Origin: Octopus vulgaris
Taxonomy: Eukaryota
NCBI GenBank assembly: GCA_951406725.2
Contig: OX597838.1
Span: forward strand, 25,668,001 to 25,732,000
DNA length: 64,000 nt
Direction of reading: 5' to 3'
The notes under the pieces are model-generated. The model did no database searches, was not told the DNA's origin, and worked only from the letters and a program-made list of their open reading frames with translations. Each line of letters begins with the position of its first letter. The first letter of the stretch is position 1. Shown here one piece after another: positions 1 to 64,000 of the stretch. The translations under genes were made by a program, and so were the position numbers.

Positions 1-3000
1 AACCATGCTATGGATGGTGGCATCACCATTTGTGGATGGGCTGCAACTGTTAACATTTGCTTACATTTCCTGTCAATGTATCATCTGCTATCTCTGTGCT
101 TTTGAATTCCTCTGGAGTCAAAATTCTCTTACTTGGTCCCCCCCCAAAAAAGGGGGGGGGTAAGGGTTGGCAACAGGAAGAGCATCCTGCTGCAAAAATC
201 CTGCCTCAAATAGATCCCTGTCTAACCCTTGCTAGCATGGAACATCACATGTCTAATGAATGAAGGAACAAAAGGAATTATGAGATATAAAGGAGTCACA
301 GTAAAAACACCATCACCAAGATTAAAACTGGAATAATTGTAAACACGAATAAACATATACCTGCATACATGTGCACATGTGTGTGTGTATGTTACAGGCT
401 TCTGCACAGTTTTCATCTACCAAATTCCACTCACGAAATATTAGTTACCTAAACACATTTGTTGATATATACATTATAAACACACACGCATGTTGAAGTA
501 TGTGTGTGTGTGTATATTACATGTAAATGTGTGTATGTGTGTGTGTGCGTGTGTGTGTATATATATATATATACATACTAGAAAATGTTTAGGAACAAGT
601 TAAAGAAATTGATAGCTGCATAACCACATACATAGGAATAACCCTAGTTCAGTGTATTCCAAGTATGTTAAATCTTTTTCAGAAAACTAAAAAAAAAATT
701 TTCATCTGAAAATTACTGTGGTATGATACTCAAATTACGAAAAGAAAAGTTATATCGGGATGTATGAGGGCAGCTTCAAGAGTTGGTATTTAAACCTTTA
801 GACGTGCAGATAAAAGAAACATATGGCATATGCAGGATCACAGCATTAACATTTTAATATCATTTGGTCTATACTGAACTTCAGCAACAAGTATAATATC
901 CACTCAGATTTTTCTGGTTGTTGTGATGACAAATACTTCATTCTTACAAAAGCAACAGACATTTTAAACACAAGATAAGAACTAATTTCTAAATGCCACC
1001 ATGAAAATAAGTTCATTTTGTCAAATCTCAACAGAAATATCAAGACAAACTAAACCAAGTATAAACATCTGAATAAACAGAAGTCCATAGATCACCATCT
1101 TGCATGAAAGACTAACTGGTGTGAATGTGTCAGTTTTACAGGTATGTGTATCTGTATACATGTATATACACTTATTGGCACATGTATATGTATTTGCCTG
1201 CCTCTGTGCTTACTTGTGCACCTGCATATCTGTATGATGATATATGCAAATGTACTGCATTAGGAATGTATGTTTGCATATGCATACAACATAGTGATAC
1301 ATATATATGTATAGATATAATATGCAGTATGTATATGTGTGTGTATATATGTATATTCTTTTATATGTTTCAACCCTCAGGATGTGGCCATGCTGGGGCA
1401 TATATATAGCATATATGAATTGTTATATATTTTATATACAGTTGTATATGTAACTTTCATATATGTAGTGTCATGGATCACACTCACAATATATATATAT
1501 ATATATATACACATACTTGATATGTAAGGATGTCTATAAAAGAATGTATACATTCATTGAATCATTTCCATTAGGTTGCTTTATTTTATGTATTGTTCTA
1601 CAAATAGTACAAACCAGAACTAAACAAAACAAACCCAAAGATTGAATTTTACAACGAAGAACTGTTCCATCAGCCAGACCAATCTGAGGAATGTCTAAAG
1701 GCCTTAAATCTTTTGAGTAACAGAATTCTGTAAGCTGGAATGTTAACATCACATAATTATTTACTCCCCTTAATTGTGAGCTCTTTCTCTTTCTTGTTCA
1801 TATTATCACCATATATCTAAACTAATGTACATTTTGATCCTTTTGTTTCTCTGCTTATATTGAATTAACTGCAGTTTGGTAAACCTTAACAGATACTAGT
1901 AAATATTTGGTTAGCTGTTTTCTATCAAGGAACAGAAGTTTCTGTTTAGCTCCAGACAACCAAAGTCTACCACCGAAGGGGCGAAATTACATTGAAACAC
2001 TGGTGTCTGGTAGTCTGCTGATGTTGTTTGGAGCTTGGCATGTTTTTTACAAACAAAATTTTTATAGAGAAATGCATTCTCTGAAACCAAATCCAGCAGT
2101 GAATACCATTTATGTTCTATTGTGTGCAGGAACATCAAAAATAAATGTACACATTGTTACTTTGATCTTCGCTACTCTGAGTGCTTATACTGAATGTATA
2201 TATATATATATAGTTGTCACTAAAGTGACAAAGGGTGCTATATATATAATAGAAACTGGAATTAGAAATGTCATGATTACACTCATACTCTCTCTGTCTC
2301 TCACATATGCACACAGAATTAGGAAAACATTGGTTTTTACAATTCAGATGCAAAAGTACTCTATAAAAATATATAGCAAATACAAATCTGTATCGAATAT
2401 TGTGATGGTGGTGGTGACTCATATAAATGTGGTTTCTTAGGTTGTCGGAAATAAAAATTAAAACCCACAATGCTGTACACAGCCCAGCAACATGCAGGTG
2501 ATGCTTTGGAAATTTGCCTGAAACTACCAAATGTTGAATAATGATAAAAATAATCCTTCCTAATAAAGACACAAGGCCTGAAATTTGGCGGGAGAATGGA
2601 CTAGTTGATTACTGTTTCACTGGTACTTAATTTATCAACCCCGAAAGGGTGAAAGGCAAAGTTAACCTTGGTGAAATTTGAACTCACAATGTAGCGACAG
2701 GCGAAATACTACTAAGCATTTTGTCCAGTGTGCTAACAACTCTGCCAACTCACCACCTTGAGGTAATAATGATAGTAATAATAATAATAATACACACACA
2801 CACATCTGACCTGATAGTCATAACAGAAATACCTTGATCATAGATCACCAGTCTGATCTGAAGCTAAAGAACAAAAGAAAAACAACACAAAAATAAGAGG
2901 TTCATAAAACTGTAACTGGACACTGTGATCTTAATATGATACCATGAACATTTTGCTTATATGTACACTAAGTGATGTCCTAGAAGGCATGGTGAACAAA

Positions 3001-4278
3001 ACACTGAACATAACATGATGCTGTGTGAATTTTGTAACATGTATACCAACTGATGTCCACAGACACATGGTGTAATACTACACAGCATAACATGACACAG
3101 TTAACATTATGAAACTTATGTATAGTATACCAATTGATGTTCATCAATGCACAGTGAACATAACACATTGTACAACCTATGTACAATAAATACACGTTCA
3201 CAGTCAGAAGAATAAGGGAACAGGACACTGAAGATGTTAACCAGTGGATCTTAACCTTAATATTATCACCCTTCTGGGGACAATGTGAACCCCCAAGGGG
3301 GCAGCAAGTGTCAATGAGAGCTAAGGAGAGGGGTGGAGTAGCACTGTGTGTTTATAGCAGCTGTGATATTTTTCTTAAAGATAAAATATCTAAAATATAT
3401 TTTAAACACATTTTCAAAAGATTCTTTGTCAGGAGTAGAACATGAATTGGATATTGTTTTATCTGCAAACAGAAACATGACTGACAATGCACCAAGGGTC
3501 CAATGTAATATCATTATAGAAGTCCTCACATATTTCAGTAATTTCCATGGAAATTTAATATCGAGGGCATTAATGAAAATATTTCAAAGGAATGATGGAA
3601 TAGCATAAAAATATACAAATAAAAAAAAAATACTACACAAAACCAGCTTCAAATGGATTAAAATAATCTGCATTTTTTTTGGTTTGTTTTTTTGTTTTTT
3701 GGCAAACTTGGAGAAGAGCCTTTTGCAAAATGTTGTAAAGTGTAAAAAAACGGTGTCACAGGAGTTAACCATTTTGTTAAATTGTGCCTTGGAATTTAAA
3801 CTCGTAGTAGTTAGCACTGCTGGACAGTTAGTAAGGCATCTTGGTTTTAGAGTTTTTGAAAGAATTAGAGAAGAGCGAAAGGGTAAAGAATGGCTGAGTG
3901 TGTGTGTGTGTGTGTGTGTGAAAGAGAGAGAAGGGACATATGCACACACATGTACAGGGGAACCTCAGTTTACGAACACCTCTCATCACAGACATATTGG
4001 CTAATGAACAATTTTTTAAAACATTAAATATCTTGGGGTAACAAATGGTATCTTGAGTAACAAACACACAAGCTGGCAACAATGGTGGGCAACAAGCAGG
4101 GAAGCATCAGTGGAAGAGCGTCAGTTGCTGCCTTGCTTTTCCTCAGTACATATCCCTGCATAAATTCACCATGGCTCCTCTTGAATTTCCCATGGGAGAA
4201 ATAGTCCCAGCTTACAAACATTCCAGGTGACAAATGGCCCTCAGGAACAAATTCAATTCGTAAATCGAGTTTCCACTA

Positions 4279-4289
4279 TGTGTGTGTGT

Positions 4290-4337
<48 letters not shown>

Positions 4338-4418
4338 GTATATGTATATATATGTATATATATATATGTATATATATGTATATGTATATATATGTATATA
4401 TATATATATATATGTATA

Positions 4419-4487
<69 letters not shown>

Positions 4488-4516
4488 GTATATATATATA
4501 TATATATGTATATATT
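4279..4516. repeat. Long (TA)n/(TATG) microsatellite
   Basis: Direct inspection; one of many. Confidence 0.95.
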
Positions 4517-4778
4517 GTTGACATCATAGGAATTTATAAGCTTTCAAAATCATGAAATAATTCTTTCTTGGAATTGAACCTTAAGCTATAAATAACAGTA
4601 TGTACCTTTTGGATATAAAAAGTTGAAGGTGCAACACTGATTTTCTAGAACTTCATGCCTTCCATACTAATTTATAAGTAGGAACTTCAAATTCCTACAC
4701 CCACCAGACTGGTTAACTAGTCAACCCTGTGTCTCAGTGCCTTGCACAGTAGTCTTGATAAACTTTTATCATTTATAC

Positions 4779-5103
4779 CAGTGGTTTTCAACTGGGGCCC
4801 ATATAAGATTTTGGGAGTCTATGCAACAAAATAGTAAATTGAGGATCCACAATAATAATTTAAGGGCTCTTGAAAAAATTAGCTTTAGATGTGTGTATTG
4901 GTATGTATTGCTTGAAACAGGTTTCTTTCTCTAACATTTTGCACAGTTCAACCTAAACAACTTAATGTGCAAAAAACACGATAGGAATTTTGAAAGTGGT
5001 TTCTATAAAACTAGTTTTTAAACATTGAATGTCTAGGGGTGTCCACCAGATTAAAATAGTAATCACAGGGGTCCATAGATAAAAAAATGGTTGAGAACCC
5101 TTG
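4779..5103. mobile_element. hAT (Charlie-like) MITE
   Basis: TIRs CAGTGGTTTTCAAC / GTTGAGAACCCTTG; 8-bp TSD ATTTATAC / ATATATAC. Confidence 0.75.
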
Positions 5104-5262
5104 ATATATACAAATAGGTACCTGTATTTTATTTAATTATCTAAGGAAACTTAATATTTGTTTAATTTAGAGTGTGTTGACGAAGGTGACCACCACTGGT
5201 AAGAGAAAATAATCAGTAACGTGGGAAAACTTTAGGATCAGACTCCAGAGAATCAATTTTAT

Positions 5263-5329
<67 letters not shown>

Positions 5330-5554
5330 GTGGGAAGAAAGTGGGGTGAGTGATAGAATTATACAGGAAAGAGATGAATGAGGTGAGTCAGAAAGAAAGA
5401 TAAAAGTAATGAAGAGGGGGGGATGTATGAAGAACAAGAGAGAGGAGGAGCAGATGAGAAAAAGAATATGTTGAATCAGGAGGGGAAGAATGTGGAGGAG
5501 GAGGTACGAGAAGATGATCATACATGGAGGCACCAAAAGAGATGGCTATTGCAG

Positions 5555-5698
5555 TTACCATCCATCTACGGAGCCACATTTGCGTCGGTCAGCTGCTGCA
5601 TATATCTTGTCTTTGACCAGTATGCCTTGCACACGGCTTTTGGCCATATCTAACACAGTTACGTTGTGCCCCATCTCTTTCAGTTTCTTTGTGATGTC
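5555..5698 (-). CDS. GGT1: GGT coding exon 11, terminal ([13 protein letters not shown]...[15 protein letters not shown])
   Basis: Acceptor cttccag, stop TAA at 5557-5555, typical GGT C-terminus. Confidence 0.94.
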   Translation of the reverse strand, partial: DITKKLKEMGHNVTVLDMAKSRVQGILVKDKIYAAADRRKCGSVDGW

Positions 5699-6855
5699 CT
5701 GGAAGTAGAAATAGTGTTACGGTTACAATCATCACCATCATTGCTACTACCACCATCACCACTGCCACATCTATCATTCCAACCACCACCACAGCCACCA
5801 TTACCATCACTACCTAGCATACCATTGGTTATGACGATGAGTGTTCCAGTTGATCTGATCAGAGGAACAGCCTGTTCACGAAATTAATGTGGCCGAGCAC
5901 TCCACAGACACATATACCCTTAACGTAGATCTCAGGGAGATTCAATGTGACACAGAATGTGACAGGGCTAGCTCTCTGAAATACAGCTGCTACTAATTTT
6001 TGCCAGCTGAGTGGACTGGAGGAACTTGAAATAAAGTGTCTTGCTCAAGGACACAATGTGCCACCAGGAATCAAACTCATGACCTTATGACCATGGGCCA
6101 AATACCCTAACCATTAAGCCACATGCCTTCACTACTATCACAAGCAACAAGATACCATCATCATCATCACTACCACTATCACATCACTGTTATCATCATC
6201 ACCACCACCATTATTGTCAACATCATCATCAGCACCATCATCATTGTCACCATCACTACAACCACCATAATTTTTTTAACATCCTCCTCTTCCTCATCAT
6301 CATCATTTAACATTTACTTTTTCCATGCTGGCATGGGTTGGATGGTTGAACAGGAGCTGGTAAGCTGGAGGGGCTGCACCAGGCTCCAGCCATCTGTTTT
6401 GGCATGGTTTCCACAGCTGGATGCCCTTCCTAACACAAAGCACTTTACAGAGTGTTCTGGATGCTTTTTTATGTGGCACCAGCACTTTTTTCCTTGCAAG
6501 GCATTGGACTGGAATCCACAAAATGATGAAATAGATTTACCTCACCCCTGCTTCTCCCCTTGACATCCTACCCAGATCATGGTGCAGCAATACTTAGGAT
6601 CAAGTATTTGTCATCTCCCTCTGTTAAAAAGCTACAAGAACAAGCAACAAGGCAGCAGAAGATACTCACCTGGGGGAAATTCTTCTCCATTTCTATGTAT
6701 TGTGGAATCAACTGATGATGTAGTCGTGGGAAACTAATACTCTCTGCTATTGATTTATTGAACCACATTGATTCAGCAAAGACCTGAAACAAGCATGAGA
6801 TAGGGTTAGATAAAAGGTGAGGAGGAAATAAATATCATATGTACATACTTGCACA

Positions 6856-6889
<34 letters not shown>

Positions 6890-9800
6890 CAAAGCAATTA
6901 AGATTCAAGTCCAATGAATTTACTTGAATGTGGTACTTAACTTAGATGCACCAGAAAAACTATATGGTGTTATCCATACAGTAATGTGGGGTGATTATAA
7001 ACGAGAAAGAAGCAACAAGAATGGATTGGTTTTTAGTACAATTGTTTCATACAAAGACAGGCTTTATTACAAGTTGCAAAAATTGCAGCAGATAAAAGTG
7101 TCCCGTACTCATCAGCTAAAATACATTTGAGTTCTCTAGACATCTTAGTGGGTGAGGTTATACTCATGAAATATTGGAGATAGTTCCATTAGAGGCAGAT
7201 ATGTATTTTAGCTGATGAGTACGGGACACTTTTATCTGCTGCAATTTTTGCAACTTGTAATAAAGCCTGTCTTTGTATGAAACAATTGTACTAAAAACCA
7301 ATCCATTCTTGTTGCTTCTTTCTCTTATATATATATATATATATATATATATTGATAAAAATAGTAAGACAGGAAAAGAAAGAAAGAGACCTCGATATTA
7401 TGTAAATAGAAGAATTCATATGTAAATGTAATATGTGACAATTATTCGGCAGCCATGATAAAACTGAGTTTTATCATGGCTGCCGAATAATTGTCACATA
7501 TTACATTTACAGATATATGTATATATATGAGAGACCAAAGTGTATGTACACTGCTATATTTTTATGTATAAAAAAATACAAAAATGGGACAAGAACGCAA
7601 AACATCCAGACAGATGATACAAAGAAAACAAGGATGGGTCATTCAGAGTTTTCTTTCCTCAGTCGAGTTCCAGATTATCTTTGCAATTTCAGCTGGTTAT
7701 ACTCGAGATTGCTCCAATCTGGCCAGCCCCAAGGAAAAAGTAAGCTAAGAGCACTAGATTCCTTGCCTTTTCTTTGTAGTTTGATCGTAGGTGATCTACT
7801 TATAGCATATGGCTGACCACATAGTGGTTTTTAGCCCTTTAAATATACACATGTATTAGAATTTTCTCTGATTTTTCAGATTTTTGTATGCTAGGCTACT
7901 GGTTTTAAATTGATATTAATTAAATTAATATTCAATTTATCTCGCTCATTATTTAAATGTTAAAATAAATATGTTCTCTAATAGGTAGCATTAACTGCAG
8001 TAAATTATTTACTGCAGATTTTGTTTCTGGAATTTAGCACGCCAGAACTCAGACATTTGAAATTAACCCCAATGTAATCGGTGGAACTAAGCACGTGTCT
8101 GTTTTTATACAGAAAACTGGTGGTTAGTTTTACAAATTATATTGCTTGTGGAACGATCATACTGACGAGCCCTACGGATGAAGGAATTACGTAAGTGATT
8201 TATTCGTTAATAGGCGAAACTGCTGGTCTGCGATTAATTCTTGTTTTTTATATAATTTTCATCTGTCTTGCCTGCATATTGTTCTGGTGTCCGCTGAATT
8301 TTTCTCTAGAGAACATTCTTTTCTTTGTAGTTTGATCTGCTTCTAGCATATGGCTGACCACATAGTGGTTTTTAGCCCTTTAAATATACACATGTATTAG
8401 AATTTTCTCTGATTTTTTCAGATTTTTGTATGCTAGGCTACTGGTTTTAAATTGATATTAATTAAATTAATATTCAATTTATCTCCCTCATTATTTAAAT
8501 ACATATATAACGCACATATATACACACTTATGTGTGTGTGTGTTAGTGTTTGTTGTCTGCAATTGCTTGACAATGTGTTGGTTTGTTTACATCCCCTTAG
8601 CAATTTGGCCAAAGAAGCCAATATAATAAGTATCAGGTTGAAAATAAGTACTGGGGTTGATATATTTGACTAACCCTAACCCTTCAAGATGGTGCCACAG
8701 CGTGACCTCAGTCATGCTGTGACTGGAACAAGTAGAAGATAAATAACAAAAAGATCCAGTGACTTACGTATGCGGTGCCTGTTGTTATACGACTTCCACC
8801 AGAAGCACCAAGGACGCTTACGACATCCCCCTTTTGATCAACAATGATCGATGGTGACATTGAGGACATAGGCATCTTGCCTGGGACAATGTAGTTGGTT
8901 TTTGATGAAGGAATTCCAAACTCATTTGTTTTATTTGGAGTGGAGAAGTCATCCATCTCATCATTGAAGACAATTCCAGTACGTTTGCCCAACACTTTGG
9001 AACCGAAACTAGAAAGAAGAAAGGGAAGATAGGAAAGTGAAAGAAATGAGATGAGAAGATGATGAAAGATAATGAATGATAAAGGATGATGGGCACGTAA
9101 AAAAACACCATTCGAGCGTGATCGTTACCTGTGTTGCCTTACTGGCACTTGAACTGGTGGCATGTGAAAAAACATTCGAGCGAGGTTGTTGCCAGTACTG
9201 CCTGACTGGCCCTTGTGCTGGTGGCACGTAATAGCACCCACTACACTCTCGGAGTGGTTGGCGTTAGGAAGGGCATCCAGCTGTAGAAACTCTGCCAGAT
9301 CAGATTGGAGTCTGGTACAGCCATCTGGTTCGCCAGACCTCAGTCAAATAGTCCAACCCATACTAGCATGGAAAGCAGACGTTAAACGATGATGATGATG
9401 ATGATGATGTACCATTCCTCCACAATGCATTTCAGATACGACTACTATCAACATACTCTAGATAAGCTTAAGAGCAAAATGTCAATTATGTAACAAGAAA
9501 CTAAGTTATATCACCTGCAGAGATGTCTCTGCACTGTGGAGTACATTGGAATTCATTGTATAGTTACCCGCCCATGAGAGAGCAGTGCAGGATGTGAATG
9601 ACCGATGAGATAAATAAAGTTTTCAGTATATTCTATTTTCTGTATCAATTGTTTTTACTATATATATATAAGTTCAGCAAAAATTTAGATTCAAATGAAT
9701 ATGGTACTTAATTTAGATGCACCAGAATTCTGTATGGTGTTATCCATATAAATCCGTGCGGTGATTATAATCAAAATAAGCAACAAGAATGACTCTGGTA

Positions 9801-10084
9801 ATTTGGTACGATCGTTTCGTACTACATCATTTTATTAAATGTTGTAAGTATTACAACAGTTTTAAAATGCTGAGCACTCATCAGCCAATTATAGAGGTTT
9901 TGCAATTAATACAAAAATTTTCATATCAAGTGGCAAAATTTTTGTATTAATGGAAAACCTCTATAATTGGCTGATGAGTGCTCAGCATTTTAAAACTGTT
10001 GTAATCCTTACAACATTTAATAAAATGATGTAGTACGAAACGATCATACCAAATTACCGGAGTCATTCTTGTTGCTTATTTTGA

Positions 10085-10127
<43 letters not shown>

Positions 10128-11446
10128 AGTTCAATATATATTGTTGCTCAGTACAGTAATACTTACTATACACTACTGCTGTGTGTGTGTGTATACACAC
10201 ACATGCACTCCTCCACCATTCCTTCTCTGCCCTCTACCACATTTTCCCCTCCTATTACTGACATGTGACCCATGATCATCCTTTCTTCTTTTACTCTTTT
10301 TCCTGTTCTTTCTCACGCTGACTGCTGAAGCAACTGGTCGTATTTTCTCTAGTCTTCCACTTCAAGCTGTTCCACTGTCTGTTGCCCTTCTGTTTCTAGT
10401 CCTTTAGGATTTTCCTCTTAGTGTTATCCATACTTTCATTTCTGTCTGGCCCTCAGGCCTTATTCTGTTTATTTATTTTCTCTATGTCCCTCGTACGTCC
10501 CTTAATGGTCTCATCTTGAATCACATTTATTCATTTCTTGTTTGTTCTCGTTCTGTTATGTTTGGTCCCTCCCGGCAGCCTCTTGTTGCTAGCACCACCA
10601 GAAGGGAATTAATATTATCATAAAGTGCAAAATTGCGTTTGACCCTCTGGCTGATAAATGATGAAGTGTTAGTTGGTGACTTTCTGTGTGTGTTTTCCAT
10701 TTGTTTGTGCATCTGTTATGGTTTTTAACTTATTAATTAACGGAACACTATGTACTCTTGATTTTATTTACAGCAAGTGTTATCCCTCTCTCTCTTTCGG
10801 AGAGGCACAAGCACCTACACGCACATGTACACACACGGCAGTAACTTCCGCCTGCCGAATTCAATCACAAAGCTTTGGTCGGCTCGGGGCTATAGCAGAA
10901 GACACCTACCCAAAGTGCCACGCAGTGGGACTGAACCCAAAACCATGTAGCTAGGAAGCAAGCTCCCTAACCACACAGCCATTATATAAATATATATCAC
11001 ATAGATGGGTTATAAAACTATTCTGCACGTACAATAACAGCTATACCAACAATCCAACATAGCTCCATCATCAGCTGCCTCGCATACACACATACCCACA
11101 CCCACATGGCTTCTTTCAGTTTCCGTCAATGAAATTCACTCACAAAGCTTTGGTTAGCTTGGAGCTATTGTGGAAGAGCGAAGGTGTCAAGCAGTGCAGC
11201 TAAACCCAAAACCACATGGCTGGGAAGCAAATTTCTTAACCTCACAAAAATAAATACATACACACACACACACACACACACAATTAGTCACATTATTAAC
11301 ATTCCCCTGTGTCAATGCTGGTCCTTTGAAGTACTGTTAGAGTCCATTTGACAAGCTTCTATACCATTTATTTTGTACGCAATGCCTGAAAGTGTTTTTG
11401 TTTATAATTCAGTAATTAAGTTTGGATTGATCAAAGCTATCACCAA

Positions 11447-11500
<54 letters not shown>

Positions 11501-14255
11501 CAGGATTACAGTAGTCATATATACACACAGACACAAGCATTTAGACATGTACTCAGAATGCCAATGTAATAATTACTAATAATTACTTACTATGAGTTGA
11601 CTGTGCTTGTTATGGAGACAGCATCACCATTGGGCCCCAGAAGACAGAGATGTGAAGTTCCAATATAGTCACGGATTGTGAATGCTGGACCGTAATAGGA
11701 ATAGTTAAATGTCCTTGAGTCATTGATGCGACTCCGAATTTCATCGCCATAACTTCGATCTGTTATGTTCCGTACAAGCTGTTAGTGGAAGAGAAAGAAA
11801 GACCTGTACATACGCAGTTGTGTGCACATGAGCATGTCCAGGTACATGCATGCATACATATATATACCTATGTATAAAGGTGATAAAATGAGTATGGTGA
11901 ACTTGTTGCGAGGAGAGAAAAATTCATTGTTTTGAACACAGTCCTTCGGGGAGGGGTTGAAAGGAAAGAAATTAAAGGGAGACAGCAGAATTTTACATTC
12001 CCTAAGAATACTGGCTGCAACTGATCAAGAATGCAGGACCACTTGAGCTGCATACGTGAACAAGCTTTCCATGGATTTGACTAAGTACTGTGATGTCTTG
12101 CAGACACAGACCAATACCTGCCTCTTTAGAGGTCAGTTTGATCATATATATATATATACGTGTGTGTGTGTGTGTGTGTATTCTATATATATATGTTGAG
12201 TAACATTTTGAATACCTGAGAACAAACTGGTAATCGTTTTGGGGTCATCCCTTACATTTACTAATATATATAAATATATATATATATTCTGTTTTACTTG
12301 TTTCAGTCATTTGACTGATCATGCTGGAGCACTGCCTTAAAGGGTTTTTTAGTTGAGGAAAGCACCCCAAGGACTTATTCTTTGTAAGCCTAGTATTTGT
12401 TCTATCAACGTCTTTTGCCAAACTGCTAAGCTACGGGTCTGTAAATACACAAATACACCAAGTGATGTCAAGTGATGGTGGGGGACAAACGTTGACACAA
12501 AGACAAATACATACATGCATCATCATCATCATCATCATCGTTTAACGTCCGCTTTCCATGCTAGCATGGGTTGGACGGTTCAACTGGGGTCTGGCAAAGC
12601 CCGAAGGCTGCACCAGGCCAGTCAGATCTGGCAGTGTTTCTACAGCTGGATGCCCTTCCTAACACCAACCACTCCGAGAGTGTAGTGGGTGATTTTATGT
12701 GCCACCGACACAGGTGCCAGACGAGGCTGGCAGACGGCCACGCTCGGATGGTGTTTTTTATGTGCCACCGACACAGGTGCCAGACGAGGCTGGCAGACGG
12801 CCACGCTCAGATAGTGTTTTCTTATGTGTCACCGACACAGGTGCCAGACGAGGCTGGCGAACATATATATATATTCTGTAGAGACAAAAACAAGTGGTAG
12901 TTGGATGGTGCAATATCAGGAGAATATGGTGGGTGGGGTAGGAGATCCCAGCCAAGTCATGTAACTTTGTTTGGGCAGCCAAAGACACATGTGGCCGGGC
13001 ATTGTCTTGTTGGAACACTACCCCATTCCTGTTGGCAAGCTCCAGCCTCAATTCTTTGATTTTTGGGGGGTTCAAATTAGCCAGCTGATGTTAGTACGCA
13101 TCAGAATTAATGGTCTGGTTTTGTGGAAGAAGTTCATAATAAATAATTCCTTTATGATCCCACCAAATACAAAGCATAGCTTTTTTTGGCATGAATATTC
13201 ATTTTCGGTTGCTGTTTTGGGGGATTCTTACACAAACTACTTTTAGAGACTTCCAAGTCCTCTGCAAGTACTCTAGTCATGACATTTGAGTCTTCTTCGA
13301 TTTTTGCCTTGAAAACCTCTTCATCCAATTTTGAAAGCCTTCCACTGCAACTGTTATCTTCCAAGCTAAACTCTCCAGCTTTAAATTTTGCAAACCACCT
13401 TCGAACAATTGATTCCTCTTCAGTATCATCACCATAAGCTGCACAAATGTTTTTGCAAGTCTTTGCAGCATTTTCTCCTTTTTTTAAAAAGCGAATATAA
13501 ATTTTTAGTTATCCAGTTCAAATGTCAATAAAGGGTAACTGGAACTAATTTTAGTCAGGAACAAAGAAGAGATGCGCTATCCCTTCAAGCAATGTCAAGT
13601 TTTGACTGAGTTACCTTTCAGGTGTGTTCAATGAAGCATTAAAAGATTTAGCTTAAAAATGCTCAGAACTTTCTGGACAACCTAATATATATATATATAT
13701 ATATGTGGAGGCGCAATGGTCCAGTGGTTAGGGCAGTGGACTCGTGGTTGTAGGATCGCAGTTTCGATTCCCAGACCGGGCGTTGTGAGTATTTATTGAG
13801 CGAAAACACCTAAAAGCTCCACGAGGCTCCGGCAGGGGGTGGTGATCCCTGCTGTACTCTTTCACCACTCTTTCTCCCATTCTTTCTCCCACTCTTTCTT
13901 CTGTTGGCCTGCTCGCTTAGCCAGCGGGGTGGCATCATTCGAAGGCTAAAACAATGCAAATGCATTGTGACCAGCGATGTGTAACTACATCTGATGGACT
14001 GGTCGGTCAAGTGATCACGTGATATATATATATATAGCCAACGAAAAATTGTATAAAATTAACTGCATACCGAATAGTTCAAAATACTTTGGATATATAT
14101 GTATGTATGATGGGCTTTTTTCAATTTCTGTCTACCAAATCTACTCACAAGGCTTTGGTTGGGCCAAGACTATAGAAGACACTTGCTCAAGGTGTCATGT
14201 AGCGGGACTGAACCTGGAACCATGTGGTTGGGAATCAAGCTTCTTACCACACAGC

Positions 14256-14287
<32 letters not shown>

Positions 14288-16733
14288 TGCGTGAGTCATC
14301 TAAGAGACCATAAGTCAGGAAGAAGATGCGCTTGTATATCTGTCAATAGAGTGGGCATATTATTCGAAATGTACAGTATTATATGTATTTCTTTATTGTG
14401 AAAAATGTATTTATGTCCATCACAGCTGATCTTACCAATCAGTTTTGCGCTAGGAATACAATGGAGTGTTAGGTCACAATCTGAATATATAACCTGCTCC
14501 TGTGGGGATGGGGTGTGTAGTATGTGTAGTGGTGTCATACATAATTTTTTCCAGGGGCGTAGGTATATAGTTGCATTTGTTGGTCTGTTTTCCTTCTGTA
14601 TTGGTTAAGGTCATGGGGGTCTTCTATGTTAGCATGCGGTGTGTAATGTGTGAATGGGAGGGGTTTATATGTGTGAAGGGATATATGTTGGGGGTGGTGG
14701 GAGTCTGTTTTGTGGCGTGACCACTTTATATAGGGGTGTGCGTGTGTGTACACGCGTGTACTGCTGTGTGCTTTGGTCAAACTCTTTGCCAGGCCCAAGG
14801 GCATTGTTGGAAGGTCAAGGCTGGGGACTTGTGGTTGCAGTCATGGTGGGGTACGCAGGTACAATAGGATGTACTTCCTTTCATGTGGGCAAGGATTAAA
14901 CACCTCACTCCTGCTATTCAGGTAAATATCTAGGCGTTGAGTACCCTTTAAAATTGCTCTCTTTTCAGCCAGGCACAACCTGCACTTCCTGTTGCTATTG
15001 AAGTATGGTTTGCATTTTTTATTTTTATGAAACACTAATATGAAGGGCCTTTGGGCAAATCAATAATCCATAAGAAAATGTATATTAAGTGGTGGTGACC
15101 GTCGAGAGTGAGGGGTGAGCAGTACAGATTACAGGTGCAATGAGAAAGTTGAGACAGAGTCCCATTACCTCAGTCATGTTGGCCACAAAGTCCTTATCTC
15201 CCATCCTGGACCTGGCAGCATAGGCAAACTTGAATGCCTCAATCATACGATGGTAGGCAGTGGCCTTGTCCTTGTTGGCGACTTTGTTTATGGTGTAGTT
15301 GTAACCTAAAAGAAACAAAGAAAATGTTGATGCATGTGAATTAATACACGCACACACACACACACACAATTGTTTTAATGTCCATTTTCCCATACTTACA
15401 AAGATCATGAATGATTCACTGGACTAAGTTTTCTTTGACCAGGTACTCTTCCTGTTGCTAACCCCCACCTGTTACCAAGCAAGGTAATACTTTCCCCTTA
15501 ACCAGACATGTTTTCATAGAAGAGTGCAAACAAAGACACAGAAATACATGCCCGCCTGCCCACCCCACTCACTCATTCACTCACTCACTCATAGGAAGGG
15601 AATTCTTTTCAGCTTCTGCCATCAAAATTTGGGAAACTGCTTGCATGAAGGTGACACTCATTTACAATTATCGCATGCTGTCATGTCAAGCCAAGAACAA
15701 TACCAGATACGCACACGTGTGAGTGTGTGTGTCTGTGTGTAAGACATGCTTCTTTGAATCTCTACCAAGTTCTCTGACAAGGCTTCAGTTAGCCTGAGGC
15801 TATAGCAGAAAATACTTGCTCAGAGCCATGCAGTAGGACTGAACCCAAAACCATGTGGTTGGGAAGCAAACTTCTTACCACACAGCTGCACCTACATGTG
15901 CATGAGTGCATGCATGTAGAGATGGGGTTAGTGATAATGATGGTACAATGCCTAAAATTTTTGGGGAAGGAGCTAGTTGATTATATTGACCCACCCCTCC
16001 AGTGCTCAACTGGCACCTATTTTATTGGTCCCCAAAAGAATGAAAGGCAAGGTTGGTCTCAATGGAATTTGAACCTGGAATGTAAAGATGAAATGCTGCT
16101 AAGCAATTTTGCTTGGTGTGCTAATGATTCTGCCGGCTCACCATCTTAATAATGGTTATATTAATGGTTTCAAATTTTGGCACAAGGCCAGCAATTTCAG
16201 GAGATGGGGTAAGTTGGTTACATTGACCCCAATACTCAACTGGTACTTATTTTATTGACCCCAAGAGGATGAAAGGTTAAGTCAATTTTGGCAGAATAAT
16301 AATGGTGATAGTAATCCTTTCTACTATAGGCACAAGACCTGAAGTTTTATGGGGAGGAGGCTAGTCGATTCCATCAACCCCAGTGTATAACTGGTACTTA
16401 TTTTATCAACCCCAAAAGGATTAAAGGCCAAGTCAACCTTGGTGGAATTTGAACTCAAAGCATAATGACGGATGAAGTGCCGCTAAGCATTTTGCCCAGT
16501 GTGCTAACGATTCTGCTGGTTCACCACCTTAATAATGGTGATGATAAAGTATCATTGATGGAGGCGTAGGAGTGGCTGTGTGGTAAGTAGCTTCCTTACA
16601 AACCACATGGTTCCGGGTTCAGTCCCACTGCATGGCACCTTGGGCAAGTGTCTTCTACTATAGCCTCAGGCCAACCAAAGCCTTGTGAGTGGATTTGGTA
16701 GGTGGAAACTGAAAGAAGACTGTTGTATATATG

Positions 16734-16788
<55 letters not shown>

Positions 16789-17656
16789 CTGTGTTTGTCC
16801 CCCGTACATTGCTTGACAACCGATGCTAGTGTGTTTATGTCCCCGTAACTTAGCAGTTCAGCAAATAAGACTGATAGAATAAGTACTAGGCTTACAAAGA
16901 ATAAGTCCTGGGGGTCGATTTGCTCGACTAAAAGCAGTGCTCCAGCATGGCCACAGTCAAATGACTGAAACAAGTAAAAGAGTGAAAAAATATTGCATTC
17001 ACTACATTGAAATAGTCACTCTCTCTCTCTCTCTCTCTCATTCTTTATCTATCTTTCTCTTGTCTCACCAGAAAGTCAGTCCACTTACCATCGAGGATAT
17101 TCAAAATATAGAGCAGTACTGGTCCACTGGACGGCAGTCGGGTGGAATAGATCGAGTGGCCACTGGAAAAAGTAAAACTGACAGCATCCTCTACTCGGGC
17201 TTTGTAATTTTTCAAATCTTCTAATGTGATGTTGCCACCTGTTTATAGAAAAAAGTCAAAAAAATAAATGCGAAACATAGCAGGAAAAACTTTAGGAAAT
17301 ATCCATGTGTGTGTGTCTCTGTGTGTGCACATGCACAGAGTGGTTGGTGTTAGGAAGGGCATCCAGCTGTAGAGCGACATTGTTGCCAGTGCCGCTTGAC
17401 TGGCTCCTGTGCAAGTGGTACGTAAAAGGCACCATTTGAGCATGGCCGTTGCCAGTACCACCTGAGTGGCCCTTGTGCCGGTAGCACATAAAAGCACACA
17501 CTACACTCTCGGAGTGTTTGGCATTAGGAAGGGCATCAAGCTGTAGAAACTCTGCCAGATCAAGATTGGAGCCTGGTGCAGCCATCTGGTTTGCCAGTCC
17601 TCAGTCAAACTGTCCAACCCATGCTAACATGGAAAGTGGACGTTAAATGATGACAA

Positions 17657-17711
<55 letters not shown>

Positions 17712-17765
17712 CACACACAAAAACACATGCACATATATACATGCATACTCATACACACACATATA

Positions 17766-17822
<57 letters not shown>

Positions 17823-20800
17823 ACACACACCACATAGGTATATACTGTGGTGTTGTACTAAAACAACATTTTTTTTAATGAGAATAGCAGACAGGAAAGC
17901 TATTGTAGGTGCAGATGTCAAGAGGTTGTATAACACCTTAAGGCTCTGCATATTTCACACATAGAATCGAGCTGCTTGTGACGACATACTCCCTGTTTTT
18001 ATAATGTTTAACAGGTTCAGACAGGTTTTTAATTTGGTACTACAACCCTTAATAAGGTGGAAGAACAGTGGGCTGGCGGTGGTGCGAGACATGTCTACCG
18101 ATCTCTCATTGTTTATTTATGAATGTGTCTGTGTGTGAGTGTGTGTATAAACACTGCAGCTGTGGGTGTGTGGTAAGAAGCTCGCCTCCCAACCACATGG
18201 TTGCAGGTTCAGTCATGCTGAATCTCCCTGAGAAACTACATTAACGGTGCATGTGCTTGTGGAGTACTCAGCCACTTGCCCTTTACTCTTTTACTTGTTT
18301 CAGTCATTTGACTGCGGCCATGCTGGAGCACCGCCTTTTTTTTTAATCGAGCAACTCGACCCTGGGACTTATTCTTTGTAAGCCCAGTACTTATTCTATC
18401 GGTCTCTTTTGCCGAACTGCTAAGTGACGGTGACGTAAACACACCAGCATCGGTTGTCAAGTGATGTTGGGGGGACAAACACAGACACAAACATACATGC
18501 ACACACACATACACATACATATATACGACGGGCTTCTTTCAGTTTCCATCTACCAAATCCGCTCACAAGGCTTTGGTCGGCCCAAGGCTATTGTAGAAGA
18601 CACTTGCCCAAGGTGCCACGCAGTGGGACTGAACCCGGAACCATGTGGTTGGCTTACCACACAGCCACTCCTGCACATCAATTTCACAAGCAGGCCGTTC
18701 CATTGACTGTATCAGCTTGGGCTCTTACTAACACCTTAATCTTAGTTAGGTTTATTTTGAAGCCTTTGGATTACTATAGATTCAATTGTAACAGCTCGAC
18801 CATCACCATAATAAGTATAATTCAGACCAACTAACCGCCGTCTTTAATGTCAGCCACTATGTCCTTCGACAATTTGCTGTCGTAGAAAGCATCCACGCCA
18901 CCTTCTGCAATCTTCTCAAGTGTGTCTCCAAGTTTCGGGTTTTTTATTATCTCCCCTGCTTTGAACCAGTTATTCGTCTCGTTGTTCCACAGAAAATTCC
19001 TGATTAAAAGATAAAAAGACATTTATATATAAAACATGCATGCTTTTGAGCAAAACAGTGATGATGTTGACTTTCCTGTTGGCATTATGACCAGTTGCTC
19101 TGCACTTTCTAAGACTTTCAAACAAAAAATCCCTTGCGTGGCACCTTGGGCAAGTGTCTTCTACTATAGCCTCGGGCCGACCAAAGCTTCTTGAGTGGAT
19201 TTGGTAGACAGAAACTGAAAGAAGCCCATCATATATATGTATATATATATATATGTATGTATGTGCGTGTTTGTGTGTCTGTGTTTGTCCCCCCAACATC
19301 GCTTGACAACCGATGCTGGTGTGTTTACGTCCCCCGTAACTTAGCTGTCCGGCAAAAAAGAGACCGATAAAATAAGTACTAGGCTTACAAAGACTAAGTC
19401 CTGGGGTCGATTTGATTGACTAAAGGCGGTGCTCCAGCATGGCCACAGTCACATGACTGAAACAAGTAAACGAGTAAAAAATAAAAATAAAAAAGTATTT
19501 GAAAATCAGGTAAAGATTAGTGACAGGAAAAACAACCAACTCTGAAATCCTGTCACACAGACAAACATGTATGTGTATAAAGATGCAAATGCATTAATTT
19601 AGGGAAGGTTCTGGAACCTTCTCTATGCTAGATCTGGAACTCACAGTGGTTTAACAACAGAGACTGTTAGAATAAGGACTATGCTTAAAAAATAAGTCCT
19701 GGGGTTTGAGTTGTTTGACTAGAAAAACCTTCAAGGTGGTGCCCCAGCTTGGCCGCAACCAAATGACTGAAATAAGTAACACTCCTCCTGTTAGCAATAT
19801 ATAGGGTGCAACTCAGCACCGATAACCAGCTGGTGGACGATCTGCCTGGAGTTAACCTGATAGTAGTATGGAATAACCACTTTAATGTGGTGATTAACTT
19901 TACTTGTTAGTATAGTTACTACTCTGATCTCTTGAGATTTTACAACTAGCTAGAATATATATGATACAGATAAGGAACAGGATAGTTTTATACTGTTCCT
20001 GCTATTCTAGCAGCATTTCTGCATTTGAGAATAAATTATTTCCTTATCTGTATCTTACAATACATCTCAACGCTTCTAAAAGCAAACATTGTTTGTTTCC
20101 ATTTATTGTAACTTGAATATGTAAAAAGCACCATCCGATCGTGGCCGTTGCCAGCCTGGCCTGGCCCCCGTGCTGGTGGCATGTAAAAAGCACCCACTAC
20201 ACTCACGGAGTGGTTGGCGTTAGGAAGGGCATCCAGCCGTAGAAACATTGCCAGATCAGACTGGGCCTGGTGCAGCCTTCTGGCTTCCCAGACCCCAGTT
20301 GAACCGTCCAACCCATGCTAGCATGGAAAGCGGATGCTAAATGATGATGATGATGATATATATATATATATATTAATGGTTGTTTTTATATTCAGTTATA
20401 ATAAAACTAATTTTACCTTAATATGAAGGGTTACTCTATACTTTTGTAAAGTACAAATTTATTATTCTTAAACAAGGATATTATTGACAGTAACTTTGAA
20501 GTTTCAGCCAGCTAAGTTATCCTATGTATATACAATAGGCTTCTTTCAGTTTCTGTCTACCAAATTTGCTCACAAGGCTCACTTGCCTAATGTGCCACGT
20601 AGCAGAACTGAATCTGAAACCACGTGGTTGAAAAGCACACTTCTGACCACAAAGTCTTTCCTAGGAGAATAGGTTTTGCACTATAGAATTCTACATCACA
20701 GCATGATGTAAATGCAGGAATGCAACATACCTGCATTTAGGAATGCAACATTCCAGTAATACAGGCTGATATTGAAATATTACACATTAATTAAAAATTT

Positions 20801-21385
20801 AAAACATCAAACATTTTTTTTTCTTATTTTCTTGTTTTTGTTTCTTAAAAGAAATTCATTGTAAGAGCAAGCATGGCTGTGCATCTAAGAAACTTGCCTT
20901 GCAACCACATGGTTCTGGGTTCAGTCCAACTGCATGGTACCTTCGGCAAGTGTCTTCTGCTATAGCCCCAGGTTAACCGATGCTTTGTTAGTGAATCTAG
21001 TAAATGGAAACTGTTGTGTGTGTGTGTCTCAAAGTACGTGTAAAGCTATATGTAATATGTAAAAATTTTGTTGGAAAATAGAAAATGACTTTTTCTATTT
21101 AAAAAGGGTTCTTTTGAACTCAATATTCACAGATTATTATTTGTAGTTTTATATGTGTTTCAAGATACACTATTCTGAAAGAGAATTATTTCATGTTCTC
21201 TTGAAAATTTATAAAATTTCAACAATATATGGTAATATGTGTGGTAAGAAGCTTGCTTCCTAACCATATGGTTCTTGGTTCAGTCCCACTGCATGGCACC
21301 TTGGGCAAGTGTCTTCTATTACAGCCTCCAGCCAACCAAAGCCTTGTGAGTGGATTTGGTAGATGGAAACTGAAAGAAGCCTGTC

Positions 21386-21419
<34 letters not shown>

Positions 21420-21606
21420 GTGTGTGTGCTTGTGTGTATGTTTGTCTCCTCCACCATCGCTTGACAACTGATGTTGGTGTATTTATATCCCTGCAACTTA
21501 TCAGTTTGGCAAAAGAGACTGATAGAAAAGTCCTGCAATTTCTTTGACTAAAAAGGTGGTGCTCCAGCATGGCGACAGTCAAATGACTGAAACAAAAGAA
21601 TAAAAG

Positions 21607-21647
<41 letters not shown>

Positions 21648-22317
21648 TCATCATCGTTTATATATATATATATATAAATTTGTGTGTGTGTGGGTCTTTG
21701 TGCCAGTGTTTGTCTTCCACATCTCTTGACAACTAGTATTGGTTTGTTTATGTCCCCATAACCTGGCAATTTGTCAAAAGAGACCAATAGAAAAAGTACC
21801 TAACTCAAAAAAATACTGCCTTCAAGGCAGTACCCCAGCATCGCCACAGTCCAAAAAATTAAAACAGTTAAAAAATAAAAGATAAAGGATTACCGTAATT
21901 CTGTAAAATTCTGAAGATAGTCTTTGATTCTATTTAGGGATTTCACAGTGTCAGGAGACACTGGGTAACCTTCACGACACATTTTTATTGCAGGCTGAAA
22001 CAGGACCTTCCAATCCAGTTTACCATATCGCTGGTGTGCCTCCCATAATCCACTTATTTCACCTGGTACAGCAATGGCAAGGCCACCTGTTAGAGACAGA
22101 AGATATGAAATCAGTCAGTTGTATGAGGGGTAGCTGAAAAGTTCCTGGTTTTAAGGGTGTTGCGAAAGGCCTGACTGGAGGCCTAACCTTCCAAGTTCTT
22201 TTACTGAAGGGCCACTACAATAAGTGTGTGAATCTGAGAGGGGAATGCATTGAATAAAATCATACTTAACTGATACTTCTGTACTTTCTTTTACCAAAAG
22301 CCAAGAACTTTTCAGTT

Positions 22318-22361
<44 letters not shown>

Positions 22362-23013
22362 CTTGTGTATATATGTGTGTGTGTATGATTGTATATATAT
22401 ATATATATGTGTGTGTGTATGTATGCTTCTACACACACACACGCACGCACGCACACACGCACACAAGGGGGTGCTGAAAAGTTCCTGGCTTTAAGGGTAT
22501 TATGAAAGGCCTAGTTAGAGGCCCAACATTCTGAGTTCTTCTACAGGGCTACGGAAAACTGAAGGACCATTGTAATAAGTGGGTGAATCTGAGAGGGAAA
22601 TATGTTCAATGAAATTGTATTAAATAAATGACAGCAAATGAGCAGGCTATCTTTAACCCTTTAGTATTTAAACTGGCCATAACCAGTTTAATGTTAAAAT
22701 TGGCCAGATCTGACATCTCGCACATACCCTATAATGCCATTCTAAAAATAAGCGACTGCATTTATTGGAATCTCAAAATTACAAGATGATGAATTAATTC
22801 ATTCAAAGCAATGTGGATAAATAAGCATTATACTTGACAGAGGCGCAGGAGTGGCTGTGTGGTAAGTAGCTTGCTTACCAACCACATGGTTCCGGGTTCA
22901 GTCCCACTGCATGGCATCTTGGGCAAGTGTCTTCTGCTATAGCCTCGGGCCGACCAATGCCTTGTGAGTGGATTTGGTAGACGGAAACTGAAAGAAGCCT
23001 GTCTAACATATGT

Positions 23014-23057
<44 letters not shown>

Positions 23058-26000
23058 ATATATGTTTGTGTGTCTGTGTTTGTCCCCCCACCATCGCTTG
23101 AAAACCGATGCTGGTGTGTTTACGTCCCCGTCACTTAGCGGTTCGGCAAAAAGAGCCGGATAGAATAAGTACTGGGCTTACAAAGAATAAGTTCCGGCGT
23201 CGATTTTCTCGACTAAAGGTGGTGCTCCAGCATGGCCGCAGTCAAATGACTGAAACAAGTAAAAGAGTAAAAGAGTAAAGAGTGATCTGAAAGGGAAAGG
23301 GTTGTTAGACAATTGTGATACACTACATTGACAGCCTGTTCCTTGGTCCCTTCCTGAGCAGTATCTGATCCTTACTACCATCACCATGACTAATGCTATG
23401 ATGGACCGTGAAGTCTGGCGTAGCATGGTAAATTCCATTGTCTCGATCACGGTCGAACAATGATGATGACCATGACTACTTGTTTTAGACCCGGAGTGAA
23501 GCACACACTCATGTATGTGCATGCAGAAATATATACATACAGAGAGAGGGGGAGGAGAGAGAAAGGGAGAGAGAGAGACATACATAAATGCAAACATAAC
23601 TAGATGCTCATACACATAAACAGAGAGAGAGAGGGTGGTAGGTAAAGAGAGAGAGAGGAGGGAAGAGAGACACATTACATACATATATAAACATAACTAC
23701 ATGTTTACACACATAAACACAGAGAGAGAAAAGAGAGAGAGAGGAGGGAGAGACATTACACATACATAATACAGACATAGCTAGATGTTCACACAGAGAA
23801 CGAGAGAGAGAGAAGAAGGGAGACTGAAAGAGACATTGAAATGAGAGAAAGGCTAAAAACACCACGAGCCAAATAAGTTGGTGTCGGGTAAGCCATGCCA
23901 AATAAGCAACGCCAAAATACCTCATAACCTTTGCTCAATGGTTGTAGTTGATTGTTATGCAAATATAGAAAGTCTGACTGTGCGAGCCAGTGGGTTATTA
24001 CCATATCGAGAAGAAGCTCCATGATCATACATATCCTCTGTAGCAAATCCTGGTGCAACCTCTCGTCCAAGTATGGATGTGAAATTCTTATCTTTCCTGT
24101 TCCAGATAGATAGAGAGATATATAATAATAATAATAATGATAATAATAATAATAATAATAATTTGTCTTGGTATAAAAGATGGGCTACAGCAAATATTCT
24201 GCTCAATACCACAGATTTGGTTGTCAGTTGTTTGATCGTAACCAGTTGACTATATCCCTTAGTGGCTGACGATATGTGCATCTCTGACCACAAGCAGAAG
24301 TAGTGGGGGAGCATCATAGCCGTGTGTTGAAAGGAATTCTTGGAGGTTTGGATAATTCACCTTTGGAAACATGGGTGGTTCATTCAACATCCTTAAACAA
24401 TCCTTATTCAGGGACCTTTTGAGCAGGATGGGCTACTCGACCAGAGGAAAATTCTAACTGGGCTCTACCTGCAAGGTCATGTGCTGTTTATCTTGATATG
24501 AGATCACCATGTCGCGCACATTTGGTTGTGATGCATGTTCCTGGTGTACCCTTATCAGACGGGTAGTCATGATGGGTATGCTGGGGTTCGTATATTTTAC
24601 CCCAGTGTCACTTTGATTGCATGCACTGCTCTCATTCAATAATAATAATAATGATGATTAGAAAATTACTATTTTTAAATCTCACAATGTGAGATATTCA
24701 GCAACAGTACTTTGTAGTAAAGATTGTTTGCCAACATAACATGGGGCTAAATTACAGCAACATTAGTCCTAAACCAGGACTGTCATGTTATGCTGGCAAA
24801 CAATCTTTACTATAAAAATAATGCTAATTACTAATGATACTGATGGTCACTTCTGTCGTTTTCGACATTTGAGTGTTTGCAGGAAAGGATTTAAAGTGAA
24901 AAAAAAATTAGGAAATGATAAAAATGTAAGGAAAAGAAAACAAACAAGTGTAAAAGTAAAAAGGAACAAACAAAAGAAGCTGCATCTATTTGTGGTGGAT
25001 GTGTGAATGTAATAATAATGATGATGATGATTTCAAATTTTGGCACAAGAAGCACAATTTCGGCGGTGGCGGGGTGGGGGCTCAATTACATCAACACCAG
25101 TACTCTACTGCTACTTATTTTATCGACCCTGAAAGGATGAAAGGCAAAGTTAACCCTAGCAGAATGTAAAAATGGACAATATGCTGCTAACAATTTCCCC
25201 AGTTTGCCACCTTAAATAATAATAATAATAATGCCCTGATGCAGTACCAGGCAGTGGCTCTCGTGGCTTCCGATCTTTAACTGATTGGAAGTGTCATCAT
25301 GTACATTGTTTTTTCTTGGTATAAAAGATGGGCTACAGCAAATATTCTGCTCAATACCACAGATTTGCTTGTCAGTTGTTTGACCTTAACCAGTTGAGCA
25401 TGTCCCTTAGTGGCTGACGATATGTGCATCTCTGACCATGAGCAGAAGTAGTGGGAGAGCATCATAGCCATGTGTTGAGAGGGATTCTTTGGGATTTGAA
25501 TAATTCACTTCTGGAAACATGGGTGTTTCGTTCAACATCCTTAAACAACCCTTATTCAGAGACCTTTTGAGTGGGATGGGTTACTCGAACAGAAGAAAAT
25601 TCTAACTGGGCCCCACTTGCAAGGCCATGTGCTGTTTATCTTGATAGGAGATCACCATGATGCACACATTTGGTCATGATGCATGTGCCTAGTACACCAC
25701 TTAGCATTTTGCCCAGCATGCTAATGATTCTGCTAGTTCGCTTCCTTCCACAAATGATAATAGTAATGGTTTCAAATTTTACCACAAGGGCAGCAATTTT
25801 GGGGAAGTGGATGAGCCAATTACATTGACCCCAGTGTTTCACTGGTGCTTAATTTATTGACCCCAAAAGGATGAAAGGAAAAGTTGATCTTGGTGGAATT
25901 TGAACACAGAACATAGCAGCCAATGAAATACCACTAAGTATTTCGCCTGGCATGCTAATGATTCCGCCAGCTTGTTGCTTTGATAATAATAATGAGAATG

Positions 26001-26678
26001 ATGATGATTTCTGTTGAGGCAAGTGAAATCGAAATTGAAATCAAATTCGATGACTGGCATCCATGCTAGTCGAGCGCTAAGAGTACCATACGAGTATGAT
26101 TGTTGCCAGAGCAACAAGCGGGCCTCCGTGCCGGTGGCACATAAACACCATTCAAGCATGATCATTACCTGCGTTGCCTTACTGGCACTTGTGCTGGTGG
26201 CATGTGAAAAAATATTTGAGCGAGGTCGTTGCCAGTGCCGCTGGACTGGCTCCTGTGCAGGTGGCACATAAAAAGCACCATTTGAGCGTGGCTGTTGCCA
26301 GATGATGATGATGAAGATGAATAAAAGTGGATGTTAAATAATGATAATGATACAGACATGGTTTAATCATCGGAGATCTGCTGATTAATAGCTAACAAAA
26401 AATAAAACTACAATAGAAACAGCGGAGATTTACCTTATATAGATTGTCATCACATGACCTCCACCAATTCCACAACTCTGGAAATTAATTAAACCAACAC
26501 ATAAGATGGTGGCAATGGCAGCATCAACAGCACTTCCATTTTTTCTGAGAATTTCTCTGGAAATCAGGAATTACAAGAAATGGAGAACAAATGGTTAAAA
26601 TATGTTTGTGTGGAGCTGAATGTAAATGAGATACAGGCTACAATTATAACTGCAAGAATATCTATGAATATATATGTG

Positions 26679-26709
<31 letters not shown>

Positions 26710-28275
26710 CAATAATACAGTGATTGTTTCTTATCAGGAACAAAATGTTTAATAGGACTGCTATAGAAGTGCTCAATTAAATGAGACAAATATATCAAAC
26801 TAAGGTTACAGAACAAACAAATGCAAGGTCATCCACATAACATTTCATATCTCGAACATTTAATCATAGAATATACATTTATGACATCACGGAAGATGAA
26901 ACATAACTCATCTGTACAAGCATATAAGAAAGTGCGAGAAAAATGTGTGAATACAGTTCATCACGGTTAATGCTAATACTTTAGTAATTAAGAAATATAT
27001 ATTTTTAAAAAAACATTACAACACCTAGAAAACATTACAACACATTACAACACATATATATATATGTGTGTGTGTATATATACGAGGGCTGATCAATAAG
27101 TATACAGACAGTTGCCATACTAATGAAACTGAAGCCGCTTGGCAAAGATTGACCTTGAACTCTGCTGTGCATGTGCACTAAGTTTTAACGTTCTAGCTCC
27201 CTTCCACTATTCATAGCGGTGCTTCAAATGAAGGTGTGTGTGATGTGTGATCATCGCATTGACTATGACAGAGAAATTTGTCATGGCGATACTTGCTTAG
27301 GGGCTGCAAAGTTGCAGAAAATGTATGGTGAGGAGTGTATGGGCCACACACAAGTGTACAAGCGATTCAGACGTTTCTTAGATGGCTGTAAAAATGTCAA
27401 TATTGATGAAGGTTTTGGGAGACCCACAATCAGCAGAACCATGAAAAACATTGCAGATGTGCTTGCAGCTGTGAGGGGAAATTGTCAAATCACTATCCAT
27501 GAGTTATCAGAGGATGTGCAGATTAGTTATGGTTCAGTTCAGTCCATTATCATTGAAGATTTGAATATGAGATGTGTGTCTGCCAAGTTTATGACAAAAC
27601 TGCTTTCAGCTGACTGAAAAAACACTTGGGTTTCAGTTGCACAAGATCTTGATTGTGTTGAGAACTATGAAATCTTTTTGTAAAATTTGCGTAGGCCTCT
27701 GAACAGGTATCACCAAGCTTTTGGCAAAATTTGATGTACATTCTCTGCTCAACTTTCTCTGTCATGGTCAATGTGATCACACACTACACACGTTCCTTCG
27801 AAGTATTGCTGTAAACAGCAGAAGTGAGCTAGAATGTTAAAACATAGTGTGTATGCACAGTAGAGTTCAAGCTCAATTTGTGCCTAGCGGCTTTACTCTG
27901 TGTGCTTTAGCTTCATTAGTATGGCAGAAACGTTAGCACGCCGGACGAAACACTTAGTGGTATTTCGTCTGCCATTACGTTCTGAGTTCAAATTCTGCCG
28001 AGGTCGACTTTGCCTTTCGTCCTCTCGGGGTCAATAAATTAAGTACCAGTTACGCACTGGGGTCGATGTAATCGACTTAATCTGTTTGTCTGTCCTTGTT
28101 TGTCCCTTCTGTGTGGAGCCCCTTGCGGGCAGTAAAGAAATAAGAATCAATATCGCTCAAGTATTGTTGTCCCAATTTAAGAATCACGCAGGCGCATAAC
28201 ACTCACACGAAAATATATTATTTCTTCGAAGAATAACAGTCTGGATACTTGTTAATCAGCCCACGTATGGACATG

Positions 28276-28306
<31 letters not shown>

Positions 28307-28318
28307 ACGTATATGTCC

Positions 28319-28352
<34 letters not shown>

Positions 28353-28864
28353 ATATATGCATAAATATATGTGTGTGTGTATATAATAGTATGTATTGGA
28401 AGGTTGGGAGATGATGTACAGGTATTATATATTAGAAGAAATAGTATGTATATATATATATATATATACACACACACAAACAAGGTGTGATGAATATATT
28501 GTCATCTAAATTATGCAAAAACGAAAATAACACTAACATCTCATTTTAACAGATATATTTACCAAAATTGCATAAAAATATCTTGAAATACTAAAAAAGT
28601 GGGAGAGAGGAAGAGAACGAGAGATAAATAATGAGAGAGAATGTTCACTTACACTCCAATTTCTGTACAGTTTGAATGGGCATCGGAAGCAATGGCTGTA
28701 TGTATGAATGTTCCAGTAAGATCGGGACACGGGTCTGATGGGGTTTCATGTCCATGTCCATTTTCATTCTTTAATCCAAAGTAGACAGTGACAGCAACAA
28801 CAGCTGCCAACACCAAAAGGCCCACCAGTACAAGGGCTGGGATAACATATTTCTTGGACAGCAT
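5555..28864 (-). CDS. GGT1: Gamma-glutamyl transpeptidase / glutathione hydrolase 1 proenzyme-like, 11 coding exons, 586 aa (whole-gene span)
   Basis: Hand-spliced exons 28864-28653, 26556-26434, 24096-24002, 22086-21894, 18999-18836, 17238-17089, 15305-15169, 11778-11591, 9008-8768, 6783-6670 and 5698-5555 sum to 1761 nt in one open frame, and all introns are GT..AG. The protein has an N-terminal signal-anchor and the GGT motifs [57 protein letters not shown] and AADRRK. Confidence 0.96.
6670..6783 (-). CDS. GGT1: GGT coding exon 10 ([38 protein letters not shown])
   Basis: Acceptor tttcag, donor CAG|gtgagt, 114 nt. Confidence 0.95.
7031..7121 (-). ncRNA. Type I hammerhead ribozyme motif (Penelope-like pLTR type), copy in GGT-sense orientation
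   Basis: Exact reverse complement of 7206-7296. Confidence 0.8.
7206..7296 (+). ncRNA. Type I hammerhead ribozyme motif with long stem II and palindromic stem III
   Basis: TTTTAG-CTGATGA-GTACGGGACA...TGTCTTTGTAT-GAAA-CAATTG-TA-CTAAAA: stem I TTTTAG/CTAAAA, intact core, ACAATTGT palindrome, GUA cleavage triplet. Confidence 0.82.
8155..8234 (+). ncRNA. Type I hammerhead ribozyme motif
   Basis: GATCATA-CTGACGA-GCCCTA...TAGGC-GAAAC-TGCTG-GTC-TGCGAT: core and GUC intact, stem I with one mismatch. Confidence 0.72.
8768..9008 (-). CDS. GGT1: GGT coding exon 9 (FGSKV...NDEMDDFS...[11 protein letters not shown]...[14 protein letters not shown])
   Basis: Acceptor ttctag, donor C|gtaagt, 241 nt; matches ORF 8708..8995. 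Confidence 0.96.
9800..9890 (-). ncRNA. Type I hammerhead ribozyme motif (intact), GGT-sense, intron 8
   Basis: Minus strand reads AATTGG-CTGATGA-GTGC...GTAC-GAAA-CGATCG-TA-CCAAATT; ACGATCGT palindromic stem III. Confidence 0.85.
9965..10055 (+). ncRNA. Type I hammerhead motif, inverted copy with a G>A change in stem III (GUA to AUA)
   Basis: AATTGG-CTGATGA-GTGC...GTAC-GAAA-CGATCA-TA-CCAAATT. Confidence 0.72.
11591..11778 (-). CDS. GGT1: GGT coding exon 8, containing the autocleavage site and Thr nucleophile ([22 protein letters not shown])
   Basis: Acceptor ctaacag, donor TA|gtaagt, 188 nt; Thr codon at 11658-11656. Confidence 0.95.
12874..13686 (-). mobile_element. Degenerate mariner transposon
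   Basis: Frameshifted transposase pieces ([29 protein letters not shown] region); TIR-like end next to TA at 13686. Confidence 0.88.
13705..14019 (+). mobile_element. tRNA-derived SINE family D
   Basis: tRNA-like head GGAGGCGCAATGGTCCAGTGGTTAGGGC...GTTTCGATTCCC; related copies on - at 29365-29663 and 34255-34492. Confidence 0.75.
14300..15045 (-). mobile_element. Penelope-like element 3' fragment
   Basis: ORF 14841..15035 CKPY...[10 protein letters not shown]...[13 protein letters not shown] resembles the Cys/His C-terminus that follows the GIY-YIG domain in PLEs; boundaries approximate. Confidence 0.6.
15169..15305 (-). CDS. GGT1: GGT coding exon 7 (YNYTINK...[29 protein letters not shown])
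   Basis: Acceptor ttttag, donor GAG|gtaatg, 137 nt. Confidence 0.95.
16563..16983 (+). mobile_element. SINE family A copy
   Basis: Same head, body and tail as 22842-23283. Confidence 0.85.
17089..17238 (-). CDS. GGT1: GGT coding exon 6 ([11 protein letters not shown]...[16 protein letters not shown])
   Basis: Acceptor aaacag, donor G|gtaagt, 150 nt. Confidence 0.95.
18836..18999 (-). CDS. GGT1: GGT coding exon 5 (NFLWNNET...[19 protein letters not shown]...DIKDGG)
   Basis: Acceptor taatcag, donor G|gttagt, 164 nt. Confidence 0.94.
21894..22086 (-). CDS. GGT1: GGT coding exon 4 ([33 protein letters not shown]...)
   Basis: Acceptor ctaacag, donor CG|gtaatc, 193 nt. Confidence 0.95.
22842..23283 (+). 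mobile_element. tRNA-derived SINE, family A (CORE-like; resembles octopus OR/OK SINEs), full-length example
   Basis: A/B box head (TGGCTGTGTGGT...GGTTCAGTCCC), internal (TA/TG)n, tail GACTGAAACAAGTAAAAGAG; more than 15 copies, e.g. 16563-16983, 18282-18675(-), 39641-40033, 44927-45404(-), 56662-56994(-). Confidence 0.85.
24002..24096 (-). CDS. GGT1: GGT coding exon 3 ([32 protein letters not shown])
   Basis: Acceptor aacag, donor G|gtaata, 95 nt; REVAP carries the glutamate-binding Arg (human R107 equivalent). Confidence 0.93.
24160..25690 (+). repeat. Two copies of a ~400-nt interspersed repeat associated with (TAA)n (24160-24650 and 25235-25690)
   Basis: Shared TTGGTATAAAAGATGGGCTACAGCAAATATTCTGCTC... 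block. Confidence 0.75.
26434..26556 (-). CDS. GGT1: GGT coding exon 2 ([41 protein letters not shown])
   Basis: Acceptor ttccag, donor AG|gtaaat, 123 nt, phase 2/2, classic GGT motif. Confidence 0.95.
27081..27926 (+). mobile_element. Mariner-derived element with inverted duplication of its 5' end
   Basis: TACGAGGGCTGATCAATAAG TIR start; ORF 27219..27617 has a Mos1-like HTH ([18 protein letters not shown]...GRP); 27690-27926 is an inverted homolog of 27111-27300. Confidence 0.8.
27922..28147 (+). mobile_element. SINE family C (Meta-domain-like)
   Basis: GCCTTTCGTCCTCTCGGGGTCAATAAATTAAGTACC domain; copies on - at 2550-2762, 15950-16530 (tandem), 25700-25980, 46043-46487 and 48828-49042. Confidence 0.75.
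28653..28864 (-). CDS. GGT1: GGT coding exon 1 ([30 protein letters not shown]...SNCTEIG), type II membrane anchor
   Basis: ATG at 28864-28862, hydrophobic TM stretch, AIASD..C..IG motif, donor GT|gtaagt. Confidence 0.92.
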
Positions 28865-28936
28865 TCTATAAAAGAGAAACAGGATAGCATTTAGAAATGT
28901 CAGCATAAACACTTATACACACACATATGCATATAT

Positions 28937-28981
<45 letters not shown>

Positions 28982-29108
28982 TATATGTATATGTATATGA
29001 TTATATATATAACGGGAAGCTTTATGAAAATAAACAAAAGACGAAGGCAGGTGGGAAACAAACAAACAATTGTATTAGTATGGCACTCAGGAATATAAAT
29101 AAAACAAG

Positions 29109-29146
29109 TCTTTTACGTTTCGAGCCTACGCTCTTCAACAGAAAGA
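29109..29146 (-). ncRNA. Minimal hammerhead-like motif with variant core (CUGUUGA)
   Basis: Minus strand reads TCTTT-CTGTTGA-A-GAGC-GTAG-GCTC-GAAAC-GTA-AAAGA; lies in a fragment flanked by (TA)n. Confidence 0.6.
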
Positions 29147-29274
29147 TACACAGAAAAGAAACAAGGAGAGAAACAAGGAGAGAAAATGCATATGATTATA
29201 TTTATATATGCATATATGTATATGTATATGATTATATATATATCTGCATATATGTATATATATATATGTATATG

Positions 29275-29305
<31 letters not shown>

Positions 29306-29318
29306 TGAATGTATGTAT

Positions 29319-29360
<42 letters not shown>

Positions 29361-31750
29361 TTGTTTGTGCCTTCTCGAACCACGCCTAGCTCATAAGGGC
29401 CGGTTTCCCAGTTTCCTTGGCATATAGGTTCCCCACCTGGACCGGACGCCGGTCCGTCGCAGGTGAGCTGCAAGATGCAGGAGGAAAGAGCAAGAGAAAG
29501 TTGTGGCAAAAGAGTCAGCAGAAGTTTGCCATTACCTTCTGCTGGAGCCGCGTGGAGCTTAGGTGTTTCGCTCATAAACACACACATCACCAAGTCTGAG
29601 ATTCAAACCCACAATCCCTCGACTGCAAGTCCGCTGCTCCAACCACTAGGCCATCTGCCTCCACACACACGCACGCACACACACACACACCGTTGAGAAA
29701 CCAATTATAGCAGCGTTTCCATCTAAGAATATCTGGAGAAGGAATTTTATTACGAAAAATTATCAGTCTATGGATGACTAAATTTCAACAGGTATATAGC
29801 CCATTGTTTGTATTATAGTGCATTGTACCTTTCAAAACTTTTTATTCTTTTATATATATATCTATATATATATATATGCATATATATATTATCATTATCA
29901 ACTACATTTTTCCATGCTTCCATGAGTTAGACAGAATTGAGGCACATTTTCTATGGCTGGGTGCCCTTCCTGTTGCTAATCTGCACCTGTTTTGAAGCAA
30001 GATATTTCGTCATGGTTTTGGTCAACTTGGGACTATAGTAGAAGATACTTGCCCAAGACGCCACACACTGGTACTGAATCCAAAACTGCATGGTTGGAAA
30101 GCAATCTTAAATTGTTCACAATCATTCTCTCAGGTAATTTTTTTTGTAGCAATAATAAGAATTTGTGATTTAGTCACAAGGTCAGCAGTTTTCAGAGGAG
30201 TCGGTTAATCAATTTACGTTGACTCTAATACTTAACTGCTACTTTATTTTATCACTCCACCCAAAATGTAAAAGGCAAAGTTGACATTGGTAAGGTTTGA
30301 ACTCAGAACATAGGGAGAAATGGCAGGAACAAATATCACAAGGCATTTCTTCTGATGCTCTAATGATTATGTGTGGAAAATATGTGGAAGAATAGTTCTA
30401 TTAATTACATCATTACATTACTATACAACTGCAGGTGTGCATATATATATATATATGCGTGTATGTAAAAATATATAAGAATTATATTGTTAATAATTTA
30501 CAATAATATCAGTGGCTAGCATGTGTAAAAGAACCATAAAAGCAAAATTATTAATTAATAATGTAGCACCAGCTTGCTAAAAATAGTAGTCAAAACAACT
30601 CAAAACCAGTTTTCATTTGACGAAGAGGCCACAGCAGGAACAGCAATGCAGGGGCAAGGAGTCCGGGCCTGTGAAACAATGAACAAACAGAGCTACTGTT
30701 GTCAGTGATGTGTACAAGCATGGCAGCTGCCAGGGTGCAAGGCAGAACGCAACGACAGCAAAGGCAAGGGCACTCATGTTTGGGTGGACAAGGTGGCAGG
30801 AGCACATTAAGGACTCACCAGCCATGTACAGTCAAGAGGCACATTCCTGTGTCGGCAATTGCTAAGTGAAAGAGAGGACTGGGAACTATCCTTCCACACA
30901 ACTATCTCATCCGATCAGCAAGACCCTACACTTGTGATTTCTTTTGATGCTAAACACCCCAGCCCCTCTGCCCCTGACTACTTACATCATGGAAGCAACC
31001 TCATTCATTCTCAACTGTTACACTAACACTATAAGCTCCTTGCCTCTCTCTCTGTCTCCCTCCCTCCTCTCTTTGTCTCACCCCCCACTCTCTCTTTACC
31101 TCAACCCTTTAGAATTCAGATTAGTGTGTCAAGTGCAATGCTTATTTATTCATGTTGTTTTGAATTATTTGTACAATATTTCATACCTTCAAGATTCCAG
31201 TGACGTGATTGTTTAGTTCTAGTAGGACATTGTAGAGTAAGGTCAGAGAGTTCAGATCTGGCCAGCTTGAGCATAAAACAGGTAAAATATTTTGGCTGAA
31301 TGTGGCCAGTTGAATAGCAGAAACAGCCTGTTAGTCCCCTGTCACTTAGAGAGCTGTTATGGTAGCTAAACTTCCTCCCTAAACAATATAGAGGGATGGC
31401 ATTCTCAGCTGTCATGATGGCAACCTGTCTAGCAAGTCTGGCACTCTGAAGCGACTCAACACTGAGAAAAGGGATTTGCCTTATTTGCACAGGGAACATG
31501 TCAGCTTTGCAAGCAACAGTCATGAGTCCACTGAGGTGAGAAGTAACCTGTAATCATTGTCATCATCATCACCATCATCGTCATCATATGGAATATTATC
31601 AACATGAGATATTTCACAGCTGGATGCCCTTCCTATCACCAACCCTCACTTGTTTCCAAGTGAGGTAATATTTCTCCATAACTAGACATATCTTCACAGC
31701 AGATTGGAAGTGAAGGTCACTTCTTGCATGACAGTGACATTTGCTTACAA

Positions 31751-32054
31751 TTATACAACTATCACATGATGTCAAGGTGAGGAGACAGTAACACACACAC
31801 ACACACACACACACATATGCACACAGATACGCACACACACAACAAGCTTCTCTCAGTTTCCATCATCTACTAAATCCATTCACTAGTCATTCATTAGCTT
31901 GGAACTATAGTAAAAATCATTTGCCCATGGTGCAGAAACATCTGCCATACAATGGAATTGAACCTGAAACTATGTGGTTGTGAAGCAGACTTCTTGACCA
32001 CACACCCATTCCTATGCCTTATACAACTATCACATGATGTCAAGGTGAGGAGAC

Positions 32055-32090
<36 letters not shown>

Positions 32091-32289
32091 GCACACAGAT
32101 ACGCACACACACAACAAGCTTCTCTCAGTTTCCATCATCTACTAAATCCATTCACTAGTCATTCATTAGCTTGGAACTATAGTAAAAATCATTTGCCCAT
32201 GGTGCAGAAACATCTGCCATACAATGGAATTGAACCTGAAACTATGTGGTTGTGAAGCAGACTTCTTGACCACACACCCATTCCTATGC
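31751..32289 (+). repeat. Near-perfect ~268-bp tandem duplication
   Basis: 31751-32017 is repeated at 32019-32289, with the only visible difference being (CA)n length. Confidence 0.9.
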
Positions 32290-32589
32290 GCGTGTAAGTG
32301 TAATTTTTTACTAACTGAGGATACTGCATGGATTACTTAAGCACCTGCAGTTTTCATGCTAAGTCTTTTTAAATGAATCGAAGCTTTATGCTAAGAGATA
32401 ATTTAGGTGCTAGTTTGCTTTTTTTAAATAATCTTTCTTAAATAACTTTATTTAAAATTATATTCTAAAGCAATTTGCATGAACGAATCGATGAAAACTT
32501 TACTTTTTAATCACACACACACGCAAATTGTCAGTTTCTTCTTTTTGCTTTATGTGTGAAATAGTCAAGAAAACTCTGGGGTCACACAC

Positions 32590-32652
<63 letters not shown>

Positions 32653-33705
32653 CTTTGTCCTTCACCAACACTTGACAACCAGTGTTGGTGTTTTCGGCAT
32701 GTAAAAAGCACCATCCGATCGTGGCCGTTGCCAGCCTCGCCTGGCCCCCGTGCTGGTGGCACGTAAAAAGCACCATCCAACCGTGGCCGTTTGCCAGCCC
32801 CGTCTGGCACTTGTGCCGGTGGCACGTAAAAAGCACCTACTACACTCACGGAGTGGTTGGCATTAGGAAGGGCATCCAGCCGTAGAAACATTGCCAGATC
32901 AGACTGGGCCTGGTGCAGCCTTCTGGCTTCCCAGACCCCAGTTGAACCATCCAAGCCATGCTCGCATGGAAAGCGGACGCTAAATGATGATGATGATGAT
33001 GATGAACTTAGCAGTTCAGCACGAGAGACCAAAAGAACTGGGGTAAATTCATTAGAATAAAAATTATTTAAGGTGGTGACCCAGCATGGCCACAATCTAC
33101 TGATTGAAACAAATAGAAATTAAAAGATATAATGTGTACTCCTCGATACCAAATAATCATACGGAATATATTAGAAAGCAATAAGACAAACTTGTAAATT
33201 GACTAAATATGCATTTCTTGTTTAAATCTGTTTGACTGTGAGGAAAGCCTCAGGGAAGTCCTTTGAATGGGCAAGTTTTTGATCACTGCTGCACAGGACA
33301 GTAAAAACATCAGCACTTCAAGAGATACAATAAGTTGACAACGTGTCTGCTAGCTTAACACTGCTGAAAGGCAAGCAGTAAAATATCTGCTTTCCCTTTC
33401 TTGGCTTCTCACTCATTTCTTTTGTCCCGCATTTTGACAGCCCCTTCTCGAAAACAATAGAATACAAAGAAAATAAAACCACTGCTTCTACTATGACTGA
33501 AAGCAAGCAGTAAAAAATTTTTCTTTCCTTTGCCCTTCTTTCTGTTGACCATTTTTTACTAAGTCATGAAGGAATGCAAAATAAAAGTAAATACGACTAC
33601 AATGAATCCAGCGAAAATTATCAATAACCAATAATATGTTACACAAAAGTTATTTATCATGGGAAAATAGTAAGGCATGCAGTGCATACATAGACTCTGC
33701 CCCCT

Positions 33706-33738
<33 letters not shown>

Positions 33739-33860
33739 CTAGCAGTATCGCCCGGCGTTGCTCAGGTTTGTAAGGGAAATAACTATAAAGCATTTTTAGA
33801 GAGTTATAGAGTGAGGGTACGAGAAAACAGACACACAGAAACACGCACAGACAAACTGCC

Positions 33861-33868
<8 letters not shown>
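33739..33868 (-). mobile_element. Non-autonomous Helitron-like element (3' end)
   Basis: Minus strand ends CCTGAGCAACGCCGGGCGATACTG-CTAG|T (hairpin plus CTAG), inserted in (TA)n. Confidence 0.65.
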
Positions 33869-33896
<28 letters not shown>

Positions 33897-34214
33897 CAAA
33901 GTGAGATAGGGGTTATGAGTGTAACCCACTATGGGATATCATTTATCCAATATACTGCCGGTAAATACTCAATACATCAATACATCTGACTAATATGAGC
34001 ATAATGAGATACTCTTATCTACAGGCTGAAACAGCTGTAAGATCCATTTTATATGTATTGTTCTTATGGTATTATCTTATTGATGTGTACTGTTTTATTC
34101 TGTATTATTCTGTTTGATCTGGATGTTCCTAAATAATTAGTTAATAAATTATATGAATTGGTATTATCTAGTAGTTGATGATTGAAAGAAATCTATTCCT
34201 CCATTTTCTTATTT

Positions 34215-34259
<45 letters not shown>

Positions 34260-34553
34260 TTGTTCCTTCTCAAACCATGCCTGGCTCATAAGTACCGGTT
34301 TCCTTGGACGGGATGCCAGTCCGTCACAGGTGGGCTACAAGATGCAGGAGGAAAGAGTGAGAGAAAGTTGTGGCGAAAGAGTCAGCAGAAAGTTTGCCAT
34401 TACTTTCTGTGGGAGCCGCACATCGCCTAGTCTGAGATTTGATCCCTCGACTGCAAGTCTGCTGCTCTGACCACTAGTCCATGTGCCTCCACACACACAT
34501 AATGCATGAGACTTTCAGCCCTTGAGTAACTCTGTAACTTTTGCCATTTATTA

Positions 34554-34587
<34 letters not shown>

Positions 34588-35655
34588 ATATATATATAGT
34601 GTGTGTGTGTACTCGTTTTGAGTTCTGTTTTGCTGCTTGCATCACCAAACCAGTGTGTGTACACACACACACATATACCTATATATGTGTAAATATGTAC
34701 ACATATGTATACACACGCTCACACACTATGTATACCTCTCTCCCTACACTCACGCGGCCCAGTTCTCCGCCCTCTCGTCTGTTAATCAGTGTTCCAAACA
34801 AACGGGTTTAAGACTGACTGCCTGCACGAACTTCTGTATGCAGAACGTTCTGGACGCACGAATGTCAGATAGTTTATAGAATAGCTGCCAAACGTAGAGG
34901 TAAAACTTAGAATAAAGAGGTCTCAAAGTAAACGTAAGCGCATACTCAAGTTGTAGAAAATGGGGAAGAAGACAGAACTTTTCTGTTATCAAGCTTCGAT
35001 ATGTAGAAAAGGAGTGTGTAGGAATTTGAGCTAGCAGTGTAATCAACGCATGCTAACAAGAGATATTATGGGGTTACAGGCAAACTCAGAGAGATGGTAG
35101 ACTTTGCAGCTTCGCAGCAAGATGCATAGGAACAGTTGGCGGTTAGATGACGTGCTATATACTTCCGCCTTAACTACACGCGTGTGACTACCCCCATCGA
35201 TTTTGTTTCCTCATAATTTTCAGTAAAATTGGTATTTTTTAATGAAATTTTTTTACAAATATCTCTGAGATGGTATAGATCGGAATTCGATGGGAAAAAG
35301 GTTTTCGGATGGGCTGGGTGTGGAGTTTCAGATAATTCAAACGAATCGACTTTGTTTCCTCATAGCTTTAAGAAAAATGGGTATTTTTAAGAATTAATTT
35401 ATTTTACAAATGGTGTGCATAATGATTATATGTGGTTTTAATATGGAAAAAGAAAATGGTGGCCGTGCACACATACAAACTAACACATCACATAAATAGC
35501 TACAAAATGAAACTTGAAACAGAAAAAATTATGTATACTGTGTTAGTATGTAATGTGTGCACGTCAACCAATTTTCTCTTCCTTTCTCTTTTTAACAATA
35601 AATTTACATGTGGTCGTAATGTACTCAATCTGAAAGATATTTGCAGAAAGTTTCA

Positions 35656-37560
35656 TTAACCCCATGGCAACGGTTTAAAAAATTTTTTATCAAGCGAAAA
35701 ACTAGGTTGCATTCACAATAATCATCTCGGTTGAGATCAGCAATTAGCACGCGACAATGGTTCGACGTATATTTACATTGTCCACTTTAACCAGTTTACG
35801 GCGGTGATTCATTCGGTTTCTTGTGCGCGGCAATGGTAATCGCGCCGATTGAGGTCAGCACTCAATGCGAGATAACGTTCGGCGCATTTTTACGTCAATC
35901 GCTTGAGTGCAAGTGCTGTTTATTTACCTTAACTATATTCCTGTGCAGGACACTCATGCATATTATTCCTCGACAATACAAGTCAGATCAACATCTATTT
36001 ACACACTCAGTGGCATATCACATTGTGAACAATCGTATCTAGTTTCCTTACGTTTCCCTTTTGCTTTCCATACTGTGCATCTCTATGAAGCATTTGTCTT
36101 CTTGGCGGTGTGGGAAAACAGCTGTAGAAAATGTCCACGCCCCTTCACCACGCGTTCTGTACTTCGGCAGGTCTGATGCTTCTAGCATTTTACGGAACAA
36201 TAGATTCTTGAATGTCAATCCATCCCCAAACCGTCAAGCATCTGTCAAATCAAATGTGAATTCACGACAGACATTGTCAACTACTGTATATACAAGAAAA
36301 TTTTTTTGTACCATTTCACAAATTTTCTCACCGATCTGTGTGTCGTCGCCAGCTGATCTGAGCGATCGACCCCGCCCATCCCTTCATTGTATGAAACAAT
36401 TACACTCGATTTCATTATGGCATTACTGTCCGCATCTTGTTTCCTAGTGTCCTTCATGCTTGCAGAATGCATTGAGGATAACATGCAGACGTTTTTCTTG
36501 TCACACAAGAATACCACTATCGGTGCATCGGTATGCTGTTTTCCCCAATTTAAGTTTTATTTTGTGAAGATCGGGCGGCATGTTTTTCCTGTGCGTCCTC
36601 ACAGTCCTACAGGCATTATTCCTCCTCACCAAAAGCTGCAGGAAGAGGTCTGGATTGGAAAACCAGTTCTCCATATAAATATTGTAGCCTTTGTCAAACA
36701 AGTTTTCATTCAGCGACAACACGACATCAGTTGTAGAAGCTGCAAGATCCAGTGTGTCCCGACCAGTGTAGATTTTATAATTCCACGTGTACCCACAGAC
36801 TCTGCCAGTTGACTGGCATACTTTATAAACCTTGACTCCAAAGCGGGCACATTTGGTTGGGTCATATTGTTTGAATCGGAGCTTTCCCTTGAATTTCTAC
36901 AAATTCTCGTCTGTACAAATGTCCTGTGTGGGGACGTATACTATTCTGAAATGTTCAGCCACTTCGTCAACGATAGGACGTATTTTGTACAACCTGTCAT
37001 CTTGGTTCTCGCCTGAGTTGAAATGTAGATTTCGAAGAAGTGCCAAAAATCGATCACATGGCATTGTTTCCAGAGAGAAAGGTGTCAGCAAGGCTGGATC
37101 CCGATTCCGATATGACGCCAGGGTCGGTTTCTTCACGATACCCATCAGTACCAGCAGGGCAAGCAGAACTTTGATTTTGTCCCCTGTGGTTGGAAACCAA
37201 TCACCGCCATGCCCGAGTCTGGTCTTCAGCATAGTCATGCGTTTTGTCCGCTATGTATTGGAACATTTCATGTCAAAACCTCGTGGACGATTTCCAGTGG
37301 CGAACTTCCATGTTCAAGGTTTGGCTTTATGCCGTCGGACGAAATTGTCTTTCGCTCGCCGCACGACATTCTGTTGTCCAGGGCCATTTACTACTGCTCG
37401 CCCGTACCTTTGATTCACCGGAATATCATCATCGCTATCGGAATCATTTGATTCTGAACTAGGAAAATACTTTCTCTCCGGATCATTGTCCTAACTGAAA
37501 GAAATAACTGGTGAAGTAAATTCAACGAAACACGATGCGACGACCGTAATTTTGACGAAA
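35656..37560 (-). mobile_element. Degenerate piggyBac (PGBD4-like) transposon
   Basis: TTAA|CCC terminus at 35656; frameshifted transposase motifs DRFLALLRNLHF, DRLYKIRPIVD, ICTDE, KGYNIYMENWFSN, YNEGMGGVDRSDQL and a Cys-rich C-terminus. Confidence 0.9.
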
Positions 37561-39390
37561 CAAGACGCGACGATGAAGTTGACTACGGCAGAAATTGAAT
37601 TCACCTCAATAGACGTCATTGATTGGTTGAAATTGACGAAATGCAAGAAATTAAAGAACTAATAGCTTACAAACTACAGAATTTTCTCAAGAAAGCCAAG
37701 AGAAAAAGATGTTTTATAAACACATTCTACCAGTATACGAAGTTTAAAAGTGTTTAGTTACAAAGAAATTATTTAAAAAATCTGCCGGTCAAAGCGAAAA
37801 GATCCTTTTTCGGATATATGATACATTGACACTGATCTTCCTTCCGTTTCCATCTACCAAATCCACTCACAAGACTTTGGTTGACCCGTGGCTCTATTCG
37901 AAGACTCTTGCCCAGGATGTCACGCAGTGGGAGTGAACCTGAAACCATGTAGTTGCGAAGCAAGTTTCTTAACACACAGGTGTTTTTTTTTTTCTTTATT
38001 TTTATGCTTTTAAGTATATTCGCTGTGACCGATGTAAAATCGAATAAATCGAGGTTTATTTATTTATTTTTTCTTTTTACCATTAATGACTGAAGTCGAA
38101 AAACATGTGACTCGAAACGACGTAAGCCGAGGTATGGTTGTATAAGAAAAAGTGAAAACAACATGCACAAGAGAAGAGTGCACCGATGTGGAAAGGGCAT
38201 GAGATGTGTATGGCAATAATCGATGGGTTAAGAGTCAAGTGATCCAGACGAGAGCGACCCGTGCGGATGGGGGTGAACTGGTCGAGGTAAAGAATACGCA
38301 CACCACCCGTTTTCGGTACAACCCTAACCCTAAACACCGGGTTTGCGTATTCTTTACCTTCACCGAAATAAGGAAAGCTGGTCACAGGTGATGAGAAGAT
38401 CCGTTCAAATTGTGCCCACATGTAGGAGCGATGATGATGATGATGGTGGTGGTGATGATGATGATAATAGTGGTGATGATGATGATGATGACATGAACCC
38501 CCGCCCCCCCTCCAGTTATAAATGTTCACACATAACATATGTAGCTGTATACAAACACTCATAAAACTATACTCATGACTGAAATTGAGGTTTTTTTTTT
38601 TTTCACCATTAATGGCGTAGGAGTGCTTACGAACGACACGGTTCCGGGTTCAGTTCCACTGCGTGGCACCTTGGGCAGGTGTCTTCTACTATAGCCTCGG
38701 GCCGACCAAAGCCTTGTGAGTGGATTTGGTAGATGGAAACTGAAAGAAGCCCGTCGTATATATGTATATATATGTGTGTGTGTCTGTGTTTGTCCCCCCA
38801 ACATCGCTTGACAACCTATGCTGGTGTGTTTGGGTCCCCGTAACTTAGAGGTTCGGCAAAAGAGACCGATAGAATAAGTACTAGGCTTACAAAAAATAAG
38901 TCCGGGGGGGGGGAGGTCGATTTGCTCGACCAAAGGCGGTGCTCCAGCATGGCCACAGTCAAATGACTGAAACAAGTAAAAGGGTATTAATGTCTGAAGT
39001 CGAAAAACATGTGACTCGAAACGACGTAAGTTGAGGTATGGTTGTAGAAGAGAGAGTTAAAACAACATGCACGAGAGAAGAGTGCACCGATATGAAAAGC
39101 GCATGAGACGTGTATGTGCGCGCGCACACCACACATATACGTAGTTGCGTACATGGTTGTGCATACAGAGCTTGAATCATATGCAGATATACACGTAACA
39201 GCCAGATCTTTGCATAAACACGTTAGACACAGACACACAAGCGCGCGCGCACGATGTTTCTTTCAGAACTGACCCGGCCTGTGACGACTCCGCCCAGCCG
39301 ACGTCAGCACGAAAAGAAAACCGCAAATGATAACAGCGATAAACATACAAACCCCACCTCACACACACTAACACCATACCCACCCACACG

Positions 39391-39448
<58 letters not shown>

Positions 39449-39495
39449 ATTTTTTTTCCTCTGTCTTCCCTTCTCTGGATCTTTCCTTCTCCTAT

Positions 39496-39530
39496 GTTTC
39501 CGACGAAGAGCTCCGCTCGAAACGTTAAAC
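39496..39530 (+). ncRNA. Minimal hammerhead-like motif with variant core (CCGACGA)
   Basis: GTTT-CCGACGA-A-GAGC-TCC-GCTC-GAAAC-GTT-AAAC; lies in a fragment flanked by (TA)n. Confidence 0.6.
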
Positions 39531-39640
39531 CCTCCTTCTTTCCTGAGCGTCCAATAATACTATATTTGTTCCACGTCCTCGCGTTGTTGTGTTTTTGTGC
39601 TTTCTTGTTTAGATTAACTATATATATATATATATATACA

Positions 39641-40033
39641 GGCGCAGGAGTGGCTGTGTGGTAAGTAGCTTGCTAACCAATCATATGGTTCCGGGTTCAG
39701 TCCCACTACGTGGCATCTTGGGCAAGTGTCTTCTGCTATAGCCCCAGGCCGACCAATGCCTTGTGGGTGGATTTGGTAGACGGAAACTGAAAGAAGCCTG
39801 TCGTATATATGTATATGTATGTGTGTGCGTGTTTGTGTGTCTGTGTTTGTCCCCCTAGCATTGCCTGACAACCGATGCTGGTGTGTTTACGTCCCCGTCA
39901 CTTAGCGGTTCGGCAAAAGAGCCCGATAATATAAGTACAGGGCTTACAAAGAATAAGTCCCGGGGTCGATTTGCTCGACTAAAGGCGGTGCTCCAGCATG
40001 GCCGCAGTCAAATGACTGAAACAAGTAAAGAGT
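39641..40033 (+). mobile_element. SINE family A copy
   Basis: Same head, body and tail as 22842-23283. Confidence 0.85.
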
Positions 40034-40201
40034 ATATATATATGCGTGTATGTTGAATGCTCGAAATGAGGAGTAGACGGACAGCCGACAACTGATGAAA
40101 GGTCCTTTCTCTCTGTTTACTTGTCCTGTTTTCCATTCTTTTCTCGTTCTTTACGTATTTAACTCGTTTGTTTACGTGTGATGTACTGTACACATAGATG
40201 C

Positions 40202-40252
<51 letters not shown>

Positions 40253-40843
40253 ATATTTTATTAATTATCATATGTGTGTGTGTATATCGTTTGTAGAAAA
40301 AGATAAATCCGGAGAAGTACACTCTAAGATGCAGAGTAGTTAATATTATCATGGGGGAGGCCGGTTTATGGGGTTATCCTGGGCTTCCAGTCCATACGCC
40401 GTAAGGCCAAACCCTTTATGGACGGGAAACCCAGGGTGACCCCATAAACTGGCCTCCTCCATTGTAATAAATAAATAAATATATATATATATGTAGACAC
40501 ACGCACATACACAATGTATGCCAAACATCGATGAGAAAACTATAAAACAGGTACTTTTTGGAAATGCAGTGGTACCAGTGATTCACCTGTTGGGAACTGG
40601 TAACTAACGACGCTATAGTTCACCTACTGCATTCGAAAATAAATTAAAAATCTGTCCATCTTTACACATATATAGGATCTTTTAGGAAAAATTTGACAAA
40701 TCAGGCTTCGAAAGTGAAAGGATCCCATATATATATATATTGACAGCCATGTGTGTATGTGCATACATACAATTAACATGAAGAAACTTTGTTCGAAATT
40801 GGATCTTTTCTTCATTAGAAAGTAGGAAAAATATAACCGAGTG

Positions 40844-40884
<41 letters not shown>

Positions 40885-41304
40885 GCACACACACACAGAG
40901 CTATCCTAACATACACGCAAAACTACACCTGAACACATACACACACATGTTCCAAGTCCAACAAGCAATCCTGACATTCACGCAAACGTATACTTATAAA
41001 CATATGCATATATACATACATATGTATGTATGAATATGTATGTATGAATATGTATGTATGTATGTATGTATGTATGCACGCACGCACACACACGTAGTCC
41101 ATCCCATATATACATGTATAATTATTTGCATGTCCATTATTCAATTTTATTTCAAAATTTCTTGCCAATAGAGAAAGAGCCGGTTTCTAACCTAGATCCA
41201 AGGCCCATTCATTGGAAATTCAACATCAACAGGGAATGTATGTATGTATGTATGTATGTATGTATGTATGTATGTATGTATGTATGTATGTATGTATGTA
41301 TGTA

Positions 41305-41339
<35 letters not shown>

Positions 41340-42215
41340 ATGTATGTATGTATGTATGATGTGTGTGTGTGTGTGTGTGTGTGTATGTCATAGTTCAGTT
41401 TTATGTCAAGATTTCTTGCCATTAGAGAAAAAGCCGGTTTCTAACCTAGATTCAAGGCTCATTCATTGGAATTTCGACATCAACAACAGGGTATTTTTAT
41501 GTGCGTGTGTGTGTGTGTATGTATGTATGTATGTATGTATGTATGTATGTATGTATGTATGTATGTATGTATGTGTGCAGATTTGTATGTTTTGCTTTGT
41601 GTGTTCTCCTGTGCAGATTTGTGTGTATGTATGTATGTACGTTTGTATGTATAACATTTCAGTAATTGATTCTAAAATTGTGTCTCTTGAAACAAAGATA
41701 TGCACAAAATTTCATGCGCGTATGACACGCATAAGCAAGTATAGTACTAAATTTGACATACACAACTAAATGACTGAAAGTTTAACCACACACACACACA
41801 CACACACAAATTCATTGAAACATTGGCTAATTACAGGAATTGTCTCTTCACTTCGTTCGCGGTCGCTTGATTTCTGCGAATTAACAACTTATATAAAATC
41901 TCAAAGAAAAAACATCCACCCACACACACACATACGCATGCATTGTACATGCTTCCATACATATATACATCACACACACACTCACACGCGTGTGTTTATG
42001 TATACACACACACACACGTGTGCATTGCTAAATTAACATATACGCCAACCACATGACTGCGAGTTTATTTACATATGCACATTCACACATGTATATATAC
42101 AAACACATTCACCCACATATATACATTCATACCCGTAATTACTCATCCATGCTATAATAAACACACACAGAGGCACACCCGTACACACATACATCCATTC
42201 ACTTAAATCATCCAT

Positions 42216-42249
<34 letters not shown>

Positions 42250-42339
42250 GCTATGCCCTTAATTAGAATCATGTACATATGTATATTATTATTAATTTAA
42301 TTATATATATATATATATGTACACACACACTCACACATA

Positions 42340-42370
<31 letters not shown>

Positions 42371-42452
42371 CACACATAATATATATATATATATATATAT
42401 ACGCTATGCCCTTAATTAGAATCACATACATATGTATATTATTATTAATTTA

Positions 42453-42491
<39 letters not shown>

Positions 42492-42924
42492 CACACATAA
42501 TATATAGATATATATACACACACACACTCACACATAATATATAGATATATATACACACACACACACACGCACTCACACATAATATATAGATATATAAATT
42601 TATACACGCGCGCACATACCTGAATGAAGATTGTGTCAGAGATGCCGGCAAGCAGTTGTGAAAAGAAAGAAGGAAGAAAAACAGACAACTCGCTCCTTTC
42701 AAGACAATCGAAGCAACTCACAGCAGCAGCAGCAGCTTCTGCAGCAGCAGTAGTAAAGGATGCTGTTGTTGTTGTTGTTGTTGTTGTTATTGTTTAATCT
42801 TCGGCCAAAAGCCGATCCAACAGATTGACCATTCAAAATTCTCTTATTTCTTCTTTTAGGCATGTAGTGTTTAATGCCTCCGTCTCAATTGTCTCACCCA
42901 CGTGTTTGAGATACCTAAAGGCGT

Positions 42925-42958
<34 letters not shown>

Positions 42959-43710
42959 AAATAGTGGTTGTGGTGGTGGTGGTGGTGATTGTGGTAGTAG
43001 CAGACGTAGTATTGCTGGTGCAGGTGGTGGTGGTGGTGGTGGTAGTAGTACAATAGTAGTAGTAGTAGAAATAGTGGGTTGTGGTGGTGGTGATTGTGGT
43101 AGTTGCAGACGTAGTATTGCTGGTGGAGGTGGTGGTGGTGGTAGTAGTACAATAGTAGTAGTAGTAGAAATAGTGGTTGTGGTGGTGGTTGTGGTGATTG
43201 TGGTAGTAGCAGACGTAGTATTGCTGGTGGAGGTGGTGGTGGTGGTAGTAGTACAATAGTAGTAGTAGTAGAAATAGTGGTGGTGGTGGTGGTGATTGTG
43301 GTAGTAGCAGACGTAGTATTGCTGGTGGAGGTGGTGGTGGTGGTAGTAGTACAATAGTAGTAGTAGTAGAAATAGTGGTGGTGGTGGTGGTGGTGGTGAT
43401 TGTGGTAGTAGCAGACGTAGTATTGCTAGTGGAGGTGGTGGTGGTGGTGGTAGTAGTACAACCGCCAACACCACCAGCCGTGTTAGCGGCAGCAATATCA
43501 GTATTGGTGGTGGTGACGTTGGTGGTAGTGGCGGTAGTAGTAGAATTAGTAGTACCATCATCAACAGCAGTAACAACTGTGGTAGTAGTGGTGGTGGTGG
43601 TGGTGGTAGTAGTAGAATTAGTAGTACCATCATCAACAGCAGTAACAACTGTGGTAGTAGTGGTGGTGGTAATGGTGGTGGTGGTAGTAGTAGCTGTAGT
43701 GGTGTGATGA
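42925..43710. repeat. Compound (GGT/AGT)n minisatellite, about 5 units of ~100 bp
   Basis: Marker CAGACGTAGTATTGCT recurs near 43001, 43106, 43210, 43307 and 43412. Confidence 0.9.
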
Positions 43711-43868
43711 TAGTATGTAGTTGGGGGGTGGTGCGATGAGAAGGGGAAGACTACAGAGATAACAAAGTGAGTCCTAATTGAGTTGTACTTTTCTTTTTTT
43801 TTTTCTTTGGGGCAACCACCTCCACCATCATCACCAGCCAATGAGTTGGGGGCAGGGATGTTTTAGAG

Positions 43869-44603
43869 CAGAGGTTCTCAAACTTTTTGGGCCACCCCCA
43901 CATCATGGCCACATAATACCCTCAGCACCTCCACCCCTGTTATTATGTATAAGTAAATATTTGATATTATACATATGTAAATATATATATGTACATATAC
44001 ACATATATATATATATACTATGAATCATTTGATATTTAACATGATATATTATTTGTTGGCTGTGTGGTAAGTAGCTTGTTTACCAACCACATGGTTCCGG
44101 GTTCAGTCCCACTGCATGGCACCTTGGGCAAGTGACCTCTACTATAGCCTCAGGCCGACCAAAGCCTTGTAAGTGGATTTGGTAGACGGAAACTGAAAGA
44201 AGCCCGTTGTATATATGTATATATATATATGTGCGTGTATGTTTGTGTGTGTGTGTTTGTCCCCCTAGCATTGCTTGACAACCGATGCTGGTGTGTTTAT
44301 GTCCCCGTCACTTAGCGGTTTGGCAAAAGAGGCCGATAGAATAAGTACTGGGCTTACAAAGAATAAGCCCCGGGGTCGAGTTGCTCAATTAAAGGCAGTG
44401 TTCCAGCATGGCCGCAGTCAAAATGACTGAAACAAGTAAAAGAGTAAAAGAGAAAAAAAATAATATAATAATATAAATTCATAGCGTCCCTCCCCATCCA
44501 CTGTCTTCCTCTCAATGCCTCCTTTTTCTTTACACCCCCCCACCTCCCCTTTAGGCACCAGCGCCCACCTGGACCATCTTAGTGCCCACTTTGAGAACCT
44601 ATG
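43869..44603. mobile_element. hAT-like MITE with a nested SINE (44057-44452)
   Basis: TIRs CAGAGGTTCTCAAA / TTTGAGAACCTATG; weak TSD. Confidence 0.55.
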
Positions 44604-44816
44604 TACTACAGAGTAATCCGACCTGCTAGAAATAGCAACTATCAAATCTTCAAACTGCACCCCAACACTGTTATTGATGTAAGAACCAATACACACACAC
44701 ACACATTTATCCGAAAAAGAAACACACTCTAAAACATTAGAACAGTAATGTAATTTTTAAGGAAGTTAAAAGTTGTGGTCAGTCGTGGGATGACCATTGG
44801 TTTTGCTGCAGCCATT

Positions 44817-44878
44817 TTAGTCTGATGAGTTGCCTAAACTGCTAAGCGCTTTATAGGTGCGAAACCAATGGTCGCTTT
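44817..44878 (+). ncRNA. Type I hammerhead ribozyme motif
   Basis: TAGT-CTGATGA-GTTGCCTA...TAGGTGC-GAAAC-CAATG-GTC-GCTT: intact core, ACCAATGGT stem III, GUC triplet, short stem I. Confidence 0.75.
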
Positions 44879-45188
44879 GTGACTGGCCGTAACTTTTCCC
44901 TTCCTAAAATTATATATATACATTCTTTTATTCTTTCACTTGTTTCAGTCATTTGACTGTGGCTGTACTGGAGCACTGCCTTAAAGGGGTTTTTTAGTTG
45001 AATAAATCGACCCCAGGACTTATCCATTGTAGCCCTAGTACTTATTCTGTTGGTCTCTTGGTGGGGACGTAAATACACCAACATCAGTTGTCAAGCAATG
45101 TTGGGGGGACAAATGTATACACACACACATACATATACATACATATATATATATACATACACACATATATATATATATACACACACAC

Positions 45189-45235
<47 letters not shown>

Positions 45236-46504
45236 TATGTATGATGGGCTTCTTTCAGTTTCCATCTACCAAATCCACTCACAAGGCTTTGGTCAGCCTG
45301 AGGCTATAGTAGAAGACACTTGCCCAAGGTGCCATGCAGAGGGACTGAATCCGGAACCATTTGCTTGGCAAGCAGGCTACTAACCACACAGCCACTCCTA
45401 CACCTACATGTTAGTAATTTTCTTGTATTATTATTTCTTTTTCTTTTTTTTTTTTTTTGATAGCTTCTTTTCACAACTTTTGAAACATTTTGGTTCCCCC
45501 TTTATATGGAAATAACTTGAAAAAAAATTTTTCTCTAGACCATTGCTAGATCACTGTGGCCCAATACCTTAGACATTCTGGTATTGTTCCTCAGTGGTAG
45601 GTTGAAACACCATTTCTGGTGATTCAGCATTGTTCTGAGACAAGCTCTGCACTTTTAACACTCAAGTTCCTTTGAGACAAAACATTTTTGCTAGTGCTGT
45701 CCCATACCTGTATACAAGGAAGTGAGAGAGTTTTCAATTCAATATGAAGATTATGAAAGAGAGAGAGAAGATGGGAGAGGAGGAGAGAGCGGCATGGAGG
45801 GAGAAAGGAAAAAGAGAAGAAAGGGTGAGTGAACGAGAGAGAAGGTGACATGTTTTGAGTTTTAACAGTTTAGTTGGAATTGTTTTACTAGATTAAATAG
45901 AAACTAGAGAATGTAAATTGACAATGGCTCATTCCAAACATAAAATGAGACAAATATATTTGCCAAGCTCCACGGGAAGAACTATTAAAATCGTTTAAAC
46001 TACTACTACTACTACTACTACTAATAATAATAATAATAATAATCCTTTCTACTATAGATACAAGGCCTGGAATTTTTAGGGAGAGGGATAGTCGATTACA
46101 TCGACCACCCCCACAGTGTGTAACTGGTACGTATTTCATTGACCCCAAAAGGATGAAAGACAAAGTCGACTTTGGTGGAACTTGAACCCAGGATGTAAAG
46201 ACAGATGAAATGCTGCTGAGCATTTTGCCCAGTATGCTAACAATTCTGCTAGTTCACTGCCTTAAATAATGATAATAATAATAATAATAATAATAATCCT
46301 TTCTACTATAGGCACAAGGCCTGAAACCTGGGGGAGGGGGATAGTTGATTATATCGACCCTATTGTTTCACTGGTATTTAATTTATCAACCCTGGAAAGA
46401 TGAAAGGCAAAGTCGACCATGGCAGAATTTGAACTGCCACTATGCATTTTGCCTAGTGTGCTAACAATTCTGCTAGCTCACCACCTTAGATGATGATAAT
46501 AATA

Positions 46505-47280
46505 ATGGTGAGGGTTGGCAATGAGTTTAGTGAAGAATTCAGGGTACAAGTAGAGGTTCATCAAGGATCAGTCGCCACCCCATTCTTGTTCATCATAGTC
46601 CTCCAGGTGATAACAGTGGAATTCAAGACAGGCTGCCCCTGGGAGCTCCTCTATGCTGACGACCTTGCTCATTTAGCTGAATCACTACCAGAACTTGAGA
46701 AGTTTCAGGTGTGGAAGCAAGGTATAGAATCAAAGGGCCTTAGAGTTAACCTAGCAAATACCAAAGTAGGAAGGAGGACAAATTACAAATCCCTTCAAGT
46801 AGAAGGCCCTGCTTGATGTGTAGAAAAGGTGTATGTAGAAACTCAATAAGATCTAACCGGTGTAAGCTATGGACATAAGAGATGCAGCAATATCAGAGGA
46901 AGGTTAACAGGGAAGATAGTTTTTGTGCATAGGTACAATAAACACCAAAAATTTACAGAAAATAGATTCCATCACATACCAGGGGCGAAAACTAGAAGTA
47001 GTCAATAGCTTCTATTATCTAGGTGACCAAGTTAGAAGCAGGGTGGATTGCTCTGAGAGCATAGCTGCTAGAATAAGAATAGGCTGGGCAAAGTTCAGAG
47101 AGCTCCTATCTCTGCTGGTAACAAAGGGCTTCTTGCTCAGAGTGAAAGGCAGGCTGTATGGTGCCTGTGTGCGAACAGCCATGCTACAAGGCAGTGAAAC
47201 ATGGGCTGTGACAGCTGAGGACATGCATATGCTTGTTAGAAATGAAGCCAGTATGCTTCGCCGATTGCGTAATGTCAGGT
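46505..47280 (+). mobile_element. RTE-clade LINE reverse-transcriptase fragment
   Basis: VHQGSVATPFLFIIV, CPWELLYADDL, FYYLGD, RIRIGWAKFREL, MLQGSETW motifs; frameshifted. Confidence 0.9.
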
Positions 47281-47587
47281 GGTACTGGCAACAACTGTGC
47301 TCAAATGAATGATAATGATGATAATAATTATAATAATAATCAGAGCATTAGGTTTGCTTACAAAATCATCATCATCATCGTTTAACATCGGTTTTCCGTG
47401 CTAGCACGGGTTATGAAAAGAAAAACCAATAGCAATTGGAGCATGTGGTATGATTAAGAAAAAATATGGATAAAAGAAAATATGGATAAAGGATAATAAT
47501 TAGAGCATTAGATATGATTTAAAACAATATAAAAAGAAACATGAAAGCCATTTTCAGGCTCACATCACTAAACATTGTCCTCAAAAT

Positions 47588-48780
47588 ACTGTATTTGCCA
47601 GCACATTGGACGCACCCTCACATAAGATACGCCCCTATTTTACAAGGATATTTTGCAGAAAAAAACAATTTTAGTAGGTTTCATTATAAATCTATTGAAA
47701 GATATTTTAAAGTGGTTTTGTAGGGAAAATTGTATGATTCTGTTCACGAAATACAATATTGTGACAGTATACTGGAATAAAGTATGAGGCCTTATGTAGC
47801 TTTTCACTCACCTTTAACCCTTTAGTGTTCAGATTATTCTAACAAACATAATGCTTATTGATTCCCATTGATTTGAATTAATCATGCATTATCTCATATC
47901 TTCAAGATCTTGATGGTGTAATTACTTAATATAGAATAATATTGTAGGGTAGGTGTGAGAGCCTGGATCTGGTCAGTTTGAACATAAAACAGATTAACTA
48001 TTTTGGCCGGATATGGCCGGTTTAAATACTAAAGGGTTAAAGGAAACCAAGTTAAGTTTGCCTTATTAAAAAAGAAATATACATTGGTATCAATGAATTC
48101 TGATACAAACCCATCAACAAAGTACCATAAATGTGATGAATTCCTATAGATACTTAGTTCTCACTGTTGCCATCCTTATTACCGGTACTCTCTTCATCAC
48201 TGGAATTCTCTGCAATAGGATCTGAGTCATCAGTATCTTCTTCAAACAAGAAATCATCCTCAGTACCGTCAAGAGCATAACTAATGCCACATTTTAAAAA
48301 TGATTTCACGGCTACCTCTTCGTTTACAGCATTCCATGAATTTTTACCCACCCACACCCCTGTGCAACAGTAGGTCTCTTCCATCTTCCTGTTGGTGTCA
48401 CTTCAAAATCTGAAGACTGCATCCACTTGCTCCACTCCTCCTGTGTGAATCTTTTAAATGGTTTATTGATTGAAAATATCTAAAGGCTGCAACTAGCTGG
48501 TTAGACCTCCTGGAATTACAGCTAATTGGGTCTTCAGTTCTCCAAGTTTCCTCTTCACAAGCTCAGTTCTATGAGCCCGAAACTAATAAGGCAGGTTTCT
48601 TCAATAGCCCAGTAGGATGCTTGGACTACACTTTATCAAACCACAATTTCATTCCTTCTGCATCCAGCCAACCTTTTGGGTGGACATGAACATAAATGCC
48701 TTGTGTATCCTTCCTTGAGGCAGTGTCTTTCTTTTAAAATTAAAAATGGTGGTAGTTTTGTGAAATCAGCGCACTGACAA
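47588..48780 (-). mobile_element. Degenerate pogo/Tigger-family transposon (DDE_1), interrupted by a MITE
   Basis: Minus-strand pieces KGWLDAEGMKLWF, LAVIPGGLTS*LQPLD, NKPFK, KSFLKCGISYALDGTEDD; pogo-like TIR TACTGTATTTGCC at 47588. Confidence 0.8.
47814..48040. mobile_element. piggyBac-type MITE (TTAA-CCCTTT...AAAGGG-TTAA)
   Basis: TTAA TSD and CCCTTTAG TIRs; related copies at 55572-55799, 60190-60413, 22652-22830 and 31101-31310. Confidence 0.78.
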
Positions 48781-49069
48781 TTCTGTCAGCTCACCACATT
48801 AATAATAATGATGATAATAATAATAATGGTTTCAGATTTTGGCACAAGGGCAGCCATTTTGGGGGAGGGGATAATTCTATTACATCAACCCCAGTGTTTC
48901 ACTGGCACTTAATTTATCAACCCTGAAAGGATGAAAGGCAAAGTTGACCTCACTGGAATTTGAACTGAGAATGTAGCAACAGGCGAAATATTGCTAACCT
49001 TTTTGCCCAGCATGCTAACGATTCTGCCAGCTTGCCACCTTAATAATAACAATTATATTAATGATAATA

Positions 49070-49486
49070 AGACAAAGTGTTAGAGCACCAAAGGCCGGAT
49101 ATAGTAACCTTTAGGAGGGACAATCAAGAGTGCCAGGAGATCAATATATCATCATGAAAGAAAGAAAAAGTTGATAAATATGGAGACCCAAGATTTGAGT
49201 CACTAAGATGTGGCAGCTACAAGAGTCAGATATAAAGGTTATCCCAATTGTTGTTGGAGCATTGGGTTCAGTATCACCCAATCTACAAAAACATCTGAAA
49301 ACCTTAGAGATACTTTACAATCTAGATGTATTGCAAATGTTGGCATTACTTGGAACTGCACGCATATTGCATAAAGTACTGTCTGTCTGAGGTCCTTGTT
49401 GTGACTTGACGAACAGTACAAACCCCCTGTAGACACAACATCTTCAATCAACAACCTCACGATATTGTATACTTTGCAACATCTAT
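49070..49486 (+). mobile_element. R4/Dong-clade non-LTR retrotransposon 3' end (restriction-like endonuclease region)
   Basis: HQRPDIV; ORF 49208..49390 IKVIPIVVGALGSV...LQMLALLGTARILHKVL; (TAA)n on both sides. Confidence 0.75.
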
Positions 49487-50974
49487 AATAATAATAATGA
49501 TAATAATAATCCACTTACTGACAGTTTATCTAATCTAAAGTATTTCACTGGTGAAAAATAAAAGGTCATGTTAAATGAAAGTACATGTGTGTTGATATTA
49601 GATAATTATTCAATTGAAGATAGTGTACAAAATAACAAAGATTTGGGTGCTGGGTCATACGGATGGTATGGGGGAAACAAAAATGTAAATGAATTAGCAA
49701 AAACTAAAAAAAAAACCAGAAAGAAAAACATTTGAGTGTAAAAAGATATAACTGATATAGTAAAATAGAGCATTGTCTTGAGGCTTATGAAGGACCCTTG
49801 GAGCTGGTTACACAGTTTCCTTGGCATATAAATGACCGAGAACACAACCTTCTCCTTGAAAAGGATGCCAGACCATCACAAGATTACTCATTTACAGAAG
49901 AGTGGACTGGGGCAATAGGAAATGGAGTGTTTTGCTGAAGAACACAGCGTGGGAATCGAAACCATGACATTGCAATTTTATGTGCAACACCCAAGCCACT
50001 AAGCCACGCACCTTCACACAACTGATGTAGATAATATTCCTAATTTATCTGAAGCAAAATCATTTATGGAAAGAAGAGTAGTAAAAACAATATTCATTAA
50101 AATCAACAGATGAACTATCAAACTTTAATCCTCAATCAGATTTATCATAAGAAAACTTATCAGTTATTGAATGATACAAATAAGTAATGACTTTCTTGGC
50201 CCCCATACTGGTTGATATTCCTCTATAAATTATAAACTATAACAAACAGATCTGATTGTGTTGACCTTTATGTTCATGTAGCAGGCCTGGATGTGTGGTT
50301 AAGGAGCTGATTTTGCAACCATATAGTTTTGGGTTCAGACCCACTCTTTAGCACCTTGAGCAAGTGTTTTTTACTATCGTCTTGGGTCAATTCATGCCTG
50401 TGAGTGAACTTGGTAGAGGGAAGCTGTGTGGAATCCAATTGTGTGTGTGTGTGTGTATTTGTGTTTGTCCCCCATTGCTGCTTGACAACCAATGTCGATT
50501 TGTTTATGTCCATATAACTTTGTAATTTGGCAAAAGAAACTGATAGAGTAAATACCAGACTTGAAAAAAAAAAAAAAGAAAAGAACAAGTATTGGAATTG
50601 ACTTGTTCAACTAGACCCTTCAAAGCAATGCTCCTTCATGGCCACATTCCAATAACTAAAAAAAATATAAAGAGGTAAAGAACCCCTTCGGTCATGAATA
50701 ACCTTGGGATTGCACCTAAGGATTTTCCCCTCCAAGGCACAAGTCCAGCCAAGGTTATTTATGGAAGACCAGCAGTAACCCATGCATACCAGCCTCCTCT
50801 TCACTCCACCAATGTTATCCAAGGGAAAGGCAAAGGCCAATACAGCTTGGCACTAGTGACGCCGCAACTCATTTCTACAGCTGAGTGAACTGGAACAACG
50901 TGAAATAAAGTGTCTTGCTCAAGAACACAACACACAGCCTGGTCCGGGAATGAAACTCATTACCTCTACTCTAT

Positions 50975-51230
50975 GTTTGCTGTCAATAAATACTATAGGG
51001 CCCAATATATTGATTTGTCTGGGGTCTTCATAGGTGTAGGGGCCCAATTCTGATCTTTGTATTCTGTGCCTTCCTGTAATAAATAAACATTATAGCACCC
51101 AATGTACTGATTTGCCTGGGAGCCTTATGGGTATAGGGGGCCCAATTCCAATCTATATATGCTGTAGCTGGCTGTCAATAAATAAAAACTATAGGGCCCA
51201 GTGCAGTGATTTACTCCTGGGGCCTATAAT
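50975..51230 (+). repeat. Degenerate ~95-bp tandem repeat, about 3 units
   Basis: Recurring TGTCAATAAATA...TATAGGGCCCA..TGATTT...GGGG blocks. Confidence 0.6.
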
Positions 51231-52317
51231 GTTGCTGCATGTCATTATTTTAGTTTGTTTTGATTAATATGGACAATTAAATTAAATTTAATTTAATAAA
51301 ATAAACAGATTTTATTATTACTTTCCTTCTTGTTTTTCTTTTCCACAGTGGAATGAGGCCAAGCTGGGGCACTGCCTTAAGGGGTTTTAGTCAAACAGAG
51401 CTAACAAGGTGCCACTCAGTGGGACTGAACCTGAAACCATGTGGTTGCAAAACAAGCTTCTTAACCACACATCCACGCCTACCCTTAACCTTATGTCTGT
51501 GCACATATCCAGGTCTGTGAGCGGGTGTCTGTGCATTTGTCTGTCTGTCTGTCTGTCTGTTTGAGTGTTATAACTAGATTTCGTTTTCGTTTACAATTGT
51601 ATAGTGTGAGAAATTTGATACTAAATATTTGGGTTGAAATAGTTGGGTGGGAAATGGGTATGTGTACCATTGTAGTCAAATGTGAAAAAAAAAAAACATA
51701 ATAAGAGGGCAAAATATATTCTTGAATTTTAGATACAAAAAAATGTGATGGTGGAGGGTAGTGGTGGCAGTGATGGTGGTGATGGTAGTTGAGATGGTGG
51801 TGGTGGTGGTGGTGGTGGTATTTGGGATGGTTTTGATGGCAACGGTTGTAGTCACTGTATATATATTTGGGAATGCATTGTACTACAGTAAATGAGTAAA
51901 TACTGCTATGTTTCCAACCAGCAGCTGTTTTTTTCTTTTTAATTGCAGTTTGTTGTTGGTCGACAATTTCATTTTTAATGAGTTTCTCAAACTTATCTCA
52001 TGTGTGTAAATTTATGTACAAATATCTCTGTGTGACTGCATGACCATGTTTTATTCATATATCTTGTATACTATACATATGTAAATTCATTATTTGAGCT
52101 TTCAGTAATGGTATTTTCCAAAGCCTTTTTAAGTTTAACATTATTTATTCTGTACATATGTTGGCACAAGTTAGAAGAGGTTGTATTTGACACCTTTACA
52201 TTATGTCTGTCAAATAATGAAATTTACATTCAATCCTCTCATGACTGTCAACCAACAACAGTTAACCACAGAAAATGGTAGCCCTGAAGCATCCAGAACA
52301 AATGATATATCAAACAA

Positions 52318-52785
52318 TAACCAAAGTCCTAATAAGTAGGAAGGTAGACAAGTCACAAACACCTTCAGGTAGATGGCCCTGCTCGATCTGTAGAAAAGGC
52401 GTAGGTAGAAACTCTATAAGATGCACCAAGTGTAAGCTATGGACACATAAGAGGTGCAGCAACATCAAGGGAAGGCTAACTGGGAAGATAGTTTTTGTAT
52501 GTGGCAGATGCTCAGGAGCAATAAACACTGAAAATGCACAGAGACCAACTTCCGCCACATTCCAGGGAAAAAAACTAGAAATAGTTGATAGCTTCCTTTA
52601 CCTAGGTGACCAAGTTTGTAGCGGGGGTGGGTGTGTTGAAAGTGTAACTACTAGAGTAAGAATAGCCTGGGCAAAGTTCAGAGAGCTCTTACCTCTGCTA
52701 GGGACAAAAGGCCTCTCGCTCAGAGTAAAAGGCAGACTGTACGACGCATGTGTACGAACAGCTATGCTACATGGCAGTGAAACCT
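52318..52785 (+). mobile_element. RTE-clade LINE fragment containing a PHD-like C4HC3 finger
   Basis: ORF 52275..52793; homologous to 46770-47205. Confidence 0.88.
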
Positions 52786-53049
52786 TGAATTGAAAAGAGC
52801 GCAGTCATCATGCTTCTCAGAAACCTGGATCAGCCAAGATTATGCAATGTCACATGTACAGCTGTGACTTAACTACATCATCATCATCATTTAGCGTCCG
52901 TTTTCCATGCTAGCATGTGTTGGACGGTTTAACTGGGTCCTGTGAAGCCGGAAGGCTTCATCAGGCCCAGTCAGATTTGGCAGTGTTTCTACGGCTGGAT
53001 GCCCTTCCTAACGCCAACCACTCCGTGAGTGTAGTGGGTGCTTTTTACA

Positions 53050-53596
53050 GCCTCACATTATCGAAGCAAAAATCCTCACTGGAAGTGGTAAAGAAGACAT
53101 TGAATTTATACCTAGAATAACCACTAATACTAACAAATGTCTCCTTTCGTTTCAAACGATGGCAATTCTCAGTGAGAGTCAGTCATGCATTGACCATTAA
53201 CAAGTCCCAAGGTCAAACACTGCAGGTCGTTGGTCTCTGTCCAGAAGAGTGCTGTTTCTCACATGGTCGACTGTATGTAGGTTGTTCCAGAGTAAGAAAC
53301 CCACAGAAACCCTTTCATATATGCTCCAAAGAAAAAAGTTAAAAACATTGTATATACTGAACTTCTGTAAATGTTTTATAATGTTCGTACAGTAATAATT
53401 TCTCTAATATTATCTATATTGCTTTCTGCATTTAGATATTCTAAATAAATTTGTAAAATTATGTTATACAATATTTAAATACTTTTTAACAACTTTTATA
53501 GTAAGGAAAATGGGCATTACAATAGATGCCAATATGTGCCTTATGAATACATTTCAACACCATACAGACCGGGCTGAAAGCCAGGAGGCCTGCTAG
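53050..53596 (+). mobile_element. Helitron 3' end (PIF1-like helicase C-terminus)
   Basis: FKRWQFSVRVSHALTINKSQGQTLQVVGL...FSHGRLYVGCSRV; terminal hairpin CCGGGCTGAAAGCCAGG followed by CTAG|T. Confidence 0.88.
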
Positions 53597-53803
53597 TATA
53601 TACATATATATATATATATAACTCCAAGAAAGTTAGGGGTTGTGGGTCCAACTCACTAAGGGATAATATCTATCCAATATACTGTTGGTATAATACCCAA
53701 TTATTAATACACAAGTGTTTATTGCATTGCAATTAACTTACCTAGTGTATTAAATGGGTGAAGATAAGAACCAACTATTGTGTCCCTCCATTTTCTTATT
53801 TGC

Positions 53804-53834
<31 letters not shown>

Positions 53835-54225
53835 TCACATATATACATAAAGAGAGTTTCTGAAATTGGATGTTCTCAAAAAGGCTTTGACATCTGATAC
53901 AAAACCACAAAACAAAACCAACTTCACATATAAATACTAAGAAACAGAATTCTCTAAATAGTTGACTAAAATAGAATTGTAAGACAATGCAATGCATTTA
54001 TATTCAATTTTTTTTTTTATCAAGCAACAAATAGTCATAAAATCTACCACAATACCTAAGACGTATGAAACAAGAAAAACAACTAACACTGCAGAAATAT
54101 TGTGCTTACACTAGCAGATAGGCACAGGCTTCACTGTGTGAGAAATAGGTTTGCTTTCCAACCACATGGTACTGGGTTCAATCACACTCCATGGCACTTT
54201 GAGCACACACACACACATATATATA

Positions 54226-54256
<31 letters not shown>

Positions 54257-54261
54257 CAAAT

Positions 54262-54753
54262 CAAAATAGATGAACATCAATGGAATTTGTATCTTTGTGG
54301 TACCAGTGCCGGTGGCACACAAGAAAACCATCCGAACGTGGCCGTAGCCAGTACCGCATCGACTGGCCTCCGTGCTGCGGGCACGTAACAAACACCATCC
54401 GATCGTGGCCGTTCGCCAGCCTCATCTGGCACCTGTGTCGGTGGCACAGAAAAACACCATCCGAGCGTGGCCGTCTGCCAGCCTCGTCTGGCACCTGTGT
54501 CGGTGGCACATAAAAAACACCATCCGAGCGTGGCCGTTCGCCAGCCTCGTCTGGCACCTGTGTCGGTGGCACATAAAATCACCCACTACACTCTCGGAGT
54601 GGTTGGCGTTAGGAAGGGCATCCAGCTGTAGAAACACTGCCAGATCTGACTGGCCTGGTGCAGCCTTCGGGCTCCCCAGACCCCAGTTGAACCGTCCAAC
54701 CCATGCTAGCATGGAAAACGGACGCTAAATGAATGATGATGATGATGATGATG
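54262..54753 (+). mobile_element. Short retroposon family B with internal ~62-nt tandem units and (GAT)n tail (RTE-type 3' end)
   Basis: Ends CCCATGCTAGCATGGAAAACGGACGCTAAATG(ATG)n; copies at 9089-9409, 12519-12860(-), 17340-17660, 20120-20358, 32697-33004 and 52877-53048(-). Confidence 0.8.
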
Positions 54754-54847
54754 TCCAATGAGAAGTAAAGACATATACATATGTATGTACATATATATAT
54801 ATATGTACATATAGGTTTTGTTTTGTGGTTTGTATCAGATGTCAAAG

Positions 54848-55559
54848 CAATCAGAAAACTACTACTTTCAAAAACAAATATTGCAAAGCATTTAGAGTGG
54901 AGTAAAAACTTACAGAATTGGTCCCTAGAGCAGTGGAAGAATATTATTTTCTTGGGCGAGTCATCTTTTACCTTATTCCCGACCACTGGCTAAGTATATG
55001 TGTGGAGACAGCCAAAAAAAGCATTTGACCCAGACTGCCTTTTTCCAACTGTTAAACATGGAGGAGGATCTGTAATGATCTGGAGGGGCTATATCTTGGA
55101 AGTCCACCGGCCCAATGGTTTCCTTTCATGGCAGAATTAATAGTCAAGACTATTTAAACATTTTATCTAATCAAATTTATCCTATGGTTGCGGAACTGAT
55201 TCCAGAGGGAAACGCAATCTTTCAGGACGATAAGGTACCAATTCACACAGCTAAAGTTGTTACTGAATGGCACGAGAAACATTCTAGTGAAGCTGAACAT
55301 CTTATCTGGCTACCACAGTCCCCAGATCTCAATATTACTGAACATTTACGGCATATTTTAGAAAAACAAGTAAGGAGTCAATATCCTCCAGCATCATAAC
55401 TCCAAGAACTGGAGACTGTTTTAGCTGAAGAATGGACAAAAATTCCTTTGGAAACAATTCAAACTTTGTACAAGTCCATACCTCATAAAATCCAAACTAT
55501 AATTACTGCCAAATTTGTTTGAAATTTTAAGGTGTTTCCATTATTTTGTCCAACCCCTG
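54848..55559 (+). mobile_element. Tc1-like transposon 3' part
   Basis: [61 protein letters not shown]; TIR end TTTTGTCCAACCCCTG|TA. Confidence 0.9.
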
Positions 55560-55571
55560 TATATAGTATAT

Positions 55572-55799
55572 TTAACCCTTTAGCATTCAAACCGGCCATA
55601 TCCAGCCAGAATATTTAACCTGTTTTATATTGAAACTGACCAGAGCTTGCCTCTTAACTCAGCCCTACCATGTCATTCTAAAACTAAAAAACCACATCAC
55701 TGAAATATCTAAACTACAAGATAATGCATGATTAATTCAAAACAATATAAATAAACAAACATCACATTTGAGAGAATAATCTGAACACTAAAGGGTTAA
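55572..55799. mobile_element. piggyBac-type MITE
   Basis: TTAACCCTTTAG...CTAAAGGGTTAA. Confidence 0.78.
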
Positions 55800-55955
55800 A
55801 TGTTGAGTGGAGCACTGGCACAGCTTAGGCTACCTGTTGTCATCCGCAGTTGTGGCACACTTCCTTTGGATCTACTTCAGGAACTCCACAGTAGCAGTTA
55901 GGATAATAATATCAATTAATAGCAGGGGATGGATTTCGTATTAGACTTTTATTAG

Positions 55956-56002
55956 GTGCAACAAATGTTTCAACCCATCAGTCTGGGTCTCTTCAGATAC
56001 AT
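55956..56002 (-). ncRNA. Hammerhead motif, slightly degenerate
   Basis: Minus strand reads GTAT-CTGAAGA-GACCC-AGACTGAT-GGGTT-GAAAC-ATTT-GTT-GCAC. Confidence 0.55.
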
Positions 56003-58222
56003 TGATAAAGAAGTCTCACTAGAGATTTTTAGTGTTGGCTGGCTTGTTGTTATATATATATCATCATCATCATCATCATCATCGTTTAACGTCTGCTTTC
56101 CAAGCTAGCATGGGTTGGACGAGCTAGCATGGGTTGGATGAGCTAGCATGGGTTGGATGAGCTAGCATGGGTTGGACGATATATATATATATATATATCA
56201 TAATAATAATAATAATATGAGGGAATATTATTCCAAACTTACAGAGAAAATTTCAATTTAGAAATACTAAATCAAATTTCACAAAATATAATATATATAT
56301 ATATATAAATTAGAAAAGACCACACCTTTTATAAATTCAATAATGAAAAATTAAAGTATACCATTTATATATATATATATATGGGTATGTGGCCTAGTGG
56401 GGTGTGTCACTCACAATCACAATACCATGGTTTTGATTCATGGATTGGCTAGTGTGTTGTGCTCTACGATCACTTTGACATCTGACATGTGGATCACGAT
56501 GCACCTGTGCAGGCAATCTTTGTTTGATGGAGGGGAGTGAGCTATTGCATAGACAAACAGTTGATGATCACTATAAACGAATCATTGGTGTACAAAGAAA
56601 TTGTAGAAGCCCAGTCTGTGGTCTATGACAGGTGAGCCCACCATATTAGTATTTTTTTTTCTCTTTCTACTTGTTTCAGTCATTTTGACTGCGGCCATGC
56701 TGGAGCACCGCCTTTAATCAAGCAACTCGACCTTGGAACTTATTCTTTGTAAGCCCAGTACTTATTCTATTGGTCTCTTTTGCCGAACCGCTAAGTGACG
56801 GGGACATAAACACACCAGCATCGGTTGTCAAGCAATGCTAGGGGGACAAACACAGACACACAAACATACACGCACATACATAAATATACATATGTACGAC
56901 GGGCTTCTTTCAGTTTCCGTCTACCAAACACACTCACAAGGCTTTGTTCGGCTCGAGGCTATAGTAGAAGACACTTGCCCAAGGTGCCACGCAGTTGATA
57001 TATTACTTCACATTGCGAATAATGCAAACAGTCTAAGGTACATTTGATTCAAGCTGACCTGAGGCCATACAATATAAACAACAACAACAACATCAACAAA
57101 TGTAGAAAAACAAAGTGTAAAGAGAAGGTAGAGAAAGAGAGAAAGAAAGAGTGAACAGAAAAGAAAACTTGCATAAACTTACTGCATCTTGTGATATATA
57201 TATATGCTGTCTTTCTCAATGAATGCCAACTGTGTATCTATCTATCTATCTATCTATACCTGTATGCCTGTTTGTATACTTAATGTATAGCTTGCCTATA
57301 TATTTATGTATGTGTATGTGTTTATGTACGTATGTCTTTATATATTCCTGTGTATGTTTTTATGTATGTGTATAACTGTTTATATATTTATGTACATGCA
57401 TGTGTTTGTAGATGTATGCATGTGTATATAGATGTATGTGTTAATGTATGTTTATATAAGTGTATGTATCTCTCTTGTTATAGATGTGTGTATGTATGGA
57501 CATATGTATAAAGGTGTATGTATGTATGTATATATCAATCAATCTAACTATATATATTTTTCAGTGTGTATATACACAGTATATAGATTTTGTGTATACA
57601 AGGTAAGATAGGTGTGTATGAAAATAAACTTATGCAAATGATGACTTGGAACATAAAAGAGATGATAGTAGTAGTAGTAGTGATGGTGGAGGTAGTGGAG
57701 ATGGTAGTAGTTGTGATGGTAGTAGTTGTGATGGAGGTGGTAGGAGTTGAGGTAGTGGAGGAACTAATAGTGATATTAGTGATATTTGTGGTAGTAGTAG
57801 CAGTAAGCAGTTATGATTGGTGACTGTAGTTGTGGTAGTAGTGGTAATAGTGTGGGTAATGGTAGATGGAGGGGGGCAGTGGTGGCTTATGTGATTTGTT
57901 AGTGGTGGAGGTGGTGGTGGTGGTGGTGGTGGTAGCAAAGTGGTTTTGCTCTTTGGTGGGATGATGAATGAGCTGTGGGAATGTATCTGAGGTGTCACAG
58001 CAGGTACACACACACACACACACACACACAATTTTGAAGTTCCACCTGTGGTGGTTGGGGTCAGATTAAGATGCAAGAGAAATTCTGGAGTCACTGACCT
58101 CATCTTTTCTAAAGACAAACTCAATACCCTTGTTAAATATTTTGAGCAAGCCTTCAAATAGTCTTTGACTGTTCATATCTCTCCCTCTCTCTCCCCCCCT
58201 CTCTGTCTCTATCTCTCTATCA

Positions 58223-58266
<44 letters not shown>

Positions 58267-58698
58267 GGTGCAGCCTTTGGGCTTCCCAGACCCCAGTTGA
58301 ACCGTCCAACCCATGCTAGCATGGAAAGCGGACGTTAAACGATGATGATGATGATGATGATATATATATATATGTATGTATATATATATAAAACTGTCTT
58401 TTATATGTAACTGTGCATAAAAACAAACATTGATATATACATGTGTGTGGGTGTCTCTTTATATTAATGCGTGTTTCTCCTGTCGTTTTAAAGCTTTCCC
58501 ACCAATAACGAAAGAGCCAGTTTCTTATGGACACAGAACCAGGACTCTTTTGTTTGAGCCCACACCATACCAACTAGGCAGCCATGCATGCATTTATGTA
58601 TCTTTGTATGTGCGTATACATATATATATATGTGTGTGTGTGTGTGTATGTCATTATGTATATGAATCTGTTTCGATGCCTGCATTTATGTATGTTTG

Positions 58699-58744
<46 letters not shown>

Positions 58745-59084
58745 TGTGTGTGTGTGTATGTCATTATGTATATGAATCTGTTTCGATGTATGAATTTACG
58801 TGTGTGTGTCATTATATATATATGAATCTGTTTCGATGTATGTGTGTGTGTGTGTGTGTGTGTATACCACACACACACACACACATACTAACAGCCACAA
58901 TTGCTACTGTTGCTGCTGCTGCTGCTGCTTACTATTAAACAGAAACAATTTGAAGGAAATGAAACACAAACACTATATGACTTTTTTAAGAAAAACATGT
59001 GAACTTAGAGAACTGATATTATCAAATATTAATTTAATTTATTTCAATTCCCTTTTATTTCAACATAACTAAATTCTCTTTTTA

Positions 59085-60010
59085 AATCGATTAAAACTGT
59101 ATACAGCTATGGTACGACCACACTTGGAATTCGCATCATCAGTTTGGAACCCCTATCTTGCTCAGAACATTGACCTCCTGGAATCTGCCCAGAGACGTGC
59201 AACCAAACGCATACCCTCCATCAGACACCTACCATATTCTGAGCGCCTTGTTTCCCTGGGCATGGATTCACTGAAGCTCCAGCGTCTGGCGACGGACTTG
59301 GTAAACACCCACAAAGTTATCAACCACCTCACCAACAACAACACTGAACACCTTTTTGATCTCCATGTGTCTAACACACGTGGACATGCCTACAAAGTCA
59401 GAAAACAACACAGCTCCCATGACTTTCGGAAACATTTTTTCACGCTCAGAGTTGCTGAAGCATGGAATAAACTGCCTGCGTCAGTTGTTGACTGCCATGA
59501 CACTGCATCCTTTAAGGCCCTCATGCTTTCCGAAATCCGCCGAAACTACACCTGATTATATATACACTTTAGATGAGTTGTAGTGCACCTGAGCACTGTA
59601 CACAATTATTATTATTATTTTAACTGCATCCTTAAAAACTTCCATGCTTTCTGAGATTCGCCAACACTACACCTGATTTTCTCCCCTCCATACACACGCA
59701 AACATGTATCTGACTCATACACTGTTCGCTTCCCAGACATTTGTACATTACTGCATATGCTTCATACACACTTTTGACAAGCTGCGGTGCACCTGAGCAC
59801 TGTGTATACAATAATTTCATTATTATTATTTTAACAAAGTTGAAAATAAACTGCCTGCGTCAGTTGTTGACTGCCATGACACTGCATCCTTTAAGGCCCT
59901 CATGCTTTCCGAAATCTGCCGAAACTACACCTGATTATATATACACTTTAGATGAGTTGTAGTGCACCTGAGCACTGTACAAAATTATTATTATTATTAT
60001 TATTATTATA
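59085..60010 (+). mobile_element. CR1-clade LINE 3' fragment with duplicated tail
   Basis: ORF 59109..59555 VRPHLEFASSVWNP, LESAQRRATK, TRGH, FFTLRVAEAWNKLP; (ATT)n tail; 59466-59615 is repeated at 59846-60005. Confidence 0.88.
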
Positions 60011-60756
60011 AAATCAGTAGCTACTAAGATAAAAATGTAGATACAGCCTCACTTTTATCCATGAAAAAAGTGCTTGAGAATTTTCTTTTTGCTTTTTCTT
60101 TTTAATATAACTTTACACACATGAAACTTAATATACTTTTGTATATATAGTAACCTGTCCATGTCATCAAAAATGCTGACAGATTTATGAACCCTTTAGC
60201 ATATAAACCAGCCATATCAGGCCAAAATGTTTTACCTGTTTTATGTTCAAACTGGACAGATCCAGCCTCTTCACCTACCCTACAATGTCATACTCAAAAT
60301 AGATAATCACAACATGGAAATCTTGAAGCCAGAAAATGATGCATTCTTTATTCTAAACAACGAGAATCAACAAGTACTGCACTTGTAGAGTAATCTGAAT
60401 GTTAAAGAGTTAATGATAGAAAATGGCATTATCAAAACAATGAGAGACGCCATTGATAATTGTCTGCAATAGCTGGCTTGCCAACCACATGGTCCTGGGT
60501 TCAGTCCCATTGTGTGGCACCTTGGGCAAGTGTCTTCTACTATAGCCTTGGGTTGACCAAAGCCTTGTAAGTGGATTTGGTAGACGGAAACTGGAAGAAG
60601 TCTGTCGTATATGTATGTATATATATAAGTTCAGCAAAAATTTAGATTCAAATGAATATGGTACTTAATTTAGATGCACCAGAATTCTGTATGGTGTTAT
60701 CCATAAAAATCCGTGGGGTGATTATAATCAAAATAAGCAACAAGAATGACTCCGGT

Positions 60757-60847
60757 AATTTGGTACGATCGTTTCGTACTACATCATTTTATTAAATGTT
60801 GTAAGTATTACAACAGTTTCAAAATGCTGAGCACTCATCAGCCAATT
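60757..60847 (-). ncRNA. Type I hammerhead ribozyme motif (intact), same family as 9800-9890
   Basis: Nearly identical to 9800-9890, within a longer homologous block 60627-60892. Confidence 0.83.
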
Positions 60848-63811
60848 ATAGAGGTTTTCCATTAATACAAAAATTTTCATATCAAGTGGCAACATTATAG
60901 AGAAGGTATACATATAGACAAAGATGTGGATTTAAATTTTAAGAACATTTGAGGTAGTGGAGCACATCAACTAACCGACTAAGATTCGGTTGTTCCAGAC
61001 TCCTGTAAGGTTCTGAGAAGGAAGAATAAGTGGACGGAGACAATAAAGATTTTCTAATTATAGAAATGGGGTAAAGGGGGTTTCAGAGCTCCATATAAGG
61101 AATTAATGTAGAAGACAGCATTGTCACTACTAAATGCCAATTACTACTATTTGATGAACAGATTCGGCGTTAGGAGAACTAGGTCAATGTCAAGTGGTCA
61201 CAATAATATTCACAGAGAATGCAGAGACCTTACAAACCCTATTCACATCATAGTCATAGGTCAACCAACTGTTGTGATGATGTGCATAGGGTTTATGAAG
61301 GTTACTTGTTGGCAAGGTCACCAAGTAACTTGCAAGACAAAGATCCTTTGAGAGGGAAGGGGCTTTGAAGACAGTGGCCTTGCGCCAGGTGATAAGAGGT
61401 TAGAGTGTGACAGAGGGATAGAAACAGGTATCTTGCTGTAGACAAGATATGTGGTTACCCAATCAGAGGGGATAATATGAGTATTGAATTCCTGGTTACA
61501 TGATACTTATTACAAGTGCCCACATGGGATATATTTTGATTAATCCTTAGGGATCTGTGGCTATTCCTCACCACTGTTCACTCCATCCAACCACCAAAAC
61601 ATTATGTACTGCAGTTTTTGCCACATTATACACTATGGGCACATGGCTTAGTGGTTGAAAGTTTGATTCCCAGCAGTGTCGTGTGTTTTGGAGTGACACT
61701 TTATTTCATGTTGTTCCAGTCCAACAAGATGGCAAAAATGAGTAGTACCTGTAGCTCAAAGGGCCAATCTTGTCACATTCTGTATCATGCTGAATCTCCT
61801 TAAGAACTACATTAAGGGTATGCATGTTTGTAGAGTGCTCAACTACTTGCACGTTAATTTCGCGAGCAGGCTGTTCCATTGATTGTTGTAACCAATGGAG
61901 TGCCCACCTATACACAGCATCTCAGCAAGCTACCATTCATGAGTGGTATGAAGTGCCATGCTTTCAGGAATTGTTTTAGGTGTTTACATAGTTGCAAGCA
62001 GACATATAGGCACTCTCTTGCCCCCTTCATTCTTGATCTAATGGATCGACCCAAGATATAGCACCGAGAGAGAGAGAGAGAGAGAAAGAATTGCAGCAGT
62101 ATTTGGTTAGTACTTAATTACAGCTGAATAAATTGGAGCAATGTGAAAATCAAATGCCTGGCTCAAGGACAAAATACACCCACCTCTAGGAATTGAACTT
62201 GTGTCTTTATGATCATCTGTAAACCACTCTAACCACTAGGCCTCATGCTTTCACTGTCACATTATATGTTTACATGATATGCTCATTTGTATGTTTGCTA
62301 ACAACTTGAACAGCAACTTCGTTATCTCAAACAGCAATAAAGACAGCAAGTCCAAATTTGTTTTATTTTTATCAATGATTAATTACTAAATAAAATTAAG
62401 CATTGTTCTATTTTATTTCATTTAATTCATTTTATTTTTCATTTTTATAATTTTTTTTTTTTGTTCTAAGCAAGTTATCTGGATATTAAGTACAGAGTCC
62501 TCTTCCTTGTTTAATCAATGTCACATGCCCAAAAGAGAAGTTAGACGAGTGAGTGATATGCAGAGAGCTAAATGCAATGGAAACATTTCCATGACGGGAT
62601 TCCTTCCTTCCTTTGTTCCCTCCCTCCCGCCTTCCCTTCCTTTCTTTGTTTCTTCCTTTCTTTGTTTCTTCCTTTCTTTCTCTCTTCCCTTCTTTATCTT
62701 CCTCCCTTCCTCTCTTTCTCTCTCTCTCTCTTAATTATATTCTTCATTAAATGTGGGACAGTTTAATATTGTTCACACATCAGTTTGACATATAAAATAA
62801 TTCTTTATGATTTAGCCAGCCTAGCGTCTTCAGGCCCCCACCTCATTTGTCAGTTGCACACACACATGCACACACACACACACACACATGCACGCAAAGA
62901 CACACAGATGCAAGCCTGGCTGTATTTTTCAGAAGCTTGCTCCTCAACCATTTTGTCTTGAGTTCTTTCTCACAGCACGACACCTTGGGCAAGTGTCTTT
63001 CACTATAGTTCTGGACCAACAAAAGAATCGCGAGTTGATTTGGTTGATAGAATCTGAAAGAAGTTCATTTCATACACATACACACACATCAGTTTTATTT
63101 AATGACCATTTTTCCATGCTTGTATGGGTCAGATGGAATTTTTCAAGGCAAATTTTCTATGACTAGATGCCCTTCCTGTTGCCAACCCTCACTCATTTCC
63201 AAGGAAGGTAATATTTCCCTATGGCCAGACATGTTTTCACAGGAGACTGGAAACAAACAACCTCACTTGTGTGATGGTGATGCTCATTTACAAGACGAGG
63301 GTACACACACACACATATTACAGTGATCTTCCTTCAGTTTCTATCTATGAAATACATTCACAAAATTTTGATCAACCCAGAGCTATAGTGGAAGACTGAC
63401 CTGCCCAAGGAGTTTTGCAATGGTGGGATTGAACCTGAAAACACATGGTTGGGAAACAGATTTCTAACCACAAAGTCATGCCTACACACACACATGTGCA
63501 CACACACACACACACACACACTAGTGGGACCCATGGAAATTCCAAGGAATGGAAAAAATTAAGAGGACCTATTCTAGTAAGAAAGGCTGATTTGCATTTT
63601 TATAGCCTTCATAGTTTGGCTTTCTTTGGCTTTCTTTAAAGATTCTTGATGTTCGTCTACATTCATTTCCTCTCATCTCTGTCGGTGTTGTCTTTTACCT
63701 CTTTTTACTATATTTTCTTGCTGTTCCTCTCTGATCCATGCTCTATATCTGAGCATCCTTTCTCAGGCAGCTTGCAATTGTGTTTCTTGTGATAACCAAA
63801 TACCAATTTTT

Positions 63812-64000
63812 TTAACCCTTTCATTACTGTATTTCTTTTGAGATGCTAGTAAAATAACATCGTTATCATTGAGCTAGTGTTAGGAACATAAATTGTGACT
63901 AAGATTTGGTGGAAAATTTGAATTTAAAACTTATGAAAACCAGACATTAATACTAAAGAACTAGAGCCGGTTTCAGCCGGGTTGGTAGCGAAAGGGTTAG
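63812..64000. mobile_element. piggyBac-type MITE (different family)
   Basis: TTAACCCTTTC...GAAAGGGTTAG. Confidence 0.6.

What the first reader, a model, noticed from the sequence alone, without database searches (positions are those of the whole stretch)
44751..44913. Hammerhead paired with an upstream antisense arm whose differences are mostly G:U-compatible on one strand
Seen: 44761-44806 is an inverted copy of 44859-44904, which includes the ribozyme's GAAAC, stem III, GUC site and 3' stem I. By my count 10 of the 13 differences between the arms become G:U or U:G pairs on the + strand (including GGG opposite UUU), and they would be A:C mismatches on the - strand. Neutral decay of a DNA inverted repeat should not be so strand-biased. 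Inference: either RNA-level selection for a rod-like fold that sequesters the catalytic core, as in viroid-like and retrozyme circular RNAs, or an imprint of A-to-I editing fixed by reverse transcription. Either would make this a switchable ribozyme element.
Basis: partly seen in the sequence, partly recalled or inferred. Interest (0 to 1): 0.8.

Follow-up and report, generated by a model that had tools for sequence, protein, structure and literature searches.

The report
Decayed Penelope-end palindrome with passenger hammerhead
This is one of many decayed octopus jumping-gene ends that sit head-to-head with an inverted copy of themselves and carry a hammerhead ribozyme motif; its G:U skew is real but is not shared by its sister copies, so it is likely a one-off mutation cluster rather than a selected ribozyme switch.

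Summary
The count is right: 10 G:U, 1 A·C and 2 U·C among 46 columns. The element is the 3' end (pseudo-LTR with a type I hammerhead motif) of a decayed Penelope-like retroelement family with Hydra-clade motifs in an Octopus genome. The antisense arm is the family's routine inverted 5' copy: 102 of 110 head-to-head pairs cover the GAAAC..GUC half in both arms, and young pairs are near-perfect. The rod is no stronger than its sisters', the core is not conserved above background, and the changes weaken stems I and II. What survives is copy-specific: 7 of 24 duplex A's became G on + versus 0 of 24 T>C; family-wise P is about 0.06–0.3. The element likely lies in an intron of a minus-strand GGT gene, so the host pre-mRNA carries A·C, not G:U, pairs. 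Verdict: ordinary element; switch not supported; a single-copy A-to-I imprint is possible (about 0.15).

The parts
44704..44806 (-). Inverted, 5'-truncated copy of the element's 3' end, running from the GAAAC half of the ribozyme out through the roughly 65-nt tail
   Evidence: nhmmer hit to the family profile, columns 110-212; the tail is on one arm only in 100 of 110 pairs
44807..44909 (+). Sense, 5'-truncated copy (pseudo-LTR 3' end) holding the hammerhead motif and ending at the short end without tail
   Evidence: family profile columns 57 to about 160
44761..44806 (+). 5' arm of the rod; family-polarised changes on +: A>G at 44775, 44785, 44787, 44789; C>T at 44779, 44804; G>A at 44790
44859..44904 (+). 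3' arm of the rod; changes on +: A>G at 44874, 44879, 44889; C>T at 44877; A>C at 44898, 44899
44785..44791 (+). Seven consecutive non-Watson-Crick columns (facing 44874-44880), holding 7 of the 13 differences
   Evidence: a 7-column run occurs in 2 of 74 pairs, this copy and L036
44812..44888 (+). Type I hammerhead motif: stem I 5' strand to 44821, CUGAUGA 44822-28, long bulged stem II 44829-60, GAAA 44861-64, 3-bp stem III with AAU loop 44864-72, predicted cut after C44873, stem I 3' strand from 44874. Stem I has U·G at 2.1/1.1 and U·U at 2.4/1.4; stem II has an A·A mismatch
   Evidence: sequence; departures from the family; stem assignment is inference from the hammerhead consensus
44799..44813 (+). 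Inversion junction inside an 11-nt microhomology between the reverse complement of family columns 107-117 and columns 47-57
   Evidence: column tallies; the same junction zone is seen in L005 and L035; mechanism inferred
44691..44705 (.). (AC)n flank
44911..44920 (.). (TA)n flank at the short end, as in most sister copies
28868..64000 (-). Part of the inferred ~95-kb intron of the gamma-glutamyltranspeptidase (glutathione hydrolase) gene that hosts the element; the upstream exon lies about 60 kb beyond the window end
   Evidence: exons at 5558-28867 on -; residues 7-38 of P0001 match at 100% on - at window-equivalent 124257-124352

Best explanation
The locus is a decayed, 5'-truncated end of a Penelope-like retroelement whose two head-to-head copies were likely identical at insertion and have likely drifted apart neutrally since, with the G:U skew likely a one-off mutation cluster. 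Shown: the family is dispersed; longer copies run upstream into a decayed RT-thumb/GIY-YIG ORF with Hydra-clade motifs; the inverted copy with a tail on one arm is the family norm; sisters have no G:U bias; the core is not conserved above background. Inferred: the inversion arose at integration, by two priming events (one at the short end, one at the tail end) joined at a microhomology. Any transcript across the locus would fold into a rod that buries the ribozyme (26.6 kcal/mol below the hammerhead fold), as a by-product of the inversion and not as a switch. The hammerhead is a passenger and probably inactive. The 10:1 skew is a tail event, helped by one burst of adjacent substitutions (7 of 13 differences in 7 columns) and picked out after the fact.
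For: 496 G:U: 562 A·C in 98 other oriented pairs; A>G 118: T>C 137 and C>T 216: G>A 217. Outliers occur both ways (2:15, 2:12, 7:0) with mild overdispersion, P 0.026. L038/L039 arms are 49 of 49 and 47 of 49 Watson-Crick. 102 of 110 pairs carry GAAAC..GUC in both arms and breakpoints vary widely. Core intact in 33 of 125 copies against 0.20 expected; core columns 0.87 against 0.86 elsewhere. Arm divergence ranks 96 of 109, so this copy is among the more diverged. Rod energy per nt is -0.43 against a sister median of -0.50; the strand difference in sisters is 23 one way and 25 the other. ORF remnants match P0055 at 37% (E 4e-23) and P0073 at 40% (E 8e-16). Inverted 5' copy, one-sided tail, HHR and (TA)n targets are described for PLEs and Hydra.
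Against: The A>G excess in this copy is the most extreme of 436 class-by-strand tests: 7 of 24 duplex A's against 1 of 39 outside (Fisher 0.004) and 0 of 24 T>C. Family-wise P is 0.03-0.06 if 7 are counted and 0.30 if 6 are. It runs against the local asymmetry, which favours T>C on + inside the GGT span (SINEs 112/2553 against 92/2768, P 0.046; inverted repeats 71 G:U: 97 A·C), so transcription asymmetry does not explain it. It is also the most + -favoured of 49 folded pairs. No RT core or DKT motif was read in the family's own copies.
Confidence: 0.75

Rival explanations
1. Same element, but this single copy carries an ADAR imprint. Either a + strand (antisense to GGT) hairpin RNA was A-to-I edited in both arms and written back by reverse transcription or RNA-templated repair, or ADAR recruited to the pre-mRNA hairpin deaminated dA in the + (template) DNA strand of an RNA:DNA hybrid.
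For: 7 of 24 A>G in the duplex, 1 of 39 outside, 0 of 24 T>C; expected 0.96, Poisson P 7e-5. Both arms are hit on one strand. Contexts are CAC, TAT, CAT, GAG, TAG, CAT, TAT, so one of seven has a 5' G (the ADAR dislike of 5' G is recalled). ADARs deaminate the DNA strand of hybrids in vitro (PMC5389660, abstract). The + strand is the template strand of the GGT gene.
Against: 0 of 216 A>G/T>C tests in 108 other pairs reach P<0.01 and there is no A>G/T>C overdispersion, P 0.6. No parent locus shares the 5' flank (40 of 368 candidates scored). Editing of the host pre-mRNA would give T>C on +. Re-mobilisation by the PLE machinery would most simply use the tail-bearing sense strand, which here is - (inference from PMC11167929). 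Four of seven sites are ApT and three create CpG. No A in the A-runs changed to G. The cluster also holds a C>T and a G>A. The flanking SINE pair shows 1/84, 5/36 and 1/31 A>G.
Confidence: 0.17
2. One reading: RNA-level selection keeps a rod that sequesters the core, giving a switchable ribozyme or a viroid-like/retrozyme circle.
For: The rod is stable (z -8.5) and lies 26.6 kcal/mol below the hammerhead fold; the gap is 10 without the 5' arm. The core letters are intact. Only 1 A·C in 46 columns where about 3.4 are expected (rate 0.075).
Against: No family bias. Purifying selection would lower disruptive changes, yet divergence is above the median and the signal is a G:U surplus. A 26-kcal gap is a lock, not a switch. 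Stems I and II are weakened. There is a single core and no tandem direct repeat. The annotated transcript is the other strand.
Confidence: 0.03
3. Selection on the host pre-mRNA (- strand) favoured changes that break the intronic hairpin; A·C mismatches on - read as G:U on +.
For: The strand fits the GGT gene. The changes are a surplus, not a deficit. The - strand fold is 16.5 kcal/mol weaker.
Against: 19 other inverted repeats in the same gene span lean the other way (71:97 on +), and near-perfect longer palindromes persist in the gene at 6996-7331 and 9766-10089. It does not explain why A>G dominates over C>T.
Confidence: 0.04

Closest known systems
Hydra-clade Penelope-like elements (Craig et al. 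2021, PMC8557442; passages read; preprint passages)
   Same: C-terminal GIY-YIG endonuclease with CxxC and CxH around conserved E and N; hammerhead at the 3' end; 5' truncation; inverted 5' copy; tail at one end; (TA)n targets; Mollusca among the hosts.
   Different: The tail here is about 65 nt against the 30-40 bp quoted for PLEs. A long S/N/T-rich insert lies before the endonuclease motif in sister copies. All copies seen are decayed. The supplements were not opened, so this octopus family may already be listed.
PLE hammerheads (Cervera & de la Peña 2014, PMC4209133; passages) and the anole Poseidon PAc (Frangieh et al. 2024, PMC11167929; parts 1-2 of 4)
   Same: Type I motif in the pseudo-LTR, bulged large stem II, short near-palindromic stem III; high within-genome variability. 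PAc's two RT start sites bounding the tail match the short and tail ends seen here.
   Different: Stem III here has 3 bp with a 3-nt loop; no cleavage data exist for this family. PAc's ribozyme needs the protein and is dispensable for insertion in vitro.
Non-LTR retrozymes of metazoans (Cervera & de la Peña 2020, PMC7229834; passages; Li et al. preprint 10.64898/2026.07.22.740005, abstract)
   Same: Type I hammerhead, PLE-related origin, low GC.
   Different: Retrozymes are direct tandem repeats whose two ribozymes release a circle; this is an inverted pair with one core.

Membership tests
Type I hammerhead ribozyme | Core CUGANGA, GAAA and NUH in type I order | tested here: met
   44822-28, 44861-64, 44871-73
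Type I hammerhead ribozyme | Three helices can form | tested here: inconclusive
   The constrained fold forms but lies 10 kcal/mol above the minimum even without the 5' arm; stems I and II carry copy-specific mismatches
Type I hammerhead ribozyme | Match to an Rfam hammerhead model | tested here: not met
   0 gathering hits in the window; no hammerhead among 3 hits at E<=10. PLE variants are known to escape standard descriptors
Type I hammerhead ribozyme | Self-cleavage | not testable with these tools
   needs an in vitro assay
Penelope-like element (EN+) | 3' end joined to an RT/GIY-YIG ORF | tested here: met
   Sister loci L109 and L112 match P0055 and P0073; homologue P0167 hits Pfam GIY-YIG above cut-off; P0055 has a YRDD RT motif. 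The family's own pieces had no Pfam hit
Penelope-like element (EN+) | 5'-truncated copies, inverted 5' copy, tail on one end | tested here: met
   110 head-to-head pairs; tail on one arm in 100 of 110
Penelope-like element (EN+) | Hammerhead in the pseudo-LTR | tested here: met
   33 of 125 copies spanning it keep all core letters
Hydra clade of PLEs | CxxC and CxH flanking conserved E and N in the endonuclease; no CCHH | tested here: met
   CKLC...E...N...CPH/CFH in L109 and L090; definition
Hydra clade of PLEs | CxCX5C linker and DKT motif | tested here: inconclusive
   Both are in homologue P0055; sister L112 keeps CSC-x5-W; DKT was not reached in any own copy
Hydra clade of PLEs | Insertion into (TA)n | tested here: met
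   44911-44920 and most sisters, by inspection and not counted
Hydra clade of PLEs | RT phylogeny within Hydra | not tested
   no RT core was recovered from the family
Non-LTR retrozyme / viroid-like circle | Direct tandem repeats with two ribozymes | tested here: not met
   one core at this locus; among the first 104 loci only L064 had two intact direct cores
Non-LTR retrozyme / viroid-like circle | Circular RNA with a junction at the cut site | not testable with these tools
   only contigs of low depth were available

The most novel reading that the evidence does not exclude
This copy is a germline-fixed footprint of ADAR: a PLE palindrome in an octopus intron was A-to-I edited in both arms and the edits entered the genome, either through reverse transcription of an antisense hairpin RNA or by direct deamination of the template DNA strand in an RNA:DNA hybrid. 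PLE palindromes, with arms identical at birth, would then be a ready-made reporter for editing-driven mutation in cephalopods.
Probability: 0.15. Interest if true: 0.65.

Novelty: new member of a known kind. Interest (0 to 1): 0.2.

Why it matters
As most likely read, it matters little: a decayed copy of a known kind of retroelement, one of at least 110 such palindromes in this family. The family adds an octopus example with Hydra-clade motifs and a longer tail. The case also shows that a G:U strand skew in one palindrome is weak evidence of RNA-level selection. If the minority reading held, it would be rare direct evidence that ADAR activity can write itself into an animal germline, and these palindromes would make that testable genome-wide.

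Tried and rejected
Rfam: nothing at gathering; three weak unrelated hits at E<=10. Local + strand mutation bias as the cause: rejected; 35 window SINEs give A>G 54/1497 against T>C 65/1392, and the GGT span leans the opposite way. A first impression that short-spacer palindromes in the window lean G:U on + (3:0, 2:1, 6:1) vanished with more data: 189:187 in 38 others. A shared per-locus deamination strand: A>G and C>T skews are not correlated across pairs (rho -0.13). A parent locus sharing the 5' flank: none among 40 of 368 scored. Assembly error: rejected. Expression: no RNA holder on record; runs guessed to be RNA gave a few low-depth contigs and no joint at 44873/44874, which is no evidence either way. 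Pfam, the word-index protein search and the Atlas found nothing for the decayed ORF pieces. A transition-tolerant genome-wide census of palindromes and the 200 kb upstream of the window could not be obtained, so the family sample remains best-scoring hits. Paper searches: hammerhead+octopus gave 5 papers, none by title about an octopus element; genomic ADAR imprints gave 0 and 8 papers, none by title on a PLE. Scan look-ups by sequence and place were empty.

Full report
Observation. The + strand folds at -69.7 and the - strand at -53.2 kcal/mol. The hammerhead core is present, though Rfam does not detect it. Contigs of two public runs carry the same letters over the 5' arm (1 other letter in 44562-44798) and the 3' arm (0 in 44836-44925).

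What it is. The 200 bp are a dispersed repeat in a 2.8-Gb genome (63 matches from 40 of 691 candidates); the neighbouring gene matches Octopus glutathione hydrolase at 99%. I gathered 236 loci from best-scoring searches and patterns. They gave 296 distinct arm hits and 110 distinct head-to-head pairs; 102 of 110 carry the GAAAC..GUC half in both arms, 100 of 110 have a tail of about 65 nt on one arm only, and the inversion point varies from copy to copy. Longer copies continue upstream into a decayed ORF. Its C-terminal piece finds 2271 proteins at E<=0.001, aligns to the 723-aa P0055 at 37%, and an upstream piece aligns to P0073 at 40%. P0055 has DKT, YRDD, CxCX5C, CxxC and CxH and P0167 hits Pfam GIY-YIG. 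These are the marks given for Hydra-clade Penelope-like elements, which carry hammerheads and insert into (TA)n (PMC8557442, passages). An inverted 5' copy and a one-sided tail are standard PLE anatomy. In the anole element the tail lies between two RT start sites, and the ribozyme is protein-assisted and dispensable in vitro (PMC11167929, parts 1-2 of 4). The antisense arm therefore needs no special explanation.

Is the G:U bias a family trait? No. Young pairs are near-perfect (L038 49 of 49, L039 47 of 49). I oriented pairs by the tail-less sense copy and dropped 1 pair with under 20 columns, 10 unoriented pairs and the window copy. Sisters are skewed both ways (2:15, 2:12, 7:0) with mild overdispersion (P 0.026). 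The strand that folds better is the ribozyme strand in 23 and the other in 25 of 48 sisters, and this copy's rod is weaker per base than the median. The ribozyme core is intact in 33 of 125 copies against 0.20 expected, and core columns are no more conserved than others. In this copy the changes weaken stem I and stem II, and the hammerhead fold lies 26.6 kcal/mol above the rod, or 10 without the 5' arm. There is one core and no direct tandem, so a retrozyme-type circle (PMC7229834, passages) has no second cut.

What remains odd. Polarised against the family, seven of the ten G:U pairs come from A>G on +, four in the 5' arm and three in the 3' arm: 7 of 24 duplex A's, 1 of 39 outside (Fisher 0.004), 0 of 24 T>C, expected 0.96 (P 7e-5). 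With the larger set one column falls below the 0.7 majority filter and the count is 6 (expected 1.18, P 0.0014), still the most extreme of 436 tests; none of 216 A>G/T>C tests in other pairs reaches 0.01. Seven of the 13 differences sit in seven adjacent columns, a run seen in 2 of 74 pairs, so they may not be independent events.

Strand context. GGT exons run on - from 28867 to 5558, and residues 7-38 of the homologue match at 100% on - about 60 kb past the window. The element thus likely lies in a ~95-kb intron whose pre-mRNA is the A·C strand; this rests on a homologue's isoform, not on reads. Inside the gene span, SINEs show T>C above A>G on + (P 0.046) and 19 inverted repeats give 71 G:U: 97 A·C, against 118:90 in 19 outside (Fisher 0.007). 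That is the direction I recall for transcription-associated asymmetry (PMC2927911, abstract only, confirms strand-specific patterns but not the direction). So neutral decay can be strand-biased by locus, but here the local bias is opposite to this copy's skew, and editing of the host pre-mRNA would also give the opposite change. An editing origin needs either an antisense RNA plus write-back, for which no parent locus was found, or ADAR acting on the template DNA strand of a hybrid, which is shown only in vitro (PMC5389660, abstract). Popitsch et al. discuss G alleles at edited Alu sites as selected rather than mutational (PMC7186786, passages).

Mechanism. Most likely: insertion of a truncated PLE end with an inverted partner joined at an 11-nt microhomology (inferred; the same zone is used by L005 and L035), identical arms at birth, neutral decay, and a chance or clustered A>G surplus in this copy (0.75). 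Single-copy ADAR imprint 0.17; selection to break the pre-mRNA hairpin 0.04; selected switch 0.03.

Limits. The family sample is best-scoring hits, which may under-sample heavily edited copies. No stranded reads were available. No RT core of the family was read and no tree was built. Supplements of PMC8557442 were not opened and may already list this family. An earlier AI note on a similar inverted Penelope remnant in another genome (e1-9868370) agrees on the anatomy and was not checked here.

Verdict. Observation confirmed; interpretation partly supported; new member of a known kind; interest 0.2.

Noticed in passing
window 6996-7331, 9766-10089, 60723-60877: Two more head-to-head palindromes with CUGANGA...GAAAC motifs in both arms and (TA)n flanks, from other and younger-looking families inside GGT introns, plus a single related copy near 60.8 kb. 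They look like further PLE pseudo-LTR ends.
   Followed up: partly
window 44057-44451 and 44924-45394: Two SINE-like repeats in inverted orientation enclose the element, so a read-through transcript could form a nested ~1.3-kb hairpin. No clear A>G excess in them.
   Followed up: partly
window 5558-124352 equivalent versus L243-L256: The G:U/A·C ratio of inverted repeats flips at the GGT upstream exon (71:97 inside, 118:90 beyond; Fisher 0.007), which suggests transcription-linked mutation asymmetry in octopus.
   Followed up: partly
L077:1490-1777 and L152: Sister pairs with the opposite skew, 2:15 and 2:12, made of mixed substitution classes.
   Followed up: no
L109, L112, L114, L116 upstream of the hammerhead: The family's ORF has a long S/N/T-rich low-complexity insert just before the YVGS endonuclease motif; homologue P0058 has a similar insert.
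   Followed up: no
window 36501-37250 (-): ORF remnants that read like a piggyBac-type transposase (family recalled, not tested).
   Followed up: no
window 40344-40469, 7418-7514, 24711-24816: Short palindromes without a hammerhead core, MITE-like by recall.
   Followed up: no
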